The notes under the pieces: model-generated
What the model saw: only the letters and a program-made list of their open reading frames with translations
Databases searched by the model: none
What the model was told of the DNA's origin: nothing
Translations under genes and position numbers: made by a program
In this document: positions 1-64,000 of the stretch, piece after piece
Layout of the letters: each line of letters begins with the position of its first letter
Numbering within the stretch: position 1 is the stretch's first letter
NCBI GenBank assembly: GCA_044892525.1
Contig: CM097888.1
Location: forward strand, 63,178,001 to 63,242,000
Direction of reading: 5' to 3'
DNA length: 64,000 nt
Source: Schmidtea polychroa
Lineage: Eukaryota

Positions 1-379
1 AACTCTAAAAACAAAAAGAAACAAAGGAAATTCTTCCAGTTACAAAAAGTGTCATGATGATTGTACCCGCATCGTTAAAATGGTACTTTTGAATTTACCT
101 TTCCATATAGTAGGTTCCCTACTATATTTAGCCTTGCATATTAATTATGCATTTGTTAATTAGTCATTAATAAATTTTTGACTTATATCCTATAAAGTTG
201 TGTTTCACAAATCCTTCATTTTATCTAAATAAATCAGGAGTACCGGAAAGTATTAGGTTATTTTAAAAATCTATAATGTTAAATAATTTGGATTGTAAGG
301 TCTTGCACGTAAGTTGATGAAATTAATTTAAGGCATTGTACGTAGATTTTGTTTTGCCAAAGGATGAATAGCGACCAGA

Positions 380-742
380 AACTATCTGCTGCAACTTATA
401 GTGATGGTGGACGTTCCGGAAACATATTTAATCTTAATGCTGACTTCCTTAAGTCATTAGTTGAGTTTGGCCCACGATAAAGTATATAATGAATTATTGC
501 ATAAGATCAAATTTTCATGGTCAACCATTCAGGAACATTTTAAAAAATTTAGAAAGGTGAATAGACACGTTATTTGGCTTCCTCGCAATCTTTCCGAAAA
601 CAACAAAGCACAACAATGAATTATTTATAATGCGTTTTTAATCAGACAAAAAATATTGTTTTTGCTTCACGTTGTTAATAGTGATGAAAAGAGGCTCTTT
701 TATTCAATATTAAACGATAGAAATGATGGTTTTCTCTTGAAC
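380..742 (+). mobile_element. Degenerate mariner (Tc1/mariner) transposase fragment
   Basis: Translation with stops and frameshifts gives ...WLPRNLSENNKAQQ...HVVNSDEK..., resembling the mariner WVPHEL and VTGDEKW motifs. It is interrupted at 743 by a hAT terminus. Confidence 0.65.
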
Positions 743-2186
743 CAGAGGTTCCCAAACTTTTTTTCTCTCGTAGACCACTGCTACTGAAAGATTTAAATTT
801 TAAACTGTAGTATAGTGGGAAAAAATAAAAAATGCTGAAACTTAAAACATGTTAAGTATTATACATTTATTAATTAAATTCAAATTATAATGAACGCAAT
901 TAAAATTATGTATCTGTTACATCAAATAAATAAGCAAAAATATTTAATGGGAGGGATGAATTTGGTGCTTTAATAGTAAATGTTCAACATTTGGCATAAA
1001 TTTAGTAAGATTTAATCTTAGATCTCCTCGGTTAATAATGTCCAGTTTGTTTCTTTTTTTTTGTTATGAGATTGGCAACTGCGCCGAAACCCCTTTCCAC
1101 TAGGTATAAAGTTGGAAAAGCAATTAAAAACTTTCTCGCGATATTCCATAATTCGGGATAAGTAACAGGTATATCTTTTTTCAAGCCAGAATTGCAAATA
1201 TCTGTTTCTAACCTTAACTTAAGTTCTTCGTTAGTGCTTATTCCGAACAATTCCTTTGTAAAATGGCATCAGTTTCTTCAATGTCATCATATGGATTGAT
1301 TACCCACTGCGGTATTACCATAGCCAACATATCTTCAAACCTAGTTTCAAAATCTGAATAAGGAGCATTTAAATGTTGAAAGTAGGTTGAATTATCGTCT
1401 TTCTGGCAGTTTATCTGACAAATTGGGAAACGGAAAATTCGCGTCGTCCAATATTTTGCATCATTAGCTTAATTTTAGCAAGAAATGCTGAAATGCTGGA
1501 CTTGGTTTTGATCAAATTTAGACTGTCACCTTGTACCTGCAAGTTAACAATATTAAATTTAGCAAACAAATCTGTTAAATAGGCAATGTCCGTTTTCCTC
1601 TTCATTAAATTTTCTTTTAAAATTTTATCTTTCTTACCCAGAAACTCTAAAATAGTCTCAAAAAGTGTAAAAAGTTTTGTCAAGCATAAGCATTTCGACA
1701 GCCAGCGTACTTTAGTGTGAAGGAGTAATTGATAAAAGTTCTTGTCATTTTCTTCACACAACTGCGCGAATAACTGAGTATCTAACTCATTATTTCGGAT
1801 TTTGTTTACTGTATCAATGACTAATTGAAGAGATTCATGTAATCTAACATTCAAATTTTTAGCAACTAAATGTTGTCGATGGATGACGTAGTGTATTGCT
1901 AACACCATGGATACATTTTGTTTTAAATAGCTTATAAATTCACGATAATGCCCAACCATGGCAGGTGCTCCACCTGTTGCTACAGATATTAGATTTGATA
2001 AAGGTATTGCTTTTTCCATGAAGTAATCCTTCAAAACATGAAATATTGATTCGCCTTTAGTCTCGGTTGTCAAAGTTCTCCCAAAGAACAGTTCTTCGTG
2101 GATTTCTTGATCCACAATAAACGGATATATGCCACTTGAAATCGCCTTTTTTCTTCATTACGATTATAAGATTTTATAGTGTTATT
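743..2186 (-). mobile_element. hAT (Charlie/Buster, ZBED5/ZBED8/SCAND3-like) transposon, 3' portion with broken transposase
   Basis: A Charlie-type terminus CAGAGGTTCCCAAAC starts at 743. ORFs 1411-2115 (HYVIHRQHLVAK, LLLHTKVRWLSK, AYLTDLFAKFN) and 1032-1250 (FPTLYLVERGF) carry Charlie-type transposase motifs. Confidence 0.9.
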
Positions 2187-3476
2187 TTTGAGTTACATGT
2201 GAAAAAAACTTCATGATAATGAAAATAAACCATATGTTCAAAGAAAACAAAACAGGTCAAAAGTAAACAAAATTGTTCACTGATTGTATTTATTATAAGT
2301 CAATATTTTTAATTATTAACATGAATATTTCAAATTTTGATGTTTTGCGGAAAATGTGTATTTTAAATCCGATTAAAATAATGTCAATGAAAAATTAAAA
2401 TCTATCAATAAGAAACGATATAAAATATTTTTTTTAATAATAAGATATGAATTAGACAAAAGATGATGAACCTATGGTATACGTTTCAAAGGTGACACGT
2501 AGCAAACTTTGCTGATATGTGAACTATTTACGAATAATATCGAATGATAGCAATAATATATTCTAATTATTTTTTAAAAATTTTAGAATTTGTTCAATTT
2601 TAATTTTTATATTCAAGGGGCTTTTATATAAAAGGGCTTTCCCACGACAACACTTTCCAGTATATTATTTTCTGATCCACGCCGTCGCTAATCGCATTTC
2701 TTCTCATCATTAGGTGGATTCTAACTCTGGAAAGTTCATTATTGCTGTATATATTGATAGTGGTTTTAGAATGTTTTAAGTAATTACATTTATTTACAAA
2801 AGATTGCTTTTAAAATTTGAATAAATTTGCTTCAAATAATAAATAAAAGCAAAAGTTATCAGAATCCAGCAGCGAGAATTCTTAAGCTGATGAACTGAAG
2901 TGTGATATGATCAATGAAGGTAATAGAATGAATTCCTCTGAGAAACGCAATGATATTTATTTAACATCCCTAATTAAATATATCGATAATTATTCAAATA
3001 ATTTCTACTAGTTTCATTGTTTTTAAAGTAATTGCTAAACAATGCAAACATTTCGGTAATGAAGGATATATGATAGACGTATTAGAGATTTTGGAAAAGG
3101 GAAATACTTTTTTTAAAATAGAATATGGATCTGACTAGAAATATGACCTATATTTGTGTTATTGTATACTAAAATTTTCTAATTTATCGTAATAAAAATC
3201 TTCAGAATCGTGGAAATGTTCTTCAATCATTTTACTATCACAACATATTATGAATAATTTTTCACTTCATTCAAATTTTTATATTTGATTTAGTTTTTGT
3301 ATATTTTTGGTTTTGTTTGATTTAGCATAAGTTTATATTGTAGGTTGTTGACTATATATTTTTATTAATCGGCAAAAATTTTAACAAAAATAAAATGCAA
3401 CATTTGAATTTTGGAATGTATTAAAATTAAAACACACAATCACTTTAATCCAAATATTAAATAAATTTGTATTTGT

Positions 3477-4162
3477 TCATCAGGATCAATTAAAAATGTT
3501 CAAATTATTTATTCATAAAATCTGTATTCAACATTTGATTTTTTGAACTTATTTTTTCCGCAGTATATTATCACTAGTGTCTATTGGACTTAAGTAAAGA
3601 TTAATTATGTTAGTTTTGTGCATTTAAACAATTTATTTTTATGCAACTAAATGTTGTCGATGGATGACGTAGTGTATTGCTAACACCATGGATACATTTT
3701 GTTTTAAATAGCTTATAAATTCACGATAATGCCCAACCATGGCAGGTGCTCCACCTGTTGCTACAGATATTAGATTTGATAAAGGTATTGCTTTTTCCAT
3801 GAAGTAATCCTTCAAAACATGAAATATTGATTCGCCTTTAGTCTCGGTTGTCAAAGTTCTCCCAAAGAACAGTTCTTCGTGGATTTCTTGATCCACAATA
3901 AACGGATATATGCCACTTGAAATCGCCTTTTTTCTTCATTACGATTATAAGATTTTATAGTGTTATTGTTTTTAAAGCAAAAATTTGTAATTGATCATCA
4001 GGATCAATTAAAAATGTTCAAATTATTTATTCATAAAATCTGTATTCAACATTTGATTTTTTGAACTTATTTTTTCCGCAGTATATTATCACTAGTGTCT
4101 ATTGGACTTAAGTAAAGATTAATTATGTTAGTTTTGTGCATTTAAACAATTTATTTTTATGC
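3477..4162 (+). repeat. 168-bp direct repeat (3477-3644 and 3995-4162) flanking the duplicated hAT fragment
   Basis: The block tcatcaggatcaattaaaaatg...tttatgc occurs twice. Confidence 0.95.
3643..3967 (-). repeat. Copy of hAT transposase fragment 1862-2186 (325 bp, identical by eye)
   Basis: The sequence matches 1862-2186 at offset 1781, and the ORF track gives the same N-terminal translation for both. Confidence 0.95.
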
Positions 4163-4294
4163 TAGAGAAACCGAATGTCGAATAATCTAGGTGTTTCTTA
4201 TAACTGAATTTTTGAATTAAATGCAAAATTAGTAATTTATTCGAGAAATTTTACATAATTAAAATCATTTTTTTTTAATTTTATCTGTATTTAG

Positions 4295-7200
4295 GGTGCA
4301 CTCCTGGTTACAAAGAAATGTTTACTGGTGATGATTATGAATCTTGGATGTTTCGCGGAGGTTTAATTACTGAATTTCAGGTATTTAAATTATTTTATAA
4401 TATTCACTAAAATATAAAAAGGATTTTGAAGGAGTGTGAAAATGAAAAAATCTTTATTTTTCTTTATGGAACTTCATAAAGGTCTAGGAGTATAACGCTG
4501 GGCATCGGAGTTTAGAAATTGAAAAGAAATTTGCTCGGTTTCGGCAATTTTTGCAATGATTAAAATAGCATTAAATAAAATAATGTCATAATGCATAGAT
4601 AATGTTAAATATTTTTCTGATTTTAAGTCATTTTACAGTTAAAATTTTGGCACGAATTTTGAAATGAGATAGTTTTTGCTACCTTGAACATATTTTACTT
4701 TACGCCTCAGAAATTGTTAATAATAAACAATTTGGTAGTTCGTTCAATCGTGGCTTCCAAAACCCAGTGATCTTTCCACAATATGGTTCTTCAAAATTTT
4801 GAATCTTTATTTGGATTGAATTTGGAATGAAATAATCATTATTAGTGTCGTTTAATTGCGGGAACAATTGCCGTTATAAAATTAAGTGTTAATGTTTGAT
4901 GTAATGACACATGCCTAGAACACTAAAAAATAACCAGAATATGTGAAGTCCGTCTTTTTGATTTGTTGGTAATTCTAGTGTTAAGAAACACTGCCTATAT
5001 TGCTGAAATTCATTTAATATTATTATTTTAACGATCAATTTATTCAATATTCAATGAATTAATTCATAAATTTCTATTTATTATGCTTTTTGCTTTAAAT
5101 GATGTATTTCGCCATTAGTTGGAATTCCACGTTACCATTTTATTGTTCATGTAACAAAACAATCGCAAACATTAAAGATAAAATGCGATATAACGAATGT
5201 AATTAAAATGATTCTTTTTCATTTATTTAGTAGTATAAAAGCTTTTTCATTTTTTATATTGCTAAAATTAATTAATTTCAAAACCGCAAGATTTTTGCTA
5301 AATGCACTAAAAATAGGAGAATAAGTTTTCAGTACTTGAAAAATTTTCATGCACTTGACTTAAGATATAAGCTTTGGCCTTAATTTTAGCCTTTAATTTT
5401 GTTACTATTTCTGTTATTGGAATAAAATTTATTTAAGTAATTGAAATGAAAATTAGGGAAATTACTAATGAGAATATAATTTGACAAATTACGTCTTGGA
5501 TTTATAAATAGTTTTTAATATCATATTGTATATTTTATCTGTAGATTGTTTCAATTTCTTTAAAATCGAAAATATTCATCAGTGTAACAAAGAATTCGTC
5601 CATAGTAAATTTCAGACTTTTTAAGGTTATTAGAAACAGAAGATATTAGTAGGTAAAGGAATGAATTCAAGCTTCCTATGCTTTTATTTTAAGTTTTACT
5701 GAAGAAAAATTTATTGTTTACCTTTGAGTAAATTTTAAAATAAAATCTGTTTTTATAAATGTTTGGTACATTTGACATATATTTGATGTTTTTTTATGTT
5801 AGTTTTGTGAAATTATTCTTGGGTGTAATATTTCACAAGAAATTACCCGATGAATTTGTTATTGCAACAGTTTTTTCTTATTCTTCTGAGACTGGTTGGG
5901 ATTTTCAGATGTTTCTTTATAACTTTCATAGAAACGCATATTTTATATTCATTTAGTAATAGATTCATAACCCACACTAGTATTTGTTATAGTTTATGAG
6001 GTTCTTCCATATCCGATTGCATTATTTACATGAATAACAATTGCTATTTTCCAATATTATCTTAAAATTACATCTTTTCGTATAAGTTTTTTCCACTTCT
6101 AACTTTTAACAATTCCTTTTAAAGGTTAAATCCTGCAAATATTTGATAATGTTTTCCCGTATTAATCAATACTTTTTAATATTTTTATACACGGTTCTAT
6201 ATTTCAGAGGATGTTTCCGGTTGATAACGCATATGATCTTTTTCCAATAAGAGCTTCATTCATTCAATATTCTCCTGATTTCACAGTCAACGGTTTATTG
6301 TCAGAACCTACAGATAGTGAAAAATCATCCTCGTCTATTTCACATAATGGTTGTCATCTCACAAAAATCTCTCGACCGATTTATTCAAAGCCTTCTATGT
6401 TTAATGTTCGTCCATTCAGAGATGAAGATCGTCCATCTATTTATTCCTTGTGCTTTACTCTTGTTAACAATCGAGCTACTCTGTCAGCTAACGATTATAA
6501 ATGTTATTCAGAAGATATTTTCAATCTCCCGGGAGATCGGTAAATGCTTGTTTTGTTTAATTATTGAAATATTTTTCTTTTTAGATATGTTGGAGTTTTT
6601 CTGGATAATTTTCCTGAATTTTGTCTTGTTTTAGAAAATGAGGATTCAGTAATAGTCGGATACGCTGTCGCTTGCATGAATGTATTGGAATTTCAGAAAT
6701 ATCGTAACCAGGAATATTTACCGAAAATGAGAAATAAATATTCTAAATATTTTATTAATAACTCCATCACAGACATTGAAATGACAGACTCAACATACTC
6801 AGGTGCCGTCAGATCGGCTATTCAGGTAAGATTTACACTTATCGTATATCTTTTTTGATAATTAAATTTGCATATTATGTATTTGGATTTATAAAGTGTC
6901 TAAATTACAATTAACAATGAAACACTTCAGCTAATTTCTATTCACGGTCATACTATTGGAATCGAAGTAATGAAGTTGTACCTTTGGGTTTGTGTGAACA
7001 GAAAAAAATTTTGGTGGCTGTTATTTTGCTAATAATATCATTTAAATCCTTTTTTATGATTTTATTCTATTTATTTCTTCTAAACTATAGCTCAATAACA
7101 TATGTTGTTTTCCATATTAATAGAAATAAATAATAATCCACCTTGTAAATAACCTTGTTCTTTATAAGCTTTTATTATAACCTCATATAGTGGTACTTCG

Positions 7201-10200
7201 ACTTATGAAATTAATTCGTTCTGGAAGTCGTTTCGTAACGTGAAAATTTCGTAAGTAGAGCCTTTTTTTCCTTGTAAATGCCCTAATCGGTTCCAAGCCC
7301 CAAAATTATAAAAATACACGATTAACAACTTCTCCATCTCGTCGTTCAGTGCGGATATCCCTTTCGAAATGACAGAAGGACCTTTGGAAGTAGTCGTTGT
7401 TTTTATTTTAATATCGTACCTATTGTGGATGGATTACGGCCATATTCTTCGGCTAGATCAACCAAACGCATCCCTTTTTCGTACTTTTTTATTATCTCTA
7501 GCTTTGTTTGTATGGACAAAACATCTCTCTTCTTCTTCGCACCACTTTTTCCCATCACTTTCCTGGGATCCATAGTTAATACAAGTTTGACATAATTTGA
7601 CAAATTCAAATATTTAAACAAAATTAATTATTAAGTATTTTGAAGTTTTCACCTTTCGTAACCTGAAATTTATTTTGTAACCAGAGGTGATATTTTTCGT
7701 GTGTAGAGCCGTTTGTAAGTAGAGGTACCGCTGTATTAATTGTTTATGTATTTCGTTGTGATTTTCGTTACAAATTGATTAATCGTTGATTACAATGTCA
7801 AACGAGCTACTGATTCCCTTTTCTTACTACAGATCTCGATGCATTGACGGAACTCGATATGATCTATGTCTAATAGTGCGTCAATCATTAATTTCAAAAT
7901 CGTTTTCAGTTCACTGCATAACATTGGTCTGTCAGTTCACATACAGATACAGTTTAAACTCCTATAAACTTCACTCATCTGGTATTGCTATTTTGAATTA
8001 GTTGTTATTGCATATTATTTCAAATTTGTTATTGAATAATAATGATGTAATTTATAATCCCTATAAACATGTCTCTTCTGTGATCATAAGCCAATTTGGA
8101 CATGGCATGAAAATATAATATTTAAGATAAAATAGTTTTTCAAGATCAAGTTAAGTCCTCATCCGAGTAACAAAATCTCAAGAATTTCTTTGACAATTTG
8201 TGACTGCTTACATTAGAACCAATCAGAGTTTTAATAATTTCATAATCATTCATAGAAAATATCCAGAATTTGTGCTAATTATTATTTCTAATGTGGTCTG
8301 AAAAACTCTTGAGGGGTCTTTAGGTTAAAAAGGAAGTAAATAAATATTTGTGTTCATATTTAATCCTCTTAGCTTTAATTTTTACTTATGTTTACTTGTT
8401 ATATAGATTATTTATAAAATCACAATATCCTGACAGCTTTTAAATCTCTTATGAGCAATAATTTTTTAACTTTGTCGATTTTTTGCTTATTTTGTAATTT
8501 TAAATGTTGTATCACATATTTAAGTCCATTAATTTATTACAAAGCTAGGGTTCAACAATTGAGTGAGATATTTTACTCTAAAAACAATTTCATTGAATTA
8601 TCTTGTTGCAATAGGGCTGAAAATATTTTAAGTTGATTATAATATTCTTTTAAATCTTCAATGTTTAACGCCAAAACAAAGTGTGGTCAATAATACTTTT
8701 GTTTCTTCTAAAATTTTTCCTAGCAAATTTTTCCATTTGAAAATATACTTGTCAAATAATGTCATGGCGCTCTTAAAAATTAAAGATCAAATTTTGAAAG
8801 AGAATATAAGAAGTGAGTAGTATGTTGTGAGCTCGTACCACCAAAGGGAAATTTCCACACACCCCAAAAAACATACCCCCTGCGATGGTGGGTATGCTGA
8901 AATTTACCAACCACTAAAATCATTGTTACCTCCCTCCGCCAATAAACTTTTTTTCATTTTTTATTTCACAAATTAATTGCCCAATTTCAAAGATTTATAG
9001 ATCATGGATCTATAAATCTTTGAAATCCACCGAGATTTCTGTAAAATCCTAAAACAAAACAAATTTTCAGTATGCCTCCTATGTAGGGGTAAGTTTTAAG
9101 GGATGGGCAGCATTTTCCCATTTGTGTTACGGTCTCATAACATACTGCTGAATAGGCAAAGCTGCGGAAGGAAAAATTATTTTATTCTTTAACTTGGTAA
9201 GTACTATCTTATCGTATCTGTACATATTGCCTAAACTAGTATGCTCTTTACCCATTTTAGCTAATTAATATTTCCTTCCGTATAAATTGGAGCAGAGAAA
9301 GTTATGAAATTAAATGCTCGAAGGAAATTATACAAATTAAAAGTACTCAAAAGAAAGTTTAGAAGATTTTGAACAAATATAAATTTTATTCAAATTTACT
9401 AATCATGAGATTGTTAGGCAATTATTATTGTGCTTATCATTATTATTTATCTATTACCGAAATTTTTTAAATATCTTTTCAATTGATTAGTACTCCGGGA
9501 CGTATTTTTTGGTAATTTTATTACTAATAACCCTATATAAATGTCACTTGTTCAAACAAATTTAATGCCTAAAAGCCTTGTATTTTTCTTTAAGTCTTTC
9601 TGGTCCTGAAACGTTTAACTGTGTTATCCCTAATTGGATAAGTATTTTCTTGTACAAAACAAAATAACAATTGCGTTTTTCACATATCATTTTGTAGAAT
9701 ATGATCAATCAATTTCAACACGAACAATGTTCAATGCCTCAATCTGAAAACTCAGTTGTATTTTATTTTGATATGAAAGAATGTTACAAACCGAACGACC
9801 TTGACACTATTGACAGTTTAACTCGACGATTATTAATTTGTTTATTCTCAGCATTAAAGACTGCAGCTGCCGAAGTGAGTAATATTTTATGTTAATATCT
9901 ATAAAAAAATTATTACCGTGTTAAGAATTCTGATCAAACTCCAACACCAAATTATCCCACCTCTTTAATTGGCACTGGTAGTGCCTTAACTACTTCGTCA
10001 ATTGCTATTGTTTCTCAGGGTAGTCTCATTACTACTTCATCAGTCCCATTAGTAGCCATTGGACCAGTTCTTCAAGTGACGAATAAGGATAGAGCACCGG
10101 TACCTTCTTTGGTGAGTTTCATTTTACTAAAGATGGTGAAACATAAAAGGAAATTTAGCTAGATATTTTACTTATAATTTGTTAATAAAATATATAAGAT

Positions 10201-12431
10201 GGAAAATTATATGGAGAAAGAAATTCGCAAATTATTTATATTTTATATATAACTAATAATTACAAAAAGATTCAAGGCTAAATTTTATTTCACAAAAATT
10301 TAATTAATACCTACTAGGGATTGTATACCGGTTTACCGGTAAATTGGCCAAAAAACATTCGGTAAATTAAAAATCCTTGCTAGAAATTTTTATGTGTAAA
10401 ATATCGTATTTATAAATACCTAAAAGTAAGAGTTACGAGTCCTTTACACGATTTACAAAAAGTTATAATTTTTATAAATAAATTACTTTATATTACATAT
10501 TTTCTAAGTTAATTTGTTTGTATTTTGTACTATTATTCTATTACATTTGATATTAACGTGCCACTTACCAAATCGAGTAACTCCATGTTCTGCAATATTT
10601 GACAGACCCTAATTTGGTCTTTTTGAATCAGGAAAACTACAATATTTTTCATATCACCAAAAAAGCAACAATAATCAAAAGTATTGTGGATATACTTTCG
10701 ATTATCGTTGTGATAGTCAGATTCGGTTAAATCATTCTGATTTTGATACCAGTTTAGAGTCAGATAATAAAATATTGACACTTCTACAGTTAATGTAGAA
10801 ATGCCTATGAAGCAGAAATTATACGATCTGATAAAACAAAAAACAGAATGCCAGGTAAGATCAGTTCCACAACAAAAAAACAAAAATAAATGGCAATATA
10901 TTGTGAAAAAAGAATTGGAGTACTTCCGCCAAGAGAAAATACGAGGAAAGTATATTCAAATGGTATATGATTATTTGATGACAATTCGTCCAACAAGTGA
11001 TGATTTAGAAAGGGTATTCTCGGGTTCTGGGTTATTTTGTACAAAAATAAGAACAAAATTAGGAGATATCACTTTAAATGATTTAAGTTTTTTGAGGAGC
11101 TATTTTTTAAAAAATATTAATAAACAGAAAACTATTAGTTATTAAAGCTATTTCTGTGTCATTATTATTTTTTTACTTTATTTTTATTTGTTTCTAAAAT
11201 ATTATTAAGGTTTGTTTAGATTTATAATAATACATTAATCTTCATATTTTAAATTTTTGAAATAAAAATCATGAAATGGAAATTTAAACTTGTTTTTTTT
11301 CAACTTTATTTTATCTTTTAGAAAAAAAAATTTCCCGGTAAATTTATTTTCATTTAGGGATTTATCGTTAAATTTACAATTCCTAATACCTACCATGACA
11401 ATATGACTGTGAAAGAAAGTTGACCCAAATTTGAAAGTATCTCTCGTTCTTTAAACACTTTTAAACACATTGTTTGAAAATTGAAGCATTGGGTTAAAAA
11501 ACAATTAAGATTATTTAAATTAAAATAAGATAAAAATATATTTAATGAAATAAAAGTTATCTGTAATGAAATATTGCATTGTTATTCTTATGAAATATTC
11601 CTTACTATAAAACAGAAAATACATGTGTCTATCTGTCACAAGAACTCCTCCTAAACGGTTAGTAGTGACGACACAGTATGTCATTTTGGCTGCCATTTCT
11701 AGGTCAACCGTGGTCTTATCAACATTTTTATTTGTAGTGACAATCAATAAGGCCCAAGGGTAATCAGACTTGCATTTAACAGGCGACTTCTCGCATGGAA
11801 AGATGTATGTGAAAATCTCCAGTACTAAAGATAATAACATTTTTCATGAAGAGGATAAACATATTGTATATAGCCAAGTATAGAAATATAAATATATATA
11901 TATATATGTATATATGTAAATTTGTTGATCAGTGGACCAAAAAAATTTCATATTAGTCGAGATATTTAATACTATTATGTTTGCTCTAACAATCATTATT
12001 TTAAACTTATTCTTTACATATGTGGAGAATAATCACGATTATTATTTGGACTCTATATTTTGGATTTTTGAAACTTCGTCAAGAAAGGACACCCATTTTT
12101 TTTATTTTTAAAGTATTAAATAATTCGTATATTATAACGAATTGAGGATGCAATACTTAATAAAATGACATTTTTTCCCATATGTTAAAAGACTACCATA
12201 TTATATAAGTTTTCAGTGTCTTTTAATAGATGTCGATAAAAAAAATATGATATTTCATGAAACGTTTTTTGGTGAAATTCCCATTATTCTATATATGTAT
12301 TTTAGACAGTTTATGCCGAAGTGGATATGTTGAATAAATCTCACAAAGAAGTCTACAAGCGCTATGGATTCACAGAAATAATAAGCACTGACTCAGGCAG
12401 TGATGACACAATTTTGACCAGAATTATTTAA
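4295..12431 (+). CDS. OGA: O-GlcNAcase (protein O-GlcNAc hydrolase), 3' exons (stalk end and pseudo-HAT domain); 5' exons lie upstream of the window
   Basis: Phase-consistent GT-AG exons are 4295-4380, 6208-6539, 6585-6825, 9698-9874, 9926-10111 and 12306-12431 (TAA). GDDYESWMFRGGLITEFQ|RMFPVDNAYDLF resembles OGA [29 protein letters not shown]. Other matching segments are FNVRPFRDEDRPSIYSLC, FCLVLENEDSVIVGYA, ICLFSALK and VYAEV...VYKRYGF. Confidence 0.9.
7188..7733 (-). mobile_element. Internally deleted Tigger/pogo DNA transposon
   Basis: TIRs are (T)AGTGGTACTTCGACTTA and rc CAGCGGTACCTCTACTTA, with TA on both sides. The ORF encodes a CENP-B/psq-type HTH (LSIQTKLEIIKKYEKGMRLVDLAEEYGRNPSTIGTILK). 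Confidence 0.9.
8984..9026. repeat. Perfect 20-bp-arm palindrome with 3-nt loop
   Basis: atttcaaagatttatagatc-atg-gatctataaatctttgaaat. Confidence 0.9.
10315..11385 (+). mobile_element. Internally deleted hAT (Ac/hobo-like) transposon in the last OGA intron
   Basis: Perfect 8-bp TSD ATACCTAC at 10307-10314 and 11386-11393. TIRs are TAGGGATTGT and rc TAGGAATTGT, with ACCGGTAA-type subterminal motifs. ORF 10801-11145 is the hAT C-terminal dimerisation domain (PTSDDLERVFSGSGLFCTKIRTKL). Confidence 0.92.
11630..11883 (+). mobile_element. Helitron Pif1-like helicase C-terminal remnant
   Basis: VTINKAQG*SDLHLTGDFSHGKMYVKISS...KHIVYSQV* resembles the Helitron consensus TINKSQG...FSHGQLYVACSRV...NIVY. 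Confidence 0.7.
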
Positions 12432-13342
12432 ATTTTTCATGGTTTATGCTGACTGAAAATAAATTTTATAATTATTGCGCAACTACTTCAATTGTTGATT
12501 TCCAGATAAAATTTTCATATTAATTTTAGGTGGATTTATGAGCATTTGATTTACCCTAATGATTTTATTTTGTAAATTTTCACTCACTATTTTTTTCATC
12601 ATCTTTCCAAAGAATTTTCATCGATTTATGTATTTTATTATAAAATAACTACACATGTGTAAAGTTGTAAAATTCCATTTCGAAAATTTCGGGTAAATTG
12701 GAATCATGATGTATCTAGGTTTTTTGTTGTATTTAATTAAAATGTTTATATTTTATTTATTTAATAATTTTCAGTTAATTCTTCTTTAGTTTTAGTTTTC
12801 ATAAAGTTAGTACACCTAATTCTGTTTTCACACGATAGATACGTTCTTAAAAAATTCGTGTAAAAAAAGAGATTGGCTGAATGGAAAAATAGTAGATTGT
12901 TTCATACCTAAAAAATCAACAAAAGTATATAATAAATATAAAAAATCCTTGTTAGAGTTCACAAAAGAATTTATTTTTTGTGCTTACACATTTTAATTCA
13001 TTAAACGTATTATATAACAAATAAATTATGATTTGAAAAAAAGAAAATAATATCAGAAATTCATTAATATAAAAGAAGTAAAAATAATATAAACATAACA
13101 AATTTTTATTCATTGTCATTTTCTGACACACGTATATGTTTGCATAAGACTACAATATCACTAGTTTCATGTGTTGATAATTCAGAAATTTTTTGAACGA
13201 AATCAGTTATTAAAGATTGTGTTTGGTTTCGTGTTAAACCATTATAAAGTTCTCTGTAAAATATTCATGTATGTATACACAATTTGTGAAAAATGAAAAT
13301 AAAAAAAATTAATAGAACATCAAAAAAAAATTCATAATATTG

Positions 13343-14312
13343 CAACGGTGGGCAAATGCGGCTCTTCGTTGAGTAAACTGCGGCTCATTGATAATTGAAT
13401 TCTTGATAATCGAATTCGATTTTTTATTTTGAAATTTTTCACTAAATGTTTTGAGAAAAAATTTTTTGTTGCAATTGTATTTTCATAAATGTCAAAAATT
13501 AACGAAACATTGTTTTTCATATTTTACTGCTTTTTAAAATTATTTTGTAGTAGGCGGCGCTTTGTTATAACAACAAGAGAGAAGCATCAAAAATAAATTT
13601 AGTGAATTTTGATTGGTTATTATTTTGTTTGTACAAGATTGCGGTCGTTTGTATATTTTAGTATAGTTTTCTATTCGTGTTTTTTGAAGATTTGAAAAGT
13701 TATAAATCTACATTTGCATTTTTTGTGAACCCATTTATTTGTGATATTATTGAAGATGGATTTCCAATTTCTGAAGTAATACTTGTTAAAAAAGCGGTTG
13801 GGGTATTGGAGTTATTAGATATGAAAGAGGACCAGGCTTTGCAAATGCACCATAAATCTACTTCTATAGTTGAATTTTGGAAACTCGTACCAGAGGCAAA
13901 ATATCCACACTTAAAACAAGCTGCTTGCCGTCTAATTTCAATTTTTGGTACAACATATTGTTGTGAATCTTTGTACTCCACAATGAAGTTCGTAAAGTCG
14001 AAATATCGTTCACAGTTGACCAATCAGCATCTTACAGAATTGCTGCGAACAGCTTTAACAAAGTATACACCAAATTTCAAAGATTTGACCAAAAGTCTTC
14101 GTTAATTCAAGAAATTTTATTACTTTTTATTAATGGATTTTTATGTTTGTTACTTAATGTTTGAAATAATTATTTTGTTTTTTTTTAATAGCGTTTAAGT
14201 CTCTTTAATCAAATTAATGAAATAAAAAAAATATGTACTTTACTATGGTGGCTCTGTAAAAAATAAATTTTCGGAAAATGGCTCTTATTGAACCCATGCG
14301 TGCCCACCCTTG
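13343..14312 (+). mobile_element. Internally deleted hAT (GTF2IRD2/SPIN-like) transposon
   Basis: Perfect TSD TAATATTG on both sides, with TIRs CAACGGTGGGCA and rc CAAGGGTGGGCA. ORF 13677-14105 contains EFWK...KYPHLK...SIFGTTYCCESLYSTMKFVKSKYRSQLT. Confidence 0.92.
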
Positions 14313-15399
14313 TAATATTGAAATCGTGTTAAAACAAAGCAATTCGTGTAAAGAGAAAAAAAATTCTTTTTAATTCGTGTAAATACAAAAAAAAACAGGT
14401 GTATATTGAAAAATGAATTTATCTGAAAATTTGATATTTTAATTTCTTCACCATAAATCGATTATTTACAATTTCGTTTATCCTCATTTCGTGTTACAAA
14501 CTAAACAATAAGATTTTATTTAACAATATGCAGGATGTTTCGTAAGTAGTTAGTAGTTAGTGTGTATATAGTTTCAAATATCTCAAAAAAATAGACTAAA
14601 TGCGCCAAATATTTTTTATAGTATAATTATGTCCTAGTTTATTATTTATTATTCTTCACAGCAACTCTTTAATCTATTTATACTGAATACCCTTCTTGTA
14701 GCCTCAAGTGGTGGGTTACAAGTAAAGGAAACGAAACTTTCTTATTTCCATACATTACATTTTGTTAAGGCTTTCATCGTCTCCTTCCCCTCCAACTGAG
14801 CATAATTATTTTGTTTGACCACTAAATATCCATCGCAAGAGACGGGTGGTGGCCATCAACAAAAGGTGAGTTCTAACATAAGAACTGATAATGAACTGTC
14901 GCACCTCTTGGTTCATGTGCCTTCTTAATTATCTGATATTAAGAACTTGTTAAACATTGTAGACAAAACTGAACAATTAAATATTGGGATAAAATCCAAC
15001 TCAAAATTAATACAATATATATAGCAATTGTAAACCATGACTTTTTCATCTTGGAACATTTTGTTCCATGTTGTAAGTCCCAGTATGCTCAATATGATGT
15101 ACATATGATTAGATTTGAATTAGAAATGTATTTATGTCATTTAAAGATTTATTCGGGAACTTTAAAATATATAAGTTGCATGTAATTGAGAAGTAATGAA
15201 TATTTTGAAATGATGAATGAGGCCAACCCCGTCTTACGCGGCCTGAATGTCTACAATTCGTGAGAGATATGGTATGCTTCCCAGGGCACTTAAAATGTTA
15301 AGAAATGGGCTAGACGTATAATACAAATTTGTTCAAATAATTCAAAAAAAAATTCAAATTTGTTGCAACCTGATTATTAATATTAATATCGTAAATTTT

Positions 15400-15780
15400 T
15401 CATTTAATCCACCATGGATATCAGGACATCATGGACGTTTCCAACGCAGATTTATTGAAAGTTATCATCGTCGATAATAACTGGAACATGACTTATTTTT
15501 ATTAATAATTAAATAAATGTTTCTCGCAATAGTTATTCATCTTGGCCTATTCATTTCTTGTGGTATGGTTCATTTTCGACAATTGGGAGGTTCATCTTTC
15601 GCTGCTTTAGTGTACTTTAATTTCATAATTGTGTAAGATTTCAGTACTTTTCCATATCCAGCAGATTTTGTAAATTTTGATCACATATTACGTTTTTTTC
15701 TGTACAAAATCAGTTTTTACCCAAACACCAGTTTGAAATTTTCTGATGCTCATCGTTTTTTAATGAACCTTTTGCTTCTA
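15400..15780 (-). mobile_element. Possible heavily degraded Tc1-like transposase fragment
   Basis: Only weak translated resemblance (KLKYTKAAKDEP; VIIDDDNF), with many stops. Confidence 0.3.
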
Positions 15781-17540
15781 GTTCCATTAAAATATTTTAA
15801 TCTTGCAGTTTAATTTTGTTTACCTAATGATTATTGTAACATTTTCCTGTAACTTCTAAATTCCTATTTAATTTAGTTAGCATAATTTCAATAAAACCCC
15901 AACATTGGAATGGCCTCTTCCGCATTTGAATTGGTAATAAAACCACAACATAGATGTTGAAAATACGTAAACAAAAGCTAGTAGCAAGAATTGAGGAAAC
16001 CTTAAAATACATCCTAACCAAAACAAAGATCCTTACAAGCAATCCACAAATGATTACCATTTCGTGTGATATTAATATATCATTTATTAATAACATGCAA
16101 CTGAATATCGAAACTTCAAAAGGCAAAACCGAATAGAATGAAGTTAAAAGCATCATGTTCAGTCATAAAAGCAACATGCTATATTATACTATTATACACG
16201 AAAATGTTCAAATTTCAAAAACTTTTTAAGTAGTCGTCAGAGATAAGTCAAAAATTGAGTTACTCTAAATGAAACAAAACGGATCGAATAGACAATTGAA
16301 TATATATTTATCTATAGTGAACTTTACAAAGTCTAGCTATATCACTTATTATAAAAGTATTAATATAAAATACAAAATACATATTAACACAAATCAAGAA
16401 ACTCAAGGCATCATGTGAAATGTACAATGAGCAAAGACAATAATATACCAATAAACACTATCGAAATCAAGCCTTGCAGAGATTAATACTGTTTTGAACA
16501 AATGGTTCAATTTGTTTACAAAATAAACTAAATCCACAATTTGATAAATTGATAAGTGACCATAAATGTTCCTTATTGATATGTCTCAACATTTCAACAA
16601 TCGCTCACTTGTTATTTATCCACAAAATACTACAAAGAAAATCGATTAATTAGTGCTCATCTCAGAATCTAAAGATGAAGAGTCAGAACGTCCCGACGAG
16701 GACGAATCGGATGATGAAACGGATGAGAGAGCTGCTTGATGATGCGTTTGTTGTTCTAAAAGTTAATAAATTAGAATTCAAAAATATTTTGGAACTTTAT
16801 AAGGCAACCGACAGCGCTGCGAACGAATACGACAAAAATATATTACAAAACGTATTACAGAAATCAATTAGTAAATAATATAAATATTTACCATTGACTT
16901 TGGGATTTGAATTTTCAGAATTGATAATTGTAGTAGGAGCTATCAATACACTGTGGACATATTTCTCCAGTTTTCTCAGCGTCTTCGTTTGCAATAGTTC
17001 AAAATCAACTTCTATTTCATCGGGAGCGACATAACTAAATGACGGCTCGTTTTCTTGAATAATTTCCACGACTCTCCTTAACTTTGCACCAAATAATTGA
17101 CTGATATTTAATTGAAGTTGCCTTTTCTCTTCATAAATCATCGGCTCATAAATTTCTTCTTCTAACATCATGAGTTATAATTGTGAAGTAAAATGTAAGT
17201 TATGTTTTGATGAATGATTAAAGTAGTGTTTAAATTTAAATTTCAAAACTAATAAAATAATTTATTATTGTTTAAAGCAAACAAAAATATATTAAAAATA
17301 ATTTACATGAAAATGTTATTCAACTTTTAAAATGCTCATAAAAACATTTGAAAATAAAGTTTATATGTTCTAAATAGTTAGTAAAATTTAATGGGATTAG
17401 TATTATATTCGGACTGACACATTATTTTGGTTAAAATAGATTTTAAGATAACAATCTGACAATGCAGCTTATCAAACGGATTCAAAATTAGGTATACATC
17501 ATGGTTAAGATTTGTAATCATGAAAGTCTGCGTAATTTAA
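15781..17540 (-). repeat. Segmental duplicate of the BET gene 3' end (homologous to about 25786-27822)
   Basis: 15836-16626 is essentially identical to 25847-26637. The remainder is diverged, lacks about 225 bp of 3' flank and has a 90-bp in-frame exon deletion (27131-27220). Confidence 0.95.
16646..17171 (-). CDS. Putative stand-alone ET (extra-terminal) domain protein, 129 aa in two exons, or a pseudogene
   Basis: Exons are 17171-16892 and 16755-16646. ATG ATG start, phase-1 GT-AG intron and TAA are all retained. The product is [19 protein letters not shown]...[23 protein letters not shown] plus a Ser-rich tail. Expression is unknown. Confidence 0.55.
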
Positions 17541-17754
17541 TAACCCCGAATAATGAGTCAATTAGTCAAACAATTGGAGTAAATCCAGTTTGAACACTAT
17601 AGTCTTAGTCATTAGTCGTTACTCCATACTGTAGAAGAGTATGGAGTAACGATTAATGACTAAGACTATAGTGTTCATACTGGATTTACTCCCATTGTTT
17701 GACTAATTGACTCATTATTCGGAGTTATTAAATTACGCAGACTTCCATGATTAC
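17514..17754. repeat. Long fold-back inverted repeat (117-bp arms, 7-nt loop, 5 mismatches)
   Basis: 17514-17630 is the reverse complement of 17638-17754; the loop is gtagaag. Confidence 0.95.
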
Positions 17755-17829
17755 TTTCCTATTAGACGTCTAAATTAAATTTTAATATTAAGTTTTGCTT
17801 ATCTTCTGCTTGCTGATTTTCTCATCATC

Positions 17830-19469
17830 TCGTCATCGACCTTCTCTATTCCTTTCCTAAAAGCATATATTCTTCATTTAACTCCACTTGGTAGTATGCA
17901 TTAACAAAATCAATTGAGCTAAAAAACGGATCCCTCCTAACAAATCTAACATTTCGTCTATGTTTGGCATTGAGAATGCCTGCCTCTCCGTTACTGCGTT
18001 CAGCTGCCTGAAATCCAATCATAGCCAAATATCCTTTTTCTCTTTTTTTCATACACAATTAACGGTGTGTTTCATTGGCAGTTGCATTTCCGTATAATCC
18101 CGTTTTCGTACAAATTTTGTATTGCTTCTTCAATTTTTGTTTCCAAATTTAATGGTTGACGATATGGTTTTATGTTTATCAGTTTGCTCTTGTAATTATC
18201 TTATGTTTTACCAAATGCGTGCGACGCATATCCAATTTATCCGCCATAAACACGTTTCCACTGTTCGTTATTATTTCTTTTAATTTGCTATTCTCATTAA
18301 TCTTTAGGTGTTCCAACGCTCGCGTCAATCTTTCTCCATCCTTTAATTGTCTGCCGAATTTTGCTTCAATGTTACAAATATAGTTCTTGTCTTTTTCACT
18401 AGATTCGATATCTTTCTTTTTTGCCAGCCTACATCCAAATGCTTCTTGTAATTCTACTCCTCCAATCACCTCTGGTGTCACTTTCTCCTCCACAATAAAT
18501 CTAACTTCCTTGGTAATATCTCCGATAGTTACTTTAACCTTTGTTCTTCCAATTGTCTCTTTCTTACTTTCGTTTTTACATCGTAACTTATCGTCGCTTC
18601 TCATAAATTGTTGTCCTCGTTACACTCATTACGTTTATTCGTGCTCCGATGTCTAATAAACAGTCGAAAATTTCCCCATTCATCATTACTGTTACACTAG
18701 GTTTTTCCTGTAGCTTGTTATACACAATTTCTATCTCCTGCCCCATTTCAATTGTTCCAATTCTTTTCACTTTCTCTTCAAACTTTTCTCTCCTTAGGAA
18801 CCTGTATACTTTCTCACTTACCCTTCCGACACTCTCCCACTTTTCTACCCCTTGAGGATATCCCATCCACTTTTCTGTGGTGGAGCCCCATTATTTGTGT
18901 ACGTCCTACTAAAATTATCTTCATTTGTCTCTATGCACGATTCCATTTCCTCTTCTTCCTCGATTCAATTAATCCGGCTGTATCTGTTTCCTATCGGTCT
19001 TTGTTTCTCTATCGTTTTCTTGTAACTCGACTTTATATAACTTTCTTCAGATCTATGACCATTTCTGTTGTATCTTTTACACTGTATTTCTAGACATAAC
19101 CTTCGTATATAACCTTTTTTCCCACAACCAAAACATATTGGCACTTTTTTATCTGGACAATTCCTACTTATATGTCCGCTTCTGTGACACGTCCAGCACT
19201 CTATCTTACTTCTTACTGGACAGTCTATTTTCATGTGACCTATTTTGTGGTATAGCCAGCACCCTGGTTCTTCTCGTCTCCTGCCTTCTTCGCTTTCATC
19301 TTCCTGCTTGTACTGTCCTCTTCTCTGTGAATCCTGATAGACCACTTTTGCGTAACTTTTCATAGCGTTTATCTGATCTCTCTCCTTTAGCATCGAAATA
19401 AATCTTGCATCTTCTAATGAACTTAACAAAATCTTTCGGTGATCGCGTCGGTGTTTACCGCTGCCACCA
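17830..19469 (-). mobile_element. Degenerate Ty3/Gypsy LTR retrotransposon (PBS, partial gag, protease, start of RT)
   Basis: A PBS-like TGGTGGCAGCGGT lies at 19469-19457. CCHC knuckles include CWTCHRSGHISRNC and CFGCGKKGYIRRLC. The protease-like motif is CLLDIGARINVMS and the RT motif FSSIDFVNAYYQV. Confidence 0.9.
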
Positions 19470-20260
19470 TATTAGGATTCTCATCCGTTAACACATTAAT
19501 ATTTGTTTGCAAATCACTAAATAATTCCATAAATTTTATTTAATAAATTATACGCTCAAAACTTATCTCTTCTTTTGTTCTTATTTAAACAAATTTCAAT
19601 CTTTCTTTAAAAATATTTTTCGATAAAAAATGTTTAAAATTTAACAAAATTTCTAATTAAACTTTTAAAATCTTTCATCTTCCTCAAAAGTATAAAAAGA
19701 GAGCTCAGAAATAGACATGCCGTCATTTAGTCGAAGAAAAAAAGAGAGTATTAGATTGAGCAAAAGGTGCAAATATTGACAAATTGGAATTTGATTGAAA
19801 TTAAATAAAATAATTCTGTGTTGGATTTCGACTTATTTGTTTGAATAAGAGAACACGAGAAGTCAGAGAGAGAACCGATTTTAAAAATAAAAACCCAACA
19901 AATGTATTTAATCATATTTGTTTTCACTTTGAAATACTAAGACTAATTAACAAGGAAATTGCAACCTTAATGTAAAACATATGCAAACTTTAACAAAGAC
20001 ATTCTATAAACAAACTTACAATATCGCTTTAAAGTGTTAATAATTAATTATCGATTTATTTATTGTTTAGAATGTTTAATCAACTTTTTGTTGGAAAACT
20101 AACTGAAATAAATTGTGTAAATATCCATGAGATATTAAACGCATTAAATCTAGAATGGACAGTTTCGAGTGAAGATTCAGGAATTGATGAAGAAAACTCT
20201 CAAGAAAATGATGAGGAAATCACTCCAGAAATTGATGAAATTGAAGAGGATGCTCTAGAT

Positions 20261-20653
20261 CAGTGCTACTCAAAGTGTGGTACGCGTACCGGTGCCGGTA
20301 CGCGAAGAGATTTTCAAAGGAAAATAAAAAGGAATATGTCGATTTGTTTTTTATTATACATTTATTATATGTTTCCAGTATAAATGAATACTATTACGAA
20401 TGTTCAATTAATATTTTCTTGGGTCATAAACAATTAATTAAATGGCACAAATAAGCTACCGATTACTGGCACAATGGGAAGACTTGCATGATAATGATTA
20501 GTGATCTTAAATTGAATAAGACTTCATGTCATCATGATTAGTCGTCGCTTTTTTCCCATTTCCCTCTTGCGATAGCTAGATTGGCTAGTCGGTCCCTGTC
20601 GAATAAAAAAAACATCTGCCGGTACGCCACATCAGAAAGTTTGAGAAGCACTG
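20261..20653. mobile_element. hAT-Charlie-type MITE
   Basis: TIRs are CAGTGCTACTCAAA and rc CAGTGCTTCTCAAA. The perfect TSD CTCTAGAT has the TCTAGA core typical of Charlie elements. Confidence 0.93.
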
Positions 20654-20914
20654 CTCTAGATCATGTTCATCATTCTCTGGTAGTCGATATAATTTCCCGT
20701 GATGATTTTCTCAGTCCGATTGACTAAGAAACTGAGTCTTTGAGTGATAATCTCTTTGACCAAGCGTTTAATATGTTTTGTACAAAATTAGATTGTGACA
20801 TTTTACAATAATTTTTAACATGCTGATTTATTTATACTAATACTGTTTGTGTGCAATATGATTCTGAATGGTAAAACATAAATGTAAGACATACCAGTTT
20901 TTATTTGATACAAT

Positions 20915-21409
20915 ATGAATGCGTTATTTCTATTAATAATTAGCATAATGAGTGTGCGCTCGCAAAATATAACAATAACAGAGGATTCTTCAAATAAAAC
21001 AATATGTTTTTGTCCAATTATCACCAAGTTGTTGGATATTTTATATATTATAGACAAACCAAAATGGTTAAAACATCAGAAAAAAGAATATCTGTAAGAA
21101 TGAAGAATTTAGAGACTGGACATGACCTATTATTTAAATATATTCAAGCCATAAAACTTAAATTACATGACCAATTCAAAAAATCAATTGTTGAAAAAAA
21201 AGGATATGAAAATTATTGACAAGAAACATGATCATTTGTTAAGAAAGATTGAAATAATAATAAATGATATTCGAAAAATCAAAGGATCAATAGAATATTT
21301 GAAAACTGTTAATAATTCAAATTCGACGATTTCAAACAATATGGCAGCAAATATGAGTACATCAATATTTACATTACCATTTTTCATTTTAAATTATTTC
21401 ATTGTTTAA
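20915..21409 (+). pseudogene. Frameshifted ORF for a putative secreted or membrane-anchored protein (about 164 aa)
   Basis: It has a hydrophobic N-terminus (MNALFLLIISIMSVRSQ) and C-terminus (IFTLPFFILNYFIV*). Three overlapping ORFs join if one A is added in the A6 run and one removed from the A8 run. Confidence 0.4.
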
Positions 21410-21651
21410 TAAATGTATTGATTTTTGTTTCATTGTTTTGAATAATATACCTTTGCGGCATGTTGAGTGTTATCAGTACCCTTGTGACCAATACCCACAG
21501 GGAGACAAAATATCTTGTCGGATAAAGTTTGACTATATAATAATAATAATAAATCCCACTCGCATAATAGCCCTTTGAAAGACCTTTAAAATAAATCATA
21601 GATCAATAAAATGGATGGACGTGAACTCTTAAAAATTAATGTTTTTAAATT

Positions 21652-21891
21652 TGATCTTGAATGAGTCATCCAATGACCTTGAATGAGTCATGGTCTTTGT
21701 TTAATTAACCTTGGAAAAAAACATTGACCTTGAAGGATTCATCCAATGACTATTAATGAGTCATGGCCTTTGTTTAAATGACATTGGAAATAAACATTGA
21801 CCTTGGATGAGTCATTGTCTTTGTCTAAATGACCTTGAATGAGTCCTTGCTTAAATGAACTTTTTAAAAATTTCTTCTCGGGGGTAGGGGT
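21652..21891. repeat. TGACCTT/ATGAGTCAT motif array (two ~73-bp higher-order units plus a partial) ending in GGGGGTAGGGG
   Basis: Four exact TGACCTT and four exact ATGAGTCAT were counted by eye. Confidence 0.85.
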
Positions 21892-21899
21892 ATGTCTTT

Positions 21900-24800
21900 A
21901 TGCAAGAGAGGCCAGTGGTTTAGAGGGTCGCTATCTCTCTACTTTTTGTATTTCTATCTTGTCGATAGTTAGGTACATTTTTCATTGAGAAGTATTTCGG
22001 TAGCCTTGTCATAGGTTTTGGAAATTTTGTTCTTGCAGTTCGTTGGATTTTGAGAGCTTTTGATAATACTCTTTTGTCCATGTATTATTTTTATAATTTT
22101 TTTATTAGTAGTTGGATTGAGTTTAGAACTTTCTCCTTATTTTTGTTAATGCTGTTTTTCGTTTTTGTTTCTCTTTTTTCTCATTTGAATTTGTGTACTA
22201 TTTTTTTGTTGTAGTAGTTTTATTATCATTAGTAGTTTTTGTTCTGTATATATATCTCCTTTGTTAACTCTGGTAGGACATTCTACCGAGTTAACAATAT
22301 GCATTTTTCTTGCGGATGCTCAGTGCGTTATTCTGAGTGCGATATTTAAACAAAATCATAGGTTTCCTTAATTTGTGGCCAACAAAAGAAAGAAATGGCA
22401 ATGAATTAAGTTAGGAAAACATGCACGCCACTGAATTGCACCACATCAGCAGATGTATCTACGAGGTAACTTCTTGTCGAACCAGCTACAAACACAACTT
22501 CATCCTCGAATTTGAAATTTTCGTTAAATTATCCATTCAGTTTTGTTTAATTTTAATAGAAAGGTTACGCGAATGATTTAATATTGACTTTAAAACCGTG
22601 ATGCAGTAAATGGAAACGCAAAACACTCAGGCGGAGCGCTTAAGGGATCTCTAAATAACTATTAAAGCCACGTGGTTTTCACCCGCGGCAAAGAAGAGAC
22701 AAAAGCAATGATGACTATACTTGACGAGAAAAAGCAAGCGAGAGCTAGAACCGAGAGAGACCCTGAAGCAGAAGTAAAATCGATGCAAACCTGGGATAGC
22801 TGATTCGTTGATGGTAGGAACTTAATTATTTATTTTGAACAAAAAAATTTCTTTATTCTTCTAATTAATTTAATTTTTTTACAATAATGCTTTAATTTTT
22901 TCAGTTATATTTTTCTTTTCATTAAAATGTGTTTCAATCTGCAATTTCTTGGGGGTTTTATTTTTTATTAGTCATGTTTTTATTTATTTTCTTGTTTATT
23001 TGGTGTTTTGTAAGGGTTTTAAATCTACTTCTTGCGGTTTATGCTGTTGTGTGGCTTCCTCTGGCAGAATTTCTTTTAATTTATTCATTTATTTATTTAT
23101 CTGCCTTCTGGATCAACAAATTATATGACAGGTTAGTCAAAAATATCCAAAAATCAGAATTTATTTTTTCTGCTTATGACAATCGTGTCAATAAACACCT
23201 TTTATTAAAGGTACGCATTCACAAGCAGGCTTGATAAAATTACTTGGATTTTCGTCATATATATATATTTTTTCCGGATGTCTAACATTAAAATAATATA
23301 AACACTAAAAGCTTTGTGATACCCAGTGCAAATCCCAATAGTAGACTAGTTTCGAGCTTTTGGCTCTCATCAGTACTATGCAGGAGACGCGAAGGAGACG
23401 CTGATTCAACTCTATTGCACACTTTCTCTGGAACACTGGAAATCACATCACTTGCAAATTAGCTAAATTACAGAAAAAATATCTGCAAACTTGTAAACAT
23501 GGCGTATGAAAAATCATATTCGCCTCTGGAGACACCGTCTATACACAGAAACTGTTTACAAGTTCATCCGTAAACCTTTAGTATTTTTAACTCGTCGGTT
23601 CAGGAGTTAGTCAAGTGCGAATGACTCTTTAGAAAATCGGTCTGGCAGAATTTAGAGTTGTGAACAGGCGCCCCTTGTGCCATGTCATAGAACGGTCAAA
23701 GTTTTCCAATGGTCGGACTCTAGGAGGTACCGATATGACGGTTCGGTTCACCTGAGGCCCGTCTAGAGAAATATGGAAGACCAGTGAGGGTTGAGAACCT
23801 GGATGACCGGTAGGTCGGCTAGGCGGAGAACACCCTGCGTATGATTCTGCTAGAGCTTTTCTAGTGAGTGGTACGAAAAACCTAAATTTGTCAGAGTGCT
23901 AAGTTTTGTTGAACAACTAACTTTACAAATAAGAGAAAGTCTGTCTCGGGAAGAATAGTTAGTGAAATTCAAGAGTCAGAAAGATGATAGGAGTGGTCAA
24001 CAAAGAATGTGACAAAACATTAGTAGCATAGGACCCACATGCAGCCAGTGTCGATAAGAATCACCCTTAGTTACTCTCAGTAAAGGTAGTTAACCGCCAG
24101 AGTGCACGACGATTAAAGTTACATTATGGTAAAATCAGATGTAGTAAAAATAGGATGACGCTATATCACGAATCACAGAGAAGGACGAAAATACTAATCA
24201 GTAAGTTTCAGATCCGCAACGTGATTAGGTCATTAAAGAAAGTCCATATGCAATCTTAGGTAGTCCACGAGTAATGAGCGCTAACACTTTAACTTCCAAA
24301 GATCCGCTTGAATGCAAAATAGTAAATGAGCGAAAACTCAACCCGAGTCACACCCGCAACCGATAATCAAATTACAGCATTTAGGACCATTCTAGATTAA
24401 TCTCATGCAAATCTTCCAACCACAATAAATTTTGAGTCGCACCATATTATAAAATATTTCATTAATACATTTTACGAATCCCATGATAAATTCACTGGTC
24501 ATCTACGAACAATTATAACAATTGGCACTTCGAAACACAATGATAAATATCAAAAGTCTATTCCGGATTAACTTCAACATTAGCAACAGCGGTTCAATGG
24601 AGTGAATAATCAATTATATAAACATTTAGTTAACTTAAATATCACAGTATACTACTGCATTAAGCAATTCTAGAATCGTTCATTTAGAAAAAAAGAATTT
24701 TGTCCGCACCTCAAGTACGCATATTATTTTTTGAAACTGTAACAGTTGCTAATTAAATATTTATTCAAGAATATAAAAATTTTGGGTGGGAGTTTTAATC

Positions 24801-25780
24801 ATTTTAGTTTTCCTTTTTCGAACCTTTGAAGGGGGATCCCAACTGTAGTTAGGTATTTTTTCTTATATACCATCAGGTAATTTGATAAAATGAAATACTT
24901 TAATAAAAATCCCTGTCTTCATTTTCAATAAAATCCTTATTATTTTATTTGTGACTACTTGGGAAAGTATATGTGAGTAGTATCACTATAAAATTTTCTG
25001 TCTAAAATGTACACGGCGAAGGTGCTTGAGGCTAGAGTTCCTCAGGGGGCTGCCTTGATAGGACTGGATCCAATTTCTGATCACCATATAGTGTCCAGCC
25101 ACCCAGCAGTCCATATTATTCGGCCAACCCAACCTTCGACCAAGTCCTCTGTGCAAGTAATTCCAGCAACATTGTTAAAATCGTCGGTTAAGGAACGAAA
25201 ACACCTCACCAAGGCCCGTTTCTTGCGTTAACAGAGGGAAAAACGCAGTGGATATATGAACCAACTATATTGATCGTGATTCCGGCTCCAACACTTTATC
25301 ATTTCTTCACTGCCAATTTGGATGATCTGGACTTTTATACACAGTCAGCTTCTCGAATCTAATTATTGTAGTTTAGTTTGGTGTCCAATTATCAATAAAT
25401 GTTTACTTTCTGTTTTTTCATTTGTTTCTACTACTTCAATTTAGTAGTTGAAAGTTGGGAGAAATGGAATTATAAAAATGCGTCGTTGGTAGAATACTAG
25501 AAATCAAGTTCTTCTCTCCACTTTTTCAGATGTTAGCTAAACTCGACTAAATCCTTTCGCCGATTCCGCCATCGGTCAGTAGTTTATGATATAATACCTT
25601 CTAACGGCATTGTTAATCGTTGATGAGTATATGGGTCGAGCAGTAGGATTAAGCCAGCTCGCCTTTGCTTTACCGCCTCTGTATACAGCACCAACGCGTC
25701 TCATTCAATCGACTTGCTTAAAGCAATTTTACCACCAGGATAGAATACTTGACCCCTAGCGAGGACATCATTTTTTTTTA
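21900..25780. mobile_element. Mixed degraded retroelement debris
   Basis: Scattered motifs include YLVDTSADV (protease-like, -, about 22450) and VPQGAALIG and PISDHHIV (non-LTR RT/APE-like, +, 25007-25231). There is no continuous ORF. Confidence 0.35.
23338..23379 (-). ncRNA. Minimal type I hammerhead ribozyme (Penelope-like-element type)
   Basis: The minus strand reads ATAGTA-CTGATGA-GAGC-CAAAA-GCTC-GAAA-CTAG-TC-TACTAT. It has an intact core, 6-bp stem I, 4-bp stem II, palindromic minimal stem III and a GUC cleavage triplet. Confidence 0.85.
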
Positions 25781-26881
25781 CTTCCAGTTCCCTTAAAATA
25801 TATTAATCTTGCAGCTTAACTTAATTTTGTTTACCTAATGATTATAGTAACATTTTCCTGTAACTTCTAAATTCCTATTTAATTTAGTTAGCATAATTTC
25901 AATAAAACCCCAACATTGGAATGGCCTCTTCCGCATTTGAATTGGTAATAAAACCACAACATAGATGTTGAAAATACGTAAACAAAAGCTAGTAGCAAGA
26001 ATTGAGGAAACCTTAAAATACATCCTAACCAAAACAAAGATCCTTACAAGCAATCCACAAATGATTACCATTTCGTGTGATATTAATATATCATTTATTA
26101 ATAACATGCAACTGAATATCGAAACTTCAAAAGGCAAAACCGAATAGAATGAAGTTAAAAGCATCATGTTCAGTCATAAAAGCAACATGCTATATTATAC
26201 TATTATACACGAAAATGTTCAAATTTCAAAAACTTTTTAAGTAGTCGTCAGAGATAAGTCAAAAATTGAGTTACTCTAAATGAAACAAAACGGATCGAAT
26301 AGACAATTGAATATATATTTATCTATAGTGAACTTTACAAAGTCTAGCTATATCACTTATTATAAAAGTATTAATATAAAATACAAAATACATATTAACA
26401 CAAATCAAGAAACTCAAGGCATCATGTGAAATGTACAATGAGCAAAGACAATAATATACCAATAAACACTATCGAAATCAAGCCTTGCAGAGATTAATAC
26501 TGTTTTGAACAAATGGTTCAATTTGTTTACAAAATAAACTAAATCCACAATTTGATAAATTGATAAGTGACCATAAATGTTCCTTATTGATATGTCTCAA
26601 CATTTCAACAATCGCTCACTTGTTATTTATCCACAAAGCACGATTTTTAAGAAATATATGGAAAATTAATTAATAATTTAATTCAAATTTATTACATATA
26701 AACTCATCAAATAATAGCTCAAAGTCAAAAAAGAGAAAATTTGCTTGAAACGAGTATATAATAACTTGCCAGTTACCATTATGCAAGTAATTGAAAAAAA
26801 TTCGGGAAATGAAATCAAAAATAAATATATTTCAATGTACATTATAATAAGAATTAGAAAAAATACTACAAATAAAATCGA

Positions 26882-29800
26882 TTAACTAATGCTCTTCTCA
26901 GAATTTAAAGATGAAGAGTCAGAACGTCCCGACGAGGACGAATCGGATGATGAAACGGATGAGAGAGCTGCTTGATGATGCGTTTGTTGTTCTAAAAGTT
27001 AATAAATTAGAATTCGAAAATATTTTGGAACTTTATAAGGCAACCGACAGCGCTGCGAACGAATACGACAAAAAAATATATTACAAAAATTATTACAGAA
27101 ATCAATTAGTAAATAATATAAATATTTACCTTTAATGCTATATGTGCTGTTATCGATGTTTGACACTGTGTATTCATCGTATGACTTTTTGTTTTTCATC
27201 GCCACTGGGACGACTTTTGGATTGACTTTGGGATTTGATTTTTTAGAATTGATAATTTTAGTAGGAACTATCAATACACTGTTGACATATTTCTCCAGTT
27301 TTCTCAGCGTCTTCGTTTGCAATATTTCAAAATCAACTTCCATTTCATCGGGATCTGAGTCTCTCAATGTCGGCTCGTTTTCTTGAATAATTTCCACGAC
27401 TCTCCCCAACTTATCACTTAATAATTGATTGATATTTAATCTAAGTTGCCTTTTCTCTTCATAAATCATCGGCTCATAAATTTCTTCCTCTAAAATCATG
27501 AGTTATAATTGTGAAGTAGAATGTAAGTTATGTTTTGATGAATGATTAAAGTAGTTTATAAATTAAAAAAAAATAATTTAATATTGTTAAAGCTCAGAAA
27601 AATGTTATTCAACGTTCTAAAGATTTTAATATTTTCCATTTTTTATCTGTTCTAGATAGGTAGTGAAATTTAATGGGGTTAATATTATATTTGGGCTGAC
27701 ACATTTTATTTTGGTTATAGATTTGATGATATCAATCTGACAATGCAACGGATTAAAAATTAGGTATACATCATGGTTAAGATTTGTAATCATGGAAGTC
27801 TGCGTAATTTAATGACTGTGAATCCCCGGGATGGAGTTTAAATTGAGAAAATTATATTTAATTATAATCACTAGTAGGCCAATGGTTAATAAGGCCATTA
27901 TTAATATATTAAACCGTTTGCTGATTGTATACCCAGTCGATTGTACACATCTGAATACACAGAAACAAACTAATATTCCCAAAATAATATCCCCTAAATA
28001 AAGATAATTGAAAAACTTAATGTCATTTTAGACAAAAATCCCTGGGTGTCATTTTGTATTTAAAAAGAAAATGGATTGCCATTTCTGAAACCCGGGGCTG
28101 AATAAATGATTATCACAAAATATAAATAAATAGCCCCATCCTCATTCTAATAGAAGAGTCCTTCATATCTCAATGGCGAACAAATGATCAATAGAAAAAA
28201 ATTTCACCTTCTGATTTACATTTAATATTGGAAATTGCAACATTTTCATTGAGAAATAATCCCTTTGAAGATTTGACAGGAGCTGTGACCTTTTTACAAC
28301 TGTCAGGAACGCTAAATAATAATTTCGATGAGATTAAACAACTAAGGATAATACAAACTTTTTTCTTGGATTTATTTTGCTAGAACTGACCGACGATTTT
28401 TTCCCACTTGCACTTTGAGGAGTGTTTATCGTTTCGTTCAGTTTGTTTTTCGGTGGATGGATAATCCGCTTACTCTTCCTAGAATTGGAAATAGTTGACG
28501 TAGACGATGATAAAATACTTTCTGACATGTTAGACATCATCGATCCAGCATCGCAAAATTCCCCAATGTTGTTCGTGTCGGCCGGACAGGTTTTATCCCC
28601 GGTTGAATTGAATGTCAAAAGAGATTTCTCTTTCAATTTCTGATGCAATTCGTCGATTTCTGCTCCCTGAATCGTCATCAACTCTTGGACTTTTCTCGAT
28701 TCTTCCATTAATTCGTCTTGTAACGATTCGATTTTGAATAATCTTTGAATAATTTCCTTTTTGTCAAGACTATCACTGAATTGAGATCGGTCATTCGTAA
28801 AGTCTTTTGGTTTATGTATTTCCTGAGGCGATGATTTCAAAACAGATTCTTCTTTGGATTTTATTTGGTTTGTAAATGGAGTTCTTTCGTTCATTTCTGG
28901 CTTGAATGATGGCTGCATCGTTTCAACTGTTTTGTACGCTGAAAATGTTTTTGTGCATAATTCTTTAAAAATCTCATTGAGTGTCTTAGCAATTTTTGCA
29001 TATTCATGAGATTCTCCGTTATAAATCATACAATTATTAAATACTAATTCAACATCTTCAATAAATTTTTCTTTATTTTCATAAAGGTTTGCTTCTAATT
29101 TAGATTTAATCGTTGTAAGATCCATTGGCTTTTTGATTATTTCAAAATAATTATGAAGATTATATTTCTTTACGTCGACTGGTAAAAGAAACAGAGTATT
29201 TAATTTCTAAAAAATATATTTATTTTAACATTAATTTACAAAACCTTTTATAATTAAAAACTCATTCAAATTTAAATTGAAACACTCACTCGATATTTAG
29301 ATGACATTATATCTTTAAGAATATTCAGACATTTCGTTAAATCGGTATTTAAAAATGATGGTATATCTTTAACGATTTTGCTGGATTCCATTCTGGGTAA
29401 TTTGCATGATAATTTTTCCGGGTCTTCCTCAAGTTTCCTTTTACCAAGCAAAGAATTAGTTGATAAATCAACCAATTCCTTGGTTTTTGTAGGCATCGAA
29501 ATACTAATGCTTTGATTACTAATTGGTGTTGAAACTCGAGAATTTAGACTGGGTGCATAATTATCTAAAGCCATGTGTTTGATTTTTTCCTTGAATATAC
29601 TATCTAATTTTAACGCCATAAAAATAACGTCTTCGCCTGGTTGGTTGAATAAGTAGCAATTACAAAATACTCGATTCACATCATCAATGCATTCATATAT
29701 TGATGAATATTGTTTATTTCTCAATTTGCTTTTAACTAATGAAAAATCCATGGGATGTCTAATAATCTTTGGATAATCCTAAAAAAAATTTTAAATTATT

Positions 29801-29951
29801 TAAGATATATAGATTTTACTGGAATATTAAGGGCTACAATATCAACAGCTTTAGTAAATGGCCATGCAAATTTGTGCTTCAAAAGACTTGGTAAAACAGT
29901 TTTGTTTATGTACTCTAAACTGTTGGTAGGCGGTTTGCTGGATTTTGTCAT
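26882..29951 (-). CDS. BET-family protein (BD1-BD2-coiled coil-ET-Ser-rich tail; BRD2/3/4/T, fs(1)h homologue), about 680 aa
   Basis: Exons 29951-29820, 29778-29290, 29206-28359, 28311-28208, 27489-27130 and 26991-26882 sum to 2043 nt with consistent phases. BD1 reads [13 protein letters not shown]...PMDF...CYLFN, BD2 reads PVD...KPMDL...CMIYN, and ET reads [14 protein letters not shown]...DEMEVDFE. Confidence 0.93.
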
Positions 29952-30399
29952 TTACACTCTACAAAATTTAAAAGATCAAATCTATTTATTAACGTCGAAA
30001 ATTAAACGACAAAAGATTTAATATGTAAATATAAAAAATTAAAATAAAACTTTACAAAAATATTTAAAATATCAGATAAATATAAAAATATTGATGCTTA
30101 TTTAAACAATCTATTTTTTATAAAGTACAAAAGATTAATTTAACGTGGTTTCATTCACACACAAATTTTTAAAAATATAAAAAACTAGATTATCAATTTT
30201 ATTAATGCAGCTTTCTTTAAAAAAATTATATATTTAAGACAAATAAATGATAGAAAAATAGTAAACCATAATAAAATTTTATTTTGAAGTTTCCGCCGAC
30301 ATTTTTGAGGGGTATTAAATTGATTTTATACCCAAAAAACATGATTTCTGACCAGAATTGATAAAAGCAGAACGCATATATAGTCCTGAGTTAAGTTTA

Positions 30400-33300
30400 A
30401 ATCAAAAACACGACAAAGGAGAAAAAATAAGATCAAAATTAAGAAACACAAAAATAAAGTAAAATAATGACAAAAGCATGAAGAATTGCACATAACCAAC
30501 ACTAATAAGAGGTTTGTGATCAGTGAAGACTGTGAATTGTCTAGCTTCTAAAATGTGTCCAAAAAGCTTAACAGCTAGAAAAATAGCAAGTAATTCTCTA
30601 TCGAATGCACTGTACTATGACTCTGCCAATGAAAATTTTCTAGAGAAAAATTCTATTGGGAGTGAAACATTGTCTTTAATTTGATTAAGGACTGCACCTT
30701 TGTTCAGTTCCGAAAGAGGTGCCGTTATGTGTGATGCGTTTTTATGAATCTGTGACAGAAATTGACGATGCCCAAAAACCTACGTAGTTGTGTTACGGTG
30801 GTGGGTAATGGGAAGTTGTGGATTACGTCAAGTCGTTCAGGAAAAGGTTTATAACCTGTAGATGAGAGTATGTGACCAAGGAATTTGACGCGTTTTTGAA
30901 AAAATTTAAATTTATTTACATTGATCTGTAAGTTATAACGGTTCCATATATCAAGAACAGAGTGTAGATCTTTGTTGTGGGTGTCGCGGTCGGGTGATGC
31001 TACAATTATATCGTCGAGGTATGCAAAAGCGTGGTGGACGTCCCGGAAAATTGTGTCCATGAAGTGTTGTAAAGACTGAGCTGCATTCCTTAGGCCGAAA
31101 GGCATGAACATGTATTCGAAATTTTTAAATGGTGTAATTACAGCGGTTTTGGGAACGTCATCGATATGTACAGGAAACTGATGGTAGGCTTTCGAGAGGT
31201 CAATAGTTGAAAATATGGTGGATTGTGAAAAGCGGGTTATTAAATCTTTGATAAGTGGCATAGGGTATGCTTGATTGAGTTTACGGTAGTCGTCGCACAG
31301 CCTGAGTGAACCGTCTTTCTTGGTGACTACGTGTATTGGTGACGCCCATGTAGATGAAGAACGGCGTATAATGCCTACAGTCTTTAGACTGGTGAATTCG
31401 GCTTTAACTGCGTCGATTTTAATGGGTCAGAGGGGTTTGGCTCGGTTGTGTTATGGTATGCAAATGTAGGAATATAATGAGTCGATAGAGTTGTCGGTTG
31501 TATGATAGGGGATTTTGTGATGAGTTTTGGGTATGTGGTTATGATTGTCTCGATTATGTCATGCATTGGCTCTGAAATAGGCGAATGTTGGATATCTGAC
31601 ATGTGTTTATTGCGTTCTATCGTGTCAGTAGATTGGATAAAGCTGAGTTAGGTCCTTGGAGATGTCTGTGTAGAGATTGCTGTTCTGTTTGGTGATACAT
31701 TTGTGGATATAGGATTGAGATGTCTGTTTATAGTGAATAGTCGTCGATTTTTGCCGTCTATCATGAGGGATTGTTCGCTGAGGAAATCGGAGCCTAGTAT
31801 TGGATGACTTCTGTCTGCTATGTGGAAATTGTGAGTGAAAATTGAGTCGGTAGCTTGAATGAAAGTTTTTACGTTCCAAAAAATTGTATCGGTGTGCCGT
31901 TGGCTGCCAATACGGTGAAAGAATATTTGAGATCTGAAGTTATATTGGTTAGGAGGATCGAAAATGATGATCTGGAGTCGACAAGGAAGTAAATTGATGA
32001 GCTGGAATTGAAAGTTGCTTCAACTGTAAAGATGATGTTGATCGCAAAAGCACCGCCTGAAAATCGAGGGTTTACAGACGGTGAAGTTAAATTTTTTTTG
32101 GGGGGGGTGTAATTGGAGTAGTTTTTGTTGTATTGTGGTTTGTTTGAGTAATGATTCACAAAGGTACAGCCTGGAAGCAATTCTGTGCATGTAACCCGAA
32201 GTGATTGTGCTTAATGCAGATGGGAATAACTCTTAAGGTTAACGGGGGGTTTAGCCAAGAACATCCTTATGTGACATGTTCTAGCGTCCGATTTAAACTT
32301 TTTGTGAAAAAAACAAGTCAGAGGTGGAAAAGAGTTTGACCTGTCAGTTCTTAGGGAGTATGGAATTTTTCGAGGGGGGTTAGTTAACGTGGCGACAGCT
32401 TTTGTCAAAGAGGATATCTGTTCTTGAAGCGAGAGGTTGGAGGCGGATGAGATAGATGTGGGTGTGTTACGAATAGGGGGTCTGGTGATCAGTTTATCAG
32501 CGATTTTTGCCAGGTGGAAGGAAGGAGGTTTGGACGTGATGTAGGATCGCTGTTAAAGAATAGTGACATAGGATAGCAGTGTTCATTGATAGGCTGGTAT
32601 GAGCGTTTTCTAGTTCTCGTACGAGTTGGGATAAAAATGATAATGGTGCCTGGCCACCGCATGGAGTGGTTTTGATAGTTTCTCAATTGATGAAGTGTTT
32701 GTGGGTGAGTATTTCTTATGTATCGCTATTTTGATGGACTCGTAAGGGTTTTCAGAGTCTAATTCGTCAGCAATTTGTGAAATTAATTCTGACATTAACA
32801 ATAGGTCTTGTTTAGATTTGGGGTTGGACTTTGTGCGCGCCTCAAAAATGCGGAACCAAGATGATGGGGTGCCGTTTGAGTCTAAAAATTTTAATTGGGT
32901 TCGACCGATGTTTGTTTTGAAAAAAACGTGAGACGATTGATTGTTTTGAGATTGAAAAATGGTTGATGATGGCCACTCCGTTGTTTAAGGTGAAAACTCG
33001 TTTTCGTCTATTAAAAATGTTTCGATAGGTCTTTCACAAAATTTTGGGTTACACGGACTTAGAAAAAGATGGTAGTGTGAGGGACAGTAATGTTGGGCGT
33101 TTTCATATTAGTTAAAGTTGCGTTTTTGGGCTTGGGAGATTGGTGGAAAAAGAAAAATATATCAACATAATAATTGGACATTTTTAATACATTATATATA
33201 AATTTAATGAAGGAAAATGTATTAATAAGGACAATTATAAATGTAATTTTTACTGTTTTTAAAGATAGAAGAACATTTGCCTTTGTCACTTCTGACACCA

Positions 33301-33500
33301 ATTTTAGAGACATACTATTAATTTGAACAAAGAATTTATTGCAATTAATATTGTTGAAAATCTTGAACATCATCAGAGATATAATTGTGCATAAGATGAA
33401 GGTTTCTGTCTCCTGTATTTTTGACATATTTGATCTATTGATTTTGACTCGATTTGATGATTCTTCAACTTCTTCAACTTCAGTGACTTCGTTAGACATG
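30400..33500 (-). mobile_element. Degenerate Ty3/Gypsy retrotransposon (gag, protease, RT, RNase H)
   Basis: RT motifs are TIDLSKAYHQ, MPFGLRNAAQ and AYLDDI. RNase H motifs are LRRFLGIVNF and AFDRELLAIF. The protease-like motif is FLVDSRSSFS, and gag-like WFRIFEA is present. Many frameshifts. Confidence 0.9.
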
Positions 33501-33993
33501 TTTGAATTTGATGATTTTTTAAATTCAATTTGATGATGATTTTCGAAAAAGTGAAAAGTAAAGGATTATTTAAACAATTGTTATTATTTTTTTATTTTTT
33601 ATTAATTTAATAATATATTTTTAGTTCAATTATTAAATTGAAAAAAGTGCTAGTCAGAGGCACTGTGTCACAATATAATGACCTTATATAATAAATAAAT
33701 TTAATATAACAATCAAAGAAATGAATTTAGTAAGCCAAGTAAAATGGATGAATTTAGGTTAATAATGAGCAAAGTAAACTAAGTGAATTGGGGGTATGAT
33801 GGGCAAATTATGGTGATTACCGAATTTATATGATCGTACGAATAATGATAGCCCTAATAGTAATAAGGATTCAATACTGAATCTCAATACCTGAGCTTAA
33901 ATACCTCAACCACGCACTATTGTGATTTAGAACCAAGAAATCTGGAAAACGTACCAACATTGATCACTCGATGGGTATCAAGCAGCGAAATAG

Positions 33994-36900
33994 ACATTTT
34001 ATTCTGGGTTACACTAGAAACAACATGACAGAGTAAAATGTTTGATTACTTGTAACACACAACTACATTACAGTCTAAACTTATTTTATTGACAAATGTG
34101 AATCATATGAAATTTAATGATTTTGTCTACAAGACGAGTATAAACTTACAAACAAAAATTAAAGAATTCCAATGTTAAATATTTTTTCATTTTACTAAAT
34201 ACTTCTCTAGGAAATTATACAGACTACTTGAGGTCCCGGCTTGGTGATTCGGTAACAGTCCACTTAAAGTACATTGCAGTCTACACATACTTTATTGAAA
34301 AATGTGAATCATATGAAATTTAATGATTGTGTCTACAAGATCCGTGCCCTAAGGTTGCAAATCAGAAACTTGGAGATGCAACTACATCAGAGGGATTTAG
34401 ATCACGATGCAGCCGGTGGAGGTGAAAATCGGAAAATCAACCAACCCACTCGATCAGCGGGTCGAACCAAAATGAAGCGGCCTAGTCGATTTGCGCGAAA
34501 CCGATTAAAGGCGCTCCAACTGGCATCTCAGGCACCTAGTGAGGCATATTGCCACCTAGATGCTACGAAATACACGGGGTTTCGAGACGAATAGCCAATC
34601 CAATAGCACCAATCAATTAACGGAATGTCCTATATTTTTACATTAATTAGTATTAGATCAAATAAAGTAGTGTGCTTAGTTTTTCATTTTAAATACTTCA
34701 TGTTGTCCTTTATTTTACACTGGGTCATGAAGACCAGGATCACCTGACTCGTGAATGGTGCGAATTGCTGCGTGAGTAGAAACCGTGTGAAAGTATGGGG
34801 AAGGTTGCGAGACATATGGAGTACATTTTATTCTTGGTTGCGCTAGAAACAGCATGACAGAGTAAAATGTTTGATTACTTGTAACACACAACTACATTAC
34901 AGTCTACACTTATTTTATTGACAAATGTGAATCATATGAAATTTAATGATTTTGTCTACAAGACGAGTATAAACTTACAAACAAAAATTAAAGAATTCCA
35001 ATGTTAAATATTTTTTCATTTTACTAAATACTTCTCTAGGAAATTATACAGACTACTTGAGGTCCCGGCTTGGTGATTCGGTAACAGTCCACTTAAAGTA
35101 CATTGCAGTCTACACATACTTTATTGAAAAATGTGAATCATATGAAATTTAATGATTGTGTCTACAAGATCCGTGCCCTAAGGTTGCAAATCAGAAACTT
35201 GGAGATGCAACTACATCAGAGGGATTTAGATCACGATGCAGCCGGTGGAGGTGAAAATCGGAAAATCAACCAACCCACTCGATCAGCGGGTCGAACCAAA
35301 ATGAAGCGGCCTAGTCGATTTGCGCGAAACCGATTAAAGGCGCTCCAACTGGCATCTCAGGCACCTAGTGAGGCATATTGCCACCTAGATGCTACGAAAT
35401 ACACGGGGTTTCGAGACGAATAGCCAATCCAATAGCACCAATCAATTAACGGAATGTCCTATATTTTTACATTAATTAGTATTAGATCAAATAAAGTAGT
35501 GTGCTTAGTTTTTCATTTTAAATACTTCATGTTGTCCTTTATTTTACACTGGGTCATGAAGACCAGGATCACCTGACTCGTGAATGGTGCGAATTACTGC
35601 GTGAGTAGAAACCGTGTGAAAGTATGGGGAAGGTTGCGAGACATATGGAGTACATTTTATTCTTGGTTGCGCTAGAAACAGCATGACAGAGTAAAATGTT
35701 TGATTACTTGTAACACACAACTACATTACAGTCTACACTTATTTTATTGACAAATGTGAATCATATGAAATTTAATGATTTTGTCTACAAGACGAGTATA
35801 AACTTACAAACAAAAATTAAAGAATTCCAATGTTAAATATTTTTTCATTTTACTAAATACTTCTCTAGGAAATTATACAGACTACTTGAGGTCCCGGCTT
35901 GGTGATTCGGTAACAGTCCACTTAAAGTACATTGCAGTCTACACATACTTTATTGAAAAATGTGAATCATATGAAATTTAATGATTGTGTCTACAAGATC
36001 CGTGCCCTAAGGTTGCAAATCAGAAACTTGGAGATGCAACTACATCAGAGGGATTTAGATCACGATGCAGCCGGTGGAGGTGAAAATCGGAAAATCAACC
36101 AACCCACTCGATCAGCGGGTCGAACCAAAATGAAGCGGCCTAGTCGATTTGCGCGAAACCGATTAAAGGCGCTCCAACTGGCATCTCAGGCACCTAGTGA
36201 GGCATATTGCCACCTAGATGCTACGAAATACACGGGGTTTCGAGACGAATAGCCAATCCAATAGCACCAATCAATTAACGGAATGTCCTATATTTTTACA
36301 TTAATTAGTATTAGATCAAATAAAGTAGTGTGCTTAGTTTTTCATTTTAAATACTTCATGTTGTCCTTTATTTTACACTGGGTCATGAAGACCAGGATCA
36401 CCTGACTCGTGAATGGTGCGAATTGCTGCGTGAGTAGAAACCGTGTGAAAGTATGGGGAAGGTTGCGAGACATATGGAGTACATTTTATTCTTGGTTGCG
36501 CTAGAAACAGCATGACAGAGTAAAATGTTTGATTACTTGTAACACACAACTACATTACAGTCTACACTTATTTTATTGACAAATGTGAATCATATGAAAT
36601 TTAATGATTTTGTCTACAAGACGAGTATAAACTTACAAACAAAAATTAAAGAATTCCAATGTTAAATATTTTTTCATTTTACTAAATACTTCTCTAGGAA
36701 ATTATACAGACTACTTGAGGTCCCGGCTTGGTGATTCGGTAACAGTCCACTTAAAGTACATTGCAGTCTACACATACTTTATTGAAAAATGTGAATCATA
36801 TGAAATTTAATGATTGTGTCTACAAGATCCGTGCCCTAAGGTTGCAAATCAGAAACTTGGAGATGCAACTACATCAGAGGGATTTAGATCACGATGCAGC

Positions 36901-38366
36901 CGGTGGAGGTGAAAATCGGAAAATCAACCAACCCACTCGATCAGCGGGTCGAACCAAAATGAAGCGGCCTAGTCGATTTGCGCGAAACCGATTAAAGGCG
37001 CTCCAACTGGCATCTCAGGCACCTAGTGAGGCATATTGCCACCTAGATGCTACGAAATACACGGGGTTTCGAGACGAATAGCCAATCCAATAGCACCAAT
37101 CAATTAACGGAATGTCCTATATTTTTACATTAATTAGTATTAGATCAAATAAAGTAGTGTGCTTAGTTTTTCATTTTAAATACTTCATGTTGTCCTTTAT
37201 TTTACACTGGGTCATGAAGACCAGGATCACCTGACTCGTGAATGGTGCGAATTACTGCGTGAGTAGAAACCGTGTGAAAGTATGGGGAAGGTTGCGAGAC
37301 ATATGGAGTACATTTTATTCTTGGTTGCGCTAGAAACAGCATGACAGAGTAAAATGTTTGATTACTTGTAACACACAACTACATTACAGTCTACACTTAT
37401 TTTATTGACAAATGTGAATCATATGAAATTTAATGATTTTGTCTACAAGACGAGTATAAACTTACAAACAAAAATTAAAGAATTCCAATGTTAAATATTT
37501 TTTCATTTTACTAAATACTTCTCTAGGAAATTATACAGACTACTTGAGGTCCCGGCTTGGTGATTCGGTAACAGTCCACTTAAAGTACATTGCAGTCTAC
37601 ACATACTTTATTGAAAAATGTGAATCATATGAAATTTAATGATTGTGTCTACAAGATCCGTGCCCTAAGGTTGCAAATCAGAAACTTGGAGATGCAACTA
37701 CATCAGAGGGATTTAGATCACGATGCAGCCGGTGGAGGTGAAAATCGGAAAATCAACCAACCCACTCGATCAGCGGGTCGAACCAAAATGAAGCGGCCTA
37801 GTCGATTTGCGCGAAACCGATTAAAGGCGCTCCAACTGGCATCTCAGGCACCTAGTGAGGCATATTGCCACCTAGATGCTACGAAATACACGGGGTTTCG
37901 AGACGAATAGCCAATCCAATAGCACCAATCAATTAACGGAATGTCCTATATTTTTACATTAATTAGTATTAGATCAAATAAAGTAGTGTGCTTAGTTTTT
38001 CATTTTAAATACTTCATGTTGTCCTTTATTTTACACTGGGTCATGAAGACCAGGATCACCTGACTCGTGAATGGTGCGAATTACTGCGTGAGTAGAAACC
38101 GTGTGAAAGTATGGGGAAGGTTGCGAGACATATGGAGTACATTTTATTCTTGGTTGCGCTAGAAACAGCATGACAGAGTAAAATGTTTGATTACTTGTAA
38201 CACACAACTACATTACAGTCTACACTTATTTTATTGACAAATGTGAATCATATGAAATTTAATGATTTTGTCTACAAGACGAGTATAAACTTACAAACAA
38301 AAATTAAAGAATTCCAATGTTAAATATTTTTTCATTTTACTAAATACTTCTCTAGGAAATTATACA
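33994..38366 (+). repeat. Tandem array of 829-bp units (about 5.3 copies, nearly identical)
   Basis: Identical ORFs recur at 34274, 35103, 35932, 36761 and 37590 (period 829). The only variable site I saw among full units is gaatt[g/a]ctg. Confidence 0.98.
34721..35423 (+). CDS. Putative three-exon coding segment within one 829-bp unit (unknown coiled-coil/basic protein); repeats with the array
   Basis: Exon A ends at 34771 (GTGAGT), exon B is 35040-35080 and exon C is 35169-35423 (TAG). Phases are compatible and AATAAA lies about 65 nt after the stop. I found no in-frame ATG or acceptor for exon A. Confidence 0.5.
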
Positions 38367-38788
38367 TTTTCAAAATTTCTCAGTATTTCCATACATTTTT
38401 TTGCAAAATTTTATAGTTTACCAACAGTTGAATGATGGCTTTAATATTGTCTATATTCAAACGATTTCTAACTTTCACTTTATTTTCATCACGGAGAACA
38501 TTATCCCAACAGTAGTATTATAAAGTGATGAATTAGCTCATTTCTGAAAACCAAGCAAAGTATCGAATGTCCTTACCAAGAAAGGAGGGACATCAACTCT
38601 ATAGATGACCTCTTTAAGTAATACAAGTAAAAGCACTTCATATAACTAAACCAAAAAATAGTAAAATTCAAAACCAATATAATTTCCGTCAAGAATCAAA
38701 CTACATTTTATTAAAAACACTTATAAATAAATCCAAACATTTGGCTCAATTTAACAGATCTATTACTACTACAATATTAATAACTCTC

Positions 38789-42167
<3,379 letters not shown>

Positions 42168-44227
42168 TTTTTAAATTAATTTTTGAATTAATTTGATATT
42201 AGTTAATTATTTAAACAACTTCAACTAATTTTAAGTTAATTTTATTTCCGAAATCAATAATAAAAATAATATTTTTTGAAGAAAAAATTTTCGAAGTACC
42301 CAATTAAAATATTATATAATTTTAATAAACTTTAACTATAAAAATATTAATATATTAATGTACATTCCTACTTGTACTACTCGACTCAGGATATTCAATT
42401 AACTGAGAAAATCCAATCAACGTTAGTACTGTATCACAAGTGAATTGCGGTCAGCAGAAGATGTGTTTCGCTTGTGAAATTGGAAATGTTCTGAAGTGGA
42501 CTACCATTTGAAGGATATGTTGGTTGGTCGTTATATAGTTTTGTTTTGATATCTTAATGTTGAGGTAAGGAAGGGGTTGTTACTAAGAATAGATTAACTA
42601 TGTTTAAATTTCAACTAATTAGCGCGACAGATTCAAAGAACCATGGAAATCAGATTCACTAAATACTCACCAAAGTTTGCGACCCGAAATTTATTCTGAA
42701 GGAAAAAGTAAAATTGATTTGATTTTTATGTTTTATTAGCGTTTGCAATCATCAGTCTTTGATAACTATTGAATAAAATTTTTATAATGAGTTGTATTAA
42801 GTTTTAATATTCGATAGCTTAAGTAGTAATGGAATTATAATTCCTTTCGACCCTTTTTATACAAGTCAAAGTTTTAGATTTCTCTCCTTAGTGAAGTTAT
42901 GAATATGTCTGCGATGCAATGATTATCATCTTTGAAAAGTATGCAAGATTTATTTCAGTGAAAATTCTTTCCTAATAAAGTAGGAATAGTTCGACGACGC
43001 GATTCTGCTCAATTGGTAAAGTATTCTAGAAATTTTTGTTTCAATGAAGTTATTACCGTATGAAATTCACAAGTTAAATGTGAATTTAAAGTTCGACTGT
43101 TCTCATATGGCGAGAGTTATTGAAATTTTCGGACTCGATTGCTTTCATTCGATCAAAGGTTGAATTTAGCAGTAGTTTTCTTTTCTCTTTAAATTCATTA
43201 TATACATATAGATTGTTGGAGGGTCTTGACCCAGTAATCTGGACAAGGTGGGAACCTGGAACCCGACCTGGGTTCAGTCAGAGGCCTATCCGAATGAAAG
43301 TCTGCTATCCCGGACAAAGGGAATTATCGATGTTGAGCTCTCTGTGAGTTGTATACACCGGGTGGAACATCAGATCCGACCCGGAGAGCTAGAAGATCCT
43401 GATAAGGTGGCTCTCTGTTCAACTCCGATCGGATAGTAGCTATCTGCAGGAACCTGGAGCGAGCTTCGGAAGTCTCAAGCTTGACCCAGACGCCTCAACT
43501 GATCAATCACAGAAAACGAAACGGCCCCGGAAGATCGCCCGAGGAAACTGAGGTCGATCCATCACCATTGAAAATTCTGACTATCAATTTGCATTGACCA
43601 TTTAGGGTTTTTTGAATAAAGCGACGTGTTATTAGGTATATGATTTTCATCGAGTTTAGTATTGGTATAATAGCCTATTGAGTTTTCTGTACTGTCCGAG
43701 ATTCATGTAATTCTGAGAACTTTTCTTTTAAGAATTCAGTAATATTATAACTACTTATATTCTTATTATTGGGCTACAAAAATTTGAAGGGAAAGATGCA
43801 TGTAATCTAGTGGTAGATAACTTATAACTTAACTTTTTTGAACATTTGTCGACTAGTTCACATACACTTTACACATTAGTAATAAACGCAATGAATTTCT
43901 CAGTTTGTTTAACTAGGAAACTGAGGCTTTATGCGATGTTCTCATTAACAAAACCTTTTAAAATGTTTTCTGCAAAATTTGATTTTGACATTGTACATTA
44001 ATTTTAAATATACTGTTTTATTTATACTAATACTGGTTATAATTCTGATTGGTTAATATAGTTAAATGTAAAACATAAGAGATATGATTCGATTCAATTA
44101 TTTATTATATATAGTAGACTTTCGAATGATATAAAACTTGTATGTGTGAGTAAAACCGTCCCTTATTTATTGCTCCTTATCAATGATGTCATATACAGAC
44201 ACACATAGATTATCAGCCCAAATTAAA

Positions 44228-44263
<36 letters not shown>
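44228..44263. repeat. (TA)n microsatellite
   Basis: Uninterrupted TA run; boundaries are approximate. Confidence 0.95.
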
Positions 44264-44265
<2 letters not shown>

Positions 44266-44540
44266 CATAAATTTAGACCAAATTACATGTATTTTCTTAA
44301 AAAAATTTGATTTTACCCTTATTTAATGCCCTTTACAAATATTCACTTTAGATCTCGCTTAGAAATTATTTTCTATCCTTAAGGTGCGTAATACAAAAAC
44401 ATATGCAATACAAATGCATGAGTAACAAAGACATTTGCAAATGCATGTGTAAGAAAGACATTTGCAAACGTAGTATTAAAACGTGTCTTGACTTTGCAAA
44501 TTTTCTATAAAGTAATTCGTTAAATGGACTTAAGAAAATT

Positions 44541-44742
44541 TTTAAATTTGACCTTAAAATTAAGGGGTATGGGGTAGGGGGTGAACCTTAAAATTTGACC
44601 TTAAATTAGGAAAAATTAGACTTTGACCTTTAAAGTTGACCTTAAAATGGCCTAAAATCGACTTTAACATCAGAATTTGACCTTAAAACGGGCTAAATTG
44701 ACCTTAAAATTTGACATTTAGTTGACCTTAACGATGAGTCAT
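44541..44742. repeat. Second TGACCTT motif array with GGGGTATGGGGTAGGGGG and ATGAGTCAT
   Basis: Seven exact TGACCTT were counted. The motif vocabulary is the same as at 21652-21891. Confidence 0.85.
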
Positions 44743-45209
44743 CGTGTGCTCACTTCTACCATCTACTTGCAAAATTAAAATCATTTAGAATCTCAGTCCA
44801 ATATAATGAACTTTGTGGAATGTGAGTTTGCAAGTCTTAAAAACAGTATTCACCCTTATTAAGATTTTAAGGTTTGTTTCATAGAACCAATATCTCAAAA
44901 CTGGTTCATTGCCTCATAAATCACTTCGAGGAATGCGTAATTAAGCGGCCCATCAATTTGTTTTTTTCTCTCGATTCCTAAGTTAAGAGGTAATCAACAC
45001 CATCAAAATTAAGATAACATTATCATATTAAGTATAATGTACATCAAATTGCAAACAAGTTGTTAATCATAACGTGAAGTTTAAAACAGATTTAAAAAAC
45101 GCCAATCATGTCGGTGAATTGAAAGTAAGTTTGTGGTGATGCTATTTTTAATCATTTTTAAAACGCTATCTTAAATGATTCGAATGATTCCGACGAATAT
45201 ACATATAAT

Positions 45210-48200
45210 TAATATACTATATAATTAAATATCCCGTTGTTTTAATATTATAAATTTTTCTCCCATGTACATCCATTTTCCAATATCTCTCGCAGCTCTC
45301 GAAACCGAATGTCCTTTTGTCGTTGTTCCCATACTTTTCCCATAGCTTCTGTTCTTTGGATAGTAGATATATATCTATTCTTTGATTTTCCTTCCTTAGC
45401 TTCTTCATGTCTTGTTTGACACTGAATGCAAATATTACTTTTTTATCTTGATAGTCCATCTGCATTCGAGTGTCCTGCGCCTTTCCCATATTTTTGTTTA
45501 AAATCATATTCCGACAGGTTAGCTAACCATGTTTGGAACTGCGGACTGATTGACGTTGTTGTAGTGTTCATGAAAACGAATGCTTTGTGGTCAGGTGAAT
45601 TATGAATTTTTTTCCGTACAGATATTCTCTAAAATGCATGACGTATTCATGTACGACGAGCAGTTCTTTCATGGTTACACAGTATCCCTTTTCATGTGAT
45701 GACATATGTCTCAAGCCATAAGCTATGACAGATTCTTCTCCATCTTCTGTAATTTGACTCAAAACTGCACCAATGGCTCCTAAACTAGCGTCTGTATCTA
45801 AGATAAAAATCCTATCTTCTCTTCGAAAATCAAGGATTGGTGCTTCGCACAACCGTCTCTTCAGAGTTTGGAAGCTCTCATTGCATTCTTTAGTCTAATT
45901 TATATCTTTATCGCATCCTGATGTTGCAGCGTATAATGGTTCGGCGATTTTGGCATAGTCCTTGATGCATATTCTATAGTAGTTCGTTAATCCGAGAAAC
46001 GATCTCAATTGTTTTGAACATTTTTGTACTTCTGCTTTCTTGATCTCTTCCACTTTCTTCCTGTTTGTCTGGATACCCTCCTCGTTAACTGTGTAACTAA
46101 GGAAACACAATTCTGTTTAATTAAATATGCATTTTCTGTATTTATCTTCAGTCCTGCCATTTGAATTCTTCTGAATATTTCCCTTAATAGCTCATCGTAT
46201 TCTTTTTGACTTTTACCATATACCAAGATATCATTTAGATAAACTACTACTCCCTTGAATAGAATTCCTTCTAGCACTGTGTGAATCAGTCTCTGGAATG
46301 TCCCAGGAGCTGTTGCTAAGCAAAACGGTAGTGTATTGAAGCAAAATTGTCCTTCTCTTGTACTGAATGCAGTCATTTCTTGAATTTCTGAAGCCAACTT
46401 CACTTGATAATACGCCTGACCTAAATCGATTGACAGTCTAGATAATAGACAGTCTAGATTAATTTGTAATAATTTAGTAATCTAGTAATAATAATCTAGT
46501 AATAATTTGGTGTTAGGTTTCGGAAATGACTCTTTTTCTGTTATGGAATTCAATCCACGATAATCTACACACATCCTGATAGATTCATCTTTCTTCCCTA
46601 CTATCACTAACGGGGCATTCCAAGGACTCTTGCAACACCGAATAACATTTGCTTTCATTAACTCTTTTATCAGTTCTTCAATTCTTTTCTCCATGTGCAT
46701 TGGTTGACGTCGAGGATGTTGCATTATTGGGCCTCCTGTTATCCGCATCTCATGTCGAACTAAGTTTGTAAATCACATATCGAATTTCGTTGCCGTAAAA
46801 ATTCCGCCGTATTCCCTGATCATTCCTTCAATATATTTACTATTCTCACCTGCCATCGCCACTAGTGCTTTATTTATTCCTTTTTCATCAGTGTAAATTT
46901 TGTTTATCAATGACGTTTCTATATTATTGATTTTCACTAACTTTACTTCAAACTCTTTCATAGTATCAATGCCCCCTATGAATTCGGGCTGGATCTCTTT
47001 TACCACTACTACTGTGATTATTTTGATCTTCTGATTCCATGTGGCCGGTATAGTCATGTATCCCATTGCTTCTTCACCTCCAGTTGAAAAGACTCCGCAT
47101 AATAATATCGTACTACGTTGAAGTACTGGTTTGCCTATTTTCTCCCATAAATTCTTGCTCATGACTGTTACTGATGATCAAGAGTCCCATAACATCTCTA
47201 TTTCGGCATTATTCAACATTATTTTACTCCAATTTCTTCCATCTTCCGTCTGGTACATCTCTTCTTCTGCCTCGTCTCTTCGCCTTCATTTTTTATATTG
47301 TCTTGATTCTACCGACGAAATAAAACCCATGGAGTCGCTGATGTTTTATCCGTCTTCTCTCAATATAGTATATTTCTCAGGGACATTCTATCTATCTTCC
47401 ATGTCCTGTGAGCAGCTCTGAAATCCTGGCTGTTTTCGGTGTAATCTCTTTTTTCAGATTTTGAATCTTCTTCTTCTAGGCACGCTATTCTTCGATGTCG
47501 GTGTGGAACCTCTTTCCATAAAGAAAAACAATCTCGGAACCCGTGTCCTTCCTTGCCACATATCAGGGATTTGTTTCCCAGTTGACACTCATACCTTCTG
47601 TCCCCTTTCGCCACAGCAAAAACAACCACCTGCCGTTAATTTTGGGACCGATGCTTGCGGTAGTCCTCTACTTTTGTTGTACAGCCTCCTTGCTATATTC
47701 TTCATGGATATTGTTGGCAGCTTCCTTTCTGAGCTATTCGGGATTTTCGTATTTCTCAAGAATTGTTCTATTGGAAATTGTTCTCGAGGACCATTGTTAT
47801 TTCCTTCGTATTGTATTGGTCCGCGTTTAGGATGTTCGTCTCTTCTTGATCTGTGGTGACTAAATGACTCTTCTGATAGTCTTCTTTGTGATGATGTAGG
47901 CATAGGATCTTGGGTATTCTTTTGAATTCTCATCTGCCCTCCCTCAGTCACGTTAGCGTATGTTCTTTGACCGATTGCTTTAATAAATTCCGTTTTATTG
48001 TTTTCATTTTTGTTACTTTCAAAAATTTTCGCCAATGATCTCATTTCTTCAATTTTTGTTTCTAATTTCGTCAATAGTATCTCCCTCAGTCTTGCATCGC
48101 GTGTTTTATTTGCAATGAGGTCTTGAACAATATCTTCTTCTGATCGTCCTGAATTTACAACTTCAGCTAAAGCTTTCCTTAGTCGTATCTCAAAAGCTGC

Positions 48201-48620
48201 AAACCTTTCATCGTCTTCCTGTTCCTAAGCTGCCAATTCTCTGATTTTGTAATTATGAACGTATGTAAGAACCACGCTTTGGCTTTCACATCTGTTGTTT
48301 CTTTTTCTTTGACGTTTCCCCACAATGTCTTTGCTTCTGCCACTAATAACACATCAAAAGTGCTTGTCAATCACTGTCCATTTGTCAGCAACCATTCTTC
48401 AGCTTCTTTTAAACCTCGTCCATCATATTGTCTGATGTTCAGTGTGAGCATGTCTTGGCATGATTTCGGTAGGCATTCCATTAGCGATTTTGTCGATTTC
48501 GAAATGGCATTGATATTTTGATTTTCGGCGTGGTCACCAGTTAAATGCATCTTTAAATTTCGCAGCAAAAATCTTGAAACCAACAATATATATTTAATCA
48601 AAGAATTTATAAATAACAAG
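45210..48620 (-). mobile_element. Degenerate Ty3/Gypsy retrotransposon (gag with zinc knuckle, protease, RT, RNase H)
   Basis: Motifs: CFCCGERG knuckle, SPWNAPLVIVGKKDESIRMCVDYRGLN, LPFCLATAPGTFQR, LRSFLGLTNYYR and FILDTDASLGAIGAVLSQ. Multiple stops and frameshifts. Confidence 0.93.
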
Positions 48621-48734
48621 TTTTAATTTTTCACAAAAAACCGTCAACTCCAAATTATTTAAACAAAAAGATATCTAACTCTCATATTTAGAGTTTTTTG
48701 TTACAAAAATATTTGAAAAAGATGAATATATTAA

Positions 48735-48955
48735 CCCTTAAATGCATGATGATGTATTTATACATCAGTGTATTTGTCCTTAAATAATTTCTAAACGGTA
48801 ACTCAAACACAGTATTTTTTGCTTTTATTTTGATATTATTAGTTTCTGAACGCAAGCTGTCACAATATGGCAGTTAACTTTTTCAATTGTCAAAATTTGA
48901 CAGCTTGGCGCAGCATTTTCGAATACGCACTTTGGAAAAATCATGCATTTAAGGG
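48735..48955. mobile_element. piggyBac-type MITE
   Basis: A perfect 15-bp TIR CCCTTAAATGCATGA is flanked by TTAA on both sides. Confidence 0.9.
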
Positions 48956-49243
48956 TTAAGTCATTGATCATAAATTTAATTTCAAAATAAAAAATAACCA
49001 ATTTGTTTATTTGAATAACTGTAATTTACTTTTTAAATTTGTAACTTCACATTAATTAATTAAAAACTAAATTTAATTTCTTTTAAATTTGTTAAAATTA
49101 TTTATAGCAATAATTTTTTTAAATAAATAATTATTGTATTTTATTATTTTTATTCTCAGTTTAGGTATATATGCGATTGTTAAGTATTTGAGTAAGATTT
49201 TTTTAATTAACTTTTTATGTAAATTCTAATTATATAGTATTAA

Positions 49244-49941
49244 ATGAATATTGAAATTATATGTGAATCTAATAGTCATAGTGCAAACAGTAAAATGAAT
49301 ATTAAAACTAATGATTGCAAGAAAATTAAGACGTTTAACGTGGAAAATACAGTAGATGAACGTTTGAGTGGAGTTGATAGCACACGTTATCCAGAGGCCA
49401 CAGATGAAATCGATAATCTTGCTCAAAAAATGGGGTTTAAACAAGAGAATAATGTTTTTATTAAAAATTTTAATTAATTTATAAAATTAATTAATATTTT
49501 CAGAATGCTTCATCATGTAGAAATACTATAAATAAATTGCAACACTCAGAAGAAAAATTGAATAAAAAAGGCCTTTCTAAATCATTTCAAATCACTACTG
49601 ACAAACAATTAGAGATACTACCGAACAAAGGGCGACATAAAAAGTCCAGCTTCATGTCTAATGTCATTCGACATTTGTCTTTGTCAACTCCAAAAATGTT
49701 TAAAAAGAACAAAAAATCTAAACCAAATGCCAATGAAAATTCTAATGAAAATCAAACCGATCATTTAAAAAATTCCGTATCACTGTCACACAATGATGAT
49801 AGATTTCTCAATGGAATAACAGATGATAAACAAACTCAATTCACACCGAAATCGAAGAGTATTAGAAAAATATTTCAGAAATTGACTAAAAAGAAAGGAA
49901 AAGGAAAATTCATTTCCGAACCCCCAAGCAGTGTCGGTTAG
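49244..49941 (+). CDS. Putative lineage-specific Lys/Ser/Asn-rich protein (two exons, possibly continuing downstream)
   Basis: ORFs 49244-49453 and 49504-49941 join in frame through a 50-nt GT-AG intron. No recognisable domain. Confidence 0.5.
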
Positions 49942-50372
49942 TGGATATTTTGTTATTTTATATTAATCTCAATTAAGCAATTTCTTTGTCTTTCCAATTA
50001 AATTCTATTAAAATTCATACTACTTACATTTTCATTGATTATAAGTAGTGCAGTATGTTTTTAATAATTTCGAAGAATTTATTTTTGAATATGATAAAAT
50101 TTAAGCAAATCTCAATTTTGGTGCTCACTGTGCGCATATAATTCAATTATTCTGAGTTTATTCGTGTAGAACGTTTGGCCGACTGCGAGTACATAGTGTT
50201 TATTTCGTAACACCGCATTAGCATCTAAGGTGCTATGGGATACTTTTTGTCGTTGGCACCCATCGTGAATAGTCGCTTTAAGCAGGAAACTATATGAAAA
50301 CACACCGCGAGTCAACTCGCTCGGAGCGTGAGGGACACACTTTTATTTTACGAGTTTATACGGTTTGAGCAA

Positions 50373-52097
50373 NNNNNNNNNNNNNNNNNNNNNNNNNNNN
50401 NNNNNNNNNNNNNNNNNNNNNNNNNNNNNNNNNNNNNNNNNNNNNNNNNNNNNNNNNNNNNNNNNNNNNNNNNNNNNNNNNNNNNNNNNNNNNNNNNNNN
50501 NNNNNNNNNNNNNNNNNNNNNNNNNNNNNNNNNNNNNNNNNNNNNNNNNNNNNNNNNNNNNNNNNNNNNNNNNNNNNNNNNNNNNNNNNNNNNNNNNNNA
50601 AAATGATAATTTAAGCCTTTTGCTGCAAATAATGTATTTAATGAAAAATTTTCGACTATNNNNNNNNNNNNNNNNNNNNNNNNNNNNNNNNNNNNNNNNN
50701 NNNNNNNNNNNNNNNNNNNNNNNNNNNNNNNNNNNNNNNNNNNNNNNNNNNNNNNNNNNNNNNNNNNNNNNNNNNNNNNNNNNNNNNNNNNNNNNNNNNN
50801 NNNNNNNNNNNNNNNNNNNNNNNNNNNNNNNNNNNNNNNNNNNNNNNNNNNNNNNNNNNNNNNNNNNNNNNNNNNNNNNNNNNNNNNNNNNNNNNNNNNT
50901 AATAATTATAATAAAATTCTAACCGAAATTCTATTTTTTATTTGAATTTCATTATTTATGCTAATATTTGTTTGTTGTTATAATTTTAGAATTTTTTTTT
51001 CATTGACTGAAAGGAAAACTCAGTTATCTTTTTACAATTAAATTGCTAAATAAACATTTAATAAATTAATAAATCCTGCGAAAAGCAAATGCTGATGATT
51101 GTTTATCAAAAACAAAAATTTTTCATTGATATGAGCGATTTGCTGGAAGGTTGTGAGATGTTAATCATGATGAATATCTAGGTCTGTCAAAACATTTAAT
51201 TACGGAAGAAAATATTGAAAAAGTGCGTGAATTTGTGAATATATCTAAAAAAAAATTCTTCGGTAAGATTTATGGAAATGGAATTACAAATATCGAAAAC
51301 AATAATTCATCACATTTTAACATAACAAGTCAATTCGAAGTTCGTTCATTACCAGATAACAAATGATTAAACATTTTATTGAATTGAACATTGTAAAACC
51401 ATGCAAAAAATGATCCAAATTTCCCGAAATTGATTGTAACTGGTGATGAGACATGGCGTTTCCAATACAATCCAGAAACAAAGCGTCTAAGTGCTAAATA
51501 AAAATGACCAGATGAAGGATAACCGATAAAAGTCGTCTCATAATATACAATTATATCATATTGAGTTATATACAAAGAATTCGTTATAGATGGCTCAACG
51601 GTTATTTCTAAGTATTACCTTGACGTTTTGAAACATTAATTTGCCCATATTCATTGTATTCAACCAGGTAGTTAAAGTCCTATATATGACAACGCGTCAG
51701 CTCATTTCATATCAATTTTTACTGAAGAAAATCAAATTTTTTTGCTACACATTCTCAATATTTACCGGATATGATTTTGTATGATTATTTTCTTTTCCCA
51801 ATACCTTCTCATTTTACAGTGAAAGAAGAAGCCGAAAGTGCAATAATTGCCAACATTATTNNNNNNNNNNNNNNNNNNNNNNNNNNNNNNNNNNNNNNNN
51901 NNNNNNNNNNNNNNNNNNNNNNNNNNNNNNNNNNNNNNNNNNNNNNNNNNNNNNNNNNNNNNNNNNNNNNNNNNNNNNNNNNNNNNNNNNNNNNNNNNNN
52001 NNNNNNNNNNNNNNNNNNNNNNNNNNNNNNNNNNNNNNNNNNNNNNNNNNNNNNNNNNNNNNNNNNNNNNNNNNNNNNNNNNNNNNNNNNNNNNNNN
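50373..52097. other. Assembly gaps (50373-50599, 50660-50900, 51861-52097)
   Basis: Runs of N. Confidence 1.
51130..51760 (+). mobile_element. Degenerate mariner transposase
   Basis: IVTGDETWRFQYNPETKR and DNASAH correspond to mariner catalytic-domain motifs. Confidence 0.8.
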
Positions 52098-55000
52098 GAA
52101 TATCCAAATCATTGTATTTCTAAAGAAGGCGAATACTTAGAATAAATAAAGCCAATTATTTCAAAATATATCTTTTCTAAGTGTTTCAATTGGATTATTT
52201 TTAGGACAGGGGGTATAAAACAATAAGGCCATTTAAAAATAATTTTTATTAACAATTCTATATTGTCATATAGTATTTTTTTAATTTTATTCTGTTAACG
52301 ACATAATACAACCGATATTTATCTGACTTTGAAGTAAAATATCCATCTAATTATCGTTTTGATTTTCTCCACATGGATGGCTGACTGCTCACACCCATTA
52401 GCTCGATCGCTAATGCTACTCCCATTATCTCACTCATTAATGCTATTCCCATTATCTATTACAAGCTGGAATTAAGTTAAAAACTGAAATAAACATTTTT
52501 TTAAATTCAGCGAGCCGTCAGAGAGAACTTTCACTATTTAATATTTGATTAATCATTTAAAATTTGGCAATTCTGGGGTCAATTATTTCTTAAAAGCTGT
52601 TTTCAATATTTTTATCGGAATTAAAAAAAGTTATAATTTAAGCGATTGTAAAAATATTCTAAATATAACCAAAATTGGTATTCAAAAATATAAATTTTAA
52701 AAAGTTGCATCCGTTAAGCTGCACAATTGAGTGGGCTACACAATTAGATTTTCAACAACATTTAAAATATGCACCAGGGTTCTAAATTATCAAGGTATCT
52801 TTATGAAGTTTTTATTTATTTAATTTTTAACTGATAATGAAGTATTTGTTTTTCAATTGGTTTTGTTACAATTAAAAATGCATCTTCCTCTATTTTTTAC
52901 GATGACATTAGTACAATGATCGTGGGCTTTTTACAAAAATTTTAAATTTCAAATTTGATCGAAAATTAAAAAAAATTAAGTTATAATATTTTATCAATAA
53001 AATAAAAACTTTGCTCTAAAAACTTCAGTTGAAATCTAAATGAAATTTTAAATGATAATTTTATTATTTTAAAATGTTAAATTTTGAAAAACATGTAAAA
53101 TATTTCTATATTTTTTAAAAATTGGAGATATTTCTCGTAAATTATTTTCTTGAAAATTAAAGTTATTTTCAAATAATACTTTCATAGAATTTTCATCAAA
53201 ATAGCCCTTTGTTTATACGATAATTTTTTAGAAACAAAAGATGTTTTTCCTGACTATTTTACAAAATAATTGATATTAGGGCCTTGTTTTTTCTTGTTAG
53301 TTTTGTCAATATTTTACGGATAGTGTTTTTATTAATTTATTTAACTTCACTATTCTGCTATTTTCTATTAATCATTGTCGCCAAGTACAATAATTCATGT
53401 ATTGTTGCTTAGTTGATTTTGTTTGCCTATCGGATTCATATTTTAGCTCGCATATAGCACCAAATTCAATTAAGAGACAAAAGAATACTTTTTAATTATT
53501 TGTTTTAATGTTTCATCTTTCAATTAGTCATAATTATTTTCATATATATGGCACCAGGACATAAGGTAATTTTTTGACAAAAAGAGCTCACAATAGTGTA
53601 GAAATTATAAACAAAATTTATGTTTTACATATTTATGCAAAAAAAATTTTACTTTCATAAGCTCCTATAGTTTTTGCTCGTTGAGTCGTAAGTTATAGGG
53701 GTTGCTTGGTGCAATTTATTGTTCTAGTTAGATAAAGATATCAGTTTTATAATTCACAACGGAAAAATAATTTATATAAAGACCAAATTTTTTAATATCA
53801 ATTTTAAACCCTAAATAAAATAATGAAATTTGCATGTAATTCTTGTGTGCTGACAGACGTTTTCAACACGTTTTTTCAAAAATTGATAATAAATATTCAT
53901 TTATCTTGCAATTTGTTTATTTCCATGTAAAAATATTTACAGTAAATTTAATCTGCACACTTAACGACAACATTCTATATCAATACAACTGTAATATAAA
54001 AACTTATTAAAAGAATATGTATGAATTTTTCATTTTGACTTATGTGAAGTGGAATGACTCATGGAATCGAAAATAATGCTTTTTAATATATTATTTTATT
54101 TATTACGCAATTTAAATTTATTCAGCGACTTTATCCATCCTTTGAAGACATCTATCTATTTCTAGAGCGTTGATTCTTTAAGAACAAAAAATTCTTTTAA
54201 TTTTATCTGATTTTTTAGTTCAGAACTCACTGACTTTTCTCTGAAACTAAAATCGTTGTCTAATATACTGACTACATATAATTATAGTTATGAAATAATT
54301 ATTTCTTTATTCCATTAAAATTATAAATGAAAAATTAACCAATGTTAATTTTTTAATGCATCATGTTTAGTTTTATTTTTGAAATAAGGATTAAATATAA
54401 TCTCAAATAAAATCTATCACCGGCCACCTAAAATGTATGTCTAATGTTTTTCAAAAAATTCTTATAACTCTTTTAAAATAAACAATTACCATATTTTACT
54501 TTTTACTTTAGTTCTATATTTAAATTTGATTTTATTAAAGTTTTCTATTGCGCTAAAAATTGCACTCGATTATAAATTAAATTAACATTAAACTCATTCG
54601 GGACTTTGTTAACTAACAATTCATTGATATCAGTAAATGATAGATCATCTTCGAAAATTGTAAGTGACAAGTTAAATACAATCTTATTGAGGAGGAGAGA
54701 ATATATGTTTTATATCCACATGATTGATACAATCCATAACTGAAAATGTCTCTGCAGATTAATTTCATTATTAAGTTTGTCCAAAAAATATTGGAATGTT
54801 CGCTTTAAGCAATATGCTTTAAATGTCACATTAGTCTAGTGGTTATATTAATTTGGATTGTGTTACATCACATCAAATTATGTGAAAATAGAATGTAGGT
54901 TTTATTCTGGAACATGCTAAATCAAAATCGTGTATAAAAGGGTGTATACGTTTTTATAATTTACCAATAAATTAATAGAGTTTACCAGAACCAAGAAATT

Positions 55001-56729
55001 AAAACAAGGATAACAACGGTCGGGAAATAACAATATCATTTAATTTTCAAACTGACCAAAATTTATTCATGACCCGTTGGTAATTAGTGAAATAAATTTT
55101 GCAGTAAAATGACTTTAACCTGTTGATCAATGTATGAGTCATATATGATTCGCGTTTTTTTTTGTTTTGATTAATAATATTTGTGTTCTTAAGTGCAATA
55201 CCAGAAATTATTGTGCTTCAAGTAGTTAATAATGTTATGTCATAGTTTAATCTTGGAGTTTAATCATAATTGAATCCGTTTTCAAAGATAACACATCCGA
55301 TGCAACGGAATCCGGGAGTTATAGAAATTATATTCCATTGATGATTCAGCTTTAAAGCAAATTTATCTGTAATTTCATTTTTTTTAAAAATCACGACAAA
55401 AAATTTAAAAAAGTTAATTATTTAGAATAACTGTCCAAGAATTATTTTCATTTTATCAGATTTTTTAGTTCAAATGATTAGTTTATCGCTACAAAAGTCC
55501 ATAAAAATATATAATCTTACGATGATTAATTGATATTTTATTTTAAATTTGCAACTGCCATTTATTTATTAAATACATTTTATATAATTAGAAAATCACA
55601 AAATTTTTATTTAATTTTTCCTTCCGTTATTTTCTAAATTGGGCCAAAAAATTATTTACTACCAATTCCTGGAAAATATAATATTAGTTGAATTAAAAAC
55701 TATTTCTACTTTTCCTGGATAAAAAATTTGTTATAATTAATATTATTTAATTAAGTAAATTATTCCATCCTATAAAACTACAATATTGACTTTAAATTTC
55801 ATTTTTTTCTTCAGAGAGCATTTAAAAAAATATTTGAGTATCCATTTATATTATGCCAATTTTCTATTTATATGTAAAATATTGAAGCTATATCTATTCT
55901 AGGATATCATATATAAAAACTCTCTAGCTGTTTTGTTACGTTGACAGAGTTATTGTTTCCATCAGATGAATTGATGTAATGAGCACCGGTTGAAATTTAG
56001 GCATTGCACTAATAAAAAAAATTAAGTGATAATTCAATGAATTATTTTAAACTCATTAACGCTTACGTATTATGTAAAATACAATGAGTGTAACAGTCAA
56101 TTATCTACATAATTACAGAAATCTTAATTAGTCTTAACTTTCAATTTTGTAAATGGGTAAGATTCAAAATAATTTTGGGAATGAGGTTAAAGGCAAAATT
56201 ATTCTTTGTTTATTCTTTTACCGCAATTTTACAAAAAGTATCCACGTTTTTCACTATTAACAACTTGTATATCTGTTCGTACTGCCTCGCTCTCTTTAAT
56301 CAAAAGAAATATTTTCTATAGTTATTTTTCAGATTTTGATTGTAGTTATGCCTGTGCCGAACCAGGGTACACATCATTTTCCATCCAATAGAAAATACAT
56401 ACCAAGAACCAGAAACGGACGAAATACACATGAGCACATAAAATATGTAATCCTTATAATTAATATTCCTTTTATTACGGCACACGCAAAATGAATTTTC
56501 TACGACTTACTGAATTGTGTTCTAGTGAAGATGCGGCTATTAGTACTGCATCGTCAGTGAAAGTGTGCTAAGGGCCATGACATGATTTTGTACATGTGTA
56601 ATAAATACATTGTAGCATTTGGCCCCCAGCGTAATTATTTGATTAAAGTTTCTTTATACTTCGATTTGAATATATTTTGTCTATGTTTTGTCAAAAAAAA
56701 TGTAGTAGGAAGATAAATGATATGCATTA

Positions 56730-59233
56730 TAGTTCCTCAATTACCGTATATTTTCTATTACTGGTAAACGGTAAATTTTCAATCGTACTACCGGTAAAAA
56801 CCGGTAAATTTCGATAATAGGTTTTTTAAATAAATTTTAAAAAAAACATGTTTTAATTGAATAAAAACATTAAAATCTGTTTATTTCATACAAAAACGAC
56901 CAAATAAAAAATCATTCAAGAAAAGAACAAATACAAAAATCCAAATTATAAATTTACACAACATCTCTTAATCTTTAGTACCATTTTGTTTGAAAAAGAA
57001 ATATTTAAGGAAAACGATAATATTCAAATTTTCATCCGATAACATAGTTCTTATCTTACTGCAAACTCGGCTCGCTATGGAAAATATTCTTTCGTTGGCT
57101 ATATATGTTGGTTTTGCGGTTTGCAGAGCTTCGAACAACTGTGTGAGATTATGACTTTTTCCCCGGATACTTCAAAAAATAAAAACTCTTTGTGGTCTAA
57201 TGATGATAATCCTACTGGTTTTCTGGAAATGGAAACCATAGCTGTAGAAATAGCTTTTAGAAATTGAGATTTCAAGTCAGGATTTAAAAGTTCGGGCTCG
57301 TCATTCTCTTCTGAATCTGAATCTGATTCTGTTTGCTCATCTGCTTTGAATAATCTTTCAATTATTTTTTCCCAAATACCACTCTCGATAACTTTGAACA
57401 GTAATCAAAGTGAACATTTCGTTTTATTAAATTTTTTGGACGAAGAATGTATTGTACGAGAGACAATAATTTAATATTACGTCTTTTATCAATTTCTCTT
57501 TTCAAACAAACTAATAAGTTAGAAGATATTTGTGAATCGCTATTTTTTTTCCAAAGTTGAACATAACAATTCAATTACACTTTCCGCGGTAAATAGTGTA
57601 GCATCATTTCTTACTAAAGCTTCTGCGGCAATCCGACTGGCTCTAAAATTTTTTGAATGTTTATCAAATATTTCTCATCTATTGGAGCTAACAAATGAAG
57701 AGAAATAAAATATTCTAAATCTTCTTTTACTTCTTCTTTTACTAATAAATATATTTCTATCATGGGATTGATGGAATTCCAACGTGTCTTGATATCTATT
57801 TTTAATTCCAGTTCTTTGCCAAGTCGGGTTTTTATCTTTTCCAAAAATGGTGATAATCGAAAATATTTAATGACGCTGCGTAAGGCTTGCAATTGCAAGA
57901 AAAAAATTGAATGACTATACATCATTTTCAATTGGCTCGTTTATTTTCTCAATTACCATATGGTCATCTGGTTCAACCGAATCACCATCATCAATGCCAG
58001 TGTCACTGTCATATTCTAAAATAATGTCTTCCTCATTTCCAATCAAACTCTGATCAGTTTCATGGTTTAAGCATAACACCGGTTCAACTGGACTTTATTA
58101 TATTTTTATATTACTGCAGCACCATCGTTGATTGAACATAAAATATGATGATCAAAATCTGCGTTAAACTCATTTCATCAGTTTCTTATTATTTCCTGAA
58201 TATTTTTTGCATCACATTTTCCAGTGATTCTTGCTAAACCAAGATTGTAATTTTCATTGTCATCATACAAAATAATATTGCAATATCTTCTATTTTTGAT
58301 TCTTGTCCATTCGTCTACCGAAAGCGATAATCGTTTTCCAATAGAAATTTTGAACTGTAATTGTTCTACAAGTTGTATTTTTATTTTTTCGTAATAACTT
58401 TTTACCAATTCCATTGTGCCCGTTGAATTTTTTGGCAGCTTGTATCCTAGTTTATTTATACTTTGGCGAATGAAAGACGAATTTGTCACGCCATAATAAG
58501 AGAAACCATCTAAAGCAATTAGTCTAGACACAATCTCTTCTAAAGTTTCACTTTGTAAATAACTCGATATTAATAATTTTTTTTAATCTAGAGGCAGAAG
58601 TACTAGGACTTGCATCATCATCAGCTGCTTTTTTGATCAAAATTTTATGTACAGGTTAAAGGTGCGAAATCATTCCACTTGTTGAACCACCATCACATTT
58701 AATAGATTTTTTACATAATTTGCATATAGCTTTATTACTGTCTTTTCGCTTTTCAAAATGCTCTCAAACATTTGAAGAACCCATATTCTATTAAAACAAT
58801 ATTCTATTTATTAAAAATATTACTTACGAAATTTTGTATGTTTCTATGTATTTATTACGATATATTATTAATGTATTATGTATTTAAAAACCAATATTAT
58901 TTTTTTAATCACTATCACATCACAAACCGCATAAGACAGAACAATTGAAAATTGTAATCGACAAAAATTAGAAAAACAAACACATTTTTCTGTCATAAAA
59001 ACAAAATTGAGAGACTAACGGTGGTTTTTATTTTAAATAAAAAAGAGTCGGTTAGTAGCACACACTTGTCATCGCAGTGTTTTGGTTTACACATTTTATT
59101 TCTTCGCTCTTTTTTATTTTGCACAATAACCGCATTACCGGTAAAGTGGTAAATATTTTTACCGGTAAACGGTAACGTAAAAAATGTCAAAATTATCGGT
59201 AAACGGTAAAGGTTTTTACCGGTAGAGAAACTA
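56730..59233 (-). mobile_element. Near full-length decayed hAT (Ac/hobo-like) transposon
   Basis: It has a BED finger (AICKLCKKSIKCDGGSTSGMISHL), LSVDEWT, DIKTRWNS and a C-terminal ERIFS...KIRTML. Both ends carry clusters of ACCGGTAA-like motifs and TAGTT(C/T)CTC termini. No TSD was found. Confidence 0.88.
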
Positions 59234-60884
59234 TATCTATTTAAATACACACATTTCTCGGTAAATACTTTTCAAAGTAAATACTATGCATAGCATTTTG
59301 CATTAAATTACTTAAAGGAAATTGAAATTCACATAATTTAAGTCGTCACATTGTACTTTTTTTTAAAAGGAGGCGAATATTCAAAATATTTATATCTGCA
59401 TGTATACAATGTTTTTTCGGGTTTTGGGAAATGTTAATAAATATTAATAAATATTAAACATTTATAAATTAATCCCATAATGAAAAGTTTTCTAAATGAG
59501 AGATTTCACATTTTTTGGTTTAAATTTATTAACACCTTGTATGTATTATTGTATTTATGATGATTTTTAATATTAATTAGAGATATGGTAAATAAGGATA
59601 TTTTTTATTTTCGATTTAAGTACATTAATTTTAATGATATGCTTAACATAACCTAAATATACCAATGAAATCCGGTAGTTCTAGTTTTAATAAATTGATT
59701 TTTATTATCATGTATTCGAACATTTTAGTTTTATCTTTTTTTCGATGGTAACATTGAAAGTTTTATTGATAGGCTGACATTTTGAAAAATGGCCAACAAA
59801 TGAGTTTAAATGATTGGTTCTGAACAATATATTAATACTATTTTAAGTTCCTTTCATAATAATAACCTTAAATTGAACGTTTCATGAAATTAAAATATTA
59901 TAGAGAATATTCCCACTAATTAGACTGATATTTTTCATTTTGACTTGTTGCGTATAGAATATATCCTATAATTTGCAAATATAAAATAATTCAATGGGAA
60001 AATATAATGCACTTTACTGATTCATGGTCAAGTTTTTTAATAAAAAGAATGGATAAGCAATGAAAAAATCTATTGAAATGATTTTCCAAATTTTTTAAAC
60101 TAAGTTTGTGTCATTTTTAAAATTTAAATTGCCTTTTAAAAAAAATTAATAACTTTGTTATAGAAGATAATTTCATCAAACTGCTTATAAAAAAGAGATC
60201 AGTGAGATTGCGCTATTAAAATATTTTTAATTTATATTTTTATTTTATCATTTTAAAATTTAGTAAGCCAGTCAACTTTTTATTCATAACTCATTCAATA
60301 AAAGAAATTAAAATTTTCAAATTGAAAAATTAGTTTCTAATAGTTAAATATATTAACTTATTTCAGTTGCTGGTTTTTGTTTGTTTTAAAAAATCAATAA
60401 ATCACATTAATAATATTCACTGGTATTCAGAAAAAAAAGGATTTTTATTTACTTTAAACAAAAAAAACTTAAAATTGTGATTTTATCATAGTTAAATAAC
60501 GTGCAAATTATTTCAACGGGTAAAACCTATTCTGAAATTGTGACAGTCGGCATATTTTTACATGAATAAATCACTTGAATTGTCAATTTGTTAATAATTT
60601 TCCCTATTTTCGATTTCATTTTTTTTCGGGTTTGAATATTTTGAATCGGCTTATAATTTTATATGCGACATTTTACGTTCTTATTTTGATAACTATCATG
60701 ATGTATATTTATTTATTGACTCAGTCAATTGTTAGCGTTTCGAATTGTCAGATATTGTTCTAGTTTTTAATTATTTATTATTCAGATTAAATTAATGAGA
60801 AATAGATTTAATGTGTGTCACAAAATTTATCGCTTTCTTCAAACCATATTTTGATTATCTATTGCAATATTTTATTTTAATTAA

Positions 60885-61103
60885 CCCGTTTTGTCCCAGA
60901 TATATTTTTATTAAACTGCATGGATTGTTATAATTTATTTTACTCAGAGCTTCTAGAAGTGATATTTGCTAATTATTTAACAGATAACTTTAGGGGTTTG
61001 ATATGTGGAGGATGTTACCATTTGGTTACATTGAAAACTTTTCAATGTTTATACTTTTTACTTTTTTATGAGTGATCAATTCGTCACATTGGGATAAATC
61101 GAA
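60885..61103. mobile_element. Possible degenerate piggyBac MITE
   Basis: TTAA-CCCGTTTTGTCCCA ... TGGGATAAATCGAA-TTAA forms an imperfect TIR. Confidence 0.45.
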
Positions 61104-61186
61104 TTAATATAACTTGTAAAGAACCTAATAACAATGAGAATATTTTGAAAAATGCAATCCAGTCAATATTGAAATATTATTTCTAG

Positions 61187-61347
61187 AATCAAGGCCCTCT
61201 CTTTCAAGTGTTGCTAATCACTGTCTCAACTATGAATCAGCCACCTCGTGCAATGATATATTCCTCAATAAAGTGGCGAAGAATGAACTCCAGAAATTTA
61301 ATTGCTCTGCTGACTGTATACTAGATTTTAGCAAGCAAATAGATTCG
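61187..61347 (+). CDS. Isolated putative exon of an unidentified gene
   Basis: An AG/GT-bounded open frame reads SRPSLSSVANHCLNYESATSCNDIF...KQIDS and is higher in GC than its flanks. Confidence 0.45.
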
Positions 61348-62132
61348 GTAAAATTTATGTGATTTCACTTTTTTTTATTTTATATTGTCACAACCATATT
61401 TACCAAAATTTATAATTCCCTCAAAACTTATACTGATGTCATATTTTATACTCCACTAAAATATTTATACGTTTCATGAAGAAAAATTTTCAGTAACATA
61501 ATTATCTAAATGGACAGTTTCAGCGTATTTTGATTATGAAAATAATTAAATCTGAAATTTCTATTTGTCCTTTATTAGCTGCAGCTCTATCGAAAAATAA
61601 GTAAATATGAATCTAGATATTGACTCTGAGATAAGTGTTGAAACACTATCTTAATATAGCAGCATTTATCAATTTTTCATGATTTTTTTTTCCTCATGTC
61701 TTTCCCAAATTTGGCATTTGAAGGGCATGAGAAATAAATTTATGGGGAGTATGTTGGTAATATAAAGGTGATAAAAATTTGGAGGCCTTAACATTTTTTG
61801 CAGTGGTTTACACACTCATATTGCAAGAATTATACATACGAATCGTATTGTCCAACGGCTGTATAATGTAATGCTAGGTTTATTTTCCAAGAAAACATGT
61901 TATTAACTGTAAGTTACAACGGATCGCTCTACAAGAAAGGGTAGATCTATAAATATGTTAAAAGTGTTAACATGTATCCTGTGCGCACTTTCGAATTTTA
62001 AGGGTTCTTCGATCGTGATTAGGCCTGTCCTTCTCATTAGTGATGATTTTTAATTTTATTAATTTTACTTATATTTAATTGCAAATAATAGTAAGCAATC
62101 TAATTAGCATATGTAGTATGTCATATAGAGTT

Positions 62133-63740
62133 TAGATCTGTTAACCGGAAACCAAAACCGCGGTTTTCAACCTCATTAACCGAAATCGTAAACCGCGTCG
62201 CAAAACCGGGGTTTACGGTTTTTAAATTTTTTTTTATTAATATTCATAATTCTATATCCAATATTTTAATTGCTGCCCGCCTATATTTATGAAAATTTTT
62301 CATTCCTCCGTTCTATATTAATTATAACATATATTTTATGTCATTTCATTTGGCATCGAAATTTCAAATAATTAAATTGAGGCTTATTGATTGTATTTCT
62401 AATTTTGTTTTGTATTAAACTGAAAGTTATATTGGTTTATCTAATTAACAATATTAAATAGTTATTTTTTCCATTTTATCAATTTAACAATATTGAATAT
62501 GTAAGTGCTTTTTCCACTATTTTTTAAACAAAAAATAATAAGTTTTTAAAGTATTTTTTCCAAAATCAAAAATATACCCAAATATTATGTTGTCGACAGC
62601 AATATGGGAATATTTTACAAAAATTTAAGCCGCTAACAATGCTAACAATGAAGCTTAATGTAAAAAATGCGGAACAGAAGTGAACAATTGTAAGGGTCAA
62701 ATATAAAGGTCTGCAATGATCAATCACATGTGAAATATTCATAAGACTTGTAAAAAACCACACAATGATTCCATAACAAACGTTGCTTCAACATCTGAAA
62801 TGGAAACTTAAAACTACAACAAAAACATTGATAGTTTATTTTATAAAAAAAGAAACTCTTGGAGAAATTGTTGATGAAAACGGCTTTTTAATTAGAGCCA
62901 TTACAAGGTCGAATTTCATTCGACATGCGATTTCTGAAGGGGGTGTAAATTACCTACAAGCGAAAATGGAACAATGACACTTATTCAGGTCGAATATAAA
63001 AAGAGAAAAATCTATATATAAGATTTTTTGATGAAGCCGAAAAAGGTTAGAGCAAATGGGTAAGTTCGTGACAACGCCGTTGTATGAACATCATAAATAA
63101 ACATGATAAAACGGATAAAGTATTGAACTTAGGATTGGTAAGAATTATTGGATCATGCAGCTCGACTAAGATTCACATGGCCGACCATCTTAAAGTTTTT
63201 TACCTGTCCTTCAAAGAGACATTGTAGCTACCACTAACGACGGGGCTAGCTTTATGTTTAAATACAGTAAAAAATGTTAGACAGAAGTCCAATTGTGTTT
63301 AAATCATGGTCTCAACATTACTGTTTCTAATACATTTTATTTCAAAAAATCAAAAAATAACAGCCAAAATTTCAATAGTGAAACTTAAGTAGACACTGAC
63401 GACAGCGATAATAATGAAGATGAGGAATTTGATAAAGGTGATAGTTGGATATCTGAATTAATTTGTTTAAATAAGTGAGTTGTCAAGTTTTTGTGAAAAA
63501 TTGAAAACTTGTATATAAATAAATTTATGTCGAATTTGCAGAATTTTAAAACCGAGTAGGATTTAACTATGATAAAGGTTATTCTTTTTTTGATTATGAT
63601 AATGCCGAATCTTAAGTTTCCGAAATAATCAACCTAGCCAAGATATTAAATAAAGTTCCTGCTATTGTGAAATTTTTCAAACGTTCATCAGTTCGTAATG
63701 ACATTTTGCAACAAAAAATTTGTAATCAATTTGGTTTTTT
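62133..63740 (+). mobile_element. Decayed hAT transposon, 5' part
   Basis: Subterminal AAACCG motifs, a BED-finger remnant (IWEYFTK...CKKCG...NHM), TLGEIV...ITRSNFIR, LGLVRIIG and IVATTNDGASFM. Confidence 0.8.
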
Positions 63741-64000
63741 TAATATTTTTTTTTAATTATTTTGTATCTAAAAATTCATTGAACTGAACAAATAGCGTAA
63801 ACTATTTCATTAATACGCGTGTATTTTTTATGGCTAATTAATGTTATTTTCCCACTTTTCATAACCCCCAAACGGCTTATTATACACTGTACATTTAATA
63901 TTAATTCAATATCTTTATCGCCAGAAAGTTTGTCAAGTAATTTTCTATAATTTTTTGACAATAATTTCCCATTCATTCAAAAAATTCGATAGCTTTTTTA

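Follow-up and report, generated by a model that had tools for sequence, protein, structure and literature searches.

A diverged partial duplicate of a BET gene with an unbroken ET-domain reading frame in Schmidtea polychroa

The BET gene and its partial duplicate

The window, the whole 64-kb stretch of DNA that was analysed, carries a BET gene on its minus strand (26882-29951). The gene has six exons, all introns are GT-AG, and the 680 aa product contains two bromodomains and an ET domain. Exons 1-3 were placed at 29951-29820, 29778-29290 and 29206-28359, and exons 4-6 at 28311-28208, 27489-27130 (the ET exon) and 26991-26882 (the last exon). The known introns of this gene measure 41-718 nt, the last being 138 nt. 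The last two BET exons recur at 17171-16646, about 10 kb downstream and again on the minus strand, as a duplicate made at the DNA level. Exon 1 of this copy (16892-17171, minus strand) encodes the ET domain and begins with an ATG at 17171, followed by a second ATG at 17168 and a retained acceptor AG at 17163-17162. The donor GT at 16891-16890 opens a GT..AG intron of 136 nt (16756-16891) with three mismatches to the 138 nt of the parent, and exon 2 (16646-16755) encodes a Ser-rich C-terminal tail ending in a TAA stop. From the ATG at 17171, which has a stop codon two codons upstream, the predicted product is 129 aa with the ET (NET) domain proper, at 16953-17144 (codons 10-73), as the sole domain in frame. 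Bromodomains are absent from this frame, and the arrangement that defines the BET family, two N-terminal bromodomains plus ET, would be present only if the copy exons were spliced onto the upstream BET gene.

The whole duplicated block (15776-17550, minus strand) comprises approximately 320 nt of former intron, the two exons and approximately 870 nt of 3' flank. It is collinear with a source block in the parent locus (25780-27823, minus strand), which lies in direct orientation at a distance of approximately 10.0 kb. Based on this collinearity through exons, introns and flanks, with defined breakpoints, the copy is a segmental (DNA-level) partial gene duplicate. A processed retrocopy was ruled out, since the intron is kept and the homology extends into the upstream intron and approximately 870 nt past the stop. 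Intron phase, GT/AG sites and stop codon are all preserved, so that an earlier note on this DNA, made from the letters alone, was borne out on these points by comparison with the parent exons. Its report of an exact 90-nt in-frame deletion as the only exon indel was likewise reproduced (370 nt in the parent, 280 nt in the copy). The missing 90 nt correspond to parent positions 27131-27220 (minus strand), and the deletion stops one base short of the donor, thereby preserving the phase-1 junction. A further stretch of approximately 225 nt, at about 26638-26860 on the minus strand of the parent, is also missing and holds AATAAA at 26693 and ATTAAA at 26682. The ATG, which the note had listed among the retained features, is present in the copy; however, it is not a preserved start codon. 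Its parent counterpart at 27499 is intronic, immediately before the acceptor tttag/AG. The spliced orthologue P0003 establishes the position of this acceptor, so the ATG of the copy is a retained piece of intron.

The copy is a mosaic, its 5' part differing from the parent by 9% and its 3' part by 1.1%. The change is sharp, at approximately 16910, and was reached in 0 of 2000 permutations. Exon 1 differs from the parent by 27 nucleotides and exon 2 by four. The alignable upstream intron, at 7.2%, matches the 9.6% of exon 1, so part of the apparent excess in the exon is regional, and the 3' flank shares 99.6% identity with the parent across roughly 850-870 nt. Mismatches and indels thin out away from the 5' breakpoint, a gradient that could stem from a mutational burst at duplication. 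The 5' edge of the copy is marked by a 241-bp palindrome (17514-17754) with arms of 117 nt that are 96% complementary, of which only the outer 38 nt or so were found in the parent intron (27786-27823). No LTR pair was found between copy and source blocks, and an Rfam scan of the window returned zero matches, with no spliced-leader or other RNA clue. Runs of N occur at 50-52 kb, 33 kb from the copy. These features are best explained by a young, lineage-specific, DNA-level duplication of approximately 2 kb of the BET 3' end to a site 10 kb downstream, carrying along a section of the last long intron, the ET exon with the intron and terminal exon that follow it, and 3' flank. The 5' half has since diverged by approximately 9%, and the near-identical 3' half would be explained most simply by gene conversion from the parent, re-homogenising the sequence up to the 90-nt deletion.

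Substitutions and conservation in the ET module

Synonymous and non-synonymous changes were estimated by the Nei-Gojobori method and omega was evaluated with binomial tests. Among the 93 aligned codons of exon 1, 20 were replaced and two carried silent changes only; for all 129 codons the counts were 24 and two. All four differences in exon 2 are non-synonymous and fall within the last seven codons. The 20 to 2 count that the earlier note had taken for an excess of replacements therefore stands; the excess itself is overstated by the raw count. Once multi-hit codons were resolved, exon 1 gave 4.8 synonymous and 22.2 non-synonymous changes. Pairwise omega was 1.12 for exon 1 and 1.46 for all codons, and omega = 1 was not rejected, so the dN/dS comparison of copy with parent does not demonstrate positive selection. 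Drift of the copy with the parent frozen predicts a pairwise omega near 0.5, which was disfavoured over the 129 codons (p=0.019) and marginally so for exon 1 (p=0.08). On the copy branch, dN exceeded the per-branch intron rate (p=0.002; p=0.07 if the 18-nt cluster described below is counted as one mutational event). This cluster, at 17025-17042 on the minus strand, comprises the six consecutive changes TLRDSD to SFSYVA noticed previously and now placed at codons 44-49, just before the acidic segment DEIEVDFE. Nine of its 18 nucleotides differ, a density seen in 12 of 20000 random placements, and no template for it within three mismatches was found elsewhere in the window.

The only close relatives in the databases were P0003 (UniParc UPI0006018B07), P0001 and P0151 (Logan run SRR33002330), all of them parent-like. 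A near-identical ET core is common to the parent, to P0003 and even to P0001, which is distant (71% DNA identity). When differences were polarised against P0003, 22 amino-acid changes were specific to the copy and one to the parent (exact p=6e-6). Polarisation of synonymous changes with L001, which at 71% identity is too diverged for reliability, assigned 15 changes to the copy branch and two to the parent, with five ambiguous. For residues 28 and 53, the copy has the G and I present in 97% and 100%, respectively, of 87 other ET domains, and the parent has S and M. The earlier note had proposed that the copy kept these canonical residues. They were instead regained, as both outgroups, P0003 and P0001, carry the parent's S and M, and also its TLRDSD. 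A length-limited search and an exhaustive one of 1.84 billion representatives revealed no protein carrying the changes of the copy, no exact match of the unspliced copy ORF is on record in public assemblies, and neither a transcript nor an orthologue of the copy was found in the collections searched. As these collections do not include this species, such negatives carry little weight. The nearest named BET protein was that of the flatworm Macrostomum lignano, over the ET domain only.

For the conservation profile, an HMM was built from 151 unrelated ET domains. The parent scored 109.4 bits and the copy 101.0, compared with 80.6 +/- 7.9 bits for stop-free sequences with 27 random substitutions, of which 1 in 1089 reached the score of the copy. 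In a rotation null, which keeps the clustering and rotates the pattern, the score was reached by 1 of 909. The copy departs from the parent in three of the 38 columns that are at least 90% conserved and canonical in the parent, but in 12 of the remaining 30 (Fisher p=0.0025); three near-invariant residues were lost through N24S, G32R and L45F. The frame is unbroken, the probability of no stop under random substitution being 0.16-0.22. Five indel events were counted in the upstream 379 nt and one in the exon, a multiple of three, and the probability of no frame-breaking indel in the copy exon is about 0.085. The unbroken frame and the spared conserved columns support the earlier view of an independently evolving partial copy with an intact ET reading frame. 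Together with the branch asymmetry, they argue, at the level of the sequence, against plain decay of the ET module.

Predicted fold and comparison with known systems

The copy matched the Pfam BET/ET model PF17035 with 78.9 bits (cut-off 24.5, E=6.7e-22) over residues 10-73, covering profile positions 1-63 of 64; the parent scored 80.1 bits with the same model. The AlphaFold2 model contained three helices, at residues 13-24, 29-41 and 62-77, and the best PDB matches of this predicted structure in Foldseek were the BRD4 and BRD3 ET domains (TM 0.66-0.79, 2 A rmsd), which were also matched by sequence at E values of 1e-19 to 1e-21. The copy is thus predicted to fold as a canonical three-helix ET domain with a long alpha2-alpha3 loop and a DEIEVDFE strand. 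The equivalents of BRD3 L592, V596, I599 and F618, together with the acidic strand, are the same in copy and parent (PDB alignment mapped on bioRxiv 10.1101/2020.09.21.306696). Replacements are concentrated in two places, the alpha1-alpha2 kink (LLSDKLG to LFGAKLR) and the initial half of the alpha2-alpha3 loop, and the altered residues appear to adjoin the predicted peptide-binding groove. ET domains typically recognise short, basic, amphipathic peptides in their partners. A role for this loop has been described (PMC12642612, bioRxiv 10.1101/2020.09.21.306696), and loop positions 35/36 were held responsible for differences in peptide recognition between BRD3 and BRD4 in a simulation study (PMC12642612). 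The SFSYVA cluster forms the N-terminal part of the loop and includes these two positions. On this model, the hydrophobic cleft and the ligand-pairing acidic strand are preserved.

The copy is approximately 60% identical to the BRD4 and BRD3 ET domains among the human BRD4/BRD3/BRD2 ET domains (PF17035; PDB 2jns, 2ncz, 2n3k, 6bgg, 7jmy, 6cui), and shares with these two the cleft hydrophobics, the alternating acidic strand and the predicted three-helix fold. It differs in its kink, where almost all ET domains have residues of the LPGEKLG type, and in the first half of its loop, which is hydrophobic/aromatic rather than polar/charged. No characterised natural gene encoding ET alone was found. 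Ten short ET-only database entries were traced as possible precedents and rejected, being exon-sized ORFs of short Logan/ENA contigs or clustering with partial BRD4.

An ET-only frame of 242 aa was found in Meloidogyne hapla, annotated as a hypothetical 'NET domain-containing protein' (A0A1I8BMA1 / KAL7069606.1; P0004). It also arose by local duplication of BET ET exons, on the same strand and 570 nt downstream (on contig L002, BET ET at 3285-3589 and the ET-only gene at 6001-6863). Its ET modules are 86-92% identical to their parent ET, with changes likewise in the kink and loop. The M. hapla gene is of independent origin in another phylum and shows 47% identity to the copy. Unlike the copy, it contains a pair of ET modules, both interrupted by an intron. 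Its first 20 or so codons were seemingly borrowed from the neighbouring ANAPC8-like gene (L002 7230) and provide a plausible start, a donor of a kind that the copy lacks.

Two other systems were compared. Alternative and mutually exclusive exons arise by tandem exon duplication, and the copy resembles such exons in lying downstream on the same strand, with a retained acceptor, the same phase and an open joined frame. It differs in that the terminal exon and 3' flank were duplicated as well, and in its position 10 kb away, on the far side of a retroelement fragment. Zebrafish Brd2b-S is a truncated BET isoform proposed as an antagonist (PMC8629005). Like the copy it is BET-derived and lacks some domains, and it is a proposed competitor of the full protein; however, it is a splice variant that keeps bromodomain 1 without ET, the reverse of the copy, and has no separate locus (PMC8629005).

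Alternative explanations and possible roles

On balance, the copy is probably a selectively maintained variant of the ET peptide-binding module with a shifted ligand preference, a view drawn from the branch asymmetry, the spared conserved columns, the reading frame and the modelled fold, with the M. hapla gene as a precedent. Such a module could be expressed in two ways. As a stand-alone, bromodomain-less protein, of 129 aa from the ATG at 17171 or 17168 or about 119 aa from Met11, it would compete with, or partly replace, the full BET protein at ET partners. Counting against this route, the ATG is former intron, the context of the first ATG is weak and a promoter was not identifiable. Alternatively, the upstream BET gene would use the copy exons as alternative last exons and so gain an isoform with a different ET domain. 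The exon-4 donor at 28208 would join the acceptor at 17162 in frame (1953 nt, 650 aa, zero internal stops); against this route, it calls for an intron of 11 kb, where the known ones of this gene reach 718 nt at most, and for bypassing the terminal exons of the parent. The two routes fit equally well, and each, with translation itself presumed, takes about half of the weight given to a maintained module. Counting against maintenance are the loss of the parent's proximal poly(A) signals AATAAA/ATTAAA, with the next AATAAA 558 nt past the stop, the omega not above 1, the three lost near-invariant residues and the thinning of differences away from the 5' breakpoint. The description of the copy as a stand-alone gene in the earlier note is accordingly unproven, because of the intronic origin of the ATG, the lack of a demonstrable promoter and the loss of these signals with the 225 nt.

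A silent relic is a less likely but serious alternative. The copy would then be a promoter-less, unexpressed and drifting partial duplicate, its frame and profile owed to youth, patchy gene conversion and luck. An omega of 1.1-1.5 is as expected under drift, exon 1 is close in divergence to the adjoining intron, the mosaic resembles conversion and the 18-nt cluster one complex mutation. The lost poly(A) signals, the former-intron start codon and the lack of database relatives, in collections without this species, point the same way. Conversely, substitutions avoid the conserved ET columns (1/1089, 1/909 and the Fisher test above); there is no reason for conversion tracts to follow the conservation of the domain, and blocks are already accommodated in the rotation null. 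Neither a stop nor a frame-breaking indel is found beside indel-rich non-coding DNA, and the omega near 0.5 predicted for a drifting copy was disfavoured. It seems improbable that the diverged 5' half, with its regained G, S and I, did not evolve in place but came by gene conversion from a third BET-like gene elsewhere in the genome. Such a donor would fit the abrupt step in divergence and three changes toward the family majority residue; in addition, of the ten columns in which the parent lacks the residue of a majority of at least 90%, seven are altered in the copy. However, random bases at the same positions scored as well in 7% of simulations, so the move toward the majority is not significant, and LFGAKLR and SFSYVA are not canonical either. 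A third ET sequence is absent from the window, and none resembling the copy was found in the databases, whose collections do not include this species.

The earlier note had suggested that an ET-only protein untethered from chromatin could be a decoy, or a dominant negative, towards the ligands of ET domains, possibly retroelement or viral integrases; in the form assessed here it would be under positive selection and directed at retroelement integrases in particular. Binding of ET domains, by way of the cleft and the acidic strand, to host motifs and to the tail of a gammaretroviral integrase is known (PDB 2n3k, 2ncz, 6bgg; bioRxiv 10.1101/2020.09.21.306696). The loop positions that changed are among those proposed to adjust the choice of peptide (PMC12642612), and the window contains three LTR-retroelement fragments. 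However, positive selection was not demonstrated. No integrase-coding part was found among the scanned ORFs of these three fragments, leaving no candidate ligand to inspect. Integrases of the Ty3/Gypsy type are not known to use ET domains. When the ET domain alone was over-expressed in yeast, very few genes responded and the loss of BET was rescued in part, unlike the effect of a dominant negative (PMC13373324). A decoy is therefore considered distinctly improbable. Least probable of all is an assembly artefact, in which the copy would be a misplaced haplotype or collapsed repeat. The near-identical 3' flank over approximately 850 nt and the N-runs in the window would be compatible with this; against it stand the 90-nt and 225-nt deletions peculiar to the copy, the 9% divergence of its 5' half, its unique flanks and the palindrome at its edge, and the N-runs are distant.

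It may be conjectured, with considerable reserve, that BET genes repeatedly spawn adjacent, bromodomain-less ET-only genes, as in this window and independently in M. hapla, and that the copy is an expressed small ET protein with its own peptide partners, acquired through the remodelled kink and loop. If so, such a protein, itself unable to read acetyl-lysine, would adjust transcription that depends on BET or else capture proteins that bind ET. BET proteins recruit their partners through the ET domain, and recent work in yeast argues that it carries most of the BET transcriptional role (PMC13373324). Should the copy be silent, it would still be a neat case of mosaic divergence in a partial duplicate, and it illustrates how a raw replacement-to-silent count can mislead. 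As an alternative BET C-terminus, it would be a case of isoform-specific ET specificity. If expressed, it would provide a natural experiment on an ET domain without bromodomains, and on the loop and kink residues that set ligand choice.

Anatomy of the copy and of its parent gene

The window has a G+C content of ~30%, as AT-rich eukaryotic DNA. The ET-domain copy lies on its minus strand and consists of exon 1 (17171-16892), a GT..AG intron (16891-16756) and exon 2 (16755-16646), which ends in TAA. The joined exons encode a 129-aa product with a full-length match to the Pfam BET/ET domain at residues 10-73 (E=6.7e-22). A tblastn search of the window with this product returned a single other locus, 27499-26882 on the same strand, where a complete BET gene (the parent) has its 3' end. 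With the aid of P0003, a spliced orthologue of the parent, this gene was modelled as six minus-strand exons (29951-29820, 29778-29290, 29206-28359, 28311-28208, 27489-27130 and 26991-26882) with every intron GT-AG, giving a 680-aa product with two bromodomains and an ET domain and no internal stop. P0003 residues about 256-270 matched window positions 28358-28312, where P0003 appears to retain a 47-nt intron that was removed in the parent model (LVLLSVHHCVYLLLS); this read-through probably reflects misannotation of the relative.

At the DNA level, 15776-17550 (copy) is homologous to 25780-27823 (parent), the two blocks being in direct orientation and 10.0 kb apart. The duplicated block comprises both exons and the intron between them, flanked by ~320 nt of the intron that precedes the ET exon and, on the other side, by ~870 nt past the stop. 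The copy is thus a segmental duplicate; a retrocopy was ruled out, since the homology takes in introns and the 3' flank. At its end, the ET exon of the copy is shorter than that of the parent by exactly 90 nt. This gap ends one base before the donor, leaving the phase-1 junction intact, and the segment is present in the outgroup P0001, a more distant parent-like relative, which places the deletion on the copy side. The exact in-frame deletion, the splice sites, the intron phase and the stop were therefore all as the earlier note had described them. A second loss of ~225 nt begins 20 nt past the copy's stop.

The same note had held that the copy keeps an ATG. An in-frame ATG is present, but it was not inherited as a start codon. 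The equivalent parental ATG (27499) sits in an intron, immediately before the acceptor tttag|AG; this acceptor is set by P0003, which reads ...KCKSEEEE(V/I)YEPM across the ET-exon junction, and by the phase-1 donor 28208, which is compatible with it alone. The copy's ATG therefore belongs to a kept piece of intron. A T-to-G change turned the start into ATGATG, with a stop codon two codons upstream.

The 5' edge of the copy is adjoined by a 241-bp palindrome (17514-17754) with 117-nt arms, 96% complementary, and a 7-nt spacer. Its position coincides exactly with the block's 5' breakpoint, and the parental intron has only the outer ~38 nt of the palindrome (27786-27823). Two possible origins are a foldback or MITE-like element and a side effect of the duplication. 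Past it lies an LTR retroelement fragment on the same strand as the copy. Between the two blocks, a 73-nt-unit tandem array of 2.3 copies (84% matches) occupies 21651-21847.

Several other features were recorded in the window. A 108-aa open frame without a Pfam match occurs five times on the plus strand (34268-37907) at an exact spacing of 829 nt, with starts at 34268, 35097, 35926, 36755 and 37584; this period exceeds the maximum of 500 in the tandem-repeat scan, so the array was unreported there. Exons of an MCM-family replicative helicase gene (38923-41806, minus strand) gave an MCM P-loop domain match at E=4e-55. Two minus-strand open frames, 1414-2154 and 3642-3935, are identical in their first 60 residues and so represent a repeated element, the longer having no Pfam match. 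Three N-runs of 227-240 bases were located at 50373-50599, 50660-50899 and 51861-52097.

Divergence between copy and parent

The divergence of the copy from the parent varied along the block: 15/207 mismatches (7.2%) in the alignable upstream intron, which also contained two unalignable stretches and five indel events, 27/280 (9.6%) in exon 1, 3/136 (2.2%) in the intron, 4/110 (3.6%) in exon 2 and 3/846 (0.35%) in the 3' flank. A maximum chi-square scan placed a single breakpoint at ~16910, beside the 90-nt deletion, with 42/468 mismatches on its 5' side and 13/1135 on its 3' side, a value reached in 0/2000 permutations. The simplest reading of this mosaic is an older duplication, after which gene conversion would have homogenised the 3' part of the copy with the parent, the 90-nt deletion acting as a barrier. 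Alternatively, error-prone synthesis close to the 5' breakpoint could have produced it in a burst during the duplication. Whichever the origin, the divergence of exon 1 is common to the adjacent non-coding DNA and is therefore not by itself evidence of selection. All four differences in exon 2 fall within the last seven codons (16646-16666), directly beside the ~225-nt deletion and inside an otherwise nearly identical stretch; all are non-synonymous, one being on the parent branch. Either the neighbouring indel brought a cluster of mutations with it or selection acted locally.

The count of 20 replaced and two silent-only codons among the 93 aligned codons of exon 1 was reproduced (24 and two over all codons), as was the unbroken run of six replaced codons, 44-49, that turns TLRDSD into SFSYVA. 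The excess of amino-acid changes read from the raw counts held less well. With multi-hit codons resolved, exon 1 showed 4.8 synonymous and 22.2 non-synonymous changes over 54.5 and 224.5 sites, respectively, giving an omega of 1.12 (1.46 over all codons), and omega = 1 was not rejected; omega = 0.5 was rejected over all codons only (p=0.019; exon 1 alone, p=0.08). The 18-nt cluster formed by codons 44-49 holds nine differences, a density reached by 12/20000 random placements. It has the look of one complex mutation or of a narrowly confined target of selection, and no template for it was found within the window.

Polarity was assigned with P0003 (BD2 exon 88% identical to that of the parent) and P0001 (contig 46% G+C, DNA just 71% identical). 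Both carry the parent residue at every ET-core position changed in the copy. G28 and I53 of the copy do match the family majority where the parent has S and M, but, contrary to what had been proposed, they were not kept; because both outgroups have the parent residues, G28, S44 and I53 were re-acquired.

Probable constraint on the ET fold

Compared with P0003, 19 residues of exon 1 were copy-specific and none parent-specific, and in exon 2 the numbers were three and one (both exons, exact p=6e-6). This asymmetry shows that selection was released or changed in the copy, without saying which. The copy was then scored with an ET HMM built from 151 ET domains found by exhaustive search, two close relatives being left out. 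The parent scored 109.4 bits and the copy 101.0, compared with 80.6 +/- 7.9 bits for stop-free parent sequences carrying 27 random substitutions, of which 1/1089 reached the copy; such substitution leaves 16-22% of sequences stop-free. A null in which the pattern of changes was rotated along the exon with its clustering intact gave 1/909 at the copy's score. Randomising the new bases at the same positions gave 204/2795, so it is the position of the changes that is unusual and not the resulting residues. Among 38 columns at least 90% conserved and canonical in the parent, three were changed in the copy, against 12 of the other 30 (Fisher p=0.0025; conservation judged on 87 other ET domains). 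The curated Pfam model concurred (parent 80.1 bits, copy 78.9).

With five indel events over the upstream 379 nt, ~3.7 would be expected in the exon, and the chance of no frame-breaking indel there was ~0.085. Branch asymmetry, sparing of conserved columns and the intact frame suggest that the ET fold is constrained, and all three weigh against simple decay of the copy. Against constraint, three near-invariant residues were lost (N24S, G32R and L45F), and the numbers are small. Overall, retention of the ET module by selection is judged somewhat better than an even prospect, and a silent relic distinctly less probable.

The copy aligned without gaps to the solved BRD4 and BRD3 ET domains. AlphaFold2, run on a 90-sequence alignment, predicted helices at 13-24, 29-41 and 62-77 (mean pLDDT 72.5 overall, ~85 in helices). 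In BRD3 ET, the helices are 574-586, 590-602 and 624-637 (bioRxiv 10.1101/2020.09.21.306696). The best structural matches to the predicted fold of the copy were BRD4/BRD3 ET (TM 0.66-0.79, rmsd about 2 A), either free or bound to NSD3, CHD4 or a gammaretroviral integrase tail. The BRD3 ligand cleft is formed by L592, V596, I599, I616 and F618, with the pairing strand 613-EIEID-617 (bioRxiv 10.1101/2020.09.21.306696). When the alignment was mapped onto BRD3 ET, the cleft hydrophobics and acidic strand of the copy equalled those of the parent, the sole strand change, M53I, being a return to the family's invariant residue. Two regions stand out as hot spots of replacement: the alpha1-alpha2 kink, together with the residue that follows the cleft leucine (LLSDKLG to LFGAKLR), and the first half of the alpha2-alpha3 loop. 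The latter includes ET positions 35 and 36, proposed by a simulation study to set BRD3 versus BRD4 peptide preferences (PMC12642612), which changed from R, D to S, Y. The description of the changes as near the ligand-binding loop is therefore fair, and a shifted ligand preference of the copy is a reasonable inference.

Possible expression routes, ligands and parallels

Neither parent nor copy was on record in the collections searched, from which the species is absent, the nearest entries being P0003 and two Logan contigs of a more distant relative. Two routes of expression fit the anatomy and are weighted equally. In one, a stand-alone product would be translated from the ATG at 17171 or from that at 17168, which has a purine at -3. 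A promoter would then be needed, for which the remodelled stretch of former intron, the palindrome and the retroelement fragment are candidate locations only. In the other, the copy would supply alternative last exons, the BET exon-4 donor 28208 being spliced to the copy acceptor 17162, which is kept along with its phase, giving a predicted open 650-aa BET isoform with a variant ET. This route dispenses with a new promoter and start codon. It requires an 11,046-nt intron, the other parent introns being 41-718 nt, and the terminal exons and poly(A) sites of the parent itself would have to be skipped. Both routes raise doubts about the 3' end, because the parent's first AATAAA (26693) and ATTAAA (26682) fall within the ~225 nt lost from the copy, whose next AATAAA (16088) lies 558 nt past the stop.

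The ligand biology of ET domains is real, as seen in PDB matches of ET bound to ligands. The suggestion that the copy acts as a decoy for Gypsy integrases was unsupported. Three minus-strand LTR retroelement fragments were located in the window, at about 17860-19471 (at least three ORF pieces), 30405-33565 (at least seven, with Pfam RT and part of RNase H) and about 45220-48224 (at least seven). Some of their ORFs matched zinc knuckle, RT or RNase H, and none of those scanned matched integrase. In the one direct test of ET alone that was found, made in yeast, the over-expressed domain changed very few genes and partly compensated BET loss (PMC13373324), which by analogy argues against a simple dominant negative and suggests that a free ET domain may be a weak agonist or modulator. 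The 30405-33565 fragment ends ~450 nt upstream of the parent start codon (29951), so the parent promoter region adjoins a truncated element.

No characterised natural ET-only gene was found in the literature searched. Truncated BET isoforms have been proposed as antagonists (PMC8629005), but their domain content is opposite to that of the copy. Most short ET database entries considered as precedents were exon-sized ORFs from short contigs and were set aside. A 655-aa BET-like entry from Acipenser sinensis (P0002, source flag UNVERIFIED_CONTAM) contains the same ET segment twice in tandem, the result of either a very recent duplication of the ET exon or a faulty assembly.

The search for ET-only genes elsewhere yielded one annotated true parallel, P0004 of Meloidogyne hapla (A0A1I8BMA1 / KAL7069606.1), with 242 aa, two ET modules and no bromodomain. 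In its genomic region (CM118432.1, 2155012-2167874), a BET gene (represented by 3285-3589 of the region), the ET-only gene (6001-6863) and the next gene (represented by 7230-7289) follow one another, the ET-only gene lying 570 nt downstream of the 1186-aa BET gene on the same strand. Its ET modules are 86-92% identical to the ET of that neighbour, and each is interrupted by an intron in the position where that ET has one. The first ~20 codons look taken from the beginning of the ANAPC8-like next gene (75% identical), pointing to a 5' end of chimeric origin. Like the copy, P0004 is ET-only and beside a BET gene, but its origin is independent. Taken together, the two cases indicate that duplication of ET exons next to BET genes recurs, the products being predicted from sequence.

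Follow-up and report, generated by a model that had tools for sequence, protein, structure and literature searches.

A gene-like tandem array next to MCM5 in Schmidtea polychroa is very probably a young local duplication of a retroelement fragment

The array and its surroundings

The window analyzed here is a stretch of 64,000 nucleotides of Schmidtea polychroa DNA (assembly GCA_044892525.1, contig CM097888.1, positions 63,178,001 to 63,242,000), and all coordinates without a chromosome name refer to it. It contains a head-to-tail tandem array on the plus strand (33994-38366) with an exact period of 829 bp, a spacing which is seen five times. The array comprises 5.27 units, corresponding to five full units and 228 bp, and the units are 99.8-100% identical. 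This confirms the first-pass annotation, which was made from the sequence alone and described about 5.3 near-identical units of this length. When read in the phase of the duplication, the array starts with an incomplete piece of 228 bp at its left edge (33994-34221), after which the duplicated segment is present in five full copies (34222-38366). It was missed by TRF because the longest period of 500 lies below the period of 829 bp. Independent support for the tandem arrangement is provided by DNA run X3, in which an 859-nt contig loops back after 829 bp.

Seven positions vary across the units; five of these fall in the 85 bp with which the leftmost unit begins. One is the TTG/TTA difference at unit position 774, which had been reported as the single variable site and as synonymous in the frame of a proposed terminal exon (“exon C”, see below). 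The site is real, synonymous and the sole informative one for this frame within the array, but it is not the single variable position. In a genome search the full 829-bp unit was found only in the array and once in an inverted duplicate. The array is thus a local duplication and not satellite DNA proper, which is characterized by long arrays or many loci.

The inverted duplicate is part of an inverted 5,350-bp duplication, the arms of which are 99.9% identical. The arm in the window (37534-42881) holds the last array unit, the right flank of the array and the MCM5 gene (38685-41940, minus strand; Pfam domains MCM, MCM_OB and MCM5_C), which is oriented tail-to-tail with the array at a distance of approximately 320 bp. 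The other arm (G000:C4:63272442-63277791) lies 56 kb away, beyond the window, and its junction was seen in DNA run X3. It harbors a single-unit copy, L006, with different DNA to the left of the sequence GACTAC and with the right flank of the array after the sequence ATACA. In the array these two sequences are joined (ATACA|GACTAC) at 35050/35051 and also at 34221/2, 35879/80, 36708/9 and 37537/8. The four base pairs TACA are common to the end of the segment and to the DNA preceding the segment in the single-copy version. At unit position 708, the array has T, while the other arm has C.

The repeat unit and its parent retroelement

Two thirds of the unit (~555 bp) correspond to a truncated and internally deleted piece of the 3’ end of a retroelement LTR, and ~274 bp are DNA in which this piece is embedded. 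Dispersed copies match the unit over positions 345-829, with a DNA identity of 66-71% for positions 345-822, and over positions 1-70, where the identity to dozens of loci is about 85%. All features of the unit described below are given for the plus strand. The 3’ terminal 70 bp of the LTR (34823-34892, repeated at +829 steps) end at the natural terminus of the element, which is of the type ...GTAAC(A/C)CAC(A/C)A. Directly 3’ of this terminus, a 71-bp direct repeat named R1a is located (34893-34963; further copies start at 34064, 35722, 36551, 37380 and 38209). It is identical at 66 of 71 positions to R1b (35099-35169), which lies directly 5’ of the truncated LTR fragment. The fragment carries the C-terminal half of an ORF and, 3’ of it, further LTR sequence (35424-35651) with a conserved AATAAA (~35490), up to the junction of a 173-bp deletion internal to the LTR (~35651/35652).

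At the left edge of the array, the 3’ terminal 111 bp of the LTR are present as a further copy (33953-34063, plus strand), which shows 73-86% identity to LTR tails at more than 20 loci. The first 41 bp of this copy precede the array and have no counterpart in any other unit, and four of the five edge-specific substitutions are found in this piece.

The 71-bp direct repeats around the LTR fragment differ from the 4-bp target duplication expected of LTR integration. The idea that R1a and R1b had arisen as a long target-site duplication around a retroposed copy no longer fitted after the parent had been recognized as an LTR. A search for a second, degenerate LTR tail upstream of R1b gave no significant similarity (p = 0.45).

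The dispersed element behind the ~555-bp piece has at least 3,700-4,400 candidate matches in the genome, and its copies have a sharp common 3’ end and unrelated flanks. In a copy which was fully read (C4:73.16-73.20 Mb), the common 3’ end is the end of an LTR of roughly 5.4-5.65 kb. Here the paired LTRs are 30.9 kb apart and have TG...CA ends with a short inverted terminal repeat; the target duplication of 4 bp reads CGTA, a PBS-like motif follows the 5’ LTR at a distance of 6 nt, and internal ORFs on the strand of the element encode ankyrin, TRAF-MATH and BIR+RING domains. The 10-kb locus L039, for which no ORF could be listed, probably lies within the giant ORF of this copy. Judged by the LTR structure of this copy and by the ankyrin, TRAF-MATH and BIR domains, the parent is probably a Burro-like giant Gypsy retroelement; the closest relatives of the array (L016/L017 type, 1.26 kb) are candidates for such LTRs. 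The array-encoded protein is 36% identical to the corresponding ORF product (ORFb) of L034, the first-listed copy, and the latter is 92% identical to ORFb of the fully read element.

Burro/GYPSM1 elements are giant Gypsy-like LTR retrotransposons of planarians with ankyrin, MATH/TRAF and BIR motifs (Grohme et al. 2018, reviewed in PMC6431247). The parent family resembles them in that it makes up the LTR 3’ ends of elements with ~25 kb of internal DNA and more than 30 kb in total, and in the internal ankyrin, MATH/TRAF and BIR motifs. In contrast, the LTR part of the array is limited to a fragment of 555 bp, which belongs to a divergent subfamily, as indicated by the 66-71% DNA identity to the nearest copies.

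Inside the LTRs of the giant retroelement, an AT-hook ORF is located upstream of the coiled-coil ORF (basic tail) to which ORFb corresponds. The LTR-borne ORF family is abundant, with at least 3,767 candidate matches distributed over all chromosomes, and lineage-restricted, with five matches among 1.84 billion proteins. No description of the LTR-borne ORF was found in the available part of the Burro/GYPSM1 account in PMC6431247.

The proposed exons

It had been suggested that each unit hides a spliced protein-coding module of three exons, “exon A” (34726-34771), “exon B” (35040-35080) and “exon C” (35169-35423; 84 codons and a stop codon), all on the plus strand and repeated at 829-bp steps. 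The GT/AG signals, the matching phases, the stop codon and, ~66 nt past it, the AATAAA are indeed all present, the latter being the conserved signal of the retroelement. However, the splice layout as a whole does not exceed chance. When canonical GT..AG paths extending the terminal ORF upstream were counted, 167 two-intron paths were found in the real unit and a mean of 148 in 300 shuffled sequences, one third of which contained at least as many paths as the real unit. The “splice sites” and the matching phases are very probably what AT-rich DNA yields by chance.

The three blocks differ in their origin. “Exon C” can be aligned over its full length with ORFb from nine dispersed copies and represents the C-terminal half of this LTR-borne coiled-coil ORF of 145-173 aa. 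“Exon A” (in the following unit at 35555-35600, within the LTR sequence 3’ of the ORF) is located downstream of the poly(A) signal of the element, and its frame is interrupted in related copies by a 10-bp indel and stop codons. Since L006 shows the unduplicated arrangement, the duplication junction at 35050/35051 can be placed inside “exon B”. This block is therefore chimeric: it combines the end of the duplicated segment with its beginning, did not predate the duplication and cannot be an inherited exon. Most of “intron 2” is R1b.

“Exon C” was searched as protein. With 15 aa and 13 aa, respectively, exons A and B are below the length required by protein tools, and for these two the search with the DNA of the whole unit was used. 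Pfam contained no family for “exon C” or for the longer unspliced frame, and the 145-aa relative gave only sub-threshold coiled-coil noise. A protein atlas search returned only generic coiled-coil look-alikes, and in Rfam there was no meaningful match for the array or for a full parent copy. A match to a transposable element, which had been named in advance as an outcome deciding against a spliced gene, was found.

Transcripts, constraint and alternative explanations

Two RNA runs, X1 and X2, were inspected. MCM5 is correctly spliced in both (six CT..AC joints) and served as a positive control. Among the contigs of these runs there was no spliced form joining exons A, B and C, and no contig lay on “exon A” or “intron 1”. 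The contigs over the unit (37533-37908 and 37629-37922, with 11 and 8 mismatches, respectively) are unspliced and cover “exon B” (from 37533), “intron 2” and “exon C”. They read through “intron 2”, and their upstream continuation is other DNA and not “exon A”. These data are assembled contigs of two small runs, probably from another strain, and rare isoforms get dropped in such assemblies; a low level of splicing or of expression from the array may be compatible with them.

No contig in X1 or X2 carried the array’s own letters. The transcribed source is a copy with 3% divergence in which the frame is still open, as found in two runs from two studies; 11 positions distinguish it. The 30 nt preceding the unit in the RNA contig had no match in the assembly at up to 3 mismatches. 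The source is absent from the assembly or diverged in it, probably as a result of a strain difference. Comparison of “exon C” with the transcribed copy revealed seven differences, all of which are non-synonymous. The divergence of 2.7% in “exon C” is no lower than the 3.3% in the 123 bp upstream.

We also considered whether the locus could be an unspliced, retroelement-derived young gene. Its expression would start from the array units or from the single copy on the other arm, and it would use the LTR poly(A) signal. An ATG-initiated frame of 93 codons, which starts in R1b and continues through “exon C” (e.g. 35142-35423), is indeed open in all five units and in L006, each followed by the poly(A) signal, and the diverged copy is transcribed across exactly this stretch. 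However, the exclusively non-synonymous changes and the equal divergence inside and outside the frame give no sign of constraint, and the peptide would be only the C-terminal half of the parent ORF product. Moreover, transcription of the related copy begins 372 nt or more upstream, which would place the ORF deep in a longer RNA, and no contig has the letters of the array. Altogether, we regard such a gene as very unlikely.

A functional non-coding role, for example as a source of small RNAs directed against the retroelement or as a boundary or termination element downstream of MCM5, would be in line with the retroelement sequence, the tail-to-tail orientation to MCM5 and the transcription of a related copy. 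The array, however, measures only 4.4 kb, lies on one strand, has no counterpart in Rfam, and nothing sets it apart from neutral duplication, which makes this role highly improbable.

Trans-splicing occurs in planarians, and together with the canonical GT/AG signals, the compatible phases, the stop codon and the AATAAA it could speak for the proposed amplified micro-gene (A-B-C), trans-spliced or translated from a non-AUG start and kept uniform by concerted evolution. This idea is scarcely tenable in view of the junction inside “exon B”, the position of “exon A” past the poly(A) signal and its disrupted frame in relatives, the unspliced RNA contigs, the splice paths in shuffled sequences and the seven non-synonymous substitutions in “exon C”.

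An assembly artefact, in which tandem copies or the inverted duplicate were wrongly collapsed or expanded, can practically be dismissed: near-identical units and inverted arms are hard to assemble, and samples disagree in the ratio of contig depth to that of the flank (3.0 in X3, 1.8 in X5), but the DNA contig closes on itself, the right boundary and the other arm’s junction are present on separate contigs, and the ratio of 3.0 equals that of the copies in the assembly (6:2), although contig depth cannot be taken as a copy number. The ratio in X5 may reflect copy-number polymorphism.

Origin of the array and known parallels

Based on the above, the array is very probably a young, locus-specific tandem duplication derived from a retroelement and without demonstrated function. 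Its unit combines the LTR 3’ end, comprising the C-terminal half of the ORF, the AATAAA and the tail with the internal deletion, with embedding DNA that includes the flanking 71-bp repeats. The inverted duplication, the 173-bp deletion and the tandem duplication may have occurred in this order. The first tandem duplication could have arisen by microhomology-mediated template switch or by unequal exchange, and unequal crossing-over would then have increased the copy number to five. The recent date of the event accounts for the near-identity of the units, and older differences are kept at the left edge only; concerted evolution under selection, as originally invoked, is not needed. The gene-like look results from the coding appearance inherited from the retroelement ORF. 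The other explanation offered by the first-pass annotation, a tandemly amplified 3’ gene fragment, was nearly right: it is a 3’ fragment, not of a host gene but of an LTR-borne retroelement ORF plus its flank.

Tandem duplication of retroelement fragments is a known kind of event and an ordinary origin of young satellite-like repeats. Tandem repeats derived from centromeric retrotransposons were described (PMC3648361), and satellite-like arrays of LTR fragments were reviewed (PMC9659126). As in those arrays, the unit comes from a part of the LTR or untranslated region, the copies are head-to-tail and highly uniform, and the ORF of the element persists as a remnant, no longer as an intact gene. 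On the other hand, the array is no satellite of chromosome scale, since only five units are present at one locus plus one unit in the inverted duplicate, and nothing points to a centromeric location. A further difference is that one third of the 829-bp unit is flanking DNA not belonging to the element; the duplication therefore took place at the level of the genome and did not result from replication of the element.

The main value of these observations is a correction: an apparent spliced and amplified orphan gene is an LTR fragment duplicated with its flank, and the region should therefore be masked as a repeat and not annotated as a gene. In addition, the locus provides a small, dated example of a satellite-like array starting from a retroelement fragment via a microhomology junction, with the unduplicated state kept in the other arm.

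It is tempting to speculate that the LTR-borne coiled-coil ORF and the AT-hook ORF upstream of it constitute a real, undescribed accessory gene, which is partially domesticated here in that the single-unit copy, the array or both express the 93-aa C-terminal fragment from the LTR poly(A) signal. We consider this a long shot. If it were true, the fragment could perhaps interfere with the coiled-coil assembly of the parent protein. The LTR-borne ORF family may merit a study of its own.

Structure of the 829-bp tandem array

A repeat search of the window revealed six in-register copies with an exact spacing of 829 bp from position 33994, the final copy being partial. The array (33994-38366) corresponds to 5.27 units, and its self-identity according to self-BLAST is 99.7-99.8% over up to 3,544 bp. 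TRF did not report the array in the window, since the period of 829 exceeds the longest period of 500 in TRF. The array is real, because an 859-nt contig assembled from the public DNA run X3 runs back into itself after 829 bp and further X3 contigs carry the right boundary. Thus, the approximately 5.3 near-identical units noticed in the first-pass annotation were confirmed. The unit to flank ratio of contig depth, which is not a copy number, was 3.0 in X3 (corresponding to the 6:2 copies of the assembly) and 1.8 in X5, another sequenced sample. This difference hints at copy-number variation.

Column-by-column comparison, including the copy outside the window, revealed seven variable positions, five of them in the leftmost unit, within its first 85 bp, and one private to the outside copy. 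The TTG/TTA site, previously considered the single variable one, is real (units 1 and 3 carry G at unit position 774, the others A), but it is not the only one.

The unit contains the 3' end of a retroelement LTR

Using one unit as query against the genome assembly (781 Mb, approximately 30% G+C, four large chromosomes), we found the full unit in the array and in one extra unit on the same chromosome, in the opposite orientation. Three loci match unit positions 345-822 with 66-72% identity (the third only over 345-489), and positions 1-72 match dozens of loci with approximately 85% identity. In the two best loci, the block 35169-35423, proposed earlier as the last of three exons ('exon C'), corresponds to the C-terminal half of an uninterrupted coiled-coil ORF of 145 aa, and at the protein level 'exon C' aligns with this ORF family from first residue to last. 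Homology to these loci is unbroken beyond the ORF, through the stop codon and AATAAA into the proposed 'exon A' (34726-34771). The dispersed copies stop abruptly at a common 3' end, ...GTAACCCACCA, beyond which the DNA is unrelated, and unit positions 1-70 are the terminal stretch of this element. The ORF homology together with the shared 3' end shows that the dispersed element contributes approximately 555 bp to each unit, from the middle of the ORF to the element's last base, with approximately 173 bp deleted when compared to the nearest copy. The closest relatives of the array are elements of 1.26 kb that share this tail. Unit positions 71-344 (approximately 274 bp) are non-element DNA. The element fragment is bracketed by direct repeats of 71 bp, R1b (35099-35169) on its 5' side and R1a (34893-34963, with a further copy at 35722) on its 3' side, which are identical at 66 of 71 positions. 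As a separate observation, unit positions 121-225 (34114-34218, in the proposed 'intron 1') have one match of 79% identity at C1:18515275-18515374.

Candidate matches to the coiled-coil ORF (ORFb) number at least 3,767 and are spread over every chromosome and both strands, many with open frames of 160-173 codons. Identical copies occur in same-strand pairs, mostly approximately 30.8 kb apart. At C4:73.16-73.20 Mb, the paired repeats of approximately 5.4-5.65 kb start with TGTTGGG and finish with CCCACCA, and thus have TG...CA ends and a short inverted terminal repeat. The element is flanked by a 4-bp duplication (CGTA), a motif resembling a primer-binding site lies 6 nt past the upstream repeat, and internal ORFs on the same strand encode ankyrin, TRAF-zinc-finger/MATH and BIR+RING domains. 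The same unusual motifs are published for Burro/GYPSM1, giant Gypsy-like elements of the planarian Schmidtea mediterranea with an internal region of up to 25 kb and a length of more than 30 kb including LTRs (PMC6431247). We therefore consider C4:73167778-73204300, with LTRs more than 98% alike, a Burro-like element. Based on the paired repeats, the target duplication, the motif resembling a primer-binding site and the Burro-type domains, the dispersed element is the LTR 3' end of Burro-like retroelements and their relatives, the LTR structure being read in this pair. The further same-strand pairs, most of them 30.8 kb apart, suggest many such copies. Taken with the base composition and the four chromosomes, the Burro-like LTRs would fit a planarian genome.

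ORFb is located just upstream of a conserved AATAAA, and in some subfamilies another ORF, which has an AT-hook-like motif, precedes it. In three LTRs (L034:4040-5490 and L040:4034-5484, plus strand; L036:4279-5749, minus strand), the last 1.5 kb contains both open frames, the first of 123 aa with the AT-hook-like motif RKRGRPRK and the second, coiled-coil, of 164-170 aa, separated by an AT-rich gap of 270 bp. This two-frame region is present in thousands of copies, with the frames open in many. We infer that ORFb is a U3-borne accessory ORF. Its family profile gave only five matches among 1.84 billion proteins, none of them in a named family. Two are predicted proteins from other sources that end in an ORFb-like domain, P0003 (416 aa), with a calponin-homology domain ahead of it, and P0004 (297 aa); they represent a host gene that has this domain, or else the annotation joined a gene to a piece of retroelement. 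This LTR-borne ORF family is a more interesting by-product than the array itself.

Origin of the array by local duplication

The region 37534-42881 corresponds in inverted orientation to C4:63277791-63272442 (99.9% identity over 5,350 bp), with approximately 51.6 kb between the arms. The inverted duplicate takes in the entire downstream flank of the array together with MCM5, a gene identified by the Pfam domains MCM, MCM_OB and MCM5_C. Each arm probably contains the whole of MCM5, and at the least most of it; if whole in both, the assembly harbours two near-identical MCM5 copies in opposite orientations.

The far arm carries the single-unit copy L006, in which other DNA ending in CTTACA is followed by GACTACTTGAGG..., R1b, the LTR fragment, R1a, ...GGAAATTATACA and the right flank known from the window. 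Thus, L006 contains the duplicated segment once, without a head-to-tail junction. In the window, the segment end ...ATACA is followed by GACTAC five times, and the right flank follows the last copy only. This comparison places the head-to-tail junctions at 34221/2, 35050/1, 35879/80, 36708/9 and 37537/8, with TACA as shared microhomology. The X|GACTAC contiguity is of long standing and does not mark a recent break, since an RNA contig of a 3%-diverged copy has the related sequence ...AACTTATTCATACA immediately before GACTAC. At the left edge, the first 228 bp of the array together with the preceding 41 bp consist of slightly diverged LTR tail, R1a and following DNA; they lack the 173-bp deletion and are an older copy.

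The array is thus a local tandem duplication derived from a retroelement LTR, a known kind of event. The order of steps that we propose would start with an LTR fragment downstream of MCM5. An inverted duplication with one breakpoint inside the LTR tail may have been followed by the 173-bp deletion, then by a TACA-mediated template switch or unequal exchange, and the array could have expanded by unequal crossing-over.

Coding potential and transcription

The first-pass annotation had suggested an amplified spliced micro-gene, with a tandemly amplified 3' gene fragment as the alternative. Its three blocks, their GT/AG borders and phases and the stop codon were all found, with AATAAA approximately 66 nt past the stop. 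However, when all canonical GT..AG paths extending the terminal ORF were counted (introns of 40-400 nt, minimum exon length 30 nt), the real unit gave 167 two-intron paths; 300 shuffles averaged 148, and 33% of them reached the real count. The joined phases are no more than AT-rich DNA is expected to yield by chance. 'Exon A' lies downstream of the poly(A) signal of the element, and related copies have a 10-bp indel and stops in its frame. 'Exon B' (35040-35080) spans the junction 35050/1, absent from the single-segment L006, and is a chimera made by the duplication. Pfam and Rfam searches gave no matching family; the sequence searches covered 'exon C' on its own and the two short exons through the DNA search with the whole unit.

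The RNA runs X1 and X2 stem from two different studies, and their contigs skip six MCM5 introns (CT..AC ends); as assembled contigs of small runs they report presence only, levels, ends and rare isoforms being beyond their reach. A 748-nt X1 contig covers 37533-37908 continuously through 'intron 2' with 11 mismatches, its first 372 nt lying outside the unit, elsewhere, and a 294-nt X2 contig covers 37629-37922 with the same variant letters. Thus, the same runs that splice MCM5 gave only unspliced contigs on the unit. No X1 or X2 contig covers the 3' region of the unit, 'exon A' or 'intron 1', and none matches the array letter for letter. Since the 30 nt preceding the unit in the X1 contig have no match in the assembly at up to three mismatches, these RNAs probably come from the counterpart of the other arm in another strain.

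Variation within the array is effectively nil for constraint testing. Between the transcribed copy and the array, divergence is 2.7% in 'exon C' and 3.3% in the 123 bp upstream, and all seven 'exon C' differences change an amino acid; with no clearly lower divergence, this argues against the coding model. In each unit, an ATG-initiated frame of 93 codons (e.g. 35142-35423) has stayed open and a poly(A) signal is retained, and there is transcription of a related copy. For these reasons a young expressed ORF in each unit is conceivable, as is a non-coding role of the array, both being unsupported readings.

Neighbourhood of the array

The array is located in retroelement-rich intergenic DNA between a bromodomain (BET) gene and MCM5. 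Decayed reverse-transcriptase or pol fragments of other LTR retroelements are present on the minus strand at 30725-32180 and 45200-47200, and three runs of N of 227-240 bp each at 50373-50599, 50660-50899 and 51861-52097. Adjoining the BET gene (minus strand), we found an 862-bp direct duplication (15770-16626 and 25776-26637) with 98.8% identity.
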